Positions 1-64,000 of a DNA stretch of 64,000 bases are shown here, in pieces. The notes beneath the pieces were generated by a model that ran no database searches, was not told where the DNA came from, and was given only the letters and a program-made list of their open reading frames with translations. The stretch lies in contig JAICYJ010000009.1 of NCBI GenBank assembly GCA_025934255.1, positions 2,804-66,803 of the forward strand, read 5' to 3'. Source of the stretch: Thermoleophilia bacterium. Its GTDB lineage: Bacteria > Actinomycetota > Thermoleophilia > Gaiellales > JAICJC01. A program made the position numbers and the translations under genes. How positions within the stretch are numbered: the first letter of the stretch is position 1; each line of letters opens with the position of its first letter.

Positions 1-1628
1 TGCGTGAGCAGATGTTCGCCGAACACGGTCTTGTCCCTGCGGTCGAGGATCGCGTCCGGCACCCGCCCGCGCAGGCAGCGTTTCACCAGTGTCTTCCTGC
101 GCGTGTCGGGATACTTGACCTCGGCTCGCAGGCTCAGGAAGAACTCCCACAGGTCGACGTCCACGAATGGGCGGCGGACGTCCACGCCATGGATCGCCGC
201 CACCACCTCGTCGGCGGCCAGTGTCTCGGAGGAGCCGCCGAACGAGGCGGTCTGCAGGTTCACCCATCGCTGCCGCGCCGGCGTCAGCAGGTCGGGCCGC
301 GGGATCGTCGTCACCTCGCGGTTGGTGATCCAATCCGGCGGCGGGACGGCGCGCTTGACACCGCGCCAGTTGAGGAAGCTGTTGGCCATCCGTCCGGGCA
401 CCAGCGACGGCAGGAACTGCCTGGCGATGAACGGCCAGCGGGCTCCCCGGCGGCGCTGGGTGCGAACGAGCGACGCAACCGCCGAGAGCCGGCCGTGCAT
501 CAGCAGGTGCCCGGCCAGGTCCCCGCGGCTGTCGATCACGTACTCGGCCAGCTCGCCGGTCAGGAGCGAGCGATGACCTAGCCGGCGCGCCAGCGCGTAG
601 TTCTCGTCCAGCTCCGGCACGGAGACGATCGGCGTCGGGCTGTCCAGCAGGTCGCCCCAGCGCTGCACGTCGTCAAGGCCCTTGGCCTGCGGCCGGTAGG
701 TGTGCAGCGGCATGCCCAGATGCTCTGCCACCAGCGAGATCCAGCCGCTCTCGTCCACGCTGGGCAGGTCGGGAAACACGGCCGACAGGGCCGCGACCGG
801 CCTGCCGAACCGCTGCTCGTGCCCGGGAGCGGCGAACGCGGCGACGGCCGGCGAGTCGATGCCGCCCGACAGCGACACCCCGTCGTTCCCGCTCAGGCAG
901 CGCCCGACCGCCTGATCGAACAGCTCGGTGAAACGCTCCTCGGTCTCGGCGACGGTGAAGCGGCCGGTCTCCACCAGCTGCTCCGGTTCCCAGTAGCGGT
1001 CGGCGCGCCGGCGACCGCCGCGATCGTGCGACAACACGGTGGCGGCCGCCATCCGCTTGACACCCTTGACCGCGCAGTCGGCGTCGGTCGCTCCGCCCTG
1101 CCCGTAGAAGATGCGCTCCACGGCGTCCAGATCGGGCTCGCGAGGGATGCCTGCGCCCGCCAGAACCTGTTTCGCTTCGCTCGCGAGGTGCACCGCACGG
1201 CCGTCCTCGCAGTAGTACACCGCGCGAAATCCGACCTGGTCGCGGAAGCTCCAGATCCGCTCGCCGTCGGTGACGGCGGCGGCGAACTGCCCGCGCAGGC
1301 GAGCGGGGGCGCCCTCACCCCACACGCGGAACGCCTCCTCGACGATGTCGGCAGGCGTCTCGCCGGCGGCCGCTCGTCCGTGCGCCGCCAGCTGCTGGCG
1401 CAGGTCGGCGGCGTTGTCGAGCCTGCCCGAGAACGCGGCAACCAGGCCGTTTCCCGACGATATGGAGCCGTCGGCGACGTCATCCTCCTGGGACACACCG
1501 AGGGCCACCGCGCCGTGCTCCCGCACCTGCTGGGCGCCCCCGCGATGCGGTGCGGCATCCAGCATCAGGCGGACGCGATCCGGCTCAGCCGGTCCTGCCC
1601 TGCTGAGTCGTGCCGCGAGGGATCCCAT
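1..1628 (-). CDS. asparagine synthetase-related protein, lasso-cyclase-like (3' end lies beyond the left window edge)
   Basis: Absent from the ORF track because it runs off the edge. My translation of the minus strand from ATG at 1628 (in-frame TGA three codons upstream, purine-rich GAGGGAGG just upstream) gives MGSLAARLSRAGPAEPDRVRLMLDAAPHRGG... and stays open to position 1. It has the PP-loop SLSGGIDSPAVAAF and an AsnB-like C-terminal half. The N-terminus lacks the Cys2 glutaminase nucleophile. Confidence 0.8.
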   Translation of the reverse strand, partial: MGSLAARLSRAGPAEPDRVRLMLDAAPHRGGAQQVREHGAVALGVSQEDDVADGSISSGNGLVAAFSGRLDNAADLRQQLAAHGRAAAGETPADIVEEAFRVWGEGAPARLRGQFAAAVTDGERIWSFRDQVGFRAVYYCEDGRAVHLASEAKQVLAGAGIPREPDLDAVERIFYGQGGATDADCAVKGVKRMAAATVLSHDRGGRRRADRYWEPEQLVETGRFTVAETEERFTELFDQAVGRCLSGNDGVSLSGGIDSPAVAAFAAPGHEQRFGRPVAALSAVFPDLPSVDESGWISLVAEHLGMPLHTYRPQAKGLDDVQRWGDLLDSPTPIVSVPELDENYALARRLGHRSLLTGELAEYVIDSRGDLAGHLLMHGRLSAVASLVRTQRRRGARWPFIARQFLPSLVPGRMANSFLNWRGVKRAVPPPDWITNREVTTIPRPDLLTPARQRWVNLQTASFGGSSETLAADEVVAAIHGVDVRRPFVDVDLWEFFLSLRAEVKYPDTRRKTLVKRCLRGRVPDAILDRRDKTVFGEHLLT

Positions 1629-1701
1629 CCTCCCTCAGTGTAGTGATGGGCGTGCGTCTGTCCAGTCAACCGAAAGCGCCCATAACTCGTCACCATGAGG
1701 G

Positions 1702-1729
1702 TTGACACGGCCCTGGTCGGAGGTATAGT
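1702..1729 (+). promoter_or_regulatory. sigma-70-type promoter candidate for the precursor/ABC/PqqD operon (TTGACA-N16-TATAGT)
   Basis: TTGACA at 1702-1707 and TATAGT at 1724-1729 with a 16-nt spacer, about 45 nt upstream of the GTG at 1776. A near-consensus match in a GC-rich background. Confidence 0.45.
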
Positions 1730-1775
1730 TGCCTTGGCTTCCTAGTTGTCCTTGATATGAAGAGGGGGGTACTCC

Positions 1776-1949
1776 GTGAAGTACGTAGCTCCGGTGGTGG
1801 TTGACTTCGGCTCGATCGCCGACCACACGTTCGTCCACACGAACAAGACCGGCCACACGGTCCACAAGGATCACATCGTTTGTGAGACCGACAAGTTCGG
1901 CGAGTATTCGTGCGGTAGCCACGGCGGCTCGGTAGGCTCGAGCGGCTAA
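1776..1949 (+). CDS. RiPP precursor peptide candidate (lasso-type leader), 57 aa
   Basis: Below the ORF-track size cutoff. GTG start 6 nt after AGAGGGGGG. Translation: MKYVAPVVVDFGSIADHTFVHTNKTGHTVHKDHIVCETDKFGEYSCGSHGGSVGSSG. Residues 3-19 fit YxxPx(L/V)x3Gx5Tx with exact spacing. It sits between the Asn-synthetase-like gene and the ABC/PqqD genes. Confidence 0.6.
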   Translation: MKYVAPVVVDFGSIADHTFVHTNKTGHTVHKDHIVCETDKFGEYSCGSHGGSVGSSG

Positions 1950-1973
1950 CGAGCGCTTGTCGTTCTGACCGGA

Positions 1974-2960
1974 TTGACGGGCAGTTCATCCGGGGGCGCA
2001 AACCCCCTGAGCGCTGTCCTGGATGCTCGTGACGTTACCCGGTCGTTCGGTGATAAGCAGGTTCTGTCCGGCGTCGACCTTCGGGTCGGCGCCGGACGTA
2101 TCTCTGCGCTGCTTGGCCCCAACGGCGCCGGCAAGACCACGTTCCTGCGGATCCTGACGGGGCTGCTGCTGGCAGAGGGCGGCCACGTGTCGGTGGCCGG
2201 CATCGACGTGGGCCAGGACCCGATGGCCGCTCGTCGCCACATCGGGTTCTTCCCGTCGGCCGACCGCACCTTCTACAACCGCCTCAGCGGCCTCGAGAAC
2301 CTGGCCTTCTTCGGGCGCATGTACGGCATACGCCGTCAGGAGGCGCTGGCGCGTGCCCGCAAGCGCCTGGTCGACGTGGGGCTCAGCGACGCCGTCGACC
2401 AGCGCGTGGGGCTATACAGTCACGGCATGCAGAAGCGACTCTCGATGGCCCGCGCCCTGTTGATGGATCCACCGGTGCTGGTGATCGACGAGGCCACGGA
2501 CGGGCTCGACCCCGAGGGCGCCCGCCGGGTACAGGACCTGACCCGCTCGATCGCAGCCGACGGCACCGCCGTGATCTGGACCACCCAGAGGCTGGACGAG
2601 ATCCGCGGGTTCGCCGACGCGGTCACCGTGCTCGACCAGGGTCGCACCACCTTCCAGGGTACCGTCGAGGATCTGATGCTGAAGTCGAGCGCGCGCGGGT
2701 ACCTGCTGCGGCTGCGCACAGCCGACGCGACACTGGACGACGACGCGTCGAGGCGGGCCGCGGCGGCGCTGGGCGATCGCGGAAAGCTGGCGCGGGTGGG
2801 CACCGACCGCGAGCACTTCCGGCTCGACCTGGAGGAGCACGCGGTGCTGGGCGAGGTGCTGGCAGATCTCTCGGCCACCGGTGTCGTCGTGCTCGACTGC
2901 GCCCAGCAGCGCTCAGAGCTGGAGGAGTCGTTCCTGCGGCTGACGACGGCCAGGACGTGA
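1974..2960 (+). CDS. ABC transporter ATP-binding protein
   Basis: Walker A GPNGAGKTT, signature-like SHGMQKRLS, Walker B LVIDEATDGLD. TTG start as in the ORF track (the exact start is uncertain). Confidence 0.9.
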   Translation: MTGSSSGGANPLSAVLDARDVTRSFGDKQVLSGVDLRVGAGRISALLGPNGAGKTTFLRILTGLLLAEGGHVSVAGIDVGQDPMAARRHIGFFPSADRTFYNRLSGLENLAFFGRMYGIRRQEALARARKRLVDVGLSDAVDQRVGLYSHGMQKRLSMARALLMDPPVLVIDEATDGLDPEGARRVQDLTRSIAADGTAVIWTTQRLDEIRGFADAVTVLDQGRTTFQGTVEDLMLKSSARGYLLRLRTADATLDDDASRRAAAALGDRGKLARVGTDREHFRLDLEEHAVLGEVLADLSATGVVVLDCAQQRSELEESFLRLTTART

Positions 2961-3787
2961 CCGGCACGAGATCGGGCGCGCTGGCCGAGGCGTTGAAGCT
3001 CGGGGCGTTCTTCCGACGCGATCTGCTGGTGCGGCTGAGCTACCGCGGAGCCATCGTCAGCGACTGGATCAACCTGTTCGCCCAGGCCCTGGTGTTCTCG
3101 TTCGTGTCCAAGCTGGTGCATCCGATCCACATCAACGGCGGCGGTCGCACCTCCTATATCGCCTTCGTCACCGTCGGGATCGCGGTGGCGGGCTTCATGG
3201 CCGTCGGGCTGGCGCGGCTGGTCAGCGCCATCCAGCAGGAGCAGTCGCTGGGAACGCTGGAGTCGCTGATGGTCACCCCCACCACCGCCAGCGTGGTGCT
3301 GCTTGGCTCGGTCATCTACGACCTGATCTACGTCCCGTTCCGCACGGTCATTTTCCTGATCATCGTGTCGATCGTGTTCAACGTCAGCTTCGCGGCCAGC
3401 GGGTACATCCCCGCGCTGCTGATCCTGGCTGCGTTCATCCCGTTCGTGTGGGGGCTCGGATCGATCGCGTCGGCCGGCGTGCTCACCTTCCGGCGCGGCT
3501 CGGGAGCGATCGGGTTCCTGGCCTTCGCGCTGACGTTCACGTCGGGCGCGTACTTCCCGCTGGCGCTGTTCCCGTCGTGGGTCGCCCCACTGGCCAGCAT
3601 CAATCCGATCGGGATCGCGATCACCGGCATGCGAGCGCAGCTGATCGGCGGCGCGGGGTGGCACGATGCGCTGGTCACCATCGCCAAGCTGGTGCCGTTG
3701 TCGGGGATCACGCTGCTGCTGGGGCTGTACGCCTTCCGGCTGGCGATGCGCCGCGAGCGGCGACTCGGTACGCTCGGCCTGTACTGA
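2957..3787 (+). CDS. ABC-2 type transporter permease
   Basis: 276-aa polytopic hydrophobic protein. GTGA start/stop overlap with the ATPase gene. Confidence 0.85.
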   Translation: MTGTRSGALAEALKLGAFFRRDLLVRLSYRGAIVSDWINLFAQALVFSFVSKLVHPIHINGGGRTSYIAFVTVGIAVAGFMAVGLARLVSAIQQEQSLGTLESLMVTPTTASVVLLGSVIYDLIYVPFRTVIFLIIVSIVFNVSFAASGYIPALLILAAFIPFVWGLGSIASAGVLTFRRGSGAIGFLAFALTFTSGAYFPLALFPSWVAPLASINPIGIAITGMRAQLIGGAGWHDALVTIAKLVPLSGITLLLGLYAFRLAMRRERRLGTLGLY

Positions 3788-3804
3788 CAAGGAGCGACTA
3801 ACGC

Positions 3805-4089
3805 ATGATCGACCCGACCACTCGAATCAGCCGCAACCCGGACGTCGTCTTCCGCTCGCTGGAGGAGGAGCAGGGCGGCGTGCTCCTGCACCTGCAGTCG
3901 GGCGCCTATCACGGGCTGAACCAGTTCGGCTCGCTGATCTGGGGGCTGCTCGAGAACGAGACGCGGTTTGCCGACCTGGTTAACGGCGTGCGGGCCGAGA
4001 CGGAGGATGCGCCGGCCTCGCTCGACGAGGACGTGTCCGGCTTCGTCGAGGACCTGAGCGCGCGCGACCTCGTGCAGCTGACGCCCTAG
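3805..4089 (+). CDS. PqqD family protein (RiPP recognition element, lasso B1-like)
   Basis: 94 aa. The pattern RNPDVVFRSLEEEQGGVLLHLQSGAYHGLNQFGSLIW is typical of PqqD/RRE proteins. AAGGAG RBS upstream. Confidence 0.85.
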   Translation: MIDPTTRISRNPDVVFRSLEEEQGGVLLHLQSGAYHGLNQFGSLIWGLLENETRFADLVNGVRAETEDAPASLDEDVSGFVEDLSARDLVQLTP

Positions 4090-4102
4090 CGTCCCCCGGT
4101 GT

Positions 4103-5632
4103 TCACGAGCTGGGCCGTGTGCGTCCCGATGCACGTCCGATCCGGGCGAACCGGCCGAGTATCAGGTTGTCCTCTTCGTCGAACGACGAGGTGGCCAGCA
4201 GGGCCGTCGCGTAGGCGAGGGTTGCGCCGGCCGCGCCGCCGATGATTGCGAGCGCAGCCGGCTCGGAGTCCAACAGCACGCGCAGTCCGGCCGCGGTCAG
4301 CACGAACACGGTCAGTGCCAGCCCCACCGGCCGCGACCAGTCGCCGAACGGCTGCATGCCGAGCACGCGGTACACCTGCCACAGCCGGATCAGGTTCCAG
4401 ATCACGATCGATATCCCCCAGGCCAGGCCGGCGCCGACCATGCCGTAGGGCGGGATCAGCGCTACGTTCAGAACCACGTTCAGCACCAGCGCGATCACGC
4501 TGTTCTTGAGCACCAGGTCGGCGCGCCCGATCATCGTCACCACGTGGCCGCAGGGGCCGGTCGCGGCGTTCACCGTCTGCCCGATCGCGAGCAGCGCCAG
4601 CGGCCACGCGCCGCGAGCGTAGCTGGGTCCGTACAGGAGCGTCACGATCGGCAGCGCGAACAACGTCAGGAACAGGAGCGGCGGGCAGCCGGCGATGGTC
4701 GACCACTTGGTGGCGAACCGGTACATGCGGTACAGCCCGGCGTGGTCGGAGAGTGCGTACAGCCGCCCGATCTGGGGCTGGAACGCGATCCCGATCGGCA
4801 GGATGAACATCATTCCGAACAGGACGGTGCGGGTCGCGATCGAGTAGACCGCGACATCGGCGGGCGGGCGCCACAGCCCCAGCAGCAGTGTGTCCGCCCA
4901 CAGCAGCCCCACGCCGGCCAGCGATGCGCCCCACTGGTTGGCGCTGAACCGGATCAGCGCGCCGGTCTCGACGCCGGCGGCCTGCCGCAGCGTGCCGGTC
5001 ACCCCGCGCGCCGCCAGGGCGGCCGCGGCAAGCGTCAGATAGGACGCGATCGTGAACGCCACCGCCGTGCCATCGAGGCCGTAGCCGAGCGCCAGCGCGA
5101 AGGCCACCAGCGCCACTCGCAGCACGCCGTCGGTGACCTGGTCGACCACTACGAACGCCTTCATGCGGCCGGTGCCGCGGGTGGCGCCGATCAGCACCAT
5201 CTGCAGCGTCACCGCCGGCAGTGACAGCACCATCACCCGCAGCACGTACTGCAGGTCGTGTGCGCCGAACAGGTCGGACAGCTGCGGCGCCAGCGCGAAC
5301 ACCAGCGCCGCGATCGCGATCGACGCCCCCCCGGCCAGCAGCACCGACAGCGCCACCGCCGCGCGCGCGCGGTCATGCTCCCCCCGCGCGCGGTGCACCG
5401 CCACGTAGCGGATCGCGGTCACGTCGAGGCCGAGCACGGCCAGCACCGACAGCAGCCGCACGGCCGCGAACCCTTCGAAGAAGACGCCGGCCGCATCCTG
5501 GTTCAGGGAGCGGCCGATCATCAGCACCAGGGCGAACTGCATGGCGTTGGCCGCGGCCAGTCCCACGAAGTTCATTGCCGATCGCTGGACGAGCGTGGTT
5601 GTCTCAGGCTTGGCTGCGTCGTCCACGGTCAT
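4103..5632 (-). CDS. MOP-superfamily flippase (polysaccharide biosynthesis protein / Wzx-like)
   Basis: 509-aa polytopic membrane protein with Wzx/MOP-like N-terminal region (SAMNFVGLAAANAMQFALVLMIGRSL...). Confidence 0.8.
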   Translation of the reverse strand: MTVDDAAKPETTTLVQRSAMNFVGLAAANAMQFALVLMIGRSLNQDAAGVFFEGFAAVRLLSVLAVLGLDVTAIRYVAVHRARGEHDRARAAVALSVLLAGGASIAIAALVFALAPQLSDLFGAHDLQYVLRVMVLSLPAVTLQMVLIGATRGTGRMKAFVVVDQVTDGVLRVALVAFALALGYGLDGTAVAFTIASYLTLAAAALAARGVTGTLRQAAGVETGALIRFSANQWGASLAGVGLLWADTLLLGLWRPPADVAVYSIATRTVLFGMMFILPIGIAFQPQIGRLYALSDHAGLYRMYRFATKWSTIAGCPPLLFLTLFALPIVTLLYGPSYARGAWPLALLAIGQTVNAATGPCGHVVTMIGRADLVLKNSVIALVLNVVLNVALIPPYGMVGAGLAWGISIVIWNLIRLWQVYRVLGMQPFGDWSRPVGLALTVFVLTAAGLRVLLDSEPAALAIIGGAAGATLAYATALLATSSFDEEDNLILGRFARIGRASGRTRPSS

Positions 5633-5692
5633 CTGCGCTTCCAGTCTACGTGCGCCCCCCTGTGAGCGCGACGCCGGTGACTGCCGGGGCGT

Positions 5693-6583
5693 CTACGTCA
5701 GCGGCACCTGTTCGAGCCGGGCGGCCAGGTCGTCGCAGCGACGCCGGATCTCGGGGTCGATCTCGAGCGGCCGCCGCTCGGGCGCTTCACGACGCTCGAT
5801 GTGCGCGGCCAGCGAGGCGTCGAACGGGAAGTCGAGAAACGCGCAGAGCGCGCGCATGTTCCGGTCAGGGTCGGCCAGGAACCGGTCATAGCAGGCCAGC
5901 GTGACGTCGTCGCGCTGGTCGAGCCCGCGCTCGAAGTAGAGCGAGTTGCGCACGTACCAGAACAGGGCGGCGGCCGACTCGGGCGTCATCGTCGAGTAGT
6001 CGAAGCTCTCGACCAGCGCCCGGTTCTCGGCCGTCATGCCGCGCGCCTGCCAGCGGTGGTCGCCGCGGCCGGCCGCGATCTCGGTCAGCACGTCGAGGTT
6101 GTTGGTGCCGAACTTGGCCAGCGCCGAGCGCACCCGGCCGTCGACGTCGCGGTACGCCCAGATCGCGCGGCCCGGGCTGGGGGTGCCGAGCCCGTCCAGG
6201 ATCTCGTCCACCCGGTGTGAGTCGCAGAGCGGCTTGAACAGCACGTAGCGGTGGCCCGAGCGCATCACCAGGTCTCGCACCACCGGATCGGGCCGCAGCT
6301 GGAACCGCTCAAAGGCGTCGCCGTCGTTCTCGTTTCGCACCTCGAACTCGGGCGATCGCTCCAGCCCGCGCACCAGCATGTTGGTGCCCGAGCGCTGCAC
6401 GCCCACCAGATAGACCGGGACCGCGGCGGGGGCGACCGAGTGGGTGCGCCGCCACCGGCGCTTGCGCAGCGCCAGCGGCACGCGCTCCAGCGGGTTCAGC
6501 TGATCCTCCTCGATCAGCCGCCGGAATCCGTGCGCGCGGCCCCACTCCCAGTGGCGTCGCACGCGGATCCCGATCCAGCGCAT
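5693..6583 (-). CDS. PAPS-dependent sulfotransferase family protein
   Basis: 5'-PSB-like loop LVGVQRSGTNMLVRGL and 3'-PB-like AYRDVDGRVRSAL. I prefer the internal ATG at 6583 (MRWIGIRV...); the ORF track extends to 6670. Confidence 0.8.
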   Translation of the reverse strand: MRWIGIRVRRHWEWGRAHGFRRLIEEDQLNPLERVPLALRKRRWRRTHSVAPAAVPVYLVGVQRSGTNMLVRGLERSPEFEVRNENDGDAFERFQLRPDPVVRDLVMRSGHRYVLFKPLCDSHRVDEILDGLGTPSPGRAIWAYRDVDGRVRSALAKFGTNNLDVLTEIAAGRGDHRWQARGMTAENRALVESFDYSTMTPESAAALFWYVRNSLYFERGLDQRDDVTLACYDRFLADPDRNMRALCAFLDFPFDASLAAHIERREAPERRPLEIDPEIRRRCDDLAARLEQVPLT

Positions 6584-6822
6584 GCGCGACTCTCGTCCGC
6601 TCTCGGTCTGCACGATCCGCAGTGTTGCAGAAGGGGTGCGTCGCCGGATGCGACAACGCGGCGCTCGCACCTCTTAGCACGCTGTAAATAATCAGTAAGA
6701 CTAGCGTCCAGCTAGTAACGCAAGTAGTCGGGATTGCCGATACAGCCCTCGTATCAGGGGTGCATGCGCGGGGTGGGGCGGCGCGCCGCACACGCAGCCA
6801 CAACACCACTCGGGGGGATTCG

Positions 6823-8028
6823 TTGAAACGGTTACTTGCGGCCGCCGTGGCTGCGATCGCGACGACGCTCATGGTCACGAACGCAAGCGGCACGAGCTCG
6901 ATGAGCATGGCAAGCGTGGGATTTGCCAGCAGTGAGAACGGCATCCATCTATGGGCTCCGATGCACACGGCTCCGCAGAGGTTCACGACGCAGGCGGCTG
7001 CAGTGGACGCCGCCAAGCGTTTCGACTTGATCACGTTCAATCCAGCTCAGCTGGGCGGCTATGCCTCGGCGATGAAGGCTGCCAATCCCAATCTCAAGCT
7101 GTACGTCTATCTGAACGGCACCTTCCTCTACAAGCGGCTCTACGGCACGGTCGACCCGTCGATGCTCTCGCACGACGCGCAGGGCCGTGTCGTGCAGTCG
7201 CACGGGTACGGCAACTACCTGGCCGATCCGGGCGACCCCAACTGGGTCTCCTACGTGCAGCAGTCGTGCGCGAAGCTGCTGTCCGGAACCGTCTACGACG
7301 GCTGTTACCTGGACATGCTGGGCACGGCGCCGCTGTGGCCCGGCTACGCCACCGGGCTGCCCATCAACCCGGCCACCGGCCAGGTCTGGACGCGTCTTGA
7401 CTGGCTGGATGCGACCAGCGCGCTGGCCGCCAGGGTGGCGTCGTTCACCGGCAAGTCCGTGCTCGGCAACGGCCTTGGCAACGGGACCCGGTACTTCGCA
7501 CCGGGCGCGCCCAGCAAGCTGCTGCTGAGCGGTGCGACCGGGGTCAGCGCCGAGGCCTGGACGCGGCAGGCGGGTGCTCCGCTGGCCCGCTTCGAGCCGA
7601 CCAAGGCCTGGGTGCAGGACGTGGACATGCTGAGCGATGCGAGTTCCACGGGCGGTCTGGCGCTGACCATCACCAAGACCTGGACGGCCGGCACTGCCGA
7701 TCAGAAGGAGGACGCCCGCAGGTTCGCGCTGGCCAGCTTCCTGCTCGGCAACGACGGCAACTCGTACTTCTACTTCACGGCCAACAGGACCGATCCGGCC
7801 ACGCTGGACGATCCGCTGTACCACCTGCAGATCGGCACGCCGACCGGTCCCTACGTGGTGCAGAGCGGCGTCTACGTGCGCAACTTCACCAACGGGAAGG
7901 TCATGGTCAACACGACCGATTCGCCGGTCTCGATCGATCTGGGCGGTGCCTACCGCCGCTCGGATGGGAGCTTCGCGCTGGGTGCCACGCTGCCCGCGCA
8001 CGGCTCTCAGATCTTCACCACCAGCTGA
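6823..8028 (+). CDS. secreted protein, putative glycoside hydrolase-like (function is low confidence)
   Basis: TTG at 6823 follows GGGGGGA. The signal-peptide-like N-terminus is LKRLLAAAVAAIATTLMVTNASG. The body (..DGCYLDMLG..) reminds me of GHL-type TIM-barrel hydrolases, but this is unverified. Confidence 0.5.
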   Translation: MKRLLAAAVAAIATTLMVTNASGTSSMSMASVGFASSENGIHLWAPMHTAPQRFTTQAAAVDAAKRFDLITFNPAQLGGYASAMKAANPNLKLYVYLNGTFLYKRLYGTVDPSMLSHDAQGRVVQSHGYGNYLADPGDPNWVSYVQQSCAKLLSGTVYDGCYLDMLGTAPLWPGYATGLPINPATGQVWTRLDWLDATSALAARVASFTGKSVLGNGLGNGTRYFAPGAPSKLLLSGATGVSAEAWTRQAGAPLARFEPTKAWVQDVDMLSDASSTGGLALTITKTWTAGTADQKEDARRFALASFLLGNDGNSYFYFTANRTDPATLDDPLYHLQIGTPTGPYVVQSGVYVRNFTNGKVMVNTTDSPVSIDLGGAYRRSDGSFALGATLPAHGSQIFTTS

Positions 8029-8046
8029 TCGGCGTCCCCGGTTCAC

Positions 8047-8075
8047 GGCCCCGGCGGGGACTTCTCGCCGGGGCC
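8047..8075 (+). terminator. GC-rich hairpin (perfect 10-bp stem GGCCCCGGCG/CGCCGGGGCC, 9-nt loop), no T tract
   Basis: Read directly from the sequence, 19 nt after the stop at 8028. Confidence 0.35.
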
Positions 8076-8099
8076 GCGGGCTGGTACCCTCTTCGCGGG

Positions 8100-10256
8100 T
8101 TGACTACGCGCGCCGCCAGGTGGATCGCGCTGCTCCTAGCCGTGACGTTCGCCTTGTCGGCCTCGGCGGCTCGCGCTGCAACGCTCGTGTTCAGCCCGGC
8201 CGGCCCCGGCGGCGGAGGCTTCCAGAACGTGGTGGCGGCCGATCCGGCCAACCCCAGCGTGCTGCTCTCCGGTGGCGACGTGTCGGGGATCGAGCGCTCG
8301 ACCGACGGCGGCGCCAGCTGGCAGGCGGTCAACGCCGGCCTGGTGGGCCGTGCCCAGCTCGAGGTGGCTGCGTTCCTGTTCTCGCCGGTGGTGGCCGGGC
8401 GCGTGTACGCGGCGGTGGGCGACGCCGGCACCGGCGGCGGCCTGCTCGAGTCCGATGACTCCGGCGCCACCTGGAGGATGGTGTCGAGGGTGCCCCAGTT
8501 CGCCGGCGGCAACGCCAAGACGGCCGGGCTGCCCGCCGAGCACCCGCGATCGACCGGGAACCTGCTGGTCCAGGATCCGGTCAGCGGCTCGATCTACGCG
8601 GCCACCTTCAGCCAGGGTGTGATGCGCTCCGACGACGGCGGTGCGACCTGGACGACGCTCGGCCTGAGCGGCCTCCACCTGCGCTCGCTGGCGCTCGATC
8701 CGACCGCGACCAGCGTGCTCTACGCGGGCAGCTACGGGCAGGGTCTCTACGAGACCACCGATGCCGGCGGCCTGGGCGGGTTCACGCGGCTGGCAACGGC
8801 GCCGGCCACGGTCGAGGAGCTGAGCATCGCGGGCGGCACCATCTACGCGGCCGCCGGCACCAGCGGCGTGTTCGCCTCCGGCGACGGCGGCGCAACCTGG
8901 TCGCAGCTGGGCGCCGGCCAGCTGCGGGCCGGCTCCATGTGGACGTCGATCGCGGCGTGGACCGGCTGCGACGGCGCCACCCAGGTCTACGCGGGCGCGG
9001 ATCAGTCGTCACCGGACGCGATCGTCCGCTCGGGCGACGGCGGCGCCACCTGGCATTCGGTCACGGGCGATCCGACCAGAATCCATCCCGATGTCGGCGG
9101 CCCCGGCGGGGCGCCGTGGTGGCTGGCGACCCGGCCCGGCTTCATGCTGGGCGGAAAGAGCTCCACCCCCGCCCAGATCGGGCTTGCGATCGACGCCACG
9201 CAGCCCTGTGCCGATCCGGCGGTGCTCGTGGCCGGTCGCTCCGGCATCTGGAAGTCGGGCAACGACGGCGGCGACTGGTACCCGATGGTCGGCCACATGG
9301 GGGTGACGCTGATCCAGGACCTGGCCGTCGATCCGCACGCTCCGGCCACCGTCGACATGGTCGCGACCGACTGGACGTTCCTGACCTCGAGCGACACCGG
9401 CGCCAGCGTCACCTCGCCGGTGATCAAGCTGGCCGCCTCCACGGGGTTCGACGTCGCCATCGATCCGACGGTCACGCCCTCACGCGTGTACATCGCCACC
9501 GGTAACCGCGACGGAAACAGGCAGGGCAAGATCTACTCGTCATCCACCCCGGCGATCTCCAGTTCGTGGACGGATGAGGGGCTCTCGGCGCTGGCCGGTG
9601 TCAAGCGGCCGCTGGCGATCGCCGTCGGAAAGTCGGGTACCAGCAGGGTGCTGCTGGCCGCCGTCGACGCGGGCGGTATCTATCGCAAGGTCGGCACCGG
9701 CAAGTGGACGAGGGCCGCCGCGGCGGCGATGACGACCAAGAACTGGGCGAAGCCGATCCAGATGGTGTGGCCGGCCGGCACCTCGATCGTCTACCTGTAC
9801 GACCACCGCAGCGGCATCTGGCGGTCGACCGACGCCGGCGCCACCTGGACGAAGCTGTGGGCGAAGCCGTCGTCGGGCGATCTCAAGGGCTTCATCGCCA
9901 CCGACGCCACCGGCACCACGCTGTGGGTCTCCAACGGCACCGCGCTCTACCGGATCGACAACGCCAGCAAGGTCGCGGCCGCGGGGCTGGCGCCGGTGAC
10001 GGTGCTGACCGTGCCGCAGCCGGGGCCGGTGGTGGTCGCACCCGGCGGCAGCGTCTACCTGGCCGTACAGCCGACCGCGACCGCGCCGGCTCAGCTGCTC
10101 CGCTCCGATGACAAGGGCGCCACCTGGGCGGACGTGGCTGACGCCATCTACCGGGCCACGGCGCTTCTGCCCTACCGGCTGGTGGTCGACGGCTCGGGCG
10201 CCGTCTGGGTCTGCCTGGCCGGCAACGGCGTGCTGCGCGGTGTGCCCGCGCCGTAG
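8100..10256 (+). CDS. secreted BNR/Asp-box repeat beta-propeller protein
   Basis: Signal peptide (ALSASAARA). Eight SxDxGxTW-type Asp-boxes: STDGGASW, SDDSGATW, SDDGGATW, SGDGGATW (twice), NDGGDW, STDAGATW, SDDKGATW. Confidence 0.8.
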   Translation: MTTRAARWIALLLAVTFALSASAARAATLVFSPAGPGGGGFQNVVAADPANPSVLLSGGDVSGIERSTDGGASWQAVNAGLVGRAQLEVAAFLFSPVVAGRVYAAVGDAGTGGGLLESDDSGATWRMVSRVPQFAGGNAKTAGLPAEHPRSTGNLLVQDPVSGSIYAATFSQGVMRSDDGGATWTTLGLSGLHLRSLALDPTATSVLYAGSYGQGLYETTDAGGLGGFTRLATAPATVEELSIAGGTIYAAAGTSGVFASGDGGATWSQLGAGQLRAGSMWTSIAAWTGCDGATQVYAGADQSSPDAIVRSGDGGATWHSVTGDPTRIHPDVGGPGGAPWWLATRPGFMLGGKSSTPAQIGLAIDATQPCADPAVLVAGRSGIWKSGNDGGDWYPMVGHMGVTLIQDLAVDPHAPATVDMVATDWTFLTSSDTGASVTSPVIKLAASTGFDVAIDPTVTPSRVYIATGNRDGNRQGKIYSSSTPAISSSWTDEGLSALAGVKRPLAIAVGKSGTSRVLLAAVDAGGIYRKVGTGKWTRAAAAAMTTKNWAKPIQMVWPAGTSIVYLYDHRSGIWRSTDAGATWTKLWAKPSSGDLKGFIATDATGTTLWVSNGTALYRIDNASKVAAAGLAPVTVLTVPQPGPVVVAPGGSVYLAVQPTATAPAQLLRSDDKGATWADVADAIYRATALLPYRLVVDGSGAVWVCLAGNGVLRGVPAP

Positions 10257-10287
10257 CCCCGCTGGGCTCCGGTAGGCTCCCGGCCTG

Positions 10288-11847
10288 ATGGCGGAGCACA
10301 CCAGCGAGGAACGGCTGCAGGCGCTCGAGCAGCTGCGCCGCGAGGCGCTGCACTCGGGCTCGCCACGCGCGGTCGAGCGGCACCGCGAGCGCGGCAAGCT
10401 GCTCGCCCGGGAGCGCGTGGAGCTGCTGCTCGACCGCCGGTCGTTCGTCGAGCTGGACGTCTTCGTGCAGCACCGCAACCCGAACTTCAACATGATGGAG
10501 ACCCGCCCCTACGGCGACGGCGTGGTCACGGGCCACGGCACCATCGAGGGCCGGCGGGTGTTCGTGTTCTCGCAGGACTTCACCGTGTTCGGGGGCAGCC
10601 TGGGCGAGGCCTACGCGCAGAAGATCACCAAGGTGATGGACATGGCGCTGCGCTACCGATGCCCCATCATCGGCATCAACGACTCCGGCGGCGCGCGCAT
10701 CCAGGAAGGCGTGGTGTCGCTGGCCGGCTACGCCGACATCTTCTTCAGGAACGTGCAGTCGTCAGGCGTGATCCCCCAGGTCTCCCTGGTGATGGGGCCG
10801 TGCGCCGGCGGCGCCGTCTACTCGCCGGCCATGACCGACTTCGTGATGATGGTTGAGCAGACCTCGCACATGTTCATCACCGGCCCCGAGGTGGTGAAGA
10901 CCGTCACCGGCGAGGAGGTCAGCTTCGAACAGCTGGGCGGCGCGCACACGCATGCCTCGCGCAGCGGCGTCGCCCACTTCACCGCCGCCGATGAGCGTGC
11001 GCTGATCGAGGACTGCCGCTACCTGCTCTCGTTCCTGCCCGGCTGGAACGGCGAGCAGCCGCCGTGGGAGCCGCCCGACGATCCGGTCGACCGGGAGGAC
11101 GCCGAGCTCGACCGGCTGATTCCCGACGAGTCGGCCAAGCCCTACGACATGCACGAGGTGGTGCGCAGGGTGATCGACGACGGCGAGTTCCTCGAGGTGC
11201 ACGCCGCCTGGGCTGGCAACATCATCTGCGGATTTGCGCGCCTGGGCGGCCACCCGGTCGGCATCGTCGCCAACCAGCCGCGCTCGCTGGCCGGCGTGCT
11301 CGACATCGACAGCTCCACCAAGGCCGGCCGGTTCGTGCGCACCTGCGACGCCTTCAACGTTCCGGTGGTCACCTTCGTGGACGTGCCCGGCTTCCTGCCG
11401 GGCACCTCACAGGAGTGGGGCGGCATCATCCGGCACGGCGCGAAGCTGCTGTACGCCTACTGCGAGGCGACGGTGCCGAAGCTGACCGTGATCACGCGCA
11501 AGGCCTACGGCGGCGCGTACGACGTGATGGGCTCGAAGCACATCGGCGCCGACTTCAACTTCGCCTGGCCGACGGCGGAGGTGGCGGTGATGGGGCCGGA
11601 CGGGGCGGTCAACATCGTGTTTCGCAAGGAGCTGGAGACGGCCGACGATCCGGTCGCGCGGCGCGCCGAGCTGGTCGAGGAGTACCGGGAGCAGTTCGCG
11701 AACCCGTTCACCGCGGCCGAGCGCGGCTACGTCGACGACGTGATCGAGCCGCGGCGGACACGGCCGGCGCTGATCACCGCGCTGGAGGCCTGTCGCGGTA
11801 AGCGGGCAGACGTGCCGGAGCGCAAGCACGGCAACATCCCGCTGTGA
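10288..11847 (+). CDS. pccB: acyl-CoA (propionyl-CoA) carboxylase beta subunit, carboxyltransferase
   Basis: 519 aa with a typical carboxyltransferase sequence (..GKLLARERVELLLD.., ..GGARIQEGV.., ..AYGGAYDVM..). Confidence 0.9.
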   Translation: MAEHTSEERLQALEQLRREALHSGSPRAVERHRERGKLLARERVELLLDRRSFVELDVFVQHRNPNFNMMETRPYGDGVVTGHGTIEGRRVFVFSQDFTVFGGSLGEAYAQKITKVMDMALRYRCPIIGINDSGGARIQEGVVSLAGYADIFFRNVQSSGVIPQVSLVMGPCAGGAVYSPAMTDFVMMVEQTSHMFITGPEVVKTVTGEEVSFEQLGGAHTHASRSGVAHFTAADERALIEDCRYLLSFLPGWNGEQPPWEPPDDPVDREDAELDRLIPDESAKPYDMHEVVRRVIDDGEFLEVHAAWAGNIICGFARLGGHPVGIVANQPRSLAGVLDIDSSTKAGRFVRTCDAFNVPVVTFVDVPGFLPGTSQEWGGIIRHGAKLLYAYCEATVPKLTVITRKAYGGAYDVMGSKHIGADFNFAWPTAEVAVMGPDGAVNIVFRKELETADDPVARRAELVEEYREQFANPFTAAERGYVDDVIEPRRTRPALITALEACRGKRADVPERKHGNIPL

Positions 11848-12044
11848 TCGAGGTGCGGCCACGGGCCTCGGCTGCCCAGCGCCGGGCGATTGAACAGGCG
11901 CTGGTGCAGCTTTCACTCGTAGAATCCGCCGATGTTCAGCAAGGTGCTGGTGGCAAACCGCGGCGAGATCGCGATCCGGATCTTCCGCACGCTGCGCGAA
12001 ATGGGAATCGCCTCGGTGGCGGTCTACTCCGAGGCCGACCGTGA
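11844..12044 (+). CDS. possible acyl-CoA carboxylase epsilon-like small ORF (doubtful)
   Basis: GTGA overlap with the pccB stop. The N-terminus MIEVRPRASAAQRRAIEQAL loosely resembles AccE/PccE N-termini. The ORF runs 113 nt into the next gene in another frame. Confidence 0.25.
   Translation: MIEVRPRASAAQRRAIEQALVQLSLVESADVQQGAGGKPRRDRDPDLPHAARNGNRLGGGLLRGRP
11920..11925 (+). promoter_or_regulatory. -10 box TAGAAT, 6 nt upstream of the ATG (leaderless biotin carboxylase gene)
   Basis: TAGAAT-ccgccg-ATG with no Shine-Dalgarno sequence. Confidence 0.4.
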
Positions 12045-13686
12045 GTCGGCGTTCGTCGCCTACGCGGACGAGGCATATCTGATCGGCCCGGGTCCGGCCG
12101 TCCAGAGCTACCTGCTGTCAGAGACGATCGTGCGCACCGCCCTGCGCAGCGGCGCCGAGGCGGTGCACCCTGGGTTCGGATTCCTGGCCGAGAACGCTGC
12201 GTTCGCCCGCGCCTGCGCAGCCGCCGGCCTGGTGTTCGTAGGGCCGCCGCCCGATGCGATCGAGGCGATGGGATCGAAGACCAGCGCGCGTGAGCTGATG
12301 GACCGGGCCGGCGTGCCCGTCATCCCCGGCACCAACTCCGCGGTGGATACCGTCGAGGAGGCGCTCGAGATCGCGCAGGGGATCGGCTATCCGGTGGCGG
12401 TGAAGGCGTCGGCCGGGGGCGGCGGGAAGGGCATCGAGGTCGCGGCCGATGCGGAGCAGCTGCGGCGCGGCTACGAGTCCGCGCGGCGGCAGGGCAAGGC
12501 GTACTTCGCCGACGACAGCGTGTTTCTCGAGCGCTACCTGGAGCGGCCGCGGCACGTCGAGGTGCAGGTGCTGGCCGACAGCCACGGGTCGATCGTGCAT
12601 CTCGGCGAGCGTGACTGCTCGATCCAGCGGCGTCATCAGAAGATCGTGGAGGAGACGCCCTCGCCGGCCGTGTCCCCCGAGCTGCGCAAGCGGATCGGAG
12701 CGATCGGGGTGGAGGCGGCGCGGGCGGTTGGCTACGTGAACGCCGGCACGGTCGAGGGGCTGCTGGACGCGGACGGCACCTACTACTTCCTGGAGATGAA
12801 CACGCGCCTGCAGGTGGAGCACACGATCACCGAGATGGTGACCGGCCTCGATCTGGTGCGCGAGCAGCTGCGGATCGCAAGCGGCGAGCCGTTGTCGATC
12901 GCGCAATCGGACGTGACTCTGCGCGGGCATTCGATCCAGTGCCGCATCAACGCGGAGGATCCGGCCCGCGACTTCGTGCCGACGCCGGGACGGGTGACCC
13001 GCTACCGCGAGCCGTCGGGGCCGGGCGTGCGGGTCGACTCGGGGATCGTCGAGGGCGCCTTCATATCGGATCTGTACGACCCGATGATCGCAAAGCTGAT
13101 CGTCTGGGACGCCGACCGCGAGCTGGCGCGGCGCCGGATGCTGCGGGCGCTGTCGGAGTTCGAGGTGGAGGGCGTGCACTCGCTGATCCCGATCCACCGG
13201 GCGATCCTGGAACATCCCGAGTTTGCGGCCGGCGGAACGATGCACGACTTCGTCGAGGGTGGCGGGTACGCCCGTTCGCTGAAGCAGCAGCCGTCGGCTG
13301 ATGGAGCCGCCGCCACGCCCGAGCCGACCCGGAACGAGGCGCGAACGCTGGTCACGGAGGTGGACGGCGAGCGGTTCGAGGTGACGGTGCTGGCGCCGGA
13401 GCATGCGGGCCGCAGGCGGCTGCGCGAGCGGCGGGCGCAGCTCGCGCAGCGCTCGGCCGGTGGGGCCGGTGCCGCCGATGTGATCCGCAGCCCGATGCAG
13501 GGGATGGTGCTGAAGGTGGCGGCGCAGGCGGGGGCAGAGGTGCAGGCGGGCGAGGTGCTGGTCGTGGTGGAGGCGATGAAGATGGAGAACGAGATCGTGG
13601 CGCCGCACGCCGGCACCGTGGACGCGGTGGCGGTGGGTGAGGGCGACCAGGTGTCCAACGGCCAGGAGCTGGTCAGGCTGGTGTGA
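11932..13686 (+). CDS. accA: acetyl/propionyl-CoA carboxylase alpha subunit (biotin carboxylase + BCCP)
   Basis: MFSKVLVANRGEIAIRIFRT N-terminus, an ATP-grasp region, and the C-terminal biotinylation motif EAMKMENEI. Confidence 0.92.
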   Translation: MFSKVLVANRGEIAIRIFRTLREMGIASVAVYSEADRESAFVAYADEAYLIGPGPAVQSYLLSETIVRTALRSGAEAVHPGFGFLAENAAFARACAAAGLVFVGPPPDAIEAMGSKTSARELMDRAGVPVIPGTNSAVDTVEEALEIAQGIGYPVAVKASAGGGGKGIEVAADAEQLRRGYESARRQGKAYFADDSVFLERYLERPRHVEVQVLADSHGSIVHLGERDCSIQRRHQKIVEETPSPAVSPELRKRIGAIGVEAARAVGYVNAGTVEGLLDADGTYYFLEMNTRLQVEHTITEMVTGLDLVREQLRIASGEPLSIAQSDVTLRGHSIQCRINAEDPARDFVPTPGRVTRYREPSGPGVRVDSGIVEGAFISDLYDPMIAKLIVWDADRELARRRMLRALSEFEVEGVHSLIPIHRAILEHPEFAAGGTMHDFVEGGGYARSLKQQPSADGAAATPEPTRNEARTLVTEVDGERFEVTVLAPEHAGRRRLRERRAQLAQRSAGGAGAADVIRSPMQGMVLKVAAQAGAEVQAGEVLVVVEAMKMENEIVAPHAGTVDAVAVGEGDQVSNGQELVRLV

Positions 13687-13698
13687 CCCGGGAGAGGG

Positions 13699-14172
13699 TC
13701 AGCTGCCGTGGCAGCGTTTGTACTTCTTGCCGGAGCCGCAGGGGCAGGGATCGTTGCGGCCGACCTTGCCGCCGCCGAAGCGGGCGTCGAGCGAGGGCAG
13801 TCCCGCCGGCGTCTCGGCGATCGCCCCCAGGTCGCGGCTGGAGCGGATCCGTTCCAGCTCGCGCACGTCCTCGTTGTCGAGCGTCAGCACCAGCTCCACC
13901 GGCTCCGGCTCGGCATCCAGCAGCCCCAGCTGGTCGAGCAGCGCCTCGGCGTCCGCGCTGGTCAGCCCCCGGGCATCCGCGGGCAGGTCGATGCGGGAGG
14001 GGCAGACCAGACGGAACCGCTCCCAGCGCTCCTGGTCGGCCTCGCTGGGCCCGCGCTCGAGCCGCTCGCGAAAGGCCCGGCGATCGGCGGACCGGCCGGA
14101 TCGTGCGTCGAGCGCCTCGATCAGCTCGAACGGCAGCCAGGCGGCCCAGCCGCTGTCGATCAGGTTGCTCAT
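13699..14172 (-). CDS. SEC-C metal-binding domain protein
   Basis: C-terminus [20 protein letters not shown]. Start set at the internal ATG (MSNLIDSGW...). The longer track ORF is a GC-rich upstream extension. Confidence 0.75.
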
Positions 14173-14207
14173 CCGGCCATGCAGTCTACGCGGCACCCGC
14201 GTTTCCG

Positions 14208-15656
14208 TCACGAGGCCAGGCTGCTCATGCGCGCCGCCCACACCTCCAGCGACAGCTCGACGCGGGTCTGGGGCAGGTCGAAGTCGAGGCCGTGGCGGGC
14301 CGAGAGCACGGCCAGGCGGTCGTACAGGCGCTGGCGGGCGATGCCCAGCCGCTTGGCGGCAGACGCCTTCGACCAGCCGGTCGCAACCAGCGCCTCGACC
14401 ACGGCCAGGCCCGGCTCGTCGAACCGCGACCCCATGCGCCCGCCCGCCAGCACCTCCCGTGCCACCGGGGCGAGCGCGCCCAGATCCGAGCCGAACCTGA
14501 CCTGGGGGCCGGCCGCTGCCGCCACCAGGCAAGCACGCTCCGCCGTCGCCAGCGCCTCCGTGATGTGCCACGGCTCCGTCCCGCAGGCCTCCAGCCCGAC
14601 CGCCGTCACCTCGCCGCGCCGGATCAGATCGCGCGCCACGGCCCGTGGATCGGCTCCGGGCGCGATCGCGATCAATCCGCGCGGGCCGTCCACCAGCGCG
14701 TCCATCCCCAGTCGCTCCAGCCGCGCCAGCGACCCGCGGCCGTGGATCGCCCACAGCCTGCCGCGCGACAGGTCGACGCCGACCGATCGCGCCCGCCGCA
14801 GGATCTCCTGGCGGCTGCCCGCCCGGCCCTCGGCCAGCCGTTGCAGCAACCGCGCCCGCTCCGCCGACGGCACCTCCTCGGCCGGCGGCTGCGCGGCCAG
14901 CGCCACCGACAGCAGGAACGCCGCCTCGTCCACCGCCAGCAGGTCGAGCTCGTCACCGCGCCGTGACAGCACGTGCAGCCGCGCTCCCGGCTGTACCGAT
15001 CGCGAGTGCAGGGCGGTCGGCAGGCGCTGGCGGTAGCGGTCGAGCGCCTCCAGGAAGGCCACGTCCAGCCCGGCCTCCGGGGCGCTCGCGATCGGCGTGC
15101 GGTCGGCGCGTTCGAGCAGCACCTGCGCCTCCAGCACCTCACCCAGCGCCGCCACCAGGCCGGCGGGTCCCAGCCCCTCGCGCGCCGCCTCCCGCAGCTG
15201 CGCCTGCAGCGACACCGCCCGCCGCAGGGTGGCCAGCTCCCCCGACACCAGGCGCTCGTTCAAGACGTGGGTGATGTCGACGAACCGCACCGGTCTGCCG
15301 AACACGAGCAGCGGCAGGTCGTGCGACCGGCAGGCCGTGGTCAGCGCGTCCGGCGAGACGTGGCTGGGCTCGAGCCCGATCCCGGCCGCGCCGGCCCGGG
15401 CCACCGCCGCGACCAGGGCATCGACCTCGGCCGGTGCCATCGCTGCCAGCGCGATGCCGGTCGTGAGCAGGAACTCCCCGCCGCGCAGCATGCCGGTCAC
15501 CGCCGGCGTCTCGAACACGTGCACCCACTCCACCCGGTTCCCCAGCCGGTGGCCGGCGGCCGCCACGCTCACGTCCGCGCTGCGGAGCAGTTCGAGCGCG
15601 AGCACATCCGCGACGGTCAGGACAGAGTGTCCGGATTCTTCGGCCATTTGAGACAC
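14208..15656 (-). CDS. PucR family transcriptional regulator
   Basis: PucR-like N-terminal domain ([13 protein letters not shown]...[20 protein letters not shown]) and a C-terminal HTH ([20 protein letters not shown]). The start may instead be the ATG at 15647. Confidence 0.85.
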
Positions 15657-15727
15657 AGTGTACGCTGGTGCGGCGACGGCCGGGCTGCCAGCATTGGGAC
15701 GCGAACCGATCCACGGAAGGAATCCCC

Positions 15728-17239
15728 ATGTCCCAGGCCGCCATCCAGACGCGACTGCTCGGCAACTACATCAACGGCGACTGGCGCCCGGCCGCGGCCG
15801 GTGACCAGCTCGACGTGACCAACCCGGCCACCGGCGAGGTGCTGGCGCGGGTGCCGCTGTCGGGTGTCGAGGACGTCGACGCCGCGGTCGCGGCGGCTCG
15901 CGCCGCTTTCCCGGCCTGGCGCAGCCGCTCCACGATCGCGCGCGCGCGCTGGCTGTTCGGATTCCGCCAGGTACTGGAGGCCCACCAGGACGAGATCGCC
16001 CGGGCGGTGACGCGCGAGATGGGCAAGACCTTCCCGGATGCGCGGGCCGAGGTGGGCCGCGCCATCGAGATGGTGGAGGCCGCCACGGCGATCCCCCAGA
16101 CCATGCAGGGCCGGGTGCTCGAGAACGTGGCCACGGCCGTCGACACCGAGACCTTCCGGCAGCCGGTCGGGGTCTGCGCCGCGATCGCCCCGTTCAACTT
16201 CCCGGCCATGGTGCCGTTCTGGTTCCTGCCGTTCGCGATCGCCTGCGGCAACACCTTCATCCTCAAGCCCTCGGAGCAGGTGCCGCTGACGCAGGAGCTG
16301 ATCTTCAACCTGCTGCATGAGCACGGCGGGCTGCCGGACGGCGTCGTCAATCTCGTCAACGGCTCGGTCGACGTCGTCAACGGCATCCTCGACCATCCCG
16401 GCATCGACGCCGTCTCGTTCGTCGGCTCGGCCACCGTCGCCCGCTACGTCTACGAGCGGGCGGCCGCCAGCGGCAAGCGGGTGCAGGCGCTGGGCGGCGC
16501 CAAGAACTTCATGGTGGTGATGCCCGATGCCGTGATGCCCAAGACCGTCGGCAACATCATCGGCAGCGCGTTCGGCGCCGCCGGCCAGCGCTGCATGGCC
16601 GGCTCGGTCGTGATCGCGGTGGGCGACGCCAAGGCGCCGCTGATGGAGGAGCTGGTGCCCCGCACCCAGGAGCTGGCGGTCGGCGACGGCCTCGACGACG
16701 CCACCGACGTCGGCCCGGTCGTCTCGTGCGCGTCGCGCGACCGCATCCTGGAGTGGATCGAGCGCGGCATCGGCGACGGCGCCACGCTGGCCGTCGACGG
16801 CCGCAGCCCGTCCGCCAACAGCGAGGGCGCGTTCGTCGGCCCCACCATCCTCGACGCGGTCACCCCGGACATGGACGTGGCCCAGGAGGAGATCTTCGGG
16901 CCGGTGCTGTCGGTGATCCACGCAGGGTCGCTGGACGAGGCGATCGAGATCGTGAACGCCAGCCGCTACGGCAACGGCACCTCGATCTTCACCGAGTCGG
17001 GCGCGGCCGTCCGCCGCTATCGCCACGACGTCGAGGTGGGGATGGTCGGCGTCAACGTGGGCGTCGCCGCGCCGGTCGCGTTCTTCCCGTTCTCCGGCTG
17101 GAAGGGCAGCTTCTTCGGCGACCTGCACGCCCACGGGCCCGACGCGGTCGAGTTCTACACGCGCAAGAAGACGGTCACCTCGCGCTTCTTCTCGGGCGGC
17201 GAGACGGGCCGTTTCTTCACCGAGCAGGGAGATCGCTAG
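15728..17239 (+). CDS. mmsA: CoA-acylating methylmalonate/malonate-semialdehyde dehydrogenase
   Basis: Aldehyde dehydrogenase fold with catalytic GQRCMA and the MmsA-typical FPFSGWKGSFFGD. GGAAGGAA RBS before the ATG at 15728. Confidence 0.9.
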   Translation: MSQAAIQTRLLGNYINGDWRPAAAGDQLDVTNPATGEVLARVPLSGVEDVDAAVAAARAAFPAWRSRSTIARARWLFGFRQVLEAHQDEIARAVTREMGKTFPDARAEVGRAIEMVEAATAIPQTMQGRVLENVATAVDTETFRQPVGVCAAIAPFNFPAMVPFWFLPFAIACGNTFILKPSEQVPLTQELIFNLLHEHGGLPDGVVNLVNGSVDVVNGILDHPGIDAVSFVGSATVARYVYERAAASGKRVQALGGAKNFMVVMPDAVMPKTVGNIIGSAFGAAGQRCMAGSVVIAVGDAKAPLMEELVPRTQELAVGDGLDDATDVGPVVSCASRDRILEWIERGIGDGATLAVDGRSPSANSEGAFVGPTILDAVTPDMDVAQEEIFGPVLSVIHAGSLDEAIEIVNASRYGNGTSIFTESGAAVRRYRHDVEVGMVGVNVGVAAPVAFFPFSGWKGSFFGDLHAHGPDAVEFYTRKKTVTSRFFSGGETGRFFTEQGDR

Positions 17240-17260
17240 GTGGCTGAAATGACCACCCGG

Positions 17261-17704
17261 TCACGCGCTGCCGCGGTAGCTCTCCTTGAGCACGGACAGG
17301 TACCCGAACGACTCGCTGTCCTGCACTCCCGGCACCTTCGGCAGCCGGCGGTGCATGAAGTCGAGCAGGTGCTTGTTGTTGCGGCAGGTGATCTCGGCCA
17401 GGTAGTCGAAGCGGCCGGTGCTGGCGATCAGGTAGGTGACCTCGTCCAGCGCGGTCAGCGCGTCGGCGGCGGCCTGCAGCTGAGCCTTGTCGACGCGCAG
17501 CCCCAGCATGCACACCGCGTCGTAGCCGATCAGCAGCGGGTTGGTGACGGCGGTGATCTGCATGACGCCGTCGGCGGTCAGGCGGGCGACCCGCTGGCGC
17601 ACGGTCGCCTCGGAGACGTCCAGCTCCTCCGCGATCTTGACGAACGACTTGCGGCCGTCCTCGACGAGCGAGTCGACGATGCGGTGGTCGAGATCGTCAG
17701 TCAT
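17261..17704 (-). CDS. Lrp/AsnC family transcriptional regulator
   Basis: HTH KSFVKIAEELDVSEATVRQRVARL plus a RAM-like domain. Start set at MTDDLDHRIV (17704). The 13 extra track codons translate the AT-rich intergenic region. Confidence 0.88.
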   Translation of the reverse strand: MTDDLDHRIVDSLVEDGRKSFVKIAEELDVSEATVRQRVARLTADGVMQITAVTNPLLIGYDAVCMLGLRVDKAQLQAAADALTALDEVTYLIASTGRFDYLAEITCRNNKHLLDFMHRRLPKVPGVQDSESFGYLSVLKESYRGSA

Positions 17705-17707
17705 GTC

Positions 17708-17756
17708 ACGAATTACGATATTCGTAGAAATCAGCGCAGTCAATACGAATTGCGTA
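17708..17756. promoter_or_regulatory. AT-rich palindromes, candidate Lrp operator
   Basis: ACGAAT-N6-ATTCGT at 17708-17725 and the near-palindrome TACGAATTGCGTA at 17744-17756. CGTAGA occurs twice. Confidence 0.35.
17715..17743 (-). promoter_or_regulatory. lrp promoter candidate TTGACT-N17-TATCGT
   Basis: On the complement, TTGACT is at 17743-17738 and TATCGT at 17720-17715. The ATG at 17704 is 10 nt downstream, so the leader is very short or absent. Confidence 0.45.
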
Positions 17757-17805
17757 GACTTGCGGCGGTGCCCGCAGAGACCTCCCCGACCGGGCCAAAG
17801 GCCGC

Positions 17806-19857
17806 ATGAGCTCTACCATCTCGCCCCTGCTACGGACCGACTTGGACGGAGTCTTCCGGCCGCGGTCGGTTGCGATTTACGGCATCTCGGAGCGCACGTC
17901 GCAGCGGATCGCCGAGAACATGACGGTGCCCGGCGTCCCCTTCTACGGGATCAATCCGACCAAGGCCGAGGCCTGCGGGGTGGTCTGCTACCCGACGATC
18001 GCCGACTGCCCCGAGGTGCCCGAGATGGTCGTGATGGGCGTCGGGCACGGCCGCATCGAGGCGGCCATCGACGACGTCCTGTCGGTGCCCGGCGTGCGGG
18101 CGATCATCACTCCCGGTTTGGGCAACGAGGCCGGCCCCGTCGAGGGGCCGCGCATGAGTGCCATCGTCAGCGACCGGGTGCGCGATGCCGGGATCGCGAT
18201 GATCGGCCCCAACTGCATGGGCGTGGCCACGCCCGGGTACCCCTCGCCATGGATCGGCAACCTGCATCCCACCTTCGTGGCGGGGCCCGTGGCGACCATC
18301 GCCCACTCGGGGTCGATCGGCGAGATCCTGGTGTCGCTGGGCCCGCGCATCGGCTTCCGCACGGTCGTCTCGGCGGGCAACGAGACCGTCACCGACGTGG
18401 CCGACATGGTGGCCTTCTTCGCCGACGATCCGGACACGCGCGTGATCGGCCTGTTCCTGGAGGCGGTGCGGCGGCCGGCCGCGTTCGAGCAGGCGCTGCA
18501 GCGGGTGGCCGAGGCCGGCAAGGTTGCGATCGTGCTGAAGGTGGGCACGTCGGAGATGGGCGCCAGGGCCGCGCTCACGCACACCGGGGCGATGGTCGGC
18601 AGCGACGAGGTGTTCTCCGGGATGCTGCGGTACTACAACGCGATCCGGGTCGACGACTTCGGCAACTGGCTGGAGCACCTGGAGGTGTTCTCACGGGCGA
18701 CGCCGCCGCGCGGCCGTAGGATCGGCGCGGTCACCAACTCGGGCGGTGAGGGCGAGTACTTCGCCGACAAGGCCGAGCAGGCGGGCATCCCGCTGCAGGA
18801 GTTCTCGCCCGAGCTGAAGGCGCGGATCGTGGCCGAGTTCCCGAACTTCAGCGGCGTCGGCAACCCCGTCGACTGCTGGGCGATCGACGACGACCGGATC
18901 GTGTTCCCGCGCGTGTTCGAGCTGATGGCCGAGTCCGGTGAGTTCGACGTGCTGGTGTCCGACATCGACCACAGCCAGTGGCTGCACGCGGGTGAGCGCG
19001 AGCTGGCGACCAACATCGCCAACGACCTGCGCGCGGCCTGCCACCAGACCGATCTGTTCCCGTGCGTGATCACGGTCACCACCGCCGACCCGCCGATCGA
19101 GGACATCGAGTGGGCGCGGCAGCACGACATCCCGCTGCTGAAGGGCTCGCTGCCGGGGCTGCGGGCGCTGGCCGCGCGGCTCACGCACCGCCAGCGTGTG
19201 CCGGCGTCGCGGCTGCTGCCGGCCGCCCCGCCGCTGCCCGGCGGCGGCGACCTGCCGGAGCTGGAGTCGGCCGGGATCGCCGCGTCCTACGGCCTCCCAT
19301 ACGTGCGCGCCGAGCGCTGCGCAACCGCTGACGAGGCCGCCGCGGCCGCCGAGCTGATCGGCTACCCGGTCGTCGTCAAGATCGACAACGTCGCCCACAA
19401 GGCCAGGGTCGGGGGCGTGGCGCTGGGCCTGGCCGATGCCGCCGGAGTGCGCGAGGCGGCCCGGCGGATGGGCGGCCGCGTGATCGTGGCCGAGCAGGTG
19501 CTGGGCGGCGTCGAGCTGATGATCGGCGTCACCCGCGACCCCGACTTCGGCGCCACCGTCTCGGTCGGCGTCGGCGGCGGCCTGGCGGAGGCGCTGGAGC
19601 TGATCACCCACAGCCTGGCCCCTCTGGACGCCGACGGCGCCCGCGAGCTGGTCGCGTCGCTGCCCGTGATCGAGCGGCTGCTGGGCGGCGAGGTACCCGA
19701 CCACCTGATCGAGGCGATCGCGGCCGTCTCGCGTCTGGCCGCGGAGCACCCCGAGATCTCCGAGATCGACGTCAACCCCCTGCTGGTCTCGCCCGAGCGC
19801 GCCGTCGCGCTCGACTGCCTGATCGTGCTGGACAACCCCGAGGAGCGAGCCGCATGA
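17806..19857 (+). CDS. ADP-forming acyl-CoA synthetase family protein (CoA-binding + ATP-grasp)
   Basis: 683 aa. N-terminal CoA-binding/succinyl-CoA-synthetase-like domains (RSVAIYGISERT.., GPNCMG) and a C-terminal ATP-grasp (YPVVVKIDNVAHKARVGGV). Confidence 0.85.
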   Translation: MSSTISPLLRTDLDGVFRPRSVAIYGISERTSQRIAENMTVPGVPFYGINPTKAEACGVVCYPTIADCPEVPEMVVMGVGHGRIEAAIDDVLSVPGVRAIITPGLGNEAGPVEGPRMSAIVSDRVRDAGIAMIGPNCMGVATPGYPSPWIGNLHPTFVAGPVATIAHSGSIGEILVSLGPRIGFRTVVSAGNETVTDVADMVAFFADDPDTRVIGLFLEAVRRPAAFEQALQRVAEAGKVAIVLKVGTSEMGARAALTHTGAMVGSDEVFSGMLRYYNAIRVDDFGNWLEHLEVFSRATPPRGRRIGAVTNSGGEGEYFADKAEQAGIPLQEFSPELKARIVAEFPNFSGVGNPVDCWAIDDDRIVFPRVFELMAESGEFDVLVSDIDHSQWLHAGERELATNIANDLRAACHQTDLFPCVITVTTADPPIEDIEWARQHDIPLLKGSLPGLRALAARLTHRQRVPASRLLPAAPPLPGGGDLPELESAGIAASYGLPYVRAERCATADEAAAAAELIGYPVVVKIDNVAHKARVGGVALGLADAAGVREAARRMGGRVIVAEQVLGGVELMIGVTRDPDFGATVSVGVGGGLAEALELITHSLAPLDADGARELVASLPVIERLLGGEVPDHLIEAIAAVSRLAAEHPEISEIDVNPLLVSPERAVALDCLIVLDNPEERAA

Positions 19858-20684
19858 GCGAAGCCGTTCTCTATGAGACCCGTGGCCCCGCGGCCTGGGT
19901 GACGCTGAACCGCCCCGAGAAGCTGAATGCCCTGAACGGGGCGGTGCTGGAAGGGCTGCACGCCGCGCTCGACCGGGCGGTGGCCGACGACGAGGTGAAG
20001 GTGGTGGTGGTGACCGGGTCGGGTGAGCGCGCGTTCTCGGCCGGCTACGACCTGTCGGCAGAGGCCGCCCACTCCGAGATCCCGGCCCACGAGTGGCACG
20101 AGGTGCTGGCCACCGACATCGACGCGACCATGAAGCTGTGGGCGCTGCCGAAGCCCACCATCGCGGCCGTGCGCGGCTACTGCCTGGCGGGCGGCTGTGA
20201 GCTGGCGATGGCCTGCGACATGATCATCAGCACCGAGAGCGGCCGCTTCGGGGAGCCCGAGATCCGGTATGGATCGGGGCCGGTGACGCTGCTGATGCCG
20301 TTCCTGCTGGGCCAGAAGAAGACCAACGAGCTGCTGTTCACCGGCGACATGATCGACGCCCAGGCGGCGGAGCGCGCGGGGATGATCAACCGCGTCGTGG
20401 CCGAGGACGAGCTGGACGCGGAGGTGGAGGCGCTGGTGCGCAAGATCGCGCCGACGCCGCTGCCGGTGCTGCGTCTGACCAAGATCGCACTGGTGCGGGC
20501 GTATGAGGCGATGGGGCTAAGGGAGGCGGTCAACATGAATCTCGATCTATCGTCCATGTTGAACGCGGCCGACGCGCCGGAGCAGCGAGAGTTCATGCAG
20601 ATCGTCCAGTCGAGCGGGCTGAAGGCCGCACTCGCCTGGCGTGACAACCGCTATGGAGAGGTACTAGGGGGTGTGAAGTCGTGA
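19854..20684 (+). CDS. enoyl-CoA hydratase/isomerase family protein
   Basis: Crotonase motifs VVVVTGSGERAFSAGYDL and AAVRGYCLAGGCELAMACD. ATGA overlap with the upstream gene. Confidence 0.9.
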   Translation: MSEAVLYETRGPAAWVTLNRPEKLNALNGAVLEGLHAALDRAVADDEVKVVVVTGSGERAFSAGYDLSAEAAHSEIPAHEWHEVLATDIDATMKLWALPKPTIAAVRGYCLAGGCELAMACDMIISTESGRFGEPEIRYGSGPVTLLMPFLLGQKKTNELLFTGDMIDAQAAERAGMINRVVAEDELDAEVEALVRKIAPTPLPVLRLTKIALVRAYEAMGLREAVNMNLDLSSMLNAADAPEQREFMQIVQSSGLKAALAWRDNRYGEVLGGVKS

Positions 20685-22051
20685 GCGCAACAAGCACCAT
20701 TGATCCCGCCCGGCTGGCCAGCGTGATCGAGGCCGAGGAGGCCACGTTCAACGAGCGGCACAAGCATTCGCGGGAGATGACCGAGCGGGCCCGCCGGTCG
20801 CTGGCCGGTGGCGTCGCCTCCAGCTGGCAGGACACCGAGCCGCATCCGATCTACCTGGCCGAGGGGCACGGGTCGAAGGTGATCGACGTCGACGGCAACG
20901 AGTACGTCGACTTCCACAACGGCTACGGCGCGATGGCCGTCGGCCACGCGCATCCGCGCATCGCCGAGGTCGTCTCCGAGCGCGTCCGCCTCGGCACCCA
21001 CTTCGCGCAGCCGACCGAGGACTCGATCGCCGTCGCCGAGCACCTGCAGAAGCGCTTCGGCCTGCCGCTGTGGCGGTTCGGCAACTCCGGCACCGAGTCG
21101 ACGCTGGACGCCGTGCGGCTGGCGCGTGCCTACACCGGACGCGACGTCCTGTTCAAGATCGAGGGCTCCTACCACGGGCACCACGACGCGCTGATGGTGT
21201 CGGTGGCGCCGCCGGCCGACAAGATCGGCCCATACGACGATCCCGTGTCGGTGCCTCAGACCCTGGGCCTGCCGGCCGACTACGTGAAGCTGACCAGGGT
21301 GGTGCCGTTCAACGACCTGGAGGCGCTCGAGCGCACGCTCAACCGCTACAAGGGTCAGGTGGCCGGCATGATCGTGGAGCCGGCGATGATGAACGCCGGA
21401 TTCGTGCTGCCCGAGGAGGGCTACCTGCAGGGAGTCAAGGACCTGCTGCACGAGCACGGCGCGCTGCTGGTGTTCGACGAGGTCAAGACCGGTGCCACGC
21501 TCTCCTATGGCGGCGCCGTCGAGGCCTTCGGCGTGACGCCCGACCTGCTGTGCCTGGCCAAGTCAGTCGGCGGCGGGTTGCCCTGCGGGGCGATCGGCGG
21601 CACCGACGAGGTGATGGGCTGGATCGCGGACGGCAAGATCGACCAGGTCGGCACGTTCAACGGCAACCCGCTGACCATGGCCGCGATGCACGCGACGCTG
21701 ACCGAGATCCTGGTGCCGGACGCCTACACGGAGTTCTCGCGCCTGGGCGAGATCCTGCGCGAGGGGTGCGACGGCGTGATCGAGAGCAACGGGCTGGCCG
21801 GCTACACGACGGTGCTGGGTGCCCGCGGCGCCGTCACCTACCGGGCCGAGCGCGTCCGCAACTACCGTGACTATCTCGAGGTGTCCGACCAGCTCGCCTA
21901 CGTGAACTGGCTGGCGCAGTTCAACCGCGGCGTGTTCATGGCGCCGTGGGGCAAGTCCGAGAACTGGACGCTGTCGGTGCAGCACAGCGAGGAGGACGTG
22001 CGGCGCTACGTCGACAACTTCGAGTATCTCGGGAAGGCGCTGTCCGCATGA
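20681..22051 (+). CDS. class III (GSA-aminomutase-like) PLP aminotransferase
   Basis: GNSGTESTLDAVRLAR and VFDEVKTG (PLP lysine). GTGA overlap with the upstream gene. Confidence 0.88.
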   Translation: MSATSTIDPARLASVIEAEEATFNERHKHSREMTERARRSLAGGVASSWQDTEPHPIYLAEGHGSKVIDVDGNEYVDFHNGYGAMAVGHAHPRIAEVVSERVRLGTHFAQPTEDSIAVAEHLQKRFGLPLWRFGNSGTESTLDAVRLARAYTGRDVLFKIEGSYHGHHDALMVSVAPPADKIGPYDDPVSVPQTLGLPADYVKLTRVVPFNDLEALERTLNRYKGQVAGMIVEPAMMNAGFVLPEEGYLQGVKDLLHEHGALLVFDEVKTGATLSYGGAVEAFGVTPDLLCLAKSVGGGLPCGAIGGTDEVMGWIADGKIDQVGTFNGNPLTMAAMHATLTEILVPDAYTEFSRLGEILREGCDGVIESNGLAGYTTVLGARGAVTYRAERVRNYRDYLEVSDQLAYVNWLAQFNRGVFMAPWGKSENWTLSVQHSEEDVRRYVDNFEYLGKALSA

Positions 22052-23106
22052 AGGCGGTCGTCTTCGAGGAACACGGCGGCACCGAGGTGCTGAGCTACAC
22101 CGACATCCCCGAGCCGGAGCCCGGGCCCTACGAGGTGTTGATCGAGGTGAAGGCGGCCGGCGCCAACTTCAACGACATCTGGGCGCGGCGGGGGATGCCG
22201 GGCATGAAGGTGATCTTCCCGCACGTCTCCGGATCGGACGTGTCGGGCGTCGTGGCCGCACTGGGCTCGGAGGTCACGGGCACCGGCTTCGGCTCCTCGT
22301 CGCTGCAGGTCGGCGACGAGGTGGTCGTGCACCCCGGCCTCTCCTGCCGCACCTGTGACTTCTGCGTGACCGGACAGGAGTTCTTCTGCCGCCAGTTCCG
22401 CATCTGGGGTTTCCAGAGCGGACCCAACGACGGCGGCCACTCCGAGTATGTGACGATGCCGGCGGTGAACGTGCTGCCCAAGCCTTCCAACCTCAGCCAC
22501 GAGGAGGCGGCATCGATGCCGCTGGTGCTGGAGACGGCCTGGCGGATGCTGGTCAGCCGGGCCAAGGTGCAGCCCGGGGAGCACGTGCTGATCTGGGGCG
22601 GGGTGGGCGGCCTCGGCACCATGGCCATCCAGATCTGCCGGATGTTCGGCGCCAACCCGATCCCTGTGGTGGGCAGCGCGCAGAAGGTCGCCAAGGCCGA
22701 GCAGCTGGGCGCGGTCAACGTGATCGACCGCTCCAGCCAGGACGTGGTGGCCGAGGTCAAGGCGATCACCGGCAAGGCCGGCGCCGACATCGTGTTCGAG
22801 CACTCCGGCCAGGAGACCTGGCCGACCTCGATGGCGGCGCTGCGCTGGGGAGGGCGCCTGGTCGTGTGCGGCGCGTCGACCGGTTTCGAGGCCGTCACCG
22901 ACCTGCGCTTCCTGTGGAACAAGCAGCAGAACCTGCTCGGCTCGCACCTGTCCAACAAGGCCGAGCTGTCGGCGGCGCTGCGGGCGGTCGAGGCGGGCTC
23001 GATCAAGCCCGTGATCGATCGTGTGCTGCCGCTGTCCGACGTTGCCTCGGGGCAGCAGCTGATGGAGGACCTGCAGGTGCAGGGGAAGGTTGTTTATGTG
23101 CCGTAG
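22048..23106 (+). CDS. zinc-binding MDR alcohol dehydrogenase/enoyl reductase family protein
   Basis: MKAVVFEEHGG start (ATGA overlap), GroES-like domain, CRTCDFCVTGQEFFC structural Zn loop, Rossmann GGVGGLGTMAIQ. Confidence 0.88.
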   Translation: MKAVVFEEHGGTEVLSYTDIPEPEPGPYEVLIEVKAAGANFNDIWARRGMPGMKVIFPHVSGSDVSGVVAALGSEVTGTGFGSSSLQVGDEVVVHPGLSCRTCDFCVTGQEFFCRQFRIWGFQSGPNDGGHSEYVTMPAVNVLPKPSNLSHEEAASMPLVLETAWRMLVSRAKVQPGEHVLIWGGVGGLGTMAIQICRMFGANPIPVVGSAQKVAKAEQLGAVNVIDRSSQDVVAEVKAITGKAGADIVFEHSGQETWPTSMAALRWGGRLVVCGASTGFEAVTDLRFLWNKQQNLLGSHLSNKAELSAALRAVEAGSIKPVIDRVLPLSDVASGQQLMEDLQVQGKVVYVP

Positions 23107-23136
23107 GCACATAGCGCGATAGCCGCCGGTGGCGGG

Positions 23137-23142
23137 TAGCGT
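23137..23142 (+). promoter_or_regulatory. -10 box TAGCGT, 6 nt upstream of the ATG (leaderless)
   Basis: TAGCGT-gcgggc-ATG(23149). Confidence 0.35.
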
Positions 23143-23148
23143 GCGGGC

Positions 23149-23946
23149 ATGCTGAACCTGGCCGTCGTCGGGCACGTCGAGTGGGTGACCCACACCGACG
23201 CGCCCTTCATCCCGCCGGCCGGCGAGATCGTGCACCTGACCGACCCGCTGATCCAGCCGGCCGGCGGCGGAGCGGTGACGGCGGCTGCGCTCGTCCGCAT
23301 GGGCGCCGGCGTGCAGTTCTTCACCGCTGCCGGCGAGGACGTGCCGGTGGCGGCGGCGATGGAGGAGCTGGGGGTGCGGACGTACGCGGCGCCGCGGCCC
23401 GGCCGTCACACGCGCACGCTGGTGATGCGGGACCCGAGCGGCGAGCGCACGATCTGCGTGATCGGCGTGAACCTGCAGCCTGCCGCCGAGGATCTGCTGC
23501 CGTGGGGCTCGCTGGCGGACTGCGACGGCGTCTACTTCACGGGCTCCGATCCGGCCACCCTGCGCCTGGCCAGAGAGGCTCGGGTGCTGGTGGTGACGGC
23601 GCGACGGTTCGACGTGCTGGCCGAAAGCGGGGTGCAGGCCGATGTGCTGGTCGGCAGCGCCAGCGACCGCGGCGAGCAGTACGACCTGGGTCGCCTGGCC
23701 GTGCAGCCGCGCCACGTGATCGTGACCGACGGCGAGCGCGGAGGCACCGGCTACCGGGCGGTGCCGCCGCCGGCCCCGCGGGTCGACAGCTACGGCGCCG
23801 GTGACACGTTCGTGGCCGGGTTGCTGTTCGGATTGGCAGACGGCCGGCCGCTCGCCGAGGCCCTGGCGCTGGCCGCCGAGCAGGCCGCCGAGGCGGTCAC
23901 CTGGCGCGGCGCGTACCCCTCGCAGGGCCCCCGAGTGAGTTGGTAG
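23149..23946 (+). CDS. PfkB-family carbohydrate/nucleoside kinase-like protein
   Basis: C-terminal PfkB signature DSYGAGDTFVAGLLFGL. Confidence 0.8.
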   Translation: MLNLAVVGHVEWVTHTDAPFIPPAGEIVHLTDPLIQPAGGGAVTAAALVRMGAGVQFFTAAGEDVPVAAAMEELGVRTYAAPRPGRHTRTLVMRDPSGERTICVIGVNLQPAAEDLLPWGSLADCDGVYFTGSDPATLRLAREARVLVVTARRFDVLAESGVQADVLVGSASDRGEQYDLGRLAVQPRHVIVTDGERGGTGYRAVPPPAPRVDSYGAGDTFVAGLLFGLADGRPLAEALALAAEQAAEAVTWRGAYPSQGPRVSW

Positions 23947-23957
23947 GCTTCGCCTCC

Positions 23958-24371
23958 GTGAGACGCCCTCTGGCAACGCTCGTAACCGCCGCCGTGCTGG
24001 GCGCAGCGGGACTCACCGCATCCGGCTGTGGCGTCCAGAGCGGTGTCGCCGGATCCGGGCAGGCCGATCTCGCGAACGGCAAGAAGCTGTTCATCACCAC
24101 CTGCGGAGGCTGTCACACGCTGGCGGACGCCGGCACCAAGGGCACGATCGGCCCCAACCTGGACGAGGCCTACATGGAGCCGCGGGCCGAGGGCTTCGAG
24201 GACTCGTCGTTCGAGGCGCTGGTGCGCGAGCAGATCATGCTCGGCTTCCCCTACGCGCACCCCACGCCGATGCCCCCGAACCTGCTGAAGGGCCAGGACG
24301 CGCAGGACGTCGCCGCCTACGTGGCATCGGTGGCCGCGGTTCCCCTGCCGCCGGGCGCGAGCACCCAGTAG
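23958..24371 (+). CDS. class I c-type cytochrome, lipoprotein
   Basis: Lipobox LTASGC and heme motif CGGCH. Start taken at the GTG at 23958 (MRRPLATL...). Confidence 0.8.
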   Translation: MRRPLATLVTAAVLGAAGLTASGCGVQSGVAGSGQADLANGKKLFITTCGGCHTLADAGTKGTIGPNLDEAYMEPRAEGFEDSSFEALVREQIMLGFPYAHPTPMPPNLLKGQDAQDVAAYVASVAAVPLPPGASTQ

Positions 24372-24375
24372 CGCC

Positions 24376-24585
24376 ATGGTCACCGAGACGATCGCGGTGG
24401 CGGGCATGATCTGCGGCGGCTGCGAGCGGCGCGTGCACGACGCCGTGATGGCGCTGCCGGGGGCGGCCGCGGTGACGGCCGAGCACATCGGCGATGAGGT
24501 CGAGGTCACGTTCGACCCGGCCCGCCTAGATGTGAAGGCGATCCGCCGGGCGATCGCCGCAGCCGGCTTTCGCCCGTCTCCGTGA
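24376..24585 (+). CDS. heavy-metal-associated (CopZ-like) domain protein
   Basis: 69 aa with the GMICGGC metal-binding motif. Confidence 0.8.
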   Translation: MVTETIAVAGMICGGCERRVHDAVMALPGAAAVTAEHIGDEVEVTFDPARLDVKAIRRAIAAAGFRPSP

Positions 24586-24736
24586 CCGGCGCAACCATGG
24601 GGGCGAGGCCCAGCCGGTATGGACTGCCTTTACAAATACCTAACCAAAACGGCGATCTTTCCTGACAACACGCATGGAGAATCGCCTCCGGACGCTGCGA
24701 TCGAACGTGCCCACACCTCGCAGCTACCTGCCTCCT

Positions 24737-24769
24737 CCGACGGCCCGCTCTGCGGGTCGTCGGTCTTTT
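24737..24769 (+). terminator. intrinsic terminator-like hairpin plus T tract
   Basis: CCGACGGCCCGC-tct-GCGGGTCGTCGG (12-bp stem with one G-U pair) followed by TCTTTT. Confidence 0.5.
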
Positions 24770-24841
24770 GACCGGTGGGCCGTCGAGCGGGCCCTGGATA
24801 GACTCAAGACCCTTTCGTGACATCGACCGGGGCGGGGGCGC

Positions 24842-26008
24842 GTGGATCTACTCGAGTACCAGGGCAAGCAGCTGTTCGCGCGGTTCGGGCTGCCCGTCTC
24901 CGAGGGCGCCCCGGCGGGCACCGCGGCCGAGGCCCGGGCCGTGGCCGAGCAGCTTGGCGGGCCGGTGGTGGTGAAGGCCCAGGTGCTGGTGGGTGGGCGC
25001 GGCAAGGCCGGCGGCATCAAGCTGGCGGCCGACCCGGCCGAGGCCGAGCAGCACGCCGCCGCGATCCTGGGGATGGACATCCGCGGCCACACCGTGCGGC
25101 AGCTGTGGATCGAGCGCGCCTCCGACATCGCCAGCGAGTACTACTTCTCGATCACCTTCGACCGCGGCGCAAAGCAGCCGTTGCTGATGCTGACAACGGA
25201 GGGCGGGGTCGAGATCGAGACGGTGGCTGAGCAGTCGCCCGAGAAGCTCGCGCGCCTGCACGTCGACCCGCTGATGGGGCTGCAGCCGTTCCACGTCCGC
25301 CGCCTCTGCTTCGCCGCCGGCATCCCCGCCGCCGAGGCGAAGCAGGTGGGTGCGATCATCGAGGGTGCCTACCGCGCCTTCATCGAGACCGACGCGATGC
25401 TGGTGGAGATCAACCCGCTGATCGTCACCCCGGATGGGGTGGTGCGTGCGCTCGACTCGAAGTACACCGTCGACGACAACGCGCTCTACCGCCATCCCGA
25501 CATCGCCGGCATGCGCGATGCCGAGTCGGGCGACCCGCAGGAGCGGCTGGCCCGCGAGCGCGGCGTCAACTTCGTGAAGCTCGACGGCGGCGACATCGGA
25601 ACGCTCGCCAACGGCGCCGGGCTGGCCATGTCCACCCTGGACGTGGTGGCCGCGGCCGGCGAGGCCACCGGCCATCGCCCCGCCAACTTCCTGGACGTGG
25701 GCGGCGGCGCCGATGCGGAGGCGATCGCCACCGCGATGGAGGTGCTGCTCTCCGACCCGAACGTGCGGGCGGTGCTGTTCAACGTGTTCGGCGGCATCAC
25801 CCGCGGCGACGAGGTCGCCCACGGCATCCTGACCGCGCTCGAGCGGCTGGATGCGACCCTCCCGATCGTGGTGCGGCTGGACGGCACCAACGCCGAGGAG
25901 GGCCGCCGCATCCTGGCCGACGCCGCTCCGCCCAACCTCCACGTGGAGGCGACCATGCTGGGGGCGGCCGCCCGGGTGGTCGAACTGGTCGAAGGGAGCG
26001 CCGCCTGA
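24842..26008 (+). CDS. sucC: succinyl-CoA synthetase beta subunit
   Basis: MDLLEYQGKQLFARFGLPV N-terminus, ATP-grasp. GTG start after a G-rich RBS. Confidence 0.95.
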   Translation: MDLLEYQGKQLFARFGLPVSEGAPAGTAAEARAVAEQLGGPVVVKAQVLVGGRGKAGGIKLAADPAEAEQHAAAILGMDIRGHTVRQLWIERASDIASEYYFSITFDRGAKQPLLMLTTEGGVEIETVAEQSPEKLARLHVDPLMGLQPFHVRRLCFAAGIPAAEAKQVGAIIEGAYRAFIETDAMLVEINPLIVTPDGVVRALDSKYTVDDNALYRHPDIAGMRDAESGDPQERLARERGVNFVKLDGGDIGTLANGAGLAMSTLDVVAAAGEATGHRPANFLDVGGGADAEAIATAMEVLLSDPNVRAVLFNVFGGITRGDEVAHGILTALERLDATLPIVVRLDGTNAEEGRRILADAAPPNLHVEATMLGAAARVVELVEGSAA

Positions 26009-26877
26009 TGCCGATCATCGTGACAGCCGAGACGCGCCTGGTCGTGCAGGGCATCACCGGCCGCGAGGGCAGCTTCCACGCGTCGCGGAACCGCGACTAC
26101 GGCACCGCCGTGGTGGCCGGCGTGACGCCGGGCAAGGGCGGCCAGGACGTGGACGGCGTGCCGGTCTACGACACGGTGGCCGGGGCGGTCGCCGAGCAGG
26201 ATGCGAACACCGCGATGGTGTTCGTGCCGCCGCGGTTCGCGGCCGATGCGATCTACGAGGCGGTGGATGCGGGCTGCGGCACCATCATCTGCATCACCGA
26301 GGGCATCCCCGCCCACGACATGCTGCGGATCTACAACTACATCCGCCCGCGCGGGGTGACCATGCTCGGGCCCAACTGCCCAGGCGCCCTGTCGCCGGGC
26401 ATCGCCAACGTCGGGATCATCCCGGCGCAGGTGTTTGCGGCCGGCCGGGTGGGGCTGGTGTCCCGCTCGGGCACGCTCACCTACCAGATCGGCAAGGAGC
26501 TGGCCGACCTGGGGCTGGGCAACTCGACCATCGTCGGCATCGGCGGCGACCCGATCGTGGGCAGCTCCTTCATCGACATCCTGGAGCGGTTCGAGGCCGA
26601 CCCCGGCACCGACCTGATCGTGATGGTGGGCGAGATCGGCGGCGACGAGGAGGAGAAGGCCGGCGCCTACATCGACGAGCACGTCAGCAAGCCCGTGGTG
26701 GCATACATCGCCGGCTTCCAGGCGCCGGCCGGCAAGACCATGGGCCACGCCGGCGCCATCATCTCGGGATCGTCCGGCACGGCCGCGGGCAAGCAGCAGG
26801 CGCTGCAGGCGCGCGGCATCCCGGTCGGCGACAGCCCCACCGCGGCCGCCCGGCTCGCTGCCGAACGGCTTGCCTGA
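26008..26877 (+). CDS. sucD: succinyl-CoA synthetase alpha subunit
   Basis: VQGITGREG and the phosphohistidine loop [10 protein letters not shown]. Confidence 0.95.
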
Positions 26878-26896
26878 GATCGCCCGGCGAGGACGA

Positions 26897-26902
26897 TACG
26901 AT
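26897..26902 (+). promoter_or_regulatory. -10 box TACGAT, 6 nt upstream of the ATG (leaderless)
   Basis: TACGAT-gcagcc-ATG(26909). Confidence 0.4.
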
Positions 26903-26908
26903 GCAGCC

Positions 26909-28003
26909 ATGACCGCCATCCCCTTCACCCGCGGCGTGCCCTCGTCCGACATGCTGCCGGTGGCCGACCTGGAGCAGGCGGCGGTCACGGCGCTGCGCGA
27001 GGACGGAGCCCGCGCGCTGGCCTACTCGCCGGGCGGGTACATGCCGCTGCGCGAGTGGATCGGCGAGCGCCACCGCGTTGACCCGGCGCGGGTGCTGCTC
27101 GTCAACGGCTCCCTGCAGGGCGTCGCCTTCCTGGCGCAGCACCTGTTCCTGGGCCGCGGCGGCGTCGCGATCACCGAGGATCCCACCTACGACCGCACCC
27201 TGATCTCGCTGCGCACGTTCGGCGCCGAGGTGGTCGCCGTTCCGGTGACCCCGGCCGGCGTCGACGTGGACGCGCTCGAGCGGACGCTGGCGCAGCGGCC
27301 GGCGCGGATGCTGTACCTGATCCCGACCTTCCAGAACCCGTCCGGCGTGTCGCTGCCCGAGCAGGGCCGGCGCCGGGTGGTCGAGCTGGCCCGCCGGCAC
27401 GAGGTGCTGGTGGTCGAGGATGATCCCTACGGCCTGCTGCGGTTCGAGGGCGAGCCGGCGCCGACGCTGCACGAGCTGGACGGCGGCGACAACGTCGTCT
27501 ACTCCTGCTCGTTCACCAAGACGGTGGCGCCCGGCATCCGCACCGGCTACCTGTTGCTGCCCGAGCAGATGGCGGGCGCGATGGCGCGTCTCTCGGAGAA
27601 CACCCTGATCGCGCCCAACACGTTCGCCGAGGCGGCGCTGGCGGCCTACTGCCGGGCCGGCAAGTTCGAGCCCAACGTGGAACGGGCCACGGCCACCCTC
27701 AAGCAGCGGCGCGACGCGATGGAGGCGGCGCTTCGTGAGCACTTCCCCGCGGGCGCCCGCTGGACGACGCCCGAGGGCGGCTACTTCTACTGGGTCGACC
27801 TGCCCGAGCAGATCGACACCGCCGAGCTGCTGCCGCAGGCGGCCGAGCGCGGCGTGCCCTACATCAGCGGCAAGGAGTTCAGCCCCCGCGGCCGCTCCTC
27901 GCTGCGCCTGGCCTTCAGCGCCGTCGCGCCGGAGCAGATCAGCGAGGGCGTTGCCCGGCTGGGCGCGCTCTTCAGCGAAGCGCTGACGCCCGCCGGCGTC
28001 TAG
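26909..28003 (+). CDS. class I/II PLP aminotransferase (LysN/2-aminoadipate-transaminase-like)
   Basis: MTAIPFTRGVPS..., PTFQNPSG, SFTKTVAPGIRTGY (PLP lysine). Confidence 0.85.
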   Translation: MTAIPFTRGVPSSDMLPVADLEQAAVTALREDGARALAYSPGGYMPLREWIGERHRVDPARVLLVNGSLQGVAFLAQHLFLGRGGVAITEDPTYDRTLISLRTFGAEVVAVPVTPAGVDVDALERTLAQRPARMLYLIPTFQNPSGVSLPEQGRRRVVELARRHEVLVVEDDPYGLLRFEGEPAPTLHELDGGDNVVYSCSFTKTVAPGIRTGYLLLPEQMAGAMARLSENTLIAPNTFAEAALAAYCRAGKFEPNVERATATLKQRRDAMEAALREHFPAGARWTTPEGGYFYWVDLPEQIDTAELLPQAAERGVPYISGKEFSPRGRSSLRLAFSAVAPEQISEGVARLGALFSEALTPAGV

Positions 28004-28024
28004 AGGATGTGGGCCCGCGATCGG

Positions 28025-28243
28025 TCAGGCGGCGCCGACGGCAGCGATCCGCGGGCCCGCGATCCAGACGGGCGCCTGCAACTCGGGGAGTGGCTCGACC
28101 AGGCGCGCCTGGGGAGGCGCCACCATCTCGCCTCTTACGGCCGGCCGGAAGGTCGGACACGGTTCGCTCAGATCGAGCGCGCAGAGGCTCGTCTTGCGAA
28201 AAAAGCAGTCGTTGCAGGTGACGCGTCGCGCCTTCTGTGCCAC
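28025..28243 (-). CDS. small Cys-rich protein (72 aa), unknown function
   Basis: GTG start 6 nt after AGGAAGG. The N-terminal segment RRVTCNDCFFRKTSLCALDLSEPCPTF has 4 Cys. Confidence 0.5.
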   Translation of the reverse strand: MAQKARRVTCNDCFFRKTSLCALDLSEPCPTFRPAVRGEMVAPPQARLVEPLPELQAPVWIAGPRIAAVGAA

Positions 28244-28370
28244 GTGGAGACCTTCCTGTATCGATGAACCGACCGTGCCGAGGGCGCAGTGTACGCAATC
28301 GCCCCCCTCCCGATCCAGCGTTGTCTAGCGAGAAATAGCGCTGTTTGCGGCAGATCGATTCACCGGTTCG

Positions 28371-29393
28371 TCACCGTGGCGGCAGCCCGCGGATGACCGA
28401 CAGCGCCTGCTCGAAACTGGTCACGGCGATCACGTGGATGCGGCCGTGCGCCGTGCGCCGCGCGTCCTTGAAATTATCGCCGGCCGGGACCAGGAAGGTG
28501 TCGGCGCCGGCGTTGATCGCGCCGATCGTCTTCTGGTTGACGCCGCCGATCTCGTGTACGCCGCCGGCCAGGTCGAGCTCGCCGGTGACCGCGATCTTGT
28601 GTCCGCGCAGCAGGTGGCGGCCGCTCAGCGAGTCGTAGATCTCGAGCGCGAACGCGAGGCCGGCCGACGGCCCGCCGATCGACCCGGTCGAGAACCGGAC
28701 CGGTATCGGGATGTGGCCGACGTGCACGGCGTCGCCGATCGAGACGCCGATCAGCGCGCGCGGCGGGTGGTCGGTGCTGGCGATGGTGCCGACCGTGACG
28801 TCCCCGGCCTGCTTCAGCGTCAGGTGCACCGTCTGCCCCGGCTTGACCGGCTGCATGGCCCTGATCATATCCCCGGCCGTGTGCACCGGGCGGCCGTTGG
28901 CCTCCGTCACGATGTCGCCCGGCTTGAGGCCGGCCCTGGCGGCCGGGTCACCCGGCTGGACGCCCAGCAGCTGCGCGCCCAGCTTCTCGATCGCGACCTG
29001 TTTGCCCAGCGCGTGCTCGGCCACCACCTGCGCGGTCTGCTGGGAGTTGGTCATCGCGCGCGCGTCCTCGGTGATGTGCTCCTGGTCGGACTGGCCCGGC
29101 GCCAGCACCTGGTTGTCGGGCACCAGCTGGGCGCCCTCGACCAGGTGCTCCGCCCACAGCTTCTGGATCAGGTTTGCCTGCAGCTCGTTGACGTCGACGA
29201 AGTAGAAGCCCGATCCGTTGGCCGGCGGCTTGCCGCCCGGCGCGTGGACGACGTTTGCGGCGGGGTGGGCGTTGTCAGGCAGGAGCGCGAAGTAGCCGGA
29301 CTGGGTGGTCCAGCCGTAGACGCCCACCACGAGCACGAGGAAGAAGGCCGCCACGCCAACCAGCGACCAGCGCACACGACGCAGCAGCTTCAT
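28371..29393 (-). CDS. PDZ domain-containing S16 (Lon-like) protease, YlbL/SdrC-type
   Basis: N-terminal TM segment, PDZ (GLKPGDIVTEANGRPV), Lon-protease-like SIGGPSAGLAFALEI. Start MKLLRRV overlaps the rhomboid stop (ATGA). Confidence 0.85.
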   Translation of the reverse strand: MKLLRRVRWSLVGVAAFFLVLVVGVYGWTTQSGYFALLPDNAHPAANVVHAPGGKPPANGSGFYFVDVNELQANLIQKLWAEHLVEGAQLVPDNQVLAPGQSDQEHITEDARAMTNSQQTAQVVAEHALGKQVAIEKLGAQLLGVQPGDPAARAGLKPGDIVTEANGRPVHTAGDMIRAMQPVKPGQTVHLTLKQAGDVTVGTIASTDHPPRALIGVSIGDAVHVGHIPIPVRFSTGSIGGPSAGLAFALEIYDSLSGRHLLRGHKIAVTGELDLAGGVHEIGGVNQKTIGAINAGADTFLVPAGDNFKDARRTAHGRIHVIAVTSFEQALSVIRGLPPR

Positions 29394-30235
29394 CCGCCCG
29401 CCACCGCCAGCGACCCGGCGATGGTGCCGGTTGCGATCAGCATTAGCCCCAGCGCCACCGAGGGCGTCAGCCGGCCGTGCGCGAGGTGGCCGCGCCCGTA
29501 GCCCGAGAGCACGACGCCGGTCAGCACGCCGCCGATCAGCCCGCCGATGTGACCGCCCACCGAGATCGACCCGGAGTAGGCGAAGGTGAAGATCAGGTTG
29601 ACCACCAGCAGGCCGCCGATCGATCCGCCCAGCAGCTGCACCCCGCGGTGGCGCTCCAGCACTAGCATCGCCCCCATCAGCCCGAAGATCGCCCCGGAGG
29701 CGCCGGCCGTCAGCGAGTTGGGTGACAGCAGCAGGGCTCCGAAGCTGCCGGACAGCGCCGAGAGCAGGTAGATCAGGCCGAAGCGAAGGCTGCCCACGTA
29801 TCGCTCCAGCGAGCTGCCCAGCAGGTACAGCGCGTACATGTTGAACGCCAGGTGCAGCAGCCCGTAGTGGATGAACGCGGAGCTGACCAACCGGTAGTAC
29901 TGGCCGTCGTGGACGGCCGGGCCCCATAGCGCCAGGTGCAGCCCCAGCGAGTTCAGCTGGCCGCCGGTGCCGAACAGGCCGCCACCGCCGCCACCGCCGT
30001 TGATGTTGTTGGTGGCGATGAACAGCAGCACGTTGGCCGCGATCAGGCCGTAGGTCAGCCGCGGCTCGTTGGCCATCATGAACGCCGGCAGCTGGCTGCG
30101 CGCGCGCTGGCCGGCGCACTCCGGGCAGCGCACGCCCACCGGCGTCTGCCGCATGCAGTCGGGGCAGATCGGCCGGCCGCAGTTCGAGCAGCTGACGTTG
30201 GTCTCACGATCGGGATGGCGATAGCACGTGGCCAT
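29390..30235 (-). CDS. rhomboid family intramembrane serine protease with N-terminal zinc ribbon
   Basis: CYRHPDRETNVSCSNCGRPICPDC, catalytic GASGAIFG and GGHIGG. Start taken at ATG 30235 (the track uses TTG at 30244). Confidence 0.85.
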   Translation of the reverse strand: MATCYRHPDRETNVSCSNCGRPICPDCMRQTPVGVRCPECAGQRARSQLPAFMMANEPRLTYGLIAANVLLFIATNNINGGGGGGGLFGTGGQLNSLGLHLALWGPAVHDGQYYRLVSSAFIHYGLLHLAFNMYALYLLGSSLERYVGSLRFGLIYLLSALSGSFGALLLSPNSLTAGASGAIFGLMGAMLVLERHRGVQLLGGSIGGLLVVNLIFTFAYSGSISVGGHIGGLIGGVLTGVVLSGYGRGHLAHGRLTPSVALGLMLIATGTIAGSLAVAGG

Positions 30236-30243
30236 GGATCCCA

Positions 30244-30249
30244 ATTGTA
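30244..30249 (-). promoter_or_regulatory. -10 box TACAAT (complement), 8 nt upstream of the rhomboid ATG
   Basis: Complement reads TACAAT-tgggatcc-ATG. Confidence 0.35.
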
Positions 30250-30263
30250 GGTAGCCCAGATTG

Positions 30264-31025
30264 CTACCAGATTCCCCGCAGCGCGCCGCCGTCGATCGGC
30301 AGCACCGCTCCGGTGATGTATCCCGCGTGCTGTGAGCAGAGGTAGGCCACCAGCGCGCCCACCTCCGCCGGGGCGGCCAGCCGGCCCACCGGGATCGCCT
30401 CGATGTCGCGCTTGGCGGCGGCCTCGGGGTCGGGGTGGTGGCTCCACAGCTCTCGCACCCGCGGCGTGTCGATCTTGCCGGGGGCGATCGTGTTCACCGT
30501 GATGCCCTCCCGGCCGACCTCCTGTGCCAGCGTCTTCGCCCACCCGACGACGCCCGGGCGGATCGCGTTGGACAGCATCAGGTTGGGGATCGGCTCGCGC
30601 ACCGACCACGAGGTGATGTTGACGATGCGGCCGCGGCCGCTCTGCTTGAGGTGGGGCAGCGCCAGCCGCGTCAGGCGCACGGCCGAGTTCAGCGACAGCT
30701 CGAAGGCCTCGGCCCAGGCCTCGGCCGGGGTCGACTCGAACGTCCCCGGTGCCGGGCCGCCGGCGTTGTTGACGACGATGTCGAGCCGCCCGCGTTCCTC
30801 CACCGTGCGGCCCACGGCCTGCTCGAGAGCGCCCTGGTCACGGACGTCTCCGGGTACCGCGATCGCTCCCGGGATACCGGCGGCCGCCTGCTCGAGCTTG
30901 TCCGGGGTGCGCGCCAGCATCGTCACGGCGCAGCCCTCGGACGCGAGCGCCCCGGCGATCGCCAGGCCCATCCCCGAGGATGCCCCGCCCACGACGGCCG
31001 CTGTTCCTTCCAGACCGAGATCCAT
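30264..31025 (-). CDS. SDR family oxidoreductase
   Basis: GGASSGMGLAIA cofactor loop and NNAG motif, 253 aa. Confidence 0.9.
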   Translation of the reverse strand: MDLGLEGTAAVVGGASSGMGLAIAGALASEGCAVTMLARTPDKLEQAAAGIPGAIAVPGDVRDQGALEQAVGRTVEERGRLDIVVNNAGGPAPGTFESTPAEAWAEAFELSLNSAVRLTRLALPHLKQSGRGRIVNITSWSVREPIPNLMLSNAIRPGVVGWAKTLAQEVGREGITVNTIAPGKIDTPRVRELWSHHPDPEAAAKRDIEAIPVGRLAAPAEVGALVAYLCSQHAGYITGAVLPIDGGALRGIW

Positions 31026-31031
31026 GACCGG

Positions 31032-31038
31032 TACGATA
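31032..31038. promoter_or_regulatory. overlapping divergent -10 boxes (TACGAT on +, TATCGT on -) in a 20-bp intergenic region
   Basis: TACGAT 31032-31037 lies 8 nt before ATG 31046. The complement TATCGT 31038-31033 lies 7 nt before ATG 31025. Confidence 0.35.
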
Positions 31039-31045
31039 ACGGGCC

Positions 31046-32008
31046 ATGCGCTACGGCCCCGCCGACTCCTCGAAGACCCCTCGCTTCACCGGGGTCCGCA
31101 CCTTCATGCGGCTGCCCTTCGTGGAGACGCTGGACGACGTGGACGTCGCCATCATCGGGGTGCCGACCGACGACGCCGTGTCGTTCAAGTCGGGCGCGCG
31201 GTTCGGGCCGGAGGCGATCCGCAGCGCGTCGGCGCTGCTGCGCCCGTACAACCAGCGCCTGCGGGTGGACGTGACCGAGCAGCTCTCGATGATCGACCAC
31301 GGCGACCTGCCGACGGTGCCCGGCTACCACGAGCGCACGCTGGACCTGATCCGGGAGCACCTGGAGCCGGTGCACCGCGCGGGTGTGGTGCCGCTATGCC
31401 TCGGTGGCGACCACTCGATGGTGCTGGCCGAGCTACGGGCGGCGGCCGCGGTGCACGGTCAGCTTGCGCTGGTGCACCTGGATGCCCACGCCGACATCTG
31501 GGAGTCGTACTACGGCGCCCGCTACTTCCACGGCACCGTGTTCAAGCGCGCGGTCGAGGAGGGTCTGGTCGACGCCTCGGCCTCGGTGCAGGCGGGGATG
31601 CGCGGGACGCTCTACGGAGAGAGCGACATCGAGGAGCCGCGCCGGCTCGGGTACGACGCCATCTACTGGGACGAGCTCGAGCAGCTGACTCCGGGGGCGT
31701 ACGGCGACCGGGTGCGGGCGCGGGTCGGTGACCGCCCGGCATTCCTGTCGTTCGACATCGACTTCGTCGATCCGGCGTTCGCGCCGGCGACGGGCACGCC
31801 CGAGGTGGGTGGTCCCTCGAGCGGCCAGGCGCTGGCCTACCTGCGCGCGCTGCACGGGATCGACTTCCGCGGCTTCGACTGCGTCGAGGTGGCGCCGGTC
31901 TACGACCAGCCGGCCAACATCACCGCCTGGGTGGCGGCCAGCGCCTGCTTCGAGATGCTGTCGCTGCTGGCCGTCGGGCGCCGCGGCGGCGCTGCTACAG
32001 GCCCATGA
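31046..32008 (+). CDS. speB: agmatinase/ureohydrolase family protein
   Basis: Arginase-fold Mn motifs [23 protein letters not shown]. Confidence 0.85.
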
Positions 32009-32924
32009 CGCCGACCAGCTCCCGCACGGCCTCGGCCGAGCGGTTCAGCTGCGCCTGCTCGTGGTCGGTCAGGTTCAGCTTGATGATCTCCTCGAGCCCG
32101 CCCGCGCCCAGCCGGCAGGGGACGCCCATGAAGATGCCGTTCAGCCCGAACTCGCCGGTCAGGTAGGCGGCGCAGGGCAGCACCCGCTTCTGGTCCTGCA
32201 CGATCGAGTCGACCATCTCGACCACCGACGCGGACGGCGCGTAGTAGGCCGATCCCGACTTCAGCAGCTTCACGACCTCGGCGCCGCCGTCGCGGGTGCG
32301 CTGCACGATCTCGGCCAGCCGCTCCTGCCCGATCAGGTCGGTGATGGGGATCCCGGCCACGTTGGTGTACGAGGTGACGGGCACCATCTGGTCGCCGTGG
32401 CCGCCCAGCACGAAGCCGGTGACGTCGCGCACCGAGACGCCCAGCTCCCAGGCCAGGAAGGTTCGGAAGCGGGCCGAGTCGAGCACACCGGCCATCCCGA
32501 TCACCCGCTCACGGGGCAGCTTGGCCTCGGCGAACGCCACCTGGCACATGGCGTCCAGCGGGTTGGTGACCACGATCAGGATCGTGTCGGGTGAGCGTGA
32601 CACCAGGTTCTGGGTCACGTCCGCGACGATCTTCTGGTTGGTCGTGAGCAGGTCGTCCCGGCTCATGCCCGGCTTGCGCGCGATCCCGGACGTGATCACG
32701 CAGACGTCCGACCCGGCCGTCTCCTCGTACCCGTTGGTGCCGATCACGTTGGGCTCGTACCCGAGCACCGGGCCGGTCTCGTTCAGGTCGAGCGCCTTGC
32801 CCTGCGGCAGCCCCTCGACGATGTCGACCAAAACGACGTCGGCATAGTCCCGCTCGGCCAGTCGCTGGGCGGTGGTCGCGCCGACGTTTCCGGCACCGAC
32901 GACCGTGATCTTGAGACGACTCAT
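31995..32924 (-). CDS. mdh: malate dehydrogenase (LDH-like)
   Basis: [19 protein letters not shown]..., [13 protein letters not shown]. Only the 3' 930 nt of the 755-aa track ORF is real. GGGGGGAA RBS. Confidence 0.93.
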
Positions 32925-33038
32925 AGTGGTGGTTCCCCCCGGGATAAAGACGGTTGCTGGCGGTTCAAAATTGCGGCAGGCATCTTCGCACGAACGGCTA
33001 CCATCCGGTCGAAGTCGAAGCGATTGGAAAGGCGCGTG

Positions 33039-34175
33039 ATGGCGGACAAGGGTGGACTCGAGGGGATCGTCGTCGCGCGCAGCCGTCTCTGCTCGATCGA
33101 CGGCCAGAAGGGCGTTCTCATCTACGGCGGGTACGACGTCGGCGACCTCGCCGAGCACTCGAGCTACGAGGAGACGTGCTTCCTGATCCTGCGCGGCCGG
33201 CTGCCCCGCCGCGACGAGCTGGACGCCTTCACGTCCGACCTGGCCGCGGCCAGCCCGTTGTCCGGTGAGACCGCGGCCGTGATCGACATGCTTGCCAGCC
33301 ACGCCGCCCCGATGGAGATGCTGCGCACCGCCGTTTCGGCCGACTCGTTCGACGACCCGGACAAGGACTCGAACGCCGAGGAGGCCAATTTCCGGAAGGC
33401 CACCCGGCTGATCGCGAAGATGCCGACGATGGTGGCGCGCTACGACCGCCGCCGCCGCGAGCTGGATCCGGTCGAGCCCGATCCTGGCCTCGGCCACGCC
33501 GCGAACTTCCTGTACATGCTGTCGGGGGAGCGGCCCGACCAGCAGGCGGCCCGCACGTTCGACGTGGCGCTGATCCTGCACGCCGACCACGAGATGAACG
33601 CCTCCACGTTCACGGCGCGGGTGATCGCATCGACGCTCTCGGACATGCACTCCGCCATCACCGGCGCCATCGGCGCGCTCAAGGGGCCGCTGCACGGCGG
33701 CGCCAACGAGCAGGTGATGCACCTGCTGATGGACATCGGCAGCGACGAGAACATCGAGCAGGAGATCCGCGGCCGACTGGATCGCAAGGAGCGGATCATG
33801 GGCTTCGGCCACCGCGTCTACAAGACCTACGACCCGCGCGCCGTGATCCTCAAGCGCTACTCGCGGACGCTGGCCGAGCGCTCCGACGAGCCGCACTGGT
33901 TCGCGATGAGCGAGCACATCGAGAAGGCCGTGATGGAGGAGAAGGGTCTGTACCCGAACGTGGACTTCTACTCCGCCTCCACCTACCACTACCTCGGCAT
34001 CGAGACCGGGCTGTTCACGCCGATCTTCGCGATGAGCCGGGTGGTGGGCTGGGCCGCGCACGTGATCGAGCAGCACGGCGACAACCGCCTGATCCGACCC
34101 AGCTCGGAGTACGTTGGCCCGGCGCTTCGGCCCTACCAGCCGATCGAGCAGCGGACGGCGCCGGAAGCCGCCTGA
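33039..34175 (+). CDS. gltA: citrate synthase (or 2-methylcitrate synthase)
   Basis: GPLHGGAN and [15 protein letters not shown] motifs. ATG at 33039 is 6 nt after GGAAAGG. Confidence 0.9.
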
Positions 34176-34267
34176 GCCGGTCCCGGTTGACAGATGAATC
34201 CCGTTGGGAGATGCTTGCCGGGCTGAAGCTCCGGTAGGAACATCTGATTGTTGGGGGGTCAACTGAC

Positions 34268-37200
34268 GTGACCGGCCATCGAACCGTGCGCATCGTCTGC
34301 GTCGGACTGCTGCTCGTGGCCGTCGCGTCCATCACCGGCGGCACCTCCGCGAGGAGTGCCGGGGATGTCACGATCACCATCACCCAGGACGCGACGCCGG
34401 TGGCCTCGAACGGCACCGACGGCGACTTCAACGTGGTCGTCACGGCGACCAACAACACCGGCGCGGACCTCAGCGCGGAGACCCTTGACCTCACCCTGAA
34501 CTTGCCTTCTGGGGTGGCACTCACGGGGTCGTCGACCGGCCTTTCCCTGTCGTCGTTGCCGACCGACACGACTCCCACCGTCGTGGCAACCATTCCTGCC
34601 CATGCCGGCCCGTCGGCATCGCCGGCAAGCGGCCTCACCGGCACGGGGACGATCAGCGGGGGTACGCCGGCCACGGTCGGCAACTACGACATCGCTGTGG
34701 ACCAGGTGGCCGACCTTGGTATCGCGTGGAGTGGGCTGCCGACGACGAATCAGGTGGCGGGTCTGGACTCGTTCAATGCGACGGCGACGGTGACGAATTA
34801 CGGGCCTTCGGATAGCGCCACTGGGTGGTCGGCGACGTTGACGGTGCCGACCGGGTTCGCGTTCACGTCGGCGACCGGGTGCACGATCTCGGGCGACAAG
34901 TTGACGGCGTCGTGTCCTTCGTCGGGTGTGAATCTTGATCCGACGGGTTCGTCGACGAAGGCGTTCCCGGTGTCGGTGAGCGTGTTGCACAACGCGGCGG
35001 CCGGCAGCGCGTCGATTGGCGCGTCGGTGACTCCTGATCCGTCGGTGCCTGAGGGCTCGGACACTCATCCTGATTCCAATCCCGGATCTGTTCCGGTGGT
35101 CGTTCAGGCCGATCTCGGAGTCGCCTGGAGCGGTCTGCCGACCACCAGTCAGGTGGCCGGCCAGGCTTCGTTCACCCCAACCGCGACCGTCACCAACACC
35201 GGGCCGTCGGACAGCGGCGGCGGCTGGTCGGCCAAGCTGACGCTCCCGACCGGGTTTGCGTTCCACGCGGCGCCCTCAGGCTGCACGTTGTCGGTCGCCA
35301 ACACGATCGCGACATGCCCCGGCCAGAATCTGGACCCGAGCTCGTCGTCGACCGACCATCGCGACTTCTCGGCGACGGTGGACGTTCTGCACAACGCACC
35401 GGTCGGCGACGATGGTGTGGAAGCCAAGGTCACCCCTGGCATCGACGAGGGTACGGATACTGCACCTGACGACGTCGTCAAGACCGTTCCGGTGATCGCG
35501 ATCGCCGATCTCGGAGTCGCGCTGACCGGCGTCCCCACCGCGAACCAGATCGCCGGCCAGGACTCCTTCCCCGCGACGCTCAACGTGACCAACCACGGTC
35601 CGTCCGACAGCGGCGCCGGCTGGTCGGCGTCGCTGACGATCCCGAGCGGCCTTGCCCTCGACACCTCCGTCGCGCTGCCGGGCGCCTGCTCGCAAGCCGC
35701 CGCTGTTGTCACCTGCAACGGCTCGAACATCGATCCCACCGCGGTGACACCCACCGTCCAGTTCCCGATCCAGGTGAAGGTGCTGCACGACGCGACGGTC
35801 GGCGATCACACGCTGAACGCTGCGGTTGCGCCGTCGCTGCCCGAGGGCGCCAACACCGCCACCAACACCACCTCCGCGCCCGTGCACGTGATCGCGCGCG
35901 CGGACCTGGCCCTGTCGGTGTCGACCACACCTGGCTCTGGTGCGTCACCCCCCTATGTGGCGGGCGACGGCACCAAGGGTGCATTCTCCTACGTGTACAC
36001 CGTCACCAACAACGGGCCGTCCGACCACAACGGCGACTTCACCGTCACCGACACGCTCCCGGCCGGGTTCGTGTTCCAGTCGGGGGCCGGGTGTGGTGCG
36101 GTCGGCCAGGTCGTGACCTGCACCGACAGCTCCGTCCTCGATCCCACCAGCCCGACCGGCAAGAGCCACGTCTTCACCGTTGGTGTCAAGGTCGATCACA
36201 CGGTGGCAGACAACAGCTACAGCGACAACGCGTCTGTGGCGACCGGGTCGACGGCGACTCCCGAGCCGGACAATCCGCCGAACAACAACTCGGCGAGTAC
36301 CTCCGTGTCGGTGATCACCAAGGCCGATCTGGTCATCACAGGTACCGGCGACGGTGCCTCACGCTCGCCGGCGCTGATCTTCGCGAACGGGACACTCAGT
36401 CAGAACACCGTCACCTTCACGGTCACGTTCCATAACGGTGGGCCGTCGGACGCGCGTCATTCGACGCTGAAGTTCAACTCGCTCTCATCGCACCTCGGCG
36501 GCGCCGATTGGTGCCTTGTGACAGGAAGCGTGGCGTGCGGTCCCAGCGACACGTTCACGACGTACAGCGACGCCACGGGTGTCGATGTCGGGACGCTGGC
36601 GCCGGGCGATTCGGCCACCGTCGTACTGCGCGCCCATGCCCTCTCGACCGACCGCAACGGCCCGTTCAACGTCGCTCAAGGATTCGCGGTCTCGCTGCCG
36701 CTGCCGACCACCGACGACACCCCCAGTAACAACACCACCACCGCGCCCTCGGTCGAGATCGACACGGTCTCCTCGCCGCCCCAGAACGTGCAGGCGGTGC
36801 CCGGCAACGGCAACGCGATCGTCACCTGGCAGGAGCCATCCAACCTCGGCGGCCCCACCCGGACGATCATCGACTACTCGGTGACGGTTACACCAAGCGT
36901 TCCGCTCTCGCCGTTCACCGTCTCGGCAGGCGCGACCAAGGTTGCCTGTCCGAACCTGACCACGAACGATTGCTACCAGCTCAACGTTTCCGGCCTGGCC
37001 GTCACCAAACCCGCCACGACCTACGTGTTCGCCGTCACGGCCCGAAACCAGGTCGGATCGAGCGACTCGGCCAGCGCAAGCGCGAAGCCGTCGGCCAACG
37101 CCGCCGCCGCCCTCGTTCCGGCCGCGGGCAGCACGTTGTCGACCTGCACCGTCGCCACCACCGCGCAGCCGGTCTGCGTGAGCTTCACCGTTCCCGGCGG

Positions 37201-37738
37201 CGGCAGCGGCGGCGTGTTCGGCACGCTTGGCGGCTTCCCCGACGTAATTTTGCCCGGTGGCTTCTGTGGGGCGGGGGCCACCTGTAACACTCCGAGCGCA
37301 TCGTCGGGCATTGGACCGCTGAGTGCCTACCTCAATCGGAAGAATCCGATCAAGGAAACGATTCTCTGGGACTCGAGCACGATCCCGGCGAGTGCGCTGA
37401 AGGCGAACTCCTGCGGAGCCAACAAGACGATCATCACGTGTTTCCCCAACAACGTGACGTTCTACGACGAGTCGTCGACCGCCCTGGCGGCCAACCAGCC
37501 GTCGGAACCCATGAACGCGCCCGGGCACATCCATTTCTGCGCCGACTCTCCCCGGAAGGGCGGCGCCGGCAACGTCAACTGGGCACGGTCGACGCCCTAC
37601 ACCGACTCGGCCGGCAGCGCGTGCATCCAGAGCATGACGGTGCAGACCGGTCAGCCTGGCCGCGACGCGCAGAAGGGTGACGTCCAGGTCGTCCTGCTGT
37701 TCACATCAGACAGCGACATCATCCAGGGGCATCGCTAG
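34268..37738 (+). CDS. secreted DUF11-repeat / fibronectin type III domain surface protein (1156 aa)
   Basis: Signal peptide. Six roughly 130-aa modules with the VTN.GPSD core typical of DUF11. FN3-like segment about 36773-37094 ([21 protein letters not shown]...). Cys-containing C-terminal domain of about 210 aa. Confidence 0.85.
34709..36772 (+). repeat. five tandem in-frame DUF11-like modules, each opening with ADL
   Basis: Module starts at 34709, 35108, 35504, 35900 and 36323, read from the translated protein. Confidence 0.7.
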
Positions 37739-37739
37739 G

Positions 37740-40700
37740 TCAGTGACGCGTCGCCAGGGTGGCGTCCAGCGGCACCTCGGCAATATGGACAACCCCTAGC
37801 CTTCGGAACAGCTCGTCTGCCTCGGCCCGTGCCGCCGCGCCGGCCGAGCCGAACCGCTCCGTGACGCGTGCCATCGCATCGAGGGCCAGTGCGACCTCGT
37901 AGCGTGCGTTCCTGGCTCGCGCCACCTCGAGACTCACCTCGAACTCGGTGCGGGCGGCGTCAGCATCTCCGAGTTGCGCCAGAGCGTAGCCGAGGATCCG
38001 GTGCAGCATCGGGTCGTGGGTGTCTCCTCCGTGCGCCGCCGTCCGCTCGAGACACGAGCTCGCGACCTCCTGCGCGTCCTGCGCGCGCCCCTGGAGAACC
38101 AGCGCCTCCCCGATTCGTGCGTCGGTGTCGATCAAGTCGTGTTCGGACACCAGCGCGCTGAACCTTTCCCGCGAGGAATCGAACAGCTCCCCGGCCAAGG
38201 CGAAGTCTCCCGACCGGCTGGCCACGGTGCCGAGAGCGCTGGCTACGCTGGCCACGCCGAAGCTGTAGTCGGCTGCGCGCCACACCCGTGCCGCCTCCTC
38301 GAAGCGCGGCCGCGCTTCGTCGAGGTGGCCCTGGTCGCTCAGCACCTCCGCGATGTTGAACGTCCCGATGGCGGCGTCGACCTCGTCCCCCAGCCGCAGC
38401 CGCAACTGCCTGGCCCGCTCGAACAACTCGACAGCATCATCCCAGCGAGCCTCGTAGTAGGCGAATGTGCCGAGGTTGTTGTAGATGGTGGCCTGCGGCC
38501 CGAGTTTGCCCAGCTCGTCATACAGCTCGAGAGCCTGCTGTGAGTGGACGGCCTCGTCGCTTCGGCCCAGGTCGACCAGCGCCCAGTCGAGCACGAAGTA
38601 CGCCTGTGCCATCGCCTCGCGCTCGTCCGCGCGCTGGGCGGCGTCGATGGCCTGGTTCAGCCAGCGCACGGCGTCCAGCCGCCGACCCTGCGACTGGCGG
38701 ACGACCCCGTACTCCGCGAGCAGGCGCGCATGCTGCTTCGCGGCTGCGGCCTGGTCGTTGTCCGCGACCAGCTTGATGCCCCGACGCAGCCAGCTCAGCG
38801 CCTGCGGGTAGCTGCCGGCGCGCTCGGCGATGGTCGCCTGCTTTATGCACAGCCTGGCGAGGGCGACGGTGTCGGCGGCACGCAGCCGGCGGGCGCGTGC
38901 GTAGGCATCCCGGGCGTCGGGATACTGCCCCATCCGCTCACGCAGGTCGCCAAGCGCTTCCAGCGCCTCGGCCACATCCACGTCCGCCAGGCCCTCCATG
39001 CCCCGCGCGCTCTGCAGCGCCTGCTCCAGGTGCTCGGCGGCATCCACGATCGCGAACTTCCGCTCGGCAGCCTCTGCAGCCTGCCTCGAATAGCGCCAGG
39101 CCTTGTCGTGGACGCGGCCGTGGAAGAAGTGCAGCGCCAGCAGGTCGAGATGGGCTTCGTCGTTCGCGCGCTCGCGCTCGATCGTCTCACCGGCGCGGAC
39201 GTGCAGGTCCCGGCGCCGGCGGTATGCCAGCCCCTCGTAGGCGGCGTCGCGCATCAGGGCGTGGCGGAAGCGGTGGAAGCCGGCGCCGTCCTGGATCACG
39301 AAGTCGCCCAGCCGCCGCCAGGCCGCCGCGCCGGTGGCCGACTCATCCAGAAGCTGCTCCGCGAGTGCGGAGCGGAACCGCAGCCCCAGCACCGACGCCA
39401 CCCGAAGCAGGCGGCGGTCGGGCGCCGCCAGCTGGTCGATCTGCGCCGTCACCATTGCCTCCACCGTGTCCGGCAGCCCCTCGGTGGTGCCCGCCAAACG
39501 CGTCGCGCTCAGCAGCTCCTGCAGGAACAGCGGGTTGCCACCCGATCTGCGAGCGAGGATCGACATCTCGTGCGGGCGCAGCGGCGAATCCTCGGTCGCG
39601 GCGATCAGCAGCTCGACCACCTTCTCCTCGGCGAGGGTGTCGAGATGCAGCGACACCGTGGCCCCGCCTGCCGGCGCCGCGAACCCGGAAGCCTCGTTGC
39701 GCCGGGTGACGCCGATCAGCCACGGCCGGCCGGCCACCTCGCGGCAGAGCTGAAGCAGCAGATCAGCCGACGCCTCGTCCATCCAGTGCGCGTCCTCGAT
39801 GGCGATCAGCGTCGGGCCGCTGAGGATGCTGCCCAGCAGCTTCGTCACCACCTCGTTCAGCTTCGCCCGGCGGAACTCCTGGCCGAGCTGTTCGACGTCC
39901 GGGTTCGTCGGCATGTCCAGGTCGAGCGGAACACCGAGCAACGGCAGCCACGTGGACAGCTCCGGGGCGCTGCTCCACACCACGTGCATCAGCCTCGACA
40001 CGATCGCCTCGCGCGACGCGTCGGCATCGACCTCCAGGGCCTGCAGCAGCAGCGGGCGCAGCGCCGCGTAGGGAGTCGATGCGCCGTACAGGTCGCAGCT
40101 GGCCGACAGCAGCCGCATCTCGCTGCCCACCTCCCGCATCGCGGCCAGCATCCGCGTCTTTCCGATCCCCGGCGGGCCGACGATCTCGACGATCGAGCCC
40201 TCTCCTTGCAGCCCGGCGCGGACGGCGCGCTGCAGGATCCCGGTCTCGAAATCGCGTCCCACCATGGGCAGCTCTCGCTCGCCGGTCGTGGCCTTCGCCC
40301 CCAGCGGCCGGCCGATCACCGATGCGTAGACCGGGAGCGTCTTGCCCTTGACCATGAACGGGTCGAGCTCGGTCGTCTCGAACGTCACCGAGCAGGCGTC
40401 CAGCACGCTCTGCGCGGCCAGGATCTGGCCGGGCTCGGCCTTGCCCATCACGCGGGCGGCCAGGTTGACTGCGTCGCCCATGACGGTGTAGGTGCGCCGG
40501 TAGGACGGGCCGATGTCGCCCGCGAACACCGGGCCGGTGTTGACGCCGACCCGGATCGGGATGCGCAGCTCGGCGGCCTGCAGCTCGCGCAGCGCCGCCA
40601 GCATGCGAGCCTCGTCGTCCGGGCTGGCGGTGGGCGCGCCTGCCACCAGGATCAGCTTGCCGCCGTCGCGGTCGACGTCGGTGCCCAGGAAGGTGACGCC

Positions 40701-41579
40701 ATGCGCCTCGCAGGCAGTCTGGGCGGCTGACACCAGCGCCTCCAGCGCGTCGGCCACCTCATCGGCCGGACGCGCGGCGACCATCTCGTCGAGGCCGTCG
40801 AAGTGGATGAAGCCGATGGTGACGCGACGATGCTCCGGGTCGCCGTGCCCGGTCAGCAGCAGCTCCCGCAGGGACATCGGGATGCACTCCGCCAGATCCA
40901 CCGACGGCGGCACGTGCTGTGGATCGGGCTCGTAGTTTCGGGCCTCGTCCGGCCGCAGGTGACGCCGTAGCCGGATGCCCTCGCCCTTCGGCTGGGACAG
41001 GAGCTCGGGCGGCAGCTGTGCTGCGGTGTCAAGGCTGACGACGATCTCGCCCGCGTCGGCCGTGCCCTCCATGGCGACCACGGTGCTCGCTCCGGGGCCG
41101 GTCAACAGCAGCTCGCGGTGTCGCTCGCCGACGAGGAAGAAGTGGAACTCGCCGGAGTGGACGCCGACCGACATGCGCAGGCGCACCTTGCCGGCCGAGG
41201 TGTCGATTGCACCCATCTCGCTGAGCGTCCGCCGCATGCCGATCGCGGCGGCGACGCCGTCCGACGCGTGGTGCTCACCCGAGAAGAACAGGAGCAGGGC
41301 GTCCCCGCCGAACTTGATCAGACCGCCGCCGTTGGCGTAGGCCGTGCCCAGCAGCTGGCGGAACACGAAGCCGACGACGTCGGTCACCTCCTCGGCGCCG
41401 ACGCGGCCGAGCCGTGCCAGCCGCTCGGACATCTTGGTGAAGCCGGAGATGTCGACGAACACGACCGTGCCCTCGAGCGCCCGCACCCGCACGTCCGGCT
41501 GCTCGCTGATCCAGCGGATTGTCAGGCGCGGCAGAAACGGCCGCAGCTTCGACGAGCGATCGGTGGAGACGTTAGCCAC
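37740..41579 (-). CDS. tandem class III nucleotidyl cyclase / AAA+ (STAND-like) ATPase / TPR protein (1279 aa)
   Basis: Cyclase domain 1 (FVDISGFT, GGDALLLFF), cyclase domain 2 (GFIHFDGLD, GDAVNLAARV), Walker A GPPGIGKT, and a long TPR-like C-terminal half. Confidence 0.88.
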   Translation of the reverse strand: MANVSTDRSSKLRPFLPRLTIRWISEQPDVRVRALEGTVVFVDISGFTKMSERLARLGRVGAEEVTDVVGFVFRQLLGTAYANGGGLIKFGGDALLLFFSGEHHASDGVAAAIGMRRTLSEMGAIDTSAGKVRLRMSVGVHSGEFHFFLVGERHRELLLTGPGASTVVAMEGTADAGEIVVSLDTAAQLPPELLSQPKGEGIRLRRHLRPDEARNYEPDPQHVPPSVDLAECIPMSLRELLLTGHGDPEHRRVTIGFIHFDGLDEMVAARPADEVADALEALVSAAQTACEAHGVTFLGTDVDRDGGKLILVAGAPTASPDDEARMLAALRELQAAELRIPIRVGVNTGPVFAGDIGPSYRRTYTVMGDAVNLAARVMGKAEPGQILAAQSVLDACSVTFETTELDPFMVKGKTLPVYASVIGRPLGAKATTGERELPMVGRDFETGILQRAVRAGLQGEGSIVEIVGPPGIGKTRMLAAMREVGSEMRLLSASCDLYGASTPYAALRPLLLQALEVDADASREAIVSRLMHVVWSSAPELSTWLPLLGVPLDLDMPTNPDVEQLGQEFRRAKLNEVVTKLLGSILSGPTLIAIEDAHWMDEASADLLLQLCREVAGRPWLIGVTRRNEASGFAAPAGGATVSLHLDTLAEEKVVELLIAATEDSPLRPHEMSILARRSGGNPLFLQELLSATRLAGTTEGLPDTVEAMVTAQIDQLAAPDRRLLRVASVLGLRFRSALAEQLLDESATGAAAWRRLGDFVIQDGAGFHRFRHALMRDAAYEGLAYRRRRDLHVRAGETIERERANDEAHLDLLALHFFHGRVHDKAWRYSRQAAEAAERKFAIVDAAEHLEQALQSARGMEGLADVDVAEALEALGDLRERMGQYPDARDAYARARRLRAADTVALARLCIKQATIAERAGSYPQALSWLRRGIKLVADNDQAAAAKQHARLLAEYGVVRQSQGRRLDAVRWLNQAIDAAQRADEREAMAQAYFVLDWALVDLGRSDEAVHSQQALELYDELGKLGPQATIYNNLGTFAYYEARWDDAVELFERARQLRLRLGDEVDAAIGTFNIAEVLSDQGHLDEARPRFEEAARVWRAADYSFGVASVASALGTVASRSGDFALAGELFDSSRERFSALVSEHDLIDTDARIGEALVLQGRAQDAQEVASSCLERTAAHGGDTHDPMLHRILGYALAQLGDADAARTEFEVSLEVARARNARYEVALALDAMARVTERFGSAGAAARAEADELFRRLGVVHIAEVPLDATLATRH

Positions 41580-41649
41580 GTGGTACCTCGGAGAGGACGG
41601 CGGGTTCGGTCAAGTGTAAACCTGGAGGGCGCGCGCCGGAACCGCCGGC

Positions 41650-43296
41650 TCAGGTCTGCAGCTCGCCCAGCTCGTTGAGCCGGGCATCGGCGATCGCATC
41701 GGCCTGGCCGGCGACCGTCACGTCGCCGGTCACGATCCGCAGGAACTCGTCCCGCTCGAGCGCGTAGAGCTCCGCCGCGTCGGCCACCCGCACCGTGGCG
41801 GTGCGCGGCACGTCCCGCAGCAGCGCGATCTCGCCCACCAGCGACCCGGGGCCGAGGTCGGCGACGTGGAAGCCGTCCTTGATCACCTCGACGGTGCCGC
41901 TCTTGACCAGGAAAACGCGATCGCCGCGATCGCCCTGCCGCATCAGCACGTCGCCGGACTCGGCGTCGACCCGCTGCAGGTGGCTGGCCACGCGCTCCAT
42001 CTCGGCCGGTGGCAGGAATGAGAACAGCTCGACCGAGCGCAGCAGCCGGATGCGGGCGGGGTCGGCCGCCGCCAGCCGGTCGACCCGGCTGAGGCCGCGC
42101 CAGGCAACCAGAAGGCCGATCGGCTGCAGCGCGCCCACCAGCACCAGCGTGGTCGAAAGCGACGTCACCGAGGCCAGCGCCGCCACCGTCAACGCGCCGA
42201 GGCCGATCGCCGCCCGCATCAGGCTCTCCAGCACCCCGAACACGCGCGCCAGCAGACGGTCGTCGGCCGCCCGCTGCAGCAGGGTGAACGTGACCACGTC
42301 CATCAGCACCAGGCCGGTGCCGGTCACGATCACCATCGCGTAGGCGACCACGGTGACGGTGGTCACGGCCAGCGCCACCAGCGCCGCCGACCACGCGATC
42401 AGACCCACCGCCATGGCCGGCACCAGCCGCGGCCGCCCGACCAACCCGGCCGATCCGATCGCCCCCAGGATCGCCCCGACGCCGGCCGCCGAGGCCAGCA
42501 GCCCGGCCCCGCCCTCTGCAGCGCCCAGCCTCTGCACCGCAACTGCCACCACCAGCACCTGGAAGAACGCGCCCCACACGACCATCGACAGGCCGAAGGT
42601 GCCCATCAGCACGCGCACGTCGGCGTTGGAGGCGACCGTCGCGAATCCGGCCAGCGGGCGGCGGGTGCGCGACACGCCGGCGGCCAGGGCCGCAGCCGGG
42701 GTGCTGGGCACGCGGCTGACCGCCAGCGCGGTGGCGAAGGACAGCGCCGCCAGCGCGGCGAATGCCGGGGCGGCGCCCGCCCACACGATCAGGCCGCCGG
42801 CCAGCGCCGGCCCGGCCAGGTTGCCGACGCCCTCGAACATCGAGACGAGCACATTCGCGGCCGTGAGCTGGGCCGGCGTCTCCGACAGCCTCGGCAGCAG
42901 CGCCGCCTGCACCGGCCGGTAGACGGGGATCACCACCGCCGCCACCACCGCCAGCACGAACACCGGCCAGCGGCTGTGGGCCATCGCCACGGCCAGGCTC
43001 ATGCAGGCCACCACCGCCGATGTCAGCAGCGCCGCCGCGACCAGCACCAGACGGCGGTCGAAGCGGTCGCCGAGGCCCGCCGTAAACGGTGCCGTCACCG
43101 CGGAGGCGGCCGACCGCGCGGCCGCCAGCAGGCCTGCCGCGGTGATGCCGCCGTGGCCGTAGGCGAACACCACGAGCGCGATCTCGAGGCCCTGTTCGGC
43201 GGTGATGTACGCCGCCCAGGCGGCCTGCGCCCATGTCAGCCGGCGGCTCCGCCCCACCAGCCGCACCGCTCGCGCCACGGGGGTCAGTGCCCGCAT
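41650..43296 (-). CDS. MFS transporter fused to a C-terminal cyclic nucleotide-binding domain
   Basis: About 420 aa of polytopic MFS followed by LFSFLP...GDRVFLVKSGTVEV...GEIALLRDVPRTATV. Confidence 0.85.
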   Translation of the reverse strand: MRALTPVARAVRLVGRSRRLTWAQAAWAAYITAEQGLEIALVVFAYGHGGITAAGLLAAARSAASAVTAPFTAGLGDRFDRRLVLVAAALLTSAVVACMSLAVAMAHSRWPVFVLAVVAAVVIPVYRPVQAALLPRLSETPAQLTAANVLVSMFEGVGNLAGPALAGGLIVWAGAAPAFAALAALSFATALAVSRVPSTPAAALAAGVSRTRRPLAGFATVASNADVRVLMGTFGLSMVVWGAFFQVLVVAVAVQRLGAAEGGAGLLASAAGVGAILGAIGSAGLVGRPRLVPAMAVGLIAWSAALVALAVTTVTVVAYAMVIVTGTGLVLMDVVTFTLLQRAADDRLLARVFGVLESLMRAAIGLGALTVAALASVTSLSTTLVLVGALQPIGLLVAWRGLSRVDRLAAADPARIRLLRSVELFSFLPPAEMERVASHLQRVDAESGDVLMRQGDRGDRVFLVKSGTVEVIKDGFHVADLGPGSLVGEIALLRDVPRTATVRVADAAELYALERDEFLRIVTGDVTVAGQADAIADARLNELGELQT

Positions 43297-43308
43297 GGCC
43301 GCGTCGGG

Positions 43309-43794
43309 TCAGTCCACTGCCGAGGGAGCCGACTCTCGCATGCGCGCCGCCAGCGTCCGCAGCATCGCCAGCGCCACCTTGGGCTCGCTCTCCAGCACCT
43401 TCTGGAACGCCGTCCGCCCCAGGCGCATGGTCAGCACCTCGGACTCGGCCTCGACCGTGGCCGTGCGCGGCGCCGCATCGAGCAGTGCCAGCTCGCCGAA
43501 GAAGTCGCCCCGGCGCAGCTTCACCGAGCGCTTGCCGGGCTTGCGAACCGCAGCCGAGCCATCCAGGATCACGTAGAAGGCGTCGCCGGGATCATCGACC
43601 CGCACGATCGCCGTGTAGGGCGCATAGCGCTTCATCGTCGCCTGGCCGGCCACCCGCCGCAGGTGCCGCTGGGAGAGGCCCGTGAACAGCGGGACGGTGC
43701 TGAGCACGTCGGCCCAGGCCTTGACGGAGCGACCGTCCGTGCCCAGCGAGAGTGCCCGGGCGATCGGGTCGCGGTGTTGCGTGGACGGCGTCAT
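43309..43794 (-). CDS. cyclic nucleotide-binding domain protein
   Basis: PLFTGLS...GDAFYVILDGSAAV...FFGELALLDAAPRTATV. AGGAGCG RBS. Confidence 0.85.
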   Translation of the reverse strand: MTPSTQHRDPIARALSLGTDGRSVKAWADVLSTVPLFTGLSQRHLRRVAGQATMKRYAPYTAIVRVDDPGDAFYVILDGSAAVRKPGKRSVKLRRGDFFGELALLDAAPRTATVEAESEVLTMRLGRTAFQKVLESEPKVALAMLRTLAARMRESAPSAVD

Positions 43795-43826
43795 GTGTGT
43801 GTGCGCTCCTGGTGGGGTCGCCCAGT

Positions 43827-44357
43827 CTACTGAGCGGCGGGCGCGTGCTCAACCCGGGCCAGCCGGTCGGGCATCAGGCGCATCGTCGTGGTGCCGTCGT
43901 GCTCGAATCCGACCTTGAGGTACGCATGCACGGCGGCCCGGTTGCGGGGGTCGACCTCGAGCGCGATCTCGCGCAGCCCCAGCTGCTCGAACCCGAACCG
44001 GCAGACCATGGCGGTGGCCTCGGTGCCGATGCCGCGGCCGCGGAACTCGGCGGCTCCGATCATGATCGAGAACTTGGCCCGGCGGCGGCCGATCGGGGTG
44101 AGACGGGCATCGCCGATCAGCCGGTCGCTCTCACGGTGGCGCAGCGCAAACACCACCCGCTCGGGATCGCTGAGGATGCGCCGCCCCCAGTCGAGCAGGG
44201 AGCTGGGGGAGTGCGTCTGCACCGGCTGGTCACCGGGCGCGTAGAGGTAGCGGGTGGTGGTGGGATCGTCCATCCAGCGAACCCAGTCGCCAACGGAGTC
44301 GGTGGACAGCGTCGCCAGGCACACCAGCTGTCCGCAGATCGGCTCCTTGATGGTCAC
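43827..44357 (-). CDS. GNAT family N-acetyltransferase (RimJ/RimL-like)
   Basis: Acetyl-CoA loop FRGRGIGTEA. GTG start. Confidence 0.85.
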   Translation of the reverse strand: MTIKEPICGQLVCLATLSTDSVGDWVRWMDDPTTTRYLYAPGDQPVQTHSPSSLLDWGRRILSDPERVVFALRHRESDRLIGDARLTPIGRRRAKFSIMIGAAEFRGRGIGTEATAMVCRFGFEQLGLREIALEVDPRNRAAVHAYLKVGFEHDGTTTMRLMPDRLARVEHAPAAQ

Positions 44358-44363
44358 CCAGGC

Positions 44364-44369
44364 AGCCTA
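44364..44369 (-). promoter_or_regulatory. -10 box TAGGCT (complement), 6 nt upstream of the GNAT GTG (leaderless)
   Basis: Complement reads TAGGCT-gcctgg-GTG(44357). Confidence 0.4.
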
Positions 44370-44388
44370 CCCAGCCGCCTCGCTGCGG

Positions 44389-45927
44389 TCAGCGTACGGA
44401 GTTGACGATCTCGGCGGAGAGGCTCGGATACTGGGCCAGGAACTCCGCCCGCTCCGCCTTCAGCCGCTCCACCCGCTGCCGGTACTCGTCGCTGCGGCCG
44501 GTCGCCTCGTACAGCCGTCGCGGCTGCAGCAGGTCGATATCCGCGGCGTCGATGCCGGGCACGTGCGAGGCCACCTTGTAGCCGAAGTCGGGGTCGACCT
44601 CCCACTCGATGGTGCCCTCGGCGATGGCCTTGACGATGGCCGAGGAGTGGGGGATCCGCACCTTCTTGGAACCGCTCTCGCTCTCGGGCCCGCCCACGCG
44701 GCCGGTGTTCATGATGTACACGTCGATCGGGTGCTGCTCGAGCAGCTCCAGGAAGCGGTTGCCCTGGCCGTCGTGGTGCATCGGGAAGAACGGGTTGGTG
44801 CCCGGCACGCGCAGGAACACGCCCTCCTCGTCCTTGCCGCCGGCGGCCGTCCCGGTGGTCTCGCCCAGCATGAAGAAGGCGGCTGCCTGCGGGCCCTCCA
44901 GCCGGGCGACGGCCGGGATCACGTTCTCGTTCCGGTTCAGCACCAGCAGGAAGTCGGCCTGTTCGATCGACGACGCCTCGGCCGCCTCGATGTCCGCGAA
45001 CGAGAACACGGCGCGGCCGTTCTTGGTGTAGCTCTCGTCGAAGAAGTCGACGACGCCGCGCTCGTCCATGCTGACGTTCTCGAGGTATGCGCCGGGCTTC
45101 GTGACCGCGCCGTGGATGGTCGGCTCGTCCTTGGGGTTGAGCGCGAAGGTCTTGGCGAAGCAGCCGGCCTCGGTGGCCGAGATCGACCCATCCGGCCACC
45201 AGGCGACGAAGTCGTCCTGCACCGGCAGCGATCCATTCTGCCGGGTGAACGTGGTGGTGGTCTTGCCGGTGCCGGACAGCCCCACGATCAGTCCGGTCTT
45301 GACGCCGGCGCTGGTCGGGATCATCTTGCAGCCGGCGTGCAGCGCCAGGCCGCCTCGTTCGAAGACGAGGTGGTTCCACATGCGCAGGCCGCCCTTCTTC
45401 GACTCGCCGAAGTAGTCGGAGTTGAAGACCCGCGTGACGTACAGATCGAGGTTGACCGCGATCAGGCGGTCGTCCGGGTAGCCGGGCACGGCCAGGTTGG
45501 GCGTGTAGATCACCAGCAGCTCCGGCTCGAACTCGCCGGACTCGGGATCGTGGAAGTAGAGGACATCCTGCATGCCCGCGATGTTGCCGTTGGCGGCCTC
45601 GACGTAGAGCCGGGCCGGTACCCGGCGCTCGGCGGTGTCGCCGATGTAGCCGTCGACCACGATCATCTCCTGGTCGGCGATGTAGGCGTTCTGGAGCTCG
45701 GTCACGCGCTGCCACTCGTCGCGGTCGATGGCCTGGTGCGGATAGGAATCGGGGTCGTCGGCGACGATGTAGGTGCTGCCCTTGGAGCGGGCCAGCACCT
45801 GCGTCTGGACGTTCGGCGCGCCGTACTCGGTGGGGCGCGCGGTGGGCATGGCCAGCGCCCGCGCGAGCAGCTCCGACTGCGGTAGGTCGTGGTGCACCTG
45901 CCGTGCGGCAGGTAGCGCAAAGGCCAT
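44389..45927 (-). CDS. pckA: phosphoenolpyruvate carboxykinase (ATP)
   Basis: Kinase-1a GLSGTGKTT. Start at [10 protein letters not shown] after a GGGAGG RBS. The longer track ORF is an upstream extension. Confidence 0.92.
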
Positions 45928-46014
45928 CTTCGCCAACGTTCCTCCCAGATGAGAGCGCGACGAGGCGGTCGCGCGCCCAACCAGGATACCGCAAGGTGGA
46001 GGGTTTGTCGTTGC

Positions 46015-46035
46015 TTGTGACAAAGCTTGTAACAA
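46015..46035. promoter_or_regulatory. tandem TTGTnACAA palindromes in the pckA-sdhA divergent region (candidate operator)
   Basis: TTGTGACAA-AGC-TTGTAACAA, an AT-rich island in a GC-rich intergenic region. Confidence 0.3.
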
Positions 46036-46121
46036 CGGCTTCGTACCCGCCTGGCAGCGCGGCCCGCCGGTACGGCTTGGTAGGCTGCAGACAGCGATTC
46101 CCTCGAGCAGCGGAGGCGTTG

Positions 46122-47804
46122 ATGGTGCGTCACGACGTGGTGGTGGTCGGTGCCGGATTGGCCGGAATGCGGGCTGCAATCGAGGCATCGCGCTACGGCG
46201 CCGACGTGGGGGTGGTCTCCAAGCTGCACCCCACGCGCAGCCACTCGGGCGCCGCGGAGGGCGGCATCAACGCCGCGCTCGGGAACGCCGGCGAGGACGA
46301 TCCGCAGCAGCACACCTTCTTCACCGTCAAGGGCTCCGACTACCTGGGCGACCAGGACGCGATCGCGGTCATGTGCGAGGAGGGGCCCGGCGACATCTAC
46401 GAGCTCGAGCACATGGGCGCGATCTTCTCGCGCACCGAGGACGGCCGCATCGCGCAGCGCCCGTTCGGCGCCGGCGGCGCGCCGCGCACCTGCTACGCGG
46501 CCGACATCACCGGCCACGTGCTGCTGCACGTGCTCTACGAGCAGCTGGTCAAGAGCGGCGTCACGGTCTACGAGGAGTGGTTCGCGCTCGACCTGGTCAC
46601 CGACGGCGAGCGCTGCGTCGGCGTGACCGCCTGGGATCTGGTGCGCGGCGGCGTGCAGGGCGTGGAGGCGTCGGCCGTGATCATGGCCACCGGCGGCCTG
46701 GGGCGCATGTACCGCGGCACCACCAACGCCTACGCCTGCACCGGCGACGGCATGTCGATGGCATGGCGGGCGGGGGTGCCGCTGAAGGACATGGAGTTCA
46801 TGCAGTTCCACCCGACCACGCTCAAGTCAAACGGCGTGCTGATCACGGAGGGCGCCCGCGGCGAGGGCGGCTACCTGCGTAACAGCGAGGGCGAGCGCTT
46901 CATGTTCAACTACGCCCCCAACGCGGGCGAGCTGGCCTCGCGGGACGTGGTGTCGCGCTCGGAGCAGACCGAGATCGACGAGGGCCGCGGGGTCGACGGC
47001 TGCGTGCTGCTCGACCTCACCCACCTCGGCGCCAAGCGCATCAACGAGCGGCTGCACGGCTCCCGCGAGCTGGCCATGGACTACGCCGGCGTCGATCCGA
47101 TCGAGGAGCCGATCCCGGTGCGGCCGGGATCGCACTACCACATGGGCGGCATCGACACCGACGTCTGGGGCCACACGCTCATGCCCGGCCTGTATGCGGC
47201 CGGCGAGTGCGCCTGCGTGTCGGTGCACGGCGCCAACCGGCTGGGCGGCAACTCGCTGCTGGAGACGGTCGTGTTCGGCCGGCGCACCGGCGCGGCGGCT
47301 GCGCAGGACGTCCGGCGCAACGGCACCGGCGGCGTCTTCTCGCCGTCTGCCGCAGGCATCGCCGAGCGTAGCATCGGCCGGCTGCTCGACAAGAACGACG
47401 GCGAGCGTCCCCACGTGCTGCGCCAGGAGCTGGCCGATGCCATGTATGACAACGCCGGCATCTTCCGCACGGCCGAGGGGCTCGAGGCCTGCAAGGCGAA
47501 GGTGGAGGAGCTGCGCGAACGCTACGAACGCGGCGTTGTCGTGCAGGACAAGGGCCGGGACTTCAACACCGATCTGATCCAGGCGATCGAGCTGGGCTCG
47601 ATGCTGGAGATGGCCGACTGCCTGGTCACCGGCGCGATCGCCCGCACCGAGAGCCGCGGCGCCCACAGCCGGCTGGACTACCCCGAGCGCGACGACGAGG
47701 CCTGGCTGCGGCATACGCTGGCGTTCTACGACGAGGGCCAGGTGCGCCTCGACTACCGGCCCGTCACCATCACCGAGTACGAGCCCGCCGTCCGCAGCTA
47801 CTAG
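46122..47804 (+). CDS. sdhA: succinate dehydrogenase/fumarate reductase flavoprotein subunit
   Basis: [14 protein letters not shown] and the FAD-histidine region [19 protein letters not shown] before ATG 46122. Confidence 0.93.
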
Positions 47805-47812
47805 GAGCACGA

Positions 47813-48832
47813 GTGCAGGTAACCCTCAAGATCGAGCGCTACAACCCCGAGTCCGACGAGAGCCGGCAGGAGACGTTCACGGTGGACGTGGTCGAGGAGG
47901 CCACGCTGCTGGACGTGCTGGACGTGATCAAGGACGAGGTGGACGGGTCGCTCACCTACCGCAAATCCTGCCGGATGGCGGTGTGCGGCTCCTGCGGCAT
48001 GCGCATGGACGGGGCCGCGGTGCTGGCCTGCAAGACGCCGATGCGCCCGGTCGTCGAGGCCGGCGAGGTGCCGGTGATCTCGCCGATGGGCAACCTGCCG
48101 GTGCTGAAGGACCTGGTCGTGGACATGGAGCCCTTCTGGGCGAAGTTCCGCGCCATCAAGCCCTACCTGGACGACGGCGGCGAGGAGCCGCCGGTCAAGG
48201 AGTGGCGCATCCAGCAGGAGGAGCTCGACCGCGTCATGACCGAGGCGCTCTGCATCCAGTGCGGCTGCTGCGTGTCGGAGTGCAACTCGATGGAGGCCGA
48301 CCCCGACTTCCTCGGCCCGGCCGCGCTCGCCAAGGCCGCCCGCTTCGTCAACGACGTGCGTGACCGCGGCGGCAAGAGCCGGCTCGAGATCTACAACGGG
48401 CCGCACGGTGTCTGGGACTGCACCCGCTGCTACTTCTGCAACCAGCGCTGCCCCAAGGGCGTGCACCCGCGGGATGCGATCGCGAAGGTGGGTGCGGCCA
48501 TCTACCAGGAGGGCATGCACTCGGACGGCGGCGCCCGCCACGCGAAGGTGTTCGTCAAGTCCACGCACCAGACCGGCTACCTGCTGGAGACGCACCTGGT
48601 GCCCGAGACGGTGGGAGCCGTGAACGCGATCAAGGAGATCCCGTTCGCGCTGCGGCTGGCCCGGGCCGGCAAGGTGCCGAACCCGCTGAAGCCGCACAAG
48701 GCCAAGAAGCTGGACGAGGTGCGCAAGCTGAACAAGCTGATCGAGTCCCAGGAGCAGGCGACGCTGGAGGCCGCGAACGCCGGGCCGACCAGGCCGCCCG
48801 CCGACCCTGCACAAGCAAAGGAATCCGAGTGA
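47813..48832 (+). CDS. sdhB: succinate dehydrogenase iron-sulfur subunit (four-Cys third cluster motif, extended C-terminus)
   Basis: CRMAVCGSCGM...C (2Fe-2S), CIQCGCCVSEC, CTRCYFCNQRCP. Confidence 0.9.
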   Translation: MQVTLKIERYNPESDESRQETFTVDVVEEATLLDVLDVIKDEVDGSLTYRKSCRMAVCGSCGMRMDGAAVLACKTPMRPVVEAGEVPVISPMGNLPVLKDLVVDMEPFWAKFRAIKPYLDDGGEEPPVKEWRIQQEELDRVMTEALCIQCGCCVSECNSMEADPDFLGPAALAKAARFVNDVRDRGGKSRLEIYNGPHGVWDCTRCYFCNQRCPKGVHPRDAIAKVGAAIYQEGMHSDGGARHAKVFVKSTHQTGYLLETHLVPETVGAVNAIKEIPFALRLARAGKVPNPLKPHKAKKLDEVRKLNKLIESQEQATLEAANAGPTRPPADPAQAKESE

Positions 48833-49722
48833 AGTCAAGCTACGCCTACTACCCGGGCTGCCTCGCGAGCCTGTCGCAAAAGGAGCTCGACACCTCCACC
48901 CGCGCGATCGCCGACAAGCTGGGGATGACGCTGGTCGACATCCCCGGGTTCACCTGCTGCGGCGCCGGCGACGTGCACGAGGCGCGCCCGGAGTACTACC
49001 TGCACCTGAACGCCCGCATCCTCGGCCAGGCCGAGCAGCTCGGCCAGGACACGCTGATGACGATCTGCAACGTGTGCACGCTCAACCTGCGCCAGGCAAA
49101 CGCGAAGCTGCAGGCCGACCCCGAGCTGCTGCAGCGGGTCAACCGCAACCTCAAGGAGGTCGGCGCGGCGTCCTACTCGGGCGGCGTCGACGTCCGCCAC
49201 CTGCTCTGGGAGATCGCCGAGGGCGATGGCTACGAGAAGCTCAAGCAGATCGCCGAGAAGCCGCTGACGGGCGTCAAGATCGCGCCGTTCTACGGCTGCC
49301 AGATCCTGCGGCCGTCGCGCCTGCTGGGGTTCGAGGATCCCGACCGGCCGCAGTCGCTGGAGCGGATCATCGAGGCCTGCGGCGCGGAGCCGGTCGATTA
49401 CCCGAGCAAGATCAAGTGCTGCGGGTTTCCGATCGTGCTGGCCCGCGCCGAGGTGGCGCTGGGTGAGCTGATCCAGCCCCTAGCCGAGGCCAAGGAGGCC
49501 GGCGCGGACGCAATGGTGACCCCGTGCCCGCTCTGTCACCTGTCGCTGGACGCCTGGCAGGGCAAGGCATCACGCGAGGCCGACATGGAGTTCGACCTGC
49601 CCATCTTCCACCTCGCCCAGCTGGTGGGCGCGGCGGCCGGGCTCAGCTACGACGAGCTCCAGTTCAAGCGCCACATCGTCAAGGCCTACCCGGTCACGGA
49701 CAAGATCTACCAGGGAGTCTGA
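48829..49722 (+). CDS. CCG-domain (HdrB-like) subunit of non-classical succinate dehydrogenase
   Basis: Two Cys-rich CCG motifs (PGFTCCGAG..., KIKCCGFP...TPCPLC). GTGA overlap (GTG start) with the sdhB stop. Confidence 0.85.
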   Translation: MKSSYAYYPGCLASLSQKELDTSTRAIADKLGMTLVDIPGFTCCGAGDVHEARPEYYLHLNARILGQAEQLGQDTLMTICNVCTLNLRQANAKLQADPELLQRVNRNLKEVGAASYSGGVDVRHLLWEIAEGDGYEKLKQIAEKPLTGVKIAPFYGCQILRPSRLLGFEDPDRPQSLERIIEACGAEPVDYPSKIKCCGFPIVLARAEVALGELIQPLAEAKEAGADAMVTPCPLCHLSLDAWQGKASREADMEFDLPIFHLAQLVGAAAGLSYDELQFKRHIVKAYPVTDKIYQGV

Positions 49723-49759
49723 CCCCGGTGGGTGTCCGGCCTGCACCCGGAGGGGGCGC

Positions 49760-51163
49760 GTGAGCCCCAGCTACGCCGCGCTGTTCCGCTCGCCCTACCG
49801 CGCGATGATGGTGGCCGCCCTGGGCGCCACCTTCCTGGGCTCGCTGGACGCGCTGATGGTGGTGACTGCGCTGCCCAGCGCGGCGCAGGACATCGGCGGC
49901 GTCGACCTGATCTCGCTGGCGGTGGGCGCCACCATGGTGACGATCGTGATGACGCTGCCGCTGGCCGGGGCGCTGATCGACCGCTACGGCGTTGCCCGCA
50001 GCTTCGCGATCGCCTGCGTACTGTTCTCGGCCGCGAACGTGCTGGGCGGGCTGGCCCCGTCGATGCCGGTGGTGGCCCTGTCACGGGGGGTGCTGGGGCT
50101 GGGCGCCGGGTTCATGTTCGCGGTGCCGCTGGGCCTGTTCGCGCTGTACGTGCCGAACGAGCTGCGCCCGCGGGCGTTCGGCCTGAACGCGGCCATGTGG
50201 GGCGTCTCGGCCCTGATCGGGCCGGCGCTTGGCGCCGCCCTGACCGGCTCGGTGGGCTGGCGCTGGGTGTTCTGGGTGAACCTGCCCCTGATCGCGATCG
50301 TGGCCTGGGCGGCGCGGCTGGCGCTGCAGTCGCACCCCGCCCGCGAGCCGAGGCACGACGCCCAGCCGCTGAACGTGGTGGGGCCGGTGCTGCTCGGAAC
50401 CACCGTGCTGTTCCTGCTGGTGGCCGCCCGCGAGCCGGCCGTCGCGCTGGCCGCGCTGGTGCCGGCGATCGCGTTCCTGGCGCATGAGCGGCGAACGGCG
50501 GTGCCCGTGTTCACGCACCGCCCGGTGTCGATCGCCGCCAACGTGACGGCGCTGGCGGCCGGCTCCGCGTTCCTCGGCGCCGAGGTGTACCTGCCGCTGC
50601 AGCTGCAGGTCGGGTTTGGAGAGCCGGTGGCGGTGGTGGCGGTGGCGCTGGTGCTGACGACGCTGGGGTGGACGACGGGCTCGATGGTGGCGGCGCGGAT
50701 CGGGGCGCCGCCCCGCGACCAGATCATGCTGGGCTCGCTGCTGGTGTTCGTGGGCACGCTGATGATGGCGCTGCCCGCGGGCGGGGTGGTGCTGCCGATC
50801 GTGTGCTACGCCGTGTCCGGCCTGGGCATGGGCATCGCCAGCCCGGCGCTGTTCGAGGTGGTGCTGGCCGACGGCGACGCCGGACGCGAGGGCAAGTCCA
50901 CCTCGTCGATCCCGCTGGCGCGCCAGGTGGGAGCGGGCCTGGGCACGGCCGTGGCCGGCATCGTGTTTTTGGCCTCGTTGTCCGATCAGGCGATCAAAGC
51001 TGCCGAGCGCAAGGGAGCCCACGTGCCGGCCGTGGTGCCGGCGGCACGGCACACGTACATCGCGGCCGCGCTCTTGAGCGCGATCGGGCTGGTGGCGTGC
51101 TACTGGCTGCGGCGCGAGCCCAGCCACGCGGTGGCGCCCAGTGCCGACCGAGCCGCCGCGTAG
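49760..51163 (+). CDS. MFS transporter (drug:H+ antiporter-like)
   Basis: 467-aa polytopic protein. GGAGGGGG RBS, GTG start. Confidence 0.85.
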   Translation: MSPSYAALFRSPYRAMMVAALGATFLGSLDALMVVTALPSAAQDIGGVDLISLAVGATMVTIVMTLPLAGALIDRYGVARSFAIACVLFSAANVLGGLAPSMPVVALSRGVLGLGAGFMFAVPLGLFALYVPNELRPRAFGLNAAMWGVSALIGPALGAALTGSVGWRWVFWVNLPLIAIVAWAARLALQSHPAREPRHDAQPLNVVGPVLLGTTVLFLLVAAREPAVALAALVPAIAFLAHERRTAVPVFTHRPVSIAANVTALAAGSAFLGAEVYLPLQLQVGFGEPVAVVAVALVLTTLGWTTGSMVAARIGAPPRDQIMLGSLLVFVGTLMMALPAGGVVLPIVCYAVSGLGMGIASPALFEVVLADGDAGREGKSTSSIPLARQVGAGLGTAVAGIVFLASLSDQAIKAAERKGAHVPAVVPAARHTYIAAALLSAIGLVACYWLRREPSHAVAPSADRAAA

Positions 51164-51202
51164 CTGTCACGACCTGGTGGCGGTGCTGTCACACCGTCCG
51201 GC

Positions 51203-52981
51203 GTGTCCGTGATCCGTGCGACACTGACGAGCATGGGCGCGGGCACCGCCACCACCGATCTCTCGGCCGAGCTGCAGCGGCTGTTCGGCTTCGAACGCTT
51301 TCGCCCCGGGCAGCGCGAGGCGATCGAGGGCACCCTGTCGGGCCGCGACGTGCTCGCGATCATGCCCACCGGCTCGGGCAAGTCGCTCTGCTACCAGCTG
51401 CCGGCGCTGCTCGGCGAGGGTGTCACGCTGGTCGTCTCACCCCTGATCGCGCTGATGCAGGACCAGTCGGCCGCGCTTCGCGCCGGCGGCCACGACGACG
51501 TCGAGATGATCGCCTCGATCATGACCGGCGAGCAGGTGGGCGTGGCCCTTGCCCGCATCGCCGCCGGCCGCGCGCGTCTGGTCTACGTCGCCCCCGAGCG
51601 CTTCTCCAGCCGCCGCTTCCTGGACGCGATCGGCCAGGCCAACGTCGACCGGCTCGCGATCGACGAGGCGCACTGCCTGTCGGAGTGGGGTCACGACTTC
51701 CGGCCCGACTACCTGCGGCTGTCGGATGTGCGCAAACGGCTCGGCACCCCCGCGACGCTGGCCCTGACCGCGACGGCCACGCCGCGCGTCGCCCGCGACA
51801 TCGTCTCGGCGCTGGAGCTGCGCGACCCGGTGATGGCCCGCACCGGCTTTGACCGCCCCAACCTGTTCCTGGAGGTGCTGCACGTGGCCGGCGAGGCCGG
51901 CAAGCCGCGCATGCTGCTGGCGCACCTGAAGGACCGCAAACGGCTCCCGGCGGTGGTCTACTGCGGACGCCGCAAGACCTGCGAGCAGGTGGCCGCGCAC
52001 CTGCTCGGCGACGGCATCAGCGCCGCGCCCTACCACGCCGGCCTGCCCGCGCACGAGCGCACCGCCACGCTCCAGCAGTTCCTGGCCGGCGAGCTCGAGG
52101 CGGTCGCGGCGACCACCGCGTTTGGCATGGGCATCGACAAGGCCGACGTGCGCTCGGTCGTGCACTGGACGATCCCGTCCTCGCCCGAGGAGTACTACCA
52201 GCAGGCGGGCCGGGCCGGCCGCGACGGTGCTCCCGCGGTCTGCACGCTGCTCTACACCGCCGCCGACAAGGGCCTGATCGCCTACTTCATCGACCGCGCG
52301 AAGCTGACCGAGGCGCAGCTGCGCTCGGTGCACGCGCTGCTGGCGGCGAACGCCGACCCGTCGGGGGTGTTCCGGGTGTCGGAGTCGGACGTGCCCGCCG
52401 ACGACCCTCGCGTCGCCGTCGCCGTGCTGGAGCGGGCCGGGGCGCTGGAGCTGTTTCCGGCCCGAAGCGGCGGCTTCTCGGGCAGGCTGGCGGAGCCCGC
52501 CCTCAGCCGCCGCCACTCGGCCGCGGCCATGGTCGCGATGAAGCGCCAGCAGAACCTGCGCTGGGACCGGCTGAAGGCGATCGACCGCTACGCCGCCGGC
52601 GACGGCTGCCGCCGCGCCGCCCTGCTCGGCTACTTCGGCGACACGCCGGAGCCGCGGCCCGACGAGCTGTGCTGCGACAACCACGGCACCCGTGCCCGCT
52701 CGCCGCTGCAGGTGGACGAGCGCGAAGCGGTGCTGCTGTGCGTGGAGGAGACACGGGGCGCCGTCGGGCGCACGCGGCTGACCCAGATCCTGCGCGGCGG
52801 CCGTGCCCGCGACCTGCTGGCCGCCGGCCACCACAAGCTCGAGAGCCATGCCCGCCTCGCCCACCGAAACGAGGCCCAGGTGCTGGAGGTGATCGACGGG
52901 CTGATCGCCGACGGCACGCTGGTCAAGACCGACGGCAGGTATCCGGTCGTGCGCCGCGCGCCGCCGGCGGCTGATGGTTGA
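51203..52981 (+). CDS. recQ: ATP-dependent DNA helicase RecQ
   Basis: FRPGQREAIE, PTGSGKSLCYQLPA, DEAHCLSEWGHDFRPDY, RQC region. The start may be the ATG at 51233. Confidence 0.9.
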   Translation: MSVIRATLTSMGAGTATTDLSAELQRLFGFERFRPGQREAIEGTLSGRDVLAIMPTGSGKSLCYQLPALLGEGVTLVVSPLIALMQDQSAALRAGGHDDVEMIASIMTGEQVGVALARIAAGRARLVYVAPERFSSRRFLDAIGQANVDRLAIDEAHCLSEWGHDFRPDYLRLSDVRKRLGTPATLALTATATPRVARDIVSALELRDPVMARTGFDRPNLFLEVLHVAGEAGKPRMLLAHLKDRKRLPAVVYCGRRKTCEQVAAHLLGDGISAAPYHAGLPAHERTATLQQFLAGELEAVAATTAFGMGIDKADVRSVVHWTIPSSPEEYYQQAGRAGRDGAPAVCTLLYTAADKGLIAYFIDRAKLTEAQLRSVHALLAANADPSGVFRVSESDVPADDPRVAVAVLERAGALELFPARSGGFSGRLAEPALSRRHSAAAMVAMKRQQNLRWDRLKAIDRYAAGDGCRRAALLGYFGDTPEPRPDELCCDNHGTRARSPLQVDEREAVLLCVEETRGAVGRTRLTQILRGGRARDLLAAGHHKLESHARLAHRNEAQVLEVIDGLIADGTLVKTDGRYPVVRRAPPAADG

Positions 52982-53059
52982 TTCCACGGGATCCGTGGCT
53001 TCTGGTCGCAGGACGAGGTGTTCGAGACGACGGGATCGACCGCAGGGCAGGCTCGGTGA

Positions 53060-53544
53060 AGGCTGTTCAAGGGCGATCGTGGCGTCTGGGGCGACTCGGA
53101 CCAGCTCCAGGGCCAAGCAGCCCGTGGAACCAATCATCTAGTGGAGGACCCGAAGCGGGCCACCGCCAGCCTGCGCTTCGCGTACGAGGGCGGCGAGCCG
53201 ATCCCGCGGGCGGGTGATCTGAGCGTGATCCTCGACGGCGACGGCGAGCCGCTGTGCGTGATCCGCACCACCCACGTCGAGATCCGCCGCTTCGCCGATG
53301 TGGACGAGGGGTTCGCGTGGACCGAGGTGAGGGTGATCGCAGCCTCGCCTACTGGCGCGAGGCCCACGTCGGCTTCTTCACGGCCACCGGGACGCCGCCC
53401 GAGGACGACACCGAGGTCGTCCTCGAGCGCTTCGATCTGCTCTGGGCGCCGCCGGCGGGCGGCTGGCTCCGGCACCGTTTCGCCACCATCCGTGACCACC
53501 CCGTTTCCGCTTGCGCCGGTAGCTTGGCGACATGTCCCGGCTGA
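53060..53544 (+). pseudogene. ASCH domain gene disrupted by a frameshift (possibly also N-terminally decayed)
   Basis: Frame A reads ..GDSDQL..KRATASLRFAYEGGEPIPRAGDLSVILDGDGEPLCVIRTTHVEIRRFADVDEGFAWTE. It must jump frame at about 53327 to continue GEGDRSLAYWREAHVGFF...VVLERFDLLW. The sequence reads accgaggtgagggtgat where accgagggtgagggtgat is expected. Confidence 0.6.
53520..53525 (+). promoter_or_regulatory. -10 box TAGCTT, 6 nt upstream of the ATG (leaderless nuclease gene)
   Basis: TAGCTT-ggcgac-ATG(53532). Confidence 0.4.
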
Positions 53545-54029
53545 TCCCGATCCTGATCGTCGCCGCGCTGGCCGCCGCCGGCTGGTGGTGGGTGCACGGG
53601 GGCGGGCCGCCGCCGGCCGAGGCCACGGTGTCGCGCGTGGTCGACGGCGACACCGTCTGGGTGCGGGCCGGATCGCGCTCGCTGGATGTGCGGCTGCTGG
53701 GCATCGATACGCCCGAGACGGTCGACCCCCGCCGGCCGGTCGGCTGCTTTGGCCCCGAGGCGTCCGCGTACACCAAACACCTGCTGACGGGCCGCCGGGT
53801 GCGGCTGGTCTACGACCGCCAGCTGCACGACAGGTACGGACGCTGGCTGGCGTACATCTACCTGGAGCGGCCGGGGCGTCCCGACCTGTTCGTGAACGCG
53901 CGGCTGGTGTCGGCCGGGTACGCCCGCACGCTGTCGATCCCGCCCAACACCGCCCACGCAACCGACCTGTCCGCACTCGAGCGCGAGGCGGCGTTGGCCG
54001 GCCGCGGGCTGTGGGCGGCCTGCGGTTGA
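53532..54029 (+). CDS. thermonuclease (SNase) family protein, membrane-anchored/secreted
   Basis: N-terminal TM segment, then VVDGDTVWV...VRLLGIDTPE... Confidence 0.85.
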   Translation: MSRLIPILIVAALAAAGWWWVHGGGPPPAEATVSRVVDGDTVWVRAGSRSLDVRLLGIDTPETVDPRRPVGCFGPEASAYTKHLLTGRRVRLVYDRQLHDRYGRWLAYIYLERPGRPDLFVNARLVSAGYARTLSIPPNTAHATDLSALEREAALAGRGLWAACG

Positions 54030-54036
54030 GGACCGG

Positions 54037-54042
54037 TAGACT
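54037..54042 (+). promoter_or_regulatory. -10 box TAGACT, 6 nt upstream of the ATG (leaderless small gene)
   Basis: TAGACT-gcggcc-ATG(54049). Confidence 0.4.
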
Positions 54043-54048
54043 GCGGCC

Positions 54049-54252
54049 ATGCGCCGTCTGATTGGCATAGCTGTGATCGCCGCGACCGCCGCGGTGATCG
54101 CGCGCCGGCTGACGAACCGGGATGACCCGGTCGCCGCCAGCGGCAACGGGCACACGGCGGACCAGGAGCGCGTCGAGATGCTGCGCGAGCGGATCGGAGC
54201 CGCCCGCCGCAGGCTTCGCGACGAGTTCGACAGCGTGCGTGGCAGCGACTAG
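54049..54252 (+). CDS. small membrane-anchored protein (67 aa), unknown function
   Basis: TM-like LIGIAVIAATAAVIA followed by a charged helix. Supported by the leaderless -10 spacing. Confidence 0.5.
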   Translation: MRRLIGIAVIAATAAVIARRLTNRDDPVAASGNGHTADQERVEMLRERIGAARRRLRDEFDSVRGSD

Positions 54253-55072
54253 ACGCGCGCTCGGCGCGCTACTCGCGGGCGGTGGGCTGCTGGCCGGCTG
54301 GGGTCTGTTCGAGGCGCAGTGGCTCGAGCGCCGGGAGCTGCGCGTGCCGGTGGCCGGACTGCCGCCCGAGCTGGAAGGCCTCAGCATCCTGCATCTCTCC
54401 GACTTTCACGCCGGGACGCCCTCGCTGAACCTGCGCACGATGCAGGCGGCGGTTGCCTACGGCGTGTCACAGCAGCCCGACATGGTGGTCGTGACCGGCG
54501 ACATCATCGCCCACCCGCGTGGGCAGCAGCCGGTGTTCGATCAGCTGGCGCGGCTGGATCCGCCGCTCGGCATGTATGTGTCGCTGGGCAACCACGACAC
54601 CGGCTCCACGCGCGACCCGTTCTCCCGCGGCGTGGTGCCGGACAGCTGGGGCGACGCCCCCGTGCAGCTCCTGCGCGACCGCAGCGTGATGGTGGAGCGC
54701 GGCGGTGTGCCGATCGAGGTGGCGGGGCTGGAGCCGGATCCATGGATCCAGGGACGGTCACGCCCCGAGCGGTTGTTCACCGGCCCGGGAGGTCTGCGGA
54801 TCCTGCTCGCGCACTTCCCGGACGTGGTCGACGACCTGGCGCCCGGGACCTGCTCGCTGGTGCTCGCCGGCCACCTGCACGGCGGCCAGATCTGCCTGCC
54901 CAGGCCGGGCGGGCGCCTGCGGCTGTCGCACACCCGCTGGCGCTACCTGGACGGCATCCACCGGGTCGGCGACACCACGCTGGTGGTCTCGCGCGGCACC
55001 GGCACGACGCTGGTGCCGTTCCGGCTTCTGGCGCGGCCGGAGGCGTCGCTGCTGCGCCTCACGGCCGGCTGA
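54239..55072 (+). CDS. metallophosphoesterase, membrane-anchored
   Basis: ILHLSDFHAG, VVTGDII, GNHD, GHLHGGQ motifs. GTG start at 54239 chosen before the TM segment. Confidence 0.8.
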   Translation: MAATRRALGALLAGGGLLAGWGLFEAQWLERRELRVPVAGLPPELEGLSILHLSDFHAGTPSLNLRTMQAAVAYGVSQQPDMVVVTGDIIAHPRGQQPVFDQLARLDPPLGMYVSLGNHDTGSTRDPFSRGVVPDSWGDAPVQLLRDRSVMVERGGVPIEVAGLEPDPWIQGRSRPERLFTGPGGLRILLAHFPDVVDDLAPGTCSLVLAGHLHGGQICLPRPGGRLRLSHTRWRYLDGIHRVGDTTLVVSRGTGTTLVPFRLLARPEASLLRLTAG

Positions 55073-55102
55073 CCGGGCGACGCCCCTGCGGGCGCCGCCC
55101 GG
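55073..55102. terminator. GC-rich hairpin between convergent genes (12 bp with one mismatch, no T tract)
   Basis: CCGGGCGaCGCCC-ctgc-GGGCGcCGCCCGG, read from the sequence. Confidence 0.35.
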
Positions 55103-55114
55103 CCGCTTCGCCCT

Positions 55115-55936
55115 TCACGCGGCGGCCACCTGCGCCGCCCGCTGCAGGCGGATGTCGCCGCTGGCCGAGTTGGCCTTGATGCGCAGGTCGACGTCGCCGC
55201 CCGCGCCGGAGTCGTCCGGCTCCAGGTCGGACTGGGTGCTGCCGCTCATCGAGCTGACGTCCATCCACACGCGGGCGCCTGCGGCCACGCCCAACGTGAT
55301 GTCGCCGGACACCGACTGCAGCCTGGCCTCGCCCCGCCGCACGCTCTCGACGGTGACGTCGCCGGAGACGCCCTTGGCGTTCACCGAGGAGCCGGCCGAC
55401 GTCACGTGCAGGTCGCCCGACACCGTGCTGGCCGAGATCTCGCCCGCCACCGGCCCCAGCTCGAGGTCGCCGGAGACGCTGCTGAGGTTGGCCTTGCCGT
55501 CGACGCGTTCCACGTCGAGGTCGCCGCTGACGGTCTTGACGTTGGCGTCGCCCGCGACCGCCCCCAGCGAGACGTCGCCGGAGGTGGTGTTCACCTTGGC
55601 CGCGCCGAAGCGGCCGCGGCCGGCCAGGTCGGCCGACACGGTGCTGGCGTCGATCGAGCTGCCGTGCGGCGCCGAGATGGCGAAGCGCAGCTCCGGCCCG
55701 CGGCGCAGCCCGAACAGCGAGCGGCCGCTGGGCGCCTCGACCGACAGCTCCTGGCTCTCGCCGCTGCCGCGCAGCTCCTGTTGGACGTTCTGGGCTGCCT
55801 CGACCGATGCCTGGTCGTTGCCAAGCGGCGTCACCTCGACCTCGGCGCGCGGCTCGTCCCAGGTGATGATGTCGATGCGTCCAGCCTCGAGCTTCAGCCG
55901 CAGGCGCACGGGATGGGGTGTCTGGTAGGTGGTCAT
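55115..55936 (-). CDS. DUF4097-family beta-strand repeat protein (putative adhesin-like)
   Basis: Repeated SGD[VIL] strands (TSGDVSLG, VSGDLDVE, VSGDLELG, VSGDLHVT, VSGDVTVE, VSGDITLG, ASGDIRLQ). Confidence 0.8.
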   Translation of the reverse strand: MTTYQTPHPVRLRLKLEAGRIDIITWDEPRAEVEVTPLGNDQASVEAAQNVQQELRGSGESQELSVEAPSGRSLFGLRRGPELRFAISAPHGSSIDASTVSADLAGRGRFGAAKVNTTSGDVSLGAVAGDANVKTVSGDLDVERVDGKANLSSVSGDLELGPVAGEISASTVSGDLHVTSAGSSVNAKGVSGDVTVESVRRGEARLQSVSGDITLGVAAGARVWMDVSSMSGSTQSDLEPDDSGAGGDVDLRIKANSASGDIRLQRAAQVAAA

Positions 55937-55949
55937 GGGTGCTCCTCTC

Positions 55950-56114
55950 TCACGAACGGGCGAAGCCGGTCAGCCGCAGCGTCTGCTGCGAGCGGATCAC
56001 GGACTGCGGTGTGGGGGTCGCGGTGGGCGTCCGCACCGGCTGCGTCCAGGGCGTGTACATGGCGGCTGCCGCTGCCGGCAGCCCGGAGGTGATGGATGCG
56101 CGTGGGTCGGTCAT
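55950..56114 (-). CDS. small ORF (54 aa) between the RHH protein and DUF4097 genes
   Basis: Below the track cutoff. MTDPRASITSGLPAAAAAMYTPWTQPVRTPTATPTPQSVIRSQQTLRLTGFARS. G/C-rich third positions. It shares the 15-nt initiation context GGAGCACCCATGACC with the DUF4097 gene. Confidence 0.4.
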   Translation of the reverse strand: MTDPRASITSGLPAAAAAMYTPWTQPVRTPTATPTPQSVIRSQQTLRLTGFARS

Positions 56115-56125
56115 GGGTGCTCCGT

Positions 56126-56581
56126 TCAGCTCGTTGCGTAGCCGGTGATGCGCCGGCCGCCGGGCCCGCTGCTGCCGCGGCCGCGGTCGAGGGCACGGGA
56201 GGTCGCGCGCACCAGCCAGGTGTTCAGCGATACGCCCTCCGCCGCCGCGGCGGCCTCGGCGCGTGTCTTCAGCTGCTCGGGAATGCGCAGCGTGATGCGG
56301 GCGGCCTGGGCGTCGTCGCCGGCCGGCTCCGCCTCGTGCGACGACTCCGAGTAGGTGAACCCGACGTCGCCTCCCGCCAGCCGCACGTCGATCTGACCGC
56401 TGGTGAGCTGGCCGTTCACCTCCAGCGCCGCCTCGGACAGGATGTCCAGGAGCCGCAGGCGCATGGCGGGGTCGAGCGCCCTGCTGAGCTGCTCAGCCAC
56501 CCGCAGGGTGCTCTCGTCTCCGATGCCGGCTGTCGCGATCAGGTCGGCGCGGAGGGCTTCGATGTGTCCGGCGATATTCAT
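56126..56581 (-). CDS. ribbon-helix-helix (HicB/Arc-like C-terminus) protein
   Basis: C-terminal ITLRIPEQLKTRAEAAAAAEGVSLNTWLVRA. Confidence 0.7.
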   Translation of the reverse strand: MNIAGHIEALRADLIATAGIGDESTLRVAEQLSRALDPAMRLRLLDILSEAALEVNGQLTSGQIDVRLAGGDVGFTYSESSHEAEPAGDDAQAARITLRIPEQLKTRAEAAAAAEGVSLNTWLVRATSRALDRGRGSSGPGGRRITGYATS

Positions 56582-56585
56582 GACG

Positions 56586-56604
56586 TCATTATGACATCAT
56601 TATG
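56586..56604. promoter_or_regulatory. direct repeat TCATTATG x2 (11-nt register) overlapping the -10 box, candidate operator
   Basis: TCATTATG at 56586-56593 and 56597-56604. Confidence 0.3.
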
Positions 56605-56615
56605 GCGTCTGTCAA
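56588..56615 (-). promoter_or_regulatory. leaderless promoter TTGACA-N16-CATAAT-N6-ATG
   Basis: On the complement, TTGACA is at 56615-56610 and CATAAT at 56593-56588. The ATG at 56581 is exactly 6 nt downstream. Confidence 0.55.
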
Positions 56616-56635
56616 GTGTCAGGGTGACGCCGGTG

Positions 56636-56641
56636 TAGAAT
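56636..56641 (+). promoter_or_regulatory. -10 box TAGAAT, 6 nt upstream of the ATG (leaderless Asp23 gene)
   Basis: TAGAAT-tcacgc-ATG(56648). Confidence 0.45.
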
Positions 56642-56647
56642 TCACGC

Positions 56648-57016
56648 ATGCACGACGGACCCGGCGACGCTCCGGTCGAGTCGATCCACTCGGCCGCCGC
56701 CAGTGCGCACATCAGCCACGCCGTGATCGCCACCTACGCGGCGGCGGCGGCGATCGAGGTCGCCGGAGTGCACGCGATCGCCGGCGGCCAGCCGGGCGGC
56801 GTCGACCCCGACCGCGTTCCCAAGGGCGTCCGCATCAGCTCCGACGGCGACGCCGTGGGGCTGGAGCTGCACCTCGTCACCGAGTGGGGGGCCAGCATCC
56901 CGACCGTGGCCGGCCAGGTCACGAGCCACGTGCGCGACTACCTAGTGTCGATGATCGAGCTCGAGCCCTCCTCGGTGGCGGTCGTGATCGACGACGTCGC
57001 GCCGCCCGCATCATGA
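56648..57016 (+). CDS. Asp23/Gls24 family envelope stress protein
   Basis: 122 aa with the ISHAVIATYAAAAAIEVAGV...VGLELHLVTEWGASIP pattern. Confidence 0.85.
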   Translation: MHDGPGDAPVESIHSAAASAHISHAVIATYAAAAAIEVAGVHAIAGGQPGGVDPDRVPKGVRISSDGDAVGLELHLVTEWGASIPTVAGQVTSHVRDYLVSMIELEPSSVAVVIDDVAPPAS

Positions 57017-57624
57017 CCGGCGTCGAGCATCTGAACGGTGCCACCGTCGGCGTCGCGCCGGTGCCGTGCCGCGACTGCATGTGGTGGCAGACGCGGCCCG
57101 GCGGCAAGCCGGGCGACCGGCAGCGATGGAAGCGGGAGCTGGAGGACGGGTTCGGACCATGGGGCAAGCTGTACGTCGAGGACGATCGCGTGATCGGGCT
57201 GATCCAGTACGGGCCCAGCGACCGGTTCGCCCGCGCCCGCCACCTGCCGGCCGGGCCGCCCGGCCGTGACGCGGTGCTGGTGACGTGCGCCTACCTGACC
57301 GACGCCCACAGCCCGTGGGTGCTGCAGAGCCTGTTCCTGGCCGCGATCGGGGAGTGCCGCGACCGCGGGCTGCCTGCGCTGGAGGCGTTCGGCTACCGGT
57401 TCCCGCCCGACGAGGGGTTCGCCGCGCGGTTTCTCGGCCACCGCACGATCTTCCCCGCCGACTTCCTGCGCGACCTCGGCTTCCACCCGCAGCGCAGCGC
57501 CGGGCGCGTCTCGCTGGAGCGGCTGGATCTGCGCGCCATCGAGCGGGCTCCGGACGAGAGCCGCCTGGCCCGGCTGCGGAGCCGTCTGGCGGTGGTGCCG
57601 GCGACGCCGGCTGGCGTCAGGTGA
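57013..57624 (+). CDS. hypothetical protein (CxxC near the N-terminus; possibly acetyltransferase-fold)
   Basis: ATGA overlap with the Asp23 gene. MTGVEHLNGATVGVAPVPCRDCMWWQTRPGG... The longer track ORF is an upstream extension. Confidence 0.65.
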   Translation: MTGVEHLNGATVGVAPVPCRDCMWWQTRPGGKPGDRQRWKRELEDGFGPWGKLYVEDDRVIGLIQYGPSDRFARARHLPAGPPGRDAVLVTCAYLTDAHSPWVLQSLFLAAIGECRDRGLPALEAFGYRFPPDEGFAARFLGHRTIFPADFLRDLGFHPQRSAGRVSLERLDLRAIERAPDESRLARLRSRLAVVPATPAGVR

Positions 57625-57631
57625 ACCACCG

Positions 57632-58264
57632 GTGCACAATCGACGAATGACCGATCGCAGGCCAGGAAGGGATCCCAGCACGGAACATCTGTCCGATCAC
57701 GGACTGCTCGCGCTCACGGCGCGAGGCGATCGGGACGCGTTCGCCCGTCTGTACGACATGTACGGCGGCGCGGCCTACGCGCTCGCCTTGCGCATCGTGC
57801 GTGACCGCGAGCTGTCGGCGGATGTGGTGCAGGATGCATTCCTGACCGTGTGGAGGCAGGCATCGAAGTTCGACCCCGCGCGTGGCCAACCCTCGAGCTG
57901 GATACTGACATTGACCCATCACAAGGCCGTCGACACCGTGCGCCGCGAGCAGCGGCGCCGCGCCGAGGCGCTCGACGAGGCGCGCGAAAGCGTCGATCCC
58001 GCGCCCGCCGTGGAGCAGCAGGCCTGGCAGAGCGTGGCCCGCGACCAGGTGCGGTCGGCCATGGCGAAGCTGCCCGATCCTCACCGCGAGGTGCTGGAGC
58101 TGGCCTACTTCGCCGGATACACCCAGTCCGAGCTGGCCGAGCGGCTGGCGCTGCCGATCGGCACGGTCAAGAGCCGCACATTCGCCGCGATGACGGCCCT
58201 GCGCGAGCTGCTGGCCCAGTCGGGCCTGAACCCGGAGCATGAGTGGAACACGTCGACGAGCTGA
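57632..58264 (+). CDS. sigK: ECF RNA polymerase sigma factor (SigK-like)
   Basis: Region 2 (FARLYDMYGGAAYALALRIVRD, DVVQDAFL) and region 4 (YTQSELAERLALPIGTVKSR). Confidence 0.85.
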   Translation: MHNRRMTDRRPGRDPSTEHLSDHGLLALTARGDRDAFARLYDMYGGAAYALALRIVRDRELSADVVQDAFLTVWRQASKFDPARGQPSSWILTLTHHKAVDTVRREQRRRAEALDEARESVDPAPAVEQQAWQSVARDQVRSAMAKLPDPHREVLELAYFAGYTQSELAERLALPIGTVKSRTFAAMTALRELLAQSGLNPEHEWNTSTS

Positions 58265-58911
58265 TCTCGGGCTACACCCTGCACGGCCTCGATGCCGCCG
58301 ACGAGCGGCTGGTGCTCGAGCACGTCGAGACCTGCGAGCGCTGCCGCGTGCAGCTGCGCGAGATGGAGGCGGTGGCAGCGGCGCTGGCCTTCGCAGCCCC
58401 CCAGGCCGAGCCGCCGCCGGAGCTGCGCGACCGGCTGCTGGAGGTGATCGGCCCCGAGGTGGTGCCGAGCACGCCGCCGGAGGCACCGCCAGAGCGCCGC
58501 GCCCGCTGGTCGTGGTGGCCGCGCTTCTCGGCGGTGGCCGTGCCGATGCTCGCAGTGGCGGTGATCGCGCTCGCGGTCTGGAACATCTCGCTGCGCGGCG
58601 ACGTCAAGGACGCCGACGTGCGGTCAGTGGCGCCGATCGCGAACGTGGGCAGCGTGGTCTCGTTCAGCGGCGGGCAGGCGACGGTGTTCGGCGGGCTGAA
58701 GCCGGCGCCGGCCGATCACACCTACGAGGCCTGGGTGATCCCCAAGGGCGAGACCGTGCCGCAGGCGGCCGGCACGTTCGCGGGCGGCAACGACATGTCG
58801 TTCACGCTCACGCGCGACGCCTCGGCCGGCGACACGATCGTGATCACGCTCGAGCCGGGCTCCGGCGGCCCGGCGCCGAAGGGCCCGGTCGTGGGCAAGA
58901 CGTCGATCTAG
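58243..58911 (+). CDS. rskA: anti-sigma-K factor RskA-like
   Basis: zf-HC2-like HVETCERC, one TM segment, C-terminal YEAWVIPKGETVPQAAGTF. 22-nt overlap with the sigma gene. Confidence 0.8.
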   Translation: MEHVDELISGYTLHGLDAADERLVLEHVETCERCRVQLREMEAVAAALAFAAPQAEPPPELRDRLLEVIGPEVVPSTPPEAPPERRARWSWWPRFSAVAVPMLAVAVIALAVWNISLRGDVKDADVRSVAPIANVGSVVSFSGGQATVFGGLKPAPADHTYEAWVIPKGETVPQAAGTFAGGNDMSFTLTRDASAGDTIVITLEPGSGGPAPKGPVVGKTSI

Positions 58912-58914
58912 CGA

Positions 58915-59367
58915 CTACCGCACCAGGAACGCCAGCGTGCCGGCCACGATGCTGGCCGAGATCACCACGCGCGCGCTGCGGGCAGGGTCGGGCAGGTGCA
59001 GCGACACCGAGATCGGCTCGCGCCTGCGGACCTGGCGGCGCCGCGTCAGCCGCAGACGCGCGGCCGCGGACACGCGCTGGGCGGTGGGCGCGAGCAGCTC
59101 GTCGACGCGGTACGGCCCGTGCGGATCCTGGTCGTGGCCGTGGTCGACGCAGGTGAACCCGGTTCGCGACTCGGCCACCTCACCCAGGCAGCGGGGGCAG
59201 GCCTGAGCGGCCGGCTGGAACGGCTGCCAGCGGCGGCGGCCGCAGCGCCGCCGGTCGGCGGTGGTCAGGAGCTGGTGGGGCTTCCACGTCCCGTGCTCGT
59301 CGCACGTGCCGGCGGGTGCCGGCCGGATGCAGACCGGGCACAGGTGACCGCGCGCGGCCAGCCTCAA
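58915..59367 (-). CDS. hypothetical Cys-rich protein with C-terminal TM helix
   Basis: TTG start overlapping the asd stop (TTGA). HLCPVC...C and CPRC...C pairs. C-terminal VVISASIVAGTLAFLV. The start is uncertain. Confidence 0.45.
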   Translation of the reverse strand: MRLAARGHLCPVCIRPAPAGTCDEHGTWKPHQLLTTADRRRCGRRRWQPFQPAAQACPRCLGEVAESRTGFTCVDHGHDQDPHGPYRVDELLAPTAQRVSAAARLRLTRRRQVRRREPISVSLHLPDPARSARVVISASIVAGTLAFLVR

Positions 59368-60401
59368 GCCACGCGCTCCTGCTGGGGGACACGGATCAGG
59401 TTGCGCCGTACCAGCAGCTCGGCGATCTGCACGCCGTTCAGCGCAGCGCCCTTGCGCAGGTTGTCGGCGACCACCCACAGGGCAAGCCCGTTGCGGCGCG
59501 ACCCGTCCTCGCGGATGCGGCCGACCAGCACGTCGTCGCCGCCGGCGGCTTCGCTGGGCGTGGGATAGCCGGCGGCGGACGGGTCGTCCACCACGCGCAC
59601 GCCGGGCGCCGCCTCCAGCAGCTGCCGGGCCTCGTCGGCGGCCAGCGGCCGCTCCGTCTCGATCCAGACCGCCTCGGAGTGCGAACGCCAGACCGGCACG
59701 CGCACACAGGTGGCGCTGATGCCGATGCCGTCGTCCCCCAGGATCTTGTGGGTCTCCTTGATCAGCTTGGTCTCCTCGAAGGTGTCGGGCCCGTCGAACG
59801 CGTCGCAGTGCGGCAGCACGTTGAACGCGATCGGGTGAGGGTACACGCTCGCCTGGACATCGCCGCCCCCAAGCGCCGCCGCAGACTGCTCCCGCAGCTC
59901 CTCCATCGCCCGTTTGCCGGTGCCCGAGACCGCCTGGTAGGTGGCGACCGTGACGTTGCGGATGCGGGCCCGGTCGTGCAGCGGCTTCAGCGCCACCACC
60001 AGCTGGATGGTGGAGCAGTTGGGGTTGGAGATGATGCCCCGGTGGCCGTCGGCCGCCTCCGGGTTCACCTCGGGCACGACCAGCGGCACCTGCGGGTCCA
60101 TGCGGAAGGCGCTGGACTTGTCGATCACCATGCAGCCCCGCTTGACCGCCTCCGGCGCGTAGCGCCTGGAGGTACCGGCGCCGGCCGAGAACAGGGCCAG
60201 GTCAAAGCCCGCCAGCGAGTCATCGGTCAGCTCCCGCACCTCCAGCTGCTCGCCGGCGAAGCCGACCCGGCTGCCGGCGGAGCGGGCGGAGGCGAACGGC
60301 ACCACAGCGGCCGCCGGGAACCCGCGTTCGGCCAGGATCGCCAGCACCTCGGGGCCGACCGCACCGGTCGCCCCGACCACGGCTACGCGCGGATCAGGCA
60401 T
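59364..60401 (-). CDS. asd: aspartate-semialdehyde dehydrogenase
   Basis: [11 protein letters not shown] and NPNCSTIQ (catalytic Cys). Confidence 0.95.
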
Positions 60402-60897
60402 GCGCCGCCCCGCTCTGGGCCAGCTCCAGCTCGACCTGGAACGCGTCGTGCAGCGCCAGCACCGCCTCGTCCACCTTGTCGCGGGCGATCACGCAGGACA
60501 CCTTGATCGGAGAGGTGGCGATCATGCGCACGTTGATGCCGTGGTCGGCCAGGGTCTGGAACATGCGTGCGGCCACCCCCGGATGGCTCTTCATGCCGGC
60601 GCCGATCATGCTGATCTTGCCGGCGGTGTCGTCCACGCCCCAGTGCAGCCCCAGAACACGGCAGAGCCCCTCGATGGTGTCGGTCATCAGCGGCAGGTCG
60701 TCGCGCGGGATCGAGAAGGTGACGTCGGCGTCACCGTGGGTGACGGCGTTCTGGATGATCGTGTCGACGTTGATGCCGGCAGCGGCCACGGCATTGAAGA
60801 TGCCGGCCGCGGTGCCGGGCTTGTCGGGCACGTCGGTCAGCGTCACGTACGCCTCGTCGACGGTGTGGGTGATGCCGGAGATGATCGCGTCTTCCAT
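60394..60897 (-). CDS. lysC: aspartate kinase beta subunit from an in-frame internal start
   Basis: Internal ATG ([11 protein letters not shown]...) preceded by GGGAGGA 7 nt upstream. This is the position homologous to the known corynebacterial/mycobacterial beta-subunit start. Confidence 0.45.
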
Positions 60898-61656
60898 GCT
60901 CGGGTCCTCCCGTATCCAGGTCCCCTCCGTGCCGGAGAAGGTCGAACGAACGTGGATCGGAACGCCGTGGTTGCGGGCGAACTCCACCGATCGTAGCTGC
61001 AGCACGCGCGCGCCCGATCCGGCCATCTCGAGCATCTCCAGCGGCGACACCCTGGCCAGCTTGCGCGCGTCCGGCACGATCCGCGGGTCGGCCGTGTAGA
61101 CGCCCTCGACGTCGGTGTAGATCTCACAGTCGCCGCCCAGCGCCGCCGCCAGCGCCACGGCGGTCAGGTCAGACGCGCCGCGCCCGAGCGTGGTCACGTC
61201 GTAGGCGGTGGACACGCCCTGGAAGCCGGCCACCAGCACGATCATGCCCGCGTCCAGCGCCTCCGTGATGCGCTTCGGCCGGATGTCCACGATCTTCGCG
61301 TTCGTGTGCCGGGTGTCGGTGACGATGCCGGCCTGAGACCCGGTCAGCGACACGGCCCGGTGGCCCATGTCCTCGATCGCCATCGCGCAGAGGGCGGCCG
61401 TGATGCGCTCTCCGGTGGAGAGCAGCATGTCCATCTCGCGCGGGTGCGGGCGCGGCGACACCTCGGCCGCCAGCGCGGCCAGCGTGTCGGTGGTCTCGCC
61501 CATCGCCGATACCACGCCGACGGTCGGCCGGCCGGTCTCGTGAGTCGCGACCATGCGCCGGGCGACGTTGCGGATCTTGTCGGTGTCGGCGACGGAGGTG
61601 CCGCCGAACTTCATCACGTTGACGCGCCCGACCTGGGCGGTTGCAGGGTCTTTCAC
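60394..61656 (-). CDS. lysC: aspartate kinase (alpha form)
   Basis: KFGGTSVAD and two ACT domains. The exact start is uncertain (GTG 61656 versus ATG 61614). Confidence 0.93.
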
Positions 61657-61680
61657 CGGTGCAGTGTAAAGAAGGGTGTC

Positions 61681-63093
61681 CTAGGACATGGTCGCCAGGA
61701 TGCCCGTCAGGTCGGAAACCGTGGTGCGCGGGTTGATGATCGCAAACCGTGTGCAGGGCTCGCCGTTGTGCGTCGTCGGGGTGACGAACGCGTATCCCTG
61801 GTCGAGCAGCCGCTGCGTCCAGGCGGCGTAGTCCTCGGCCGTCCACCCGACCCGCTTGAAGGTGAGCACGGTCAGGTCGGGCTCGACCAGCAGTTCCAGG
61901 TAGGGGCGGCTGCGGATCTCGTCGGCGCCGCGGCGCGCCACCTGCAGCGTCGACTCGATCGCGTCGCGGTAGCTGTCGCTGCCGTGCATGGCCAGCGAGA
62001 ACCAGAACGGCAGCCCGCGGGCGCGGCGGGACAGGTGCACTCCGTAGTCGGACGGGTTCCACTCGCCGGCGTCGTTGATCGCGTCGAGGTAGCCGGCGTG
62101 CTGGGTGTGGGCGCGGCGCGCCACCTCGGGGTCGCGGTAGACCAGTGCGCAGCAGTCGAACGGGCCGAACAGCCACTTGTGCGGGTCGACGATGAAGCTG
62201 TCGGCGTGCTCGATGCCGGTGAACAGGTGGCGCACCGACGGTGCGGCCAGGGCGGCCCCGCCGTAGGCGCCGTCGACGTGGAACCAGAGCCCGTACTCGC
62301 GGCAGACCTCGGCGATGCCGGCCAGGTCGTCGACGACGCCGAGGTTGGTGGTGCCGGACGTGGCCACGGCCGCGAACACCCCGTCGGCGCCCTCGCGCAC
62401 CAGCGCCTCGCGCAGGGCGGGGCCGGTCATGCGGCCGCGCTCATCCACCTGAACGAACAGCGGGTCGACGTCCATCACGTCGCGAAGCGCGTAGACGACG
62501 GAGCTGTGGGTCTGGTCGGTGACGGCCGCCCGCAGCCGCGGCGGCAGTGCGGCGCCGAGGCGCTCGCGCATGCCGTACCGGGCCGCCACCAGCGCCGACA
62601 GGTTGCCGACCGTGCCGCCCTGCACGAAGCAGCCGCCGGCCGCGGCCGGCATGCCCACCAGGTCGGCGATCCAGCGCAGCGCCTGGTTCTCGGCGTAGAC
62701 GGCGCCTGAGCTCTCCAGCCAGCTGCCGCCGTAGAGCGACGAGACGCTCAGCACCAGGTCGAACAGGGTGGCAACTTCGGTCGGGGCGCCGGGGATGAAG
62801 GCCAGGTAACGGGGGTGGTCGACCGACATCGTGGCCGGGGCCAGCACGTCCGTCCATACGCGCAGGGCCTGCTCGCCGCCCAGGCCGGAGGGCGTGATCG
62901 TCTGACCGGCCCGCCGGCCCAGCTCCTGCGCGTCCACCGGCCCGTCCAGCGGCGCGTCCATCCGCAGCCGGTCGAGGGCGATCCGCATCATCGACTGGGC
63001 CAGCGCCTCGGTCTCCTGGGAGTAGCGGTGCATGTCCATCGCTGCGCACTCTACGGCGTCGGGGAAGGGTCCGACTGCGGTCTTCGCGCTCAC
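61681..63093 (-). CDS. group II PLP-dependent amino-acid decarboxylase family protein
   Basis: HVDGAYGGAALA and SFIVDPHKWLF (PLP lysine). Confidence 0.88.
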   Translation of the reverse strand: MSAKTAVGPFPDAVECAAMDMHRYSQETEALAQSMMRIALDRLRMDAPLDGPVDAQELGRRAGQTITPSGLGGEQALRVWTDVLAPATMSVDHPRYLAFIPGAPTEVATLFDLVLSVSSLYGGSWLESSGAVYAENQALRWIADLVGMPAAAGGCFVQGGTVGNLSALVAARYGMRERLGAALPPRLRAAVTDQTHSSVVYALRDVMDVDPLFVQVDERGRMTGPALREALVREGADGVFAAVATSGTTNLGVVDDLAGIAEVCREYGLWFHVDGAYGGAALAAPSVRHLFTGIEHADSFIVDPHKWLFGPFDCCALVYRDPEVARRAHTQHAGYLDAINDAGEWNPSDYGVHLSRRARGLPFWFSLAMHGSDSYRDAIESTLQVARRGADEIRSRPYLELLVEPDLTVLTFKRVGWTAEDYAAWTQRLLDQGYAFVTPTTHNGEPCTRFAIINPRTTVSDLTGILATMS

Positions 63094-63680
63094 ATCTCGC
63101 GGCGGCCGCTGAACGCGCGGCCGAGGGTGACCTCGTCGGCGTACTCGAGGTCGCCGCCCACCGGCAGCCCGCTGGCCAGCCGCGTCACCCGGCAGCGGCC
63201 GCGCAGCCGGTCGGCGATGTAAACGGCGGTGGCCTCGCCGGTCATGGTCGGGTTGGTCGCCAGCACCACCTCGACGGCAGCGTTCGCCTCAACCCGCCGC
63301 AGCAGCTCGGCGATCCGAAGGTGCTCAGGGTCGACGCCGTCGATCGGCGACAGCGCGCCGCCCAGCACGTGGTAGACGCCGTGGTACTCGTGGGTGCGCT
63401 CGACCGCCACCACGTCGCTCGGGTCCTCGACCACGCAGATCACGGTGCGGTCGCGCCGGGCATCCGCACAGATCGAGCAGAGCGGCCCCTCCGCGAGGTT
63501 GAAGCACTCCTCGCAGACCCCGATCTTCTCCTTCACCTCGCGGATCGCGTCGGCCAGCGCCAGCGCCTGGTCGGGCGGCGAGCGCAGGATGTAGAAGGCC
63601 AGCCGCTGGGCCGTGCGCCGCCCGATGCCGGGCAGGCGGGCCAGCTGCGTGATCAGGTTCTCGACTGCAGGTGAGTACAC
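63090..63680 (-). CDS. recR: recombination protein RecR
   Basis: LPGIGRRTAQRLAF, zinc finger CEECFNLAEGPLCSIC, Toprim domain. Confidence 0.95.
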   Translation of the reverse strand: MYSPAVENLITQLARLPGIGRRTAQRLAFYILRSPPDQALALADAIREVKEKIGVCEECFNLAEGPLCSICADARRDRTVICVVEDPSDVVAVERTHEYHGVYHVLGGALSPIDGVDPEHLRIAELLRRVEANAAVEVVLATNPTMTGEATAVYIADRLRGRCRVTRLASGLPVGGDLEYADEVTLGRAFSGRREM

Positions 63681-63690
63681 ATCCGGCAGG

Positions 63691-64000
63691 CTACATACCA
63701 GGCAGGCCGAGCCCGCCCATGCCGCCCAGCTGCCCCATCATCTTCTGCTGCTGCAGCTGCTGGGCCGCGGTGATGGCGCCGTTCACGGCCGACACCAGCA
63801 GATCCTGCAGCATCTCCGGATCGTCAGGATCGATCGCCTCGGGCTTGATCGTGATGTCTGCCACCTCCAGCGCGCCCGACACCTTCACCGTCACCGCTCC
63901 GCCGCCGGCGGAGTGCTCGACGTAGGCCGTCTTCAGCTCCTCCTGCGCCTTCTCCATCTGAGCCTGCATCTGTCCCAGCTGCGCCATCATCTTGTTCGGA
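63691..64000 (-). CDS. ybaB: YbaB/EbfC nucleoid-associated protein (5' end at or beyond the window edge)
   Basis: MMAQLGQMQAQMEKAQEEL...GGGAVTVKVSG. The reading frame is still open at position 64000. Confidence 0.85.
   Translation of the reverse strand, partial: PNKMMAQLGQMQAQMEKAQEELKTAYVEHSAGGGAVTVKVSGALEVADITIKPEAIDPDDPEMLQDLLVSAVNGAITAAQQLQQQKMMGQLGGMGGLGLPGM

Follow-up and report, generated by a model that had tools for sequence, protein, structure and literature searches.

In this Gaiellales (Thermoleophilia) bacterium, positions 1-6670 of the window (the whole stretch of 64,000 nucleotides that was analyzed) very probably represented the right side of a lasso-type RiPP cluster with kinase and nucleotidyltransferase decoration. 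The lasso-type cluster is genuine, and its overall gene set is already known from paeninodin and pseudomycoidin. The true oddity of the locus is the predicted precursor core, which, as read from the sequence, was devoid of acidic residues at positions 7-9; the peptide produced may, thus, be a lasso variant that has yet to be described.

Organization and conservation of the gene cluster

Two divergent operons had a common, conserved 147-bp promoter region: the rightward operon in the order of A, D1, D2, and B1, and the leftward operon with C. The features in the window were as follows:

3-1628, minus strand: lasso-cyclase homologue C, Asn-synthetase-like (PF00733, GATase_7, and GATase_6 matches)
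1629-1775, no strand: divergent control region, exactly 147 bp between C and the precursor gene
1776-1949, plus strand: precursor peptide A, 57 aa, GTG start
1974-2960, plus strand: D1, ABC exporter ATPase, DrrA-like (PF00005)
2957-3787, plus strand: D2, ABC-2 type permease, DrrB-like (PF01061, PF12698)
3805-4089, plus strand: B1, PqqD-type RiPP recognition element (PF05402, 51 bits; cut-off, 23.4)
4103-5632, minus strand: MOP/Wzx-type flippase (PF01943, PF01554)
5693-6670, minus strand: sulfotransferase, accessory tailoring candidate (PF13469, 31 bits)

All of the features given in the preliminary description (the cyclase homologue, the gap, the 57-aa ORF, the ABC pair, and the PqqD protein) were found where it had placed them. 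The plus-strand promoter contained a -35 hexamer (TTGACA, 1702-1707) and a -10 hexamer (TATAGT, 1724-1729) matching 11 of the 12 consensus positions (expectation from shuffled sequences, 0.1 sites), and the Shine-Dalgarno sequence GAGGGGGG was located just 5' of the precursor GTG at 1776. Both hexamers and the Shine-Dalgarno sequence were invariant in nine Gaiellales loci, the cyclase proteins of which showed identities to C down to ~68%.

Thirty-nine related loci from many phyla, in which at least 5 kb flanked the cyclase gene to the left and right (full loci), were counted; since the related loci were collected via C, this gene was present in each of them by construction. An HPr-kinase-like protein (K) was found in 39 of the full loci, the precursor in 38, B1 in 37, the protease B2 in 35, and a nucleotidyltransferase (N) in 30. 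The hosts, all represented by MAGs, belonged to Actinomycetota, Gemmatimonadota, Chloroflexota, and others, including three gammaproteobacterial loci (L038, L072, and L083). The preliminary description had interpreted the locus as a lasso-like or related RiPP system, in which the 57-aa ORF encodes the precursor, and had named a lack of conservation of this ORF beside homologous loci among the refuting conditions; the small ORF was conserved beside the cyclase homologue in 38/39 full loci, across phyla, which backed the lasso-type interpretation. The gene arrangement is far beyond chance expectation. On the other hand, two features that had been regarded as unusual proved not to be so: gene order varied freely among the family loci (A-D-D-B1 with a divergent C being one arrangement), and two-gene and fused ABC exporters both occurred within the family, the former with a precedent in gelD1/gelD2 of a characterized lasso cluster (PMC13178200).

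D1 homologues adjoined C in 35 of the 39 full loci, together with D2 in 26; in the window, the reading frames of D1 and D2 overlapped by 4 nt, and D1 matched the drrA model TIGR01188 at 215 bits, under the cut-off. The top NCBIfam matches of B1 were two lasso PqqD chaperone models (~37 bits, under the cut-off). Exact-protein look-ups returned no record for the ABC ATPase, and the PqqD protein and permease only on contigs of 0.7-3.7 kb.

The sulfotransferase is probably an accessory tailoring gene of the cluster, as judged from sequence context; homologues (55-67% identity) were found beside lasso genes in the distant Actinomycetota loci L037, L062, L067, and L075, which contained neither flippase nor GHL15 genes. 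The flippase is a cluster neighbor of doubtful membership. Its co-occurrence, along with that of the GHL15, GT4, and Wzy_C genes, was limited to the Gaiellales clade, and the unproven membership of the flippase and GHL15 in the cluster was rejected for this reason.

Cyclase homologue

C ran off the left edge of the window, with 542 of about 598 aa inside and the C-terminal 56 aa outside; a full-length homologue (P0001; 598 aa) was 99% identical. The N-terminus (MGSLAARL) did not contain Cys2, while the PP-loop (SGGIDS) was intact. The glutamine-hydrolysis nucleophile Cys2 is likewise absent from lasso cyclases. Every curated cut-off was missed: C scored 118.6 bits against the NCBIfam lasso cyclase NF033535 (cut-off, 525), 156.4 bits against the AsnB model TIGR01536 (cut-off, 267.1), and 113 bits against TIGR03108 (exopolysaccharide amidotransferase). 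Because the NF033535 score was far below the cut-off, C was assigned to the cluster by context, not by model. A housekeeping asparagine synthetase B was rejected as the identity of C based on the lack of Cys2 and the TIGR01536 score. A search of PDB sequences using the profile of the cyclase returned hydroxyamidotransferase, beta-lactam synthetase, and AsnB only, and no lasso cyclase, and was uninformative for the placement of C.

The TIGR03108 match and the neighboring flippase, sulfotransferase, GHL15, GT4, and Wzy_C genes may also be read as a polysaccharide-pathway amidotransferase in a cell-envelope glycan locus, with the small ORF being incidental. However, this non-RiPP explanation is strongly disfavored: C, without the Cys2 nucleophile, matched no curated model above the cut-off; it still accompanied B1, B2, K, and the precursor family in phyla without the glycan genes; and B2 exceeded the cut-off of the curated lasso B2 model, as described below.

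Genes beyond the left edge of the window

Neither a Pfam scan covering the main ORFs nor a tblastn search using a B2 query detected a transglutaminase-like ORF corresponding to B2 at positions 1-12000 of the window. L009, a MAG contig from Gaiellales, showed 96.6% nucleotide identity to positions 1-3926 (over 3927 nt) and extended 2.1 kb further left than the window. It encoded the end of C, K, B2, and N; these last three genes are absent from the window itself, and were assigned to the locus from this contig and synteny. B2 of L009 (4990-5394) scored 43.4 bits against NF033537 (cut-off, 33) and also matched PF13471. K, located directly downstream of C here and in each of the 39 full loci, scored 50.8 bits against TIGR04352 (below the cut-off) and matched HPr kinases in PDB across the P-loop (E ~1e-3), while N, encoded past B2, was a PF14907 nucleotidyltransferase. 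The same C-K-B2-N order was found in L005-L008, L010-L018, and L079.

The "missing" B2 is, therefore, a window-edge artefact. The preliminary description was correct in that none is encoded in the window, but the gene is not missing: it was located ~1.06 kb left of the edge in L009, as well as in every syntenic Gaiellales locus, as the first of its two alternatives had anticipated. Because the protease is just off-window, the finding as first framed, a protease-free lasso system, is ordinary. The tailoring set (kinase, nucleotidyltransferase, and sulfotransferase) and the core without Asp/Glu at positions 7-9 did not appear in that account.

Precursor peptide family

Precursor A, the gene for which was also annotated in a separate metagenome contig, consisted of the leader MKYVAPVVVDFGSIADHTF and the core VHTNKTGHTVHKDHIVCETDKFGEYSCGSHGGSVGSSG, with a predicted B2 cut after F19. 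Y3, P6, V8, and T18 of the leader corresponded to Y(-17), P(-14), L/hydrophobic(-12), and T(-2) of the lasso leader rule, YxxPxL at -17 to -12 plus Thr at -2 (PMC10368454); since this geometry fits the canonical rule, a core of 38 aa was predicted. The leader motif was kept in more than 70 family members, and YxxP throughout the family. Precursor A weakly matched NF033521 (lasso_leader_L3), and one relative exceeded the cut-off of this model.

When 1.84 billion representatives were searched by single-sequence phmmer using the 57-aa peptide, only 16 matches were obtained, and the size of the family (at least 548 protein clusters, all labeled "hypothetical") was, therefore, visible only by a profile search. 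One phmmer match (P0123), a 1019-aa repeat protein, was discarded as spurious. A literature search on the peptide motifs found no paper.

Conserved residues in the core and putative ring placement

To our knowledge, the closing residue of every known lasso ring is Asp or Glu within core positions 7-9. The predicted 38-aa core in the window contained neither residue at these positions, the first acidic residue being D13, and an acidic residue was found there in only 10 of the 60 distinct cores of the family and was unconserved among close relatives. The invariant residues of precursor A were K31, D39, E43, and S45, with cysteines at Cys36 and Cys46, and the core pattern of the family consisted of Lys and, at a spacing of 8-9 residues, Asp, both invariant (Asp being D39 in a 47-sequence alignment), followed by K-F-G-E-x-S. 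The Lys-to-Asp distance was 8 or 9 in 60/78 cores as scored (64/78 after the hand correction of mispicked Lys) and in 112/114 top profile hits, and was 10-11 or 6 in ~18% of members. Lys was located 9-15 residues ahead of the Glu of E-x-S in all 66 motif-bearing cores; the motif, with a nearly invariant internal Ser, was missing in 2/68 cores, both of which appeared to be degenerate. In one subfamily, a D-x3-C-x2-D block was constant, and the position of Lys varied against it by 0-2 residues. The window peptide ended in ...GSSG, while 34/60 family cores ended in Ser and 11/60 in Ser-Pro. The AlphaFold2 model of the precursor (47-sequence alignment; mean pLDDT 64.6, pTM 0.23) contained a weak hairpin (36-38 against 44-46) as its sole feature, placing Cys36 beside Cys46, at a confidence too low to serve as ring evidence.

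Since no acid occupies core positions 7-9 and no part of the core other than K31-D39 was constrained in length, we infer a ring on Asp39 with the amine at or next to Lys31. We tentatively lean toward a bond between the Lys31 side-chain amine and Asp39, with the N-terminal extension being retained on the product. The distribution of cysteines on either side of Lys in 78 cores (even/even, 53; odd/odd, 24; mixed, 1) and the presence of the E-C-S motif in 8/8 cases with Cys at core position 3 suggest, at the sequence level, that this extension remains, with the reservation that the parity argument presumes that all Cys are disulfide-bonded and is partly confounded by shared ancestry. It is possible, albeit somewhat doubtful, that the K-linked cyclase clade skips the classical ring and joins the K31 side-chain amine to D39 after the T18-F19 cut. 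We know of no lasso cyclase that uses a Lys side-chain amine and of no ring outside 7-9 residues.

In the proposed mechanism, B1 would bind the leader at Y3-x-x-P6-x-V8, B2 would cleave after T18-F19, and C, via its PP-loop, would adenylate a side-chain carboxylate and close the macrolactam. K may then phosphorylate either the invariant S45 or a serine of the C-terminal Ser-rich segment, N would decorate the peptide further, as perhaps would the sulfotransferase, a disulfide may form between Cys36 and Cys46, and the product would be exported by D1/D2.

Ring placements at Val20-Asp32, Gly26-Asp32, Lys24-Asp32, and His30-Glu37 were rejected because they were unconserved. The same applied to an Asp1-Asp7 ring in the DNPGxGD subfamily, close relatives of which had Thr at position 7.

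The Lys-to-Asp spacing may also be explained by a near-canonical lasso with a bipartite leader, in which a second (or sole) cut behind Lys31 would free the Asp32 alpha-amine for bonding to Asp39. The predicted product (monoisotopic mass, 2594.04 Da) would have an 8-residue ring (DHIVCETD), a threaded 18-aa tail (KFGEYSCGSHGGSVGSSG), and a Cys5-Cys15 disulfide from the ring to the tail. The ring size would be 8-9 in ~82% of GTDB-derived cores and 112/114 top hits, the cores of 18-26 aa with tail aromatics would be of a typical lasso size, and Thr or Val was found at -2 of this cut in some subfamilies (G-T-K/S and T-T-K/G, with the slash at the cut). A disulfide from Cys6 in a 9-residue ring to the tail is known in BI-32169, and also favors this explanation. 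However, an invariant Thr exactly 15 residues past Tyr places the canonical B2 site behind F19 rather than K31; Lys followed the recognition motif at a distance of ~7 to ~45 residues; and the -2 residue was unconserved (H, D, P, G, N). Moreover, the core would begin with Asp or Asn in nearly half of the family, and we know of no characterized lasso peptide with either at position 1. In 24/78 cores, this cut would leave an unpaired Cys with its partner in the discarded segment, and the unbiased clustering of flanking ORFs across the family clusters revealed no second or other conserved protease. The post-Lys31 cut is possible, albeit somewhat doubtful, and only slightly less likely than the Lys31 side-chain bond. 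Product mass would discriminate between the two: 2594.04 Da for the 26-aa product and 3933.75 Da for the 38-aa core (-H2O, -2H), before phosphate, sugar, or sulfate.

At least 548 clusters of precursors, none of them annotated, form a family tied one-to-one to the full lasso machinery and a kinase in soil bacteria of several phyla (Actinomycetota, Gemmatimonadota, Chloroflexota, Acidobacteriota, and Proteobacteria), with cores that violate the ring-position rule defining lasso peptides. Either these are canonical lassos freed by an unrecognized second cleavage, or lasso cyclases form a different ring; both outcomes would alter lasso cluster mining. If the Lys31-Asp39 bond is correct, the product would carry an internal 9-10-residue isopeptide ring with an N-terminal extension and a C-terminal tail, and, in ~30% of members, the extension would be disulfide-linked to the ring or tail. 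Both the lasso-derived scaffold and the lasso-cyclase reaction would then be new and widespread in uncultured soil bacteria, and mining by ring-position rules would misfit such cores.

Comparison with known systems

Paeninodin/pseudomycoidin-type clusters from Bacillota encode K and N along with a sulfotransferase (PMC8498205, PMC6993621), with sulfotransferase genes at the start of paeninodin-type clusters (PMC8498205). A, B1, B2, C, an ABC exporter, K, a PF14907 N, and sometimes a sulfotransferase are common to these clusters and the present family. In contrast, their hosts are Bacillota, not Actinomycetota, Gemmatimonadota, Chloroflexota, etc., and a two-gene exporter is found here. The leader motif is WxxP in paeninodin-like Bacillota members (PMC13381572), but YxxP in this family. 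Paeninodin-type cores are canonical (Ala1-Asp9 ring, ~23 aa), whereas that in the window has 38 aa without an acid at positions 7-9; their kinases phosphorylate the C-terminal Ser, with which many family members end, while the window peptide ends in Gly.

K-encoding lasso clusters with or without N are also known outside Bacillota, in the proteobacterial Sphingobium yanoikuyae and Bradymonas (bsf), and share K and an occurrence outside Bacillota with the present family, which includes the gammaproteobacterial loci L038, L072, and L083. Their organization "differs considerably", their precursors share only the C-terminal Ser with those of Bacillota, and the lasso product of S. yanoikuyae is still "putative" (PMC8498205). 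BsfA differs from the present family in being canonical: Gly1-Asp8, Ile at -2, and Ser3 as the kinase target (PMC10368454).

Clusters for linear polyphosphorylated peptides (LPP; Nat Commun 2026, PMC13381572) have a core of a discrete recognition protein, HprK-like kinase, NTP-transferase, and transporter, and, similar to those described here, a YxxPxV leader, long cores, and locations among glycosyltransferases. On the other hand, they contain neither a cyclase nor B2, use a signal-peptidase-like leader protease, and are limited to Bacillota (PMC13381572). The shared components, the neighboring PMT-type, GT2, GT4, and flippase genes, and the missing canonical ring acceptor may point to a linear, phosphorylated, and glycosylated LPP-like peptide, for which the Asn-synthetase homologue would be non-cyclizing and, for example, amidate the conserved Asp or Glu. 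Such a product is unlikely given the presence of B2 in 35/39 loci, a near-universal C (in loci found via C) that lacks the Cys2 nucleophile in the manner of lasso cyclases, and the invariant Lys and invariant acids at a constrained spacing in the core.

Class V lassos (lariocidin B and gelatinamin A) resemble the proposed Lys31-Asp39 ring in having a Lys side-chain isopeptide within a lasso scaffold, and their cluster likewise encodes a two-gene exporter, gelD1/gelD2 (PMC13178200). However, their Lys is bonded to the C-terminus by a clostripain-like transpeptidase after the formation of a canonical N-terminus-to-Asp8 ring, and this peptidase was not conserved in the family clusters.

Gene organization and promoter of the locus

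The sequence held every feature of the gene layout given in the preliminary description:

Features at the left end of the window
start at 1628, running off the left edge; minus strand; C, Asn-synthetase homologue, 542 of ~598 residues inside the window
1629-1775; intergenic gap of exactly 147 bp
1702-1729; near-consensus promoter of the precursor operon (TTGACA-16-TATAGT), inside the gap
1776-1949; plus strand; A, 57-aa precursor ORF, GTG start behind GAGGGGGG
1974-2960; plus strand; D1, ABC ATPase
2957-3787; plus strand; D2, ABC-2 permease
3805-4089; plus strand; B1, PqqD protein

The N-terminus of C (MGSLAARL) was without the Cys2 nucleophile, and its PP-loop (SGGIDS) was intact. Exact-protein look-ups returned short metagenome contigs only, on one of which the 57-aa ORF had been called as a gene independently. 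For a promoter of this quality, 0.1 sites were expected in shuffles, and the hexamers and the Shine-Dalgarno sequence (1761-1769) were invariant in nine Gaiellales loci with cyclase identities to the query down to ~68%. Immediately 5' of the -35 hexamer, the same comparison revealed a conserved ATAA..CGTCA element, which may be a regulator site.

To the right, a GHL15 glycosyl hydrolase-like gene (6760-8028) and a BNR/sortilin-type, F510_1955-like glycosylhydrolase gene (8100-10256) were followed by apparent genes, their translations read by eye, for an acyl-CoA carboxylase beta subunit (10288-11847) and a biotin carboxylase/BCCP subunit (11932-13686); the long-read metagenome contig L005 was syntenic over 6760-13686. 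In L005 and a second such contig, L006, the cyclase, ABC, and PqqD genes were broken up by frameshifts, and gene calls such as a 433-aa 'cyclase' were rejected as assembly artefacts, not biology. GHL15 and flippase genes co-occurred with the cluster only inside the Gaiellales clade, and are probably part of an adjacent glycan locus.

Location of the leader protease

No transglutaminase-like gene was found in the first 12 kb of the window; the preliminary description had noted the lack of a leader protease (B2) in 1-10 kb. On longer contigs, the numerous homologues of C (~598 aa) were directly followed by genes for a ~300-aa protein, a 135-138-aa Transglut_core3 protein, and a ~384-aa PF14907 nucleotidyltransferase (N). 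A genome scan yielded 80 related loci, all from MAGs, among them the Gaiellales contig L009, which matched window 1-3926 at 96.6% identity (3927 nt), carried an identical precursor, and extended 2.1 kb past the left end of the window through the end of C, K (4091-4987), B2 (4990-5394), and the start of N. The B2 protein scored 43.4 bits (cut-off 33) against the curated NCBIfam lasso B2 model and matched Pfam PF13471; K scored 50.8 bits against TIGR04352 and matched PDB HPr kinases at E ~1e-3 over the P-loop, identifying it as a remote HPr-kinase relative. As placed through this near-identical contig, B2 is encoded ~1.06 kb beyond the window's left edge, which makes its "absence" an edge artefact, and the idea of a truly protease-less system was not borne out.

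Gene content of related loci

Co-occurrence was counted in the 39 related loci whose sequence reached 5 kb or more to either side of C: K was present in all 39, the precursor motif in 38, B1 in 37, B2 in 35 (including a divergent form from unbiased ORF clustering, Pfam-confirmed), a DrrA-like ATPase in 35, N in 30, a sulfotransferase in 10, and a fused exporter in eight. The 57-aa ORF, whose conservation had been in question, thus belongs to a conserved set. Gene order was clade-dependent: B1-B2-C-K-A-D in Gemmatimonas-type loci, and elsewhere A-C-D1-D2-B1 plus an oppositely oriented B2-K pair. Since it differs so widely among clades, the order in the window, previously regarded as unusual, is not meaningful; nor is the two-component exporter exceptional, a two-gene exporter being documented in one characterised lasso cluster (PMC13178200).

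A sulfotransferase homologue adjoined the lasso genes in four distant loci without flippase and GHL15 (L037, L062, L067, and L075), and is, from this distribution, probably an accessory tailoring enzyme. A PMT-family protein O-mannosyltransferase lay beside the clusters in 13 loci (e.g. L007 14268-15641 and L037 3029-4400) from Gaiellales, Gemmatimonadaceae, Vicinamibacterales, Chloroflexia, and other Actinomycetota, GT2 glycosyltransferase genes in 11, and 2OG-Fe(II) oxygenase genes in 10 across several phyla; these neighbours hint that the peptide may be glycosylated or hydroxylated outside the cytoplasm. The Gemmatimonas-type locus L066 (6151-17661) contained, in this order, genes for a GNAT/FemAB-like protein, B1, B2, C, K, A, and a fused ABC exporter, and in loci of this type the next genes encoded an AMP-binding/PCP protein, an alpha/beta hydrolase, and N; an acylation branch of the same family is possible. 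In L034, the first cluster was followed at a distance of ~3 kb by a second, distantly related B1-B2-C set (13065-16450; C 27% identical), so that two lasso-type systems lie side by side.

Precursor family and predicted leader

Seventy-odd distinct relatives from the loci shared the N-terminal motif Y-x-x-P-x-h-x-D-h-G-S-I-x-x-x-T-F, and a profile search recovered at least 548 protein clusters at E <= 0.001; among the matches listed, each one named by its source was a "hypothetical protein". One phmmer match, P0123, was rejected: in this 1019-aa repeat protein, the leader matched nine stretches of what proved on inspection to be a low-complexity tandem repeat with no relation to the family. The leader Tyr, Pro, hydrophobic residue, and Thr sat exactly where lasso B1 and B2 proteins require them (-17, -14, -12, and -2; PMC10368454), and family members matched NCBIfam lasso-leader models; cleavage is therefore predicted after T18-F19, leaving a 38-aa core, VHTNKTGHTVHKDHIVCETDKFGEYSCGSHGGSVGSSG, numbered from precursor residue 20.

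Conserved module of the core and ring placement

Judged from the precursor sequences, the canonical lasso core picture fails for this family. The first acidic residue of the window core was at position 13, and Asp/Glu occurred at 7-9 in only 10 of 60 distinct cores, where the acid (DNPGxGD) was replaced by Thr in close relatives (QTPGxGT). Core residue 1 was highly variable, and the post-cut segment was Gly/Pro-rich and 7 to ~45 residues long. In the largest, Cys-free subfamily among the profile hits (P0137-P0256), positions 2 and 7 covaried (N2+D7, 58 sequences; T2+T7, 37; T2+D7, three); the two residues may touch each other in the N-terminal octapeptide x-[NT]-P-G-x-G-[DT]-K, or there may simply be two clades.

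Conservation lay further downstream. A Lys preceded the Glu of an E-x-S motif by 9-15 residues in all 66 cores with the motif, the two of 68 without it being degenerate-looking. As scored, the Lys-to-Asp stretch measured 8 or 9 residues in 60 of 78 cores, a number that rose to 64 once cases with the wrong Lys picked had been corrected by hand; among the 114 top profile hits, it measured 8 or 9 in 112. The Asp at its end (D39) was invariant and followed by K-F-G-E-[YF]-S-[HC], in which the Glu and Ser were almost invariant, and by a short Ser-rich tail whose last residue was Ser in 34 of 60 cores.

This constrained segment is the only ring-like element available for the cyclase step, and two readings fit it. 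A cut behind the Lys, which is possible but on balance doubtful, would give a canonical 8-9-residue ring and a product resembling an ordinary lasso (for the window peptide, ring DHIVCETD, 18-aa tail, Cys5-Cys15 disulfide, and a computed mass of 2594.04 Da). Against it, the Thr(-2), though perfectly placed, would play no part, the cleavage site would lie at varying distances from the leader and lack a conserved -2 residue, and 24 of 78 cores would be left with an orphan Cys. Cysteines were paired: 53 cores had even numbers of Cys on both sides of the Lys, 24 had odd numbers on both, and one was mixed. Cys at core position 3 occurred only with an E-C-S motif (8/8); together these suggest that disulfide formation takes place with the N-terminal extension still in place. 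Alternatively, the Lys side-chain amine would attack Asp39 while the extension stays on the product (3933.75 Da for the 38-aa core less H2O and 2H), and we lean slightly, and tentatively, toward this possibility, which is consistent with the leader geometry, Lys invariance, and Cys parity. To our knowledge, such a ring closure is without precedent. The sole known lasso Lys isopeptide is the product of a separate transpeptidase (PMC13178200). Both placements are weakened by cores with a Lys-to-Asp spacing of 10-11 or 6 residues and by a shift of the Lys position in one subfamily. A linear product like the linear polyphosphorylated peptides is improbable, and a non-RiPP role very improbable.

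Comparison with known systems

By homology with characterised systems, B1 would recognise the precursor, B2 would cut after F19, K would phosphorylate the peptide, N and the sulfotransferase would decorate it further, and D1/D2 would export it. The cluster type, a kinase/nucleotidyltransferase lasso, is already known: A, B1, B2, C, D, K, N, and the nearby sulfotransferase match paeninodin/pseudomycoidin phosphorylated or phosphoglycosylated clusters, in which K phosphorylates Ser and N puts a hexose on the phosphate (PMC8498205, PMC6993621), and sulfotransferase genes are reported at the starts of paeninodin-type clusters (PMC8498205). No description of the phyla, the universal kinase, or above all the non-canonical core was found in the literature searched, and no paper found there printed the precursor motifs. 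The surprise of a missing protease was resolved as ordinary, and a different, testable one, the non-canonical core, takes its place. The YxxP leader, a form not found in the literature searched, differs from the WxxP leader of paeninodin-like clusters (PMC13381572). Proteobacterial kinase-type clusters, with precursors reported as unrelated and a product described only as "putative" (PMC8498205), may belong to the same family.

Follow-up and report, generated by a model that had tools for sequence, protein, structure and literature searches.

A conserved lasso-type precursor peptide from an uncultured soil actinobacterium that lacks an acidic residue at the canonical ring positions

A 57-codon gene located among lasso-peptide biosynthesis genes of a Gaiellales actinobacterium was found to be a real, conserved precursor peptide gene, and the encoded peptide cannot form, in the register set by its leader, the 7–9-residue ring that defines every known lasso peptide. 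It belongs to a large unstudied family of at least 129 clusters at 50% identity and 80 genome loci, all of them metagenome-assembled genomes (MAGs), in which Asp or Glu at core positions 7–9 occurs in 21 of 105 representatives, i.e., no more often than expected by chance (24%). The product is tentatively interpreted as a non-canonical macrolactam, in which the residue following the predicted cleavage site, Val20, would be joined to the family-invariant Asp39, although the ring itself remains inferred.

The initial annotation had pointed to this open reading frame as a lasso precursor candidate with a canonical leader motif but no acceptor for a ring of known size, and this observation proved to be right in every detail. 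The sequence (GTG AAG TAC ... GGC TAA) translates to (M/V)KYVAPVVVDFGSIADHTFVHTNKTGHTVHKDHIVCETDKFGEYSCGSHGGSVGSSG*; Y3, P6, V8, G12, T18 and F19 are at the positions given there, core positions 7–9 counted after F19 are G, H and T, the first acidic residue is D32 (core position 13), the Cys residues are C36 and C46, the Ser/Gly tail is present, and the three alternative registers were described correctly. The absence of the gene from the list of open reading frames is probably explained by its length of 57 aa, which is below the 60-aa default of such lists; the frame appears when the minimum is lowered to 40 aa. The features of the locus are collected in Table 1, where the window means the whole 64-kb stretch of DNA that was analysed.

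Table 1. Features of the precursor locus and its surroundings (positions are those of the window)
Position	Strand	Feature	Observations
1702..1729	+	Sigma-70-like promoter of the precursor gene (TTGACA, 16 nt, TATAGT); function inferred	11 of 12 consensus matches; 2 promoter-like sites in the region against 0.1 expected from shuffles
1762..1769	+	Strong ribosome-binding site GAGGGGGG, 6 nt before the GTG start	In-frame TGA at 1758–1760 rules out a longer N-terminus
1776..1949	+	Precursor peptide gene (A), 57 aa plus stop	GC3 0.83 in this frame against 0.51–0.53 in the overlapping frames; identical peptide called as a gene on 19 public contigs
1776..1832	+	Leader, residues 1–19 (MKYVAPVVVDFGSIADHTF); Y3, P6 and V8 form the motif bound by B1 (inferred from family knowledge), T18-F19 are positions -2 and -1	Near-invariant across the whole family
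1821..1844	+	Imperfect 12-nt tandem repeat GACCACACGTTC / GTCCACACGAAC (DHTF / VHTN)	9 of 12 identical; observed post hoc
1833..1865	+	Variable segment of the core, residues 20–30 (VHTNKTGHTVH)	Length varies widely across the family
1866..1913	+	Conserved block K31-D32-H-I-V-C36-E-T-D39-K-F-G-E43-Y-S45-C46	Holds the candidate ring acceptors D32 and D39 and the C36/C46 pair
1914..1946	+	Gly/Ser tail GSHGGSVGSSG; candidate tailoring region	Conserved to S52, variable after that
3..1628	-	Asparagine-synthetase-like macrolactam cyclase (C)	N-terminal 542 of 598 aa, the rest cut by the window edge; Asn_synthase 1.2e-26; lasso cyclase model 2.9e-34, below its cutoff; SGGIDS ATP motif present, no N-terminal catalytic Cys
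1974..2960	+	ABC transporter ATP-binding subunit (exporter D1)	Found in 74 of 80 family loci
2957..3787	+	ABC-2 permease (exporter D2)	Found in 70 of 80 loci
3805..4089	+	PqqD-like RiPP recognition element (B1)	PqqD 1.9e-13; lasso PqqD models about 3e-9; found in 72 of 80 loci
4103..8028	.	Neighbouring polysaccharide-type genes: Wzx/MATE-like flippase (4103–5632, -), sulfotransferase-like (5693–6670, -) and GHL15 (6760–8028, +); possible accessory genes, not part of the core set	Present only in the 12–14 closest Gaiellales loci

The possibility that the frame is not a gene was rejected. In addition to the signals listed in Table 1, the pattern [YWF]xxPx[LIVMFA]x3Gx5[TIV] occurs only once in the six-frame translation of the whole window, namely at this frame, and no second, canonical precursor is hidden in the window. 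Lack of protein-level conservation, which had been named beforehand as a refuting condition, was not observed: 30 homologues at 58–92% identity were found, and in comparison with 12 Gaiellales loci 116 differing codons were synonymous and 83 non-synonymous, with the frame keeping 77–92% nucleotide identity while the upstream DNA fell to 25–65%. Pfam and NCBIfam scans of the peptide itself gave no hit. No terminator was found, and the predicted RNA fold of the region after the stop codon was not significant (z = -1.3).

The window edge cuts the cluster off, and the missing genes were supplied by a near-identical contig from a Gaiellales MAG (L005/L010), which carries the full-length cyclase (598 aa), a B2 peptidase (NF033537, 3.5e-11), an NTP transferase (NTP_transf_5, PF14907, 1.6e-28) and a 300-aa HprK-like kinase matching HprK_rel_A at 1.2e-13 and ScmC at 3.5e-6, both below the curated cutoffs. 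Searches of PDB sequences were not informative, since the cyclase gave one distant amidotransferase and the kinase only marginal HPr kinase hits at E = 0.46. The resulting gene set, consisting of the precursor, cyclase, split B1/B2, HprK-like kinase, NTP_transf_5 and a transporter, matches the clusters of paeninodin and pseudomycoidin, the phosphorylated lasso peptides of Bacillota (PMC8498205, PMC9266682, PMC6993621), as does the leader register Y(-17), P(-14), hydrophobic(-12), T(-2). At the same time, the known peptides of that type have Ala1-Asp9 or Ala1-Glu9 rings and a strictly conserved C-terminal Ser, whereas the peptide described here has no acid at core positions 7–9, ends in Gly, has a 38-residue core with a conserved K...DKFGEYSC block and two Cys residues, and comes from Actinomycetota, represented only by MAGs.

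A profile search of 1.84 billion representatives gave 129 hits at E ≤ 0.001, nearly all of them small proteins of about 33–99 aa, and a scan of one genome per species gave the 80 loci, which come from Gaiellales/Gaiellaceae, other Thermoleophilia, Acidimicrobiia, Nitriliruptorales, Chloroflexota and one Steroidobacteraceae MAG. In these loci the cyclase was found in 71, the kinase in 70 and B2 in 68, with one cyclase per locus. The NTP transferase is commoner than the first count of 28 suggested, since divergent copies occur in many other loci. De novo clustering of the open reading frames of the 80 loci was too noisy without a gene caller and served only to choose a few frames for Pfam scanning. 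The precursors share a near-invariant leader (M-x-Y-E-x-P-x-[VI]-x-D-[FY]-G-S-I-A-x-H-T-F), a segment of very variable length and a conserved block, roughly K-[D/G/S]-x3-C-x2-D-[KN]-[FH]-G-E-[YC]-S-[CH]. In an alignment of 34 sequences D39 and S45 were invariant and K31 was at least 90% conserved; Lys31 and Asp39, the two residues that matter most across the family, had been missed in the initial annotation.

To examine the ring across the family, the set was reduced to 105 block-containing cores by a 70% similarity cut-off. The chance expectation of 24% for an acid at positions 7–9 was derived from spacer composition; the equivalent of Asp39 sits at core position 11–55, most often 16–18, and at position 20 in the window peptide. 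Fifteen representatives have no acidic residue at all before the block Asp; the member at locus L054 (TTPHGTTKGCTVNCHQDNFGEQS...) is an example of this type. Moreover, DNPGxGD changes to QTPGxGT in close relatives, so that Asp7 is not a conserved acceptor. Note that sequences within subfamilies are related, and these counts are therefore not independent events.

The initial annotation's interpretation was only partly supported. The assignment to lasso-type precursors and the absence of a canonical ring in the register set by Thr18 were borne out, but all three alternative registers proposed there are contradicted by homologues. For K24-D32, position 24 is Pro in three homologue clusters (P0019, P0022 and P0025), Pro being the one residue not seen or accepted at lasso position 1 (PMC13632552), and Thr22 is Val in seven homologues. 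For H30-E37, Glu37 is Ala in clusters P0003 and P0004, the former present on 59 contigs, and it is Thr, Leu or Lys in wider relatives. For G26-D32, Gly26 is Asn in P0010 and in locus L021, position -2 would be the hypervariable residue 24, and the register collapses to 5–6 residues in the nearest outgroup, L023.

Three lines of evidence place the new N-terminus after Phe19. The leader spacing matches the Tyr(-17), Pro(-14), Leu(-12), Thr(-2) described in PMC10368454; family members with the same leader have canonical cores, HTF|GKPGHRYD... and HTF|GQPGHRYD..., in locus L085 (two copies, beside a cyclase) and in P0129; and Pro occurs at core position 1 in 1 of 105 representatives, against 11.8% elsewhere (P = 2.7e-5), which fits the exclusion of Pro at this position. 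The Cys counts, in turn, indicate that the variable segment stays in the product. Total Cys after HTF is even in 103 of 105 representatives, and of 37 representatives with a Cys in the segment 36 have an even total, but only 3 are even when the C-terminal part is counted alone. Of 20 representatives with Cys44, 19 have a Cys at exactly core position 3, although Asp39 lies anywhere from position 18 to 34, so the cut N-terminus is a fixed landmark lying next to the block. All 41 representatives with Cys46 have a Cys 3 residues before Asp39, and C36 and C46 were invariant and always co-occurred, the disulfide between them being inferred.

A ring of canonical size starting from another N-terminus is a doubtful alternative. 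A cut by B2 after the duplicated H-T/V-N motif, giving a 9-residue Lys24-Asp32 ring, would be consistent with the DHTF/VHTN repeat and with the Val or Ile at -2 that occurs in phosphorylated lasso precursors (PMC10368454), but it meets the Pro at position 24 noted above, and the duplication cannot explain the spacers of up to about 45 residues in other subfamilies. A leader of 30–31 residues with a Lys31-Asp39 (9 residues) or Asp32-Asp39 (8 residues) ring would give a class III-like peptide with a ring Cys at position 6. The column 8 residues before Asp39 is Lys (47), Gly (26) or Ser (12) in 85 of 105 representatives, every subfamily with no earlier acid reads K-[G/S]-x6-7-[D/E], and the spacer length varies as that of a linker would. 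However, this conflicts with the Cys parity and the fixed Cys at core position 3, no residue is conserved at -2 before Lys31, and the distance from the B1-binding motif to the cut would vary by tens of residues.

The conserved block goes with the cyclase and not with the kinase: four loci (L071, L081, L086 and L088) keep the kinase, B2, B1, the NTP transferase and the ABC genes but have no cyclase, and their precursors lack the block. These loci could also suggest that the peptide is not cyclised at all and is a linear phosphorylated, and perhaps glycosylated, peptide like the linear polyphosphorylated peptides (LPP) of Bacillota, since HprK-like kinase and NTP-transferase peptide systems without a cyclase exist, often inside polysaccharide loci (PMC13381572), and polysaccharide genes flank the present cluster. 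This reading is very unlikely, because an intact cyclase gene lies directly beside the precursor, as in most family loci, and the peptide has the block that the precursors of the cyclase-less loci lack. LPP share the YxxPxV-type leader, a discrete recognition element, the kinase, the NTP transferase, the location in polysaccharide loci and long, variable cores, but their clusters use an SpI-type signal peptidase and have neither cyclase nor B2, while both are present here and no signal-peptidase domain appeared among the genes scanned; the rest of the leader motif also differs (LxHQxIxFETxxS in LPP against VDFGSIADHTF here).

The only acceptor available in every member is Asp39, or Glu43. In the favoured model, which we hold tentatively and at somewhat less than even confidence, B1 would bind Y3-x-x-P6-x-V8 of the leader, the B2 cysteine peptidase would cut after Thr18-Phe19, the whole 38-residue remainder V20–G57 would be the core, and the single Asn-synthetase-like cyclase, unable to make the canonical ring, would join the Val20 amine to Asp39, giving a 20-residue macrolactam. 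Cys36, in the ring and 3 residues before Asp39, would pair with Cys46, in the tail and 7 residues after it, tying ring to tail as in class I/III lasso peptides; the kinase would phosphorylate Ser45, Ser52 or a tail Ser, the NTP transferase may add a sugar, and the ABC pump would export the product. What the analysis establishes is the gene, its conservation and its gene neighbourhood, whereas the cleavage site, the ring with any threading of the tail, the disulfide and the modifications are deduced from sequence, without an experimental datum for any member of the family.

The Cys spacings around Asp39 (-3/+7 and N-terminal/+5) mirror those around Asp9 of class I peptides of the siamycin type (-2/+10 and 1/+4). 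In class I and class III peptides (siamycin type; BI-32169), a Cys a few residues before the ring Asp pairs with a tail Cys, and in the 4-Cys family members a second N-terminal Cys would likewise pair with a tail Cys close to the Asp; the known rings, however, are 9 residues long, whereas here 16 residues separate Val20 from Cys36, and this number varies widely across the family. Other considerations weigh against the model. No macrolactam larger than 9 residues is known for any lasso cyclase (PMC6993621), and none was found in the literature searched; changing ring size by one residue cuts production sharply (PMC13352647); the ring would range from 11 to 55 residues across the family; subfamilies without Cys would have nothing to lock a large ring; and the near-invariance of Lys31, with its distance to Asp39 held at 9–11 residues in 70 of 105 representatives by nearest-Lys count, is left unexplained.

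Additionally, by homology the ancestral acceptor corresponds to Asp32 and not to Asp39, and the first rival is therefore a 13-residue Val20-Asp32 macrolactam with the same gene, cluster and cleavage site, in which the Cys36-Cys46 loop would lie wholly in the tail, as in class IV lasso peptides. Asp32 aligns with the Asp9 or Asp8 that gives a canonical ring in the shortest relatives (ITPGGHTKD in L023, VTGGTPRKD, and GKPGHRYD in L085) and with the ring Asp of paeninodin (AGPGTSTPD; the mass of the paeninodin core sequence matches the m/z 1209.5 given in PMC5067487), and the x-x-P-G start of the shortest family cores resembles that of paeninodin. Asp32 is invariant in one of the alignments (A2), the only exception in the clade being the frameshift variant P0024, and the 4 extra residues relative to the 9-residue relatives may come from the 12-nt duplication. 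On the other hand, in 44 of 105 representatives there is no Asp at this place, yet the loci examined for these types keep the cyclase; the fifteen representatives without an acid before Asp39 also count against it; the ring would still range from 9 to about 26 residues; and the pairing of Cys at core position 3 with Cys44 is explained no better than by the Asp39 model. This alternative is considered unlikely.

A third possibility, very unlikely on present evidence, is that the cyclase uses the side-chain amine of Lys31 and closes it on Asp39, giving a 9-residue side-chain-to-side-chain ring with a free N-terminal arm (residues 20–30) and a C-terminal tail, i.e., a two-tailed lasso-like topology. 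It is the only model that explains together the near-invariant Lys31, the invariant Asp39 with the held Lys-Asp39 span and the unconstrained spacer length, and it is compatible with Cys parity. However, no lasso cyclase is known to use a Lys side chain, the Lys cross-link of class V peptides being made by a separate clostripain-like transpeptidase (PMC13178200), which was not found here, and the model explains neither why the spacer Cys sits at a fixed distance from the N-terminus rather than from Lys31 nor why B2 and Thr(-2) stay so conserved.

While the enzymes are of a known kind, the precursor architecture was not described in any paper that could be searched, and none of these papers contained the family motifs. 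The "unprecedented ring" of metanodin is Asn at position 1 of a normal 9-residue ring and is unrelated. The kinase-associated precursor BsfA of Bradymonas sediminis and its relatives (PMC10368454) also depart from textbook rules, with Ile or Val at -2 and phosphorylation at an internal Ser3 rather than the C-terminus, but BsfA still has a Gly1-Asp8 ring in the canonical register, whereas here Thr(-2) is kept and the ring position is lost. The ring acid is stated to sit at position 7, 8 or 9 (PMC6993621), and, as far as is known, genome-mining tools rely on the same rule, yet in this family a complete lasso enzyme set is paired with precursors that break it. It is possible, though rather less likely than not, that the lasso machinery of this family does not make a 7–9-residue ring at all and either closes the freshly cut N-terminus onto the acceptor block whatever the intervening length or uses the Lys31 side chain, with the product held together by class-I-like disulfides. 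Either outcome would be a new topological class of lasso-related peptides, widespread in uncultured soil Actinomycetota and Chloroflexota and invisible to mining rules that require an acid at core positions 7–9. If the cyclase really closes larger rings or rings of free length, this changes what the enzyme family is thought able to do and would offer a natural route to large constrained peptides; if the ring proves canonical after an unexpected cleavage, the rule that ties the cut site to the B1-binding motif would have to be revised. The recurring link to polysaccharide and glycosylation genes, also seen in Bacillota (PMC13381572), hints at a shared but unknown biological role.

As to tailoring, the presence of the kinase makes phosphorylation of Ser plausible, and related kinases act on internal Ser3 as well as on the C-terminal Ser (PMC10368454, PMC13381572). 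The suggestion of the initial annotation that the C-terminal Ser residues are tailoring sites was only partly supported: Ser is the last residue in 60 of 105 family representatives, but this peptide ends in ...GSSG, and the C-terminus varies within its own clade. The metal binding suggested there from His and Cys richness remains speculative, the His residues being conserved only within the Gaiellales clade. At the same time, Ser45 is invariant in the family alignment, and Ser52 is conserved within the clade.

Polysaccharide-type genes flank the cluster in the window, namely those for a Wzx/MATE-like flippase, a sulfotransferase-like protein, GHL15 and a BNR/sortilin-like protein, and these genes accompany the cluster only in the closest Gaiellales loci. 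At the same time, other loci of the family carry nearby genes of the types Bac_transf (19 loci), PMT protein-mannosyltransferase-like (11 loci), GT2 (15 loci) and GT4 (13 loci). This arrangement echoes the location of paeninodin-like and LPP clusters inside capsular polysaccharide loci in Bacillota (PMC13381572). An ORF of 268 aa with high GC3, which lies antisense to the ABC permease and B1 genes of the window, is most likely a spurious high-GC shadow ORF.

Coordinates of the flanking genes and of the family loci (L numbers, genome loci of the precursor family) considered in this part
Locus	Position	Strand	Feature
Window	4103-10256		Polysaccharide-type genes flanking the cluster
Window	3328-4134	-	268-aa ORF antisense to the ABC permease and B1 genes
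L071	5340-5800		Cluster without a cyclase in the DNA examined
L081	744		Cluster without a cyclase in the DNA examined
L086	10007		Cluster without a cyclase in the DNA examined
L088	10007		Cluster without a cyclase in the DNA examined
L085	606-830		Two tandem precursors with ordinary cores
L026	10007		Block-containing precursor without detectable cluster enzymes within 10 kb upstream or 7 kb downstream

In four of the family loci, L071, L081, L086 and L088, the same leader, B1, B2, kinase, NTP transferase and ABC genes were found, but no cyclase was present within the DNA examined. The precursors of these clusters, for example MPPKLEKPGNTDNFPLEWHPGQGRGSAPS and GEADRPIVGGAVPRKFSLDVDRR, lack the DKFGEYS block, and these clusters may be a B2-dependent linear counterpart of the LPP family. 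In contrast, the two tandem precursors of locus L085, which also have the family leader, possess the ordinary cores GKPGHRYDHGVFPASVP and GQPGHRYDHGIFPASA (Gly1-Asp8) and sit beside a cyclase, kinase, B2 and B1. These two precursors would make a useful canonical reference for the family.

In the homologue P0024, carried on a 29-kb ENA contig, residues 28-35 read RSTRITSY instead of QVHKDHIV at the same length, as if by a compensated double frameshift, although it is a single sequence and an assembly error is possible. This variant loses Lys31 and Asp32, but keeps the rest.

The DNPGxGDKS.../QTPGKGTKS...DKFGEYSHP subtype occurs outside Actinomycetota with the same gene set, in one Steroidobacteraceae MAG (L046) and in Chloroflexota MAGs (L032, L049, L050, L057, L069 and L076), which suggests horizontal spread, or binning errors. 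Additionally, the block-containing precursor of locus L026 (ARAQLSGACVPDPNPNQNKQGDLRICKLDKFCEYSCPS) has no detectable cluster enzyme within 10 kb upstream or 7 kb downstream, whereas the same MAG has a complete cluster of another subtype at locus L087.
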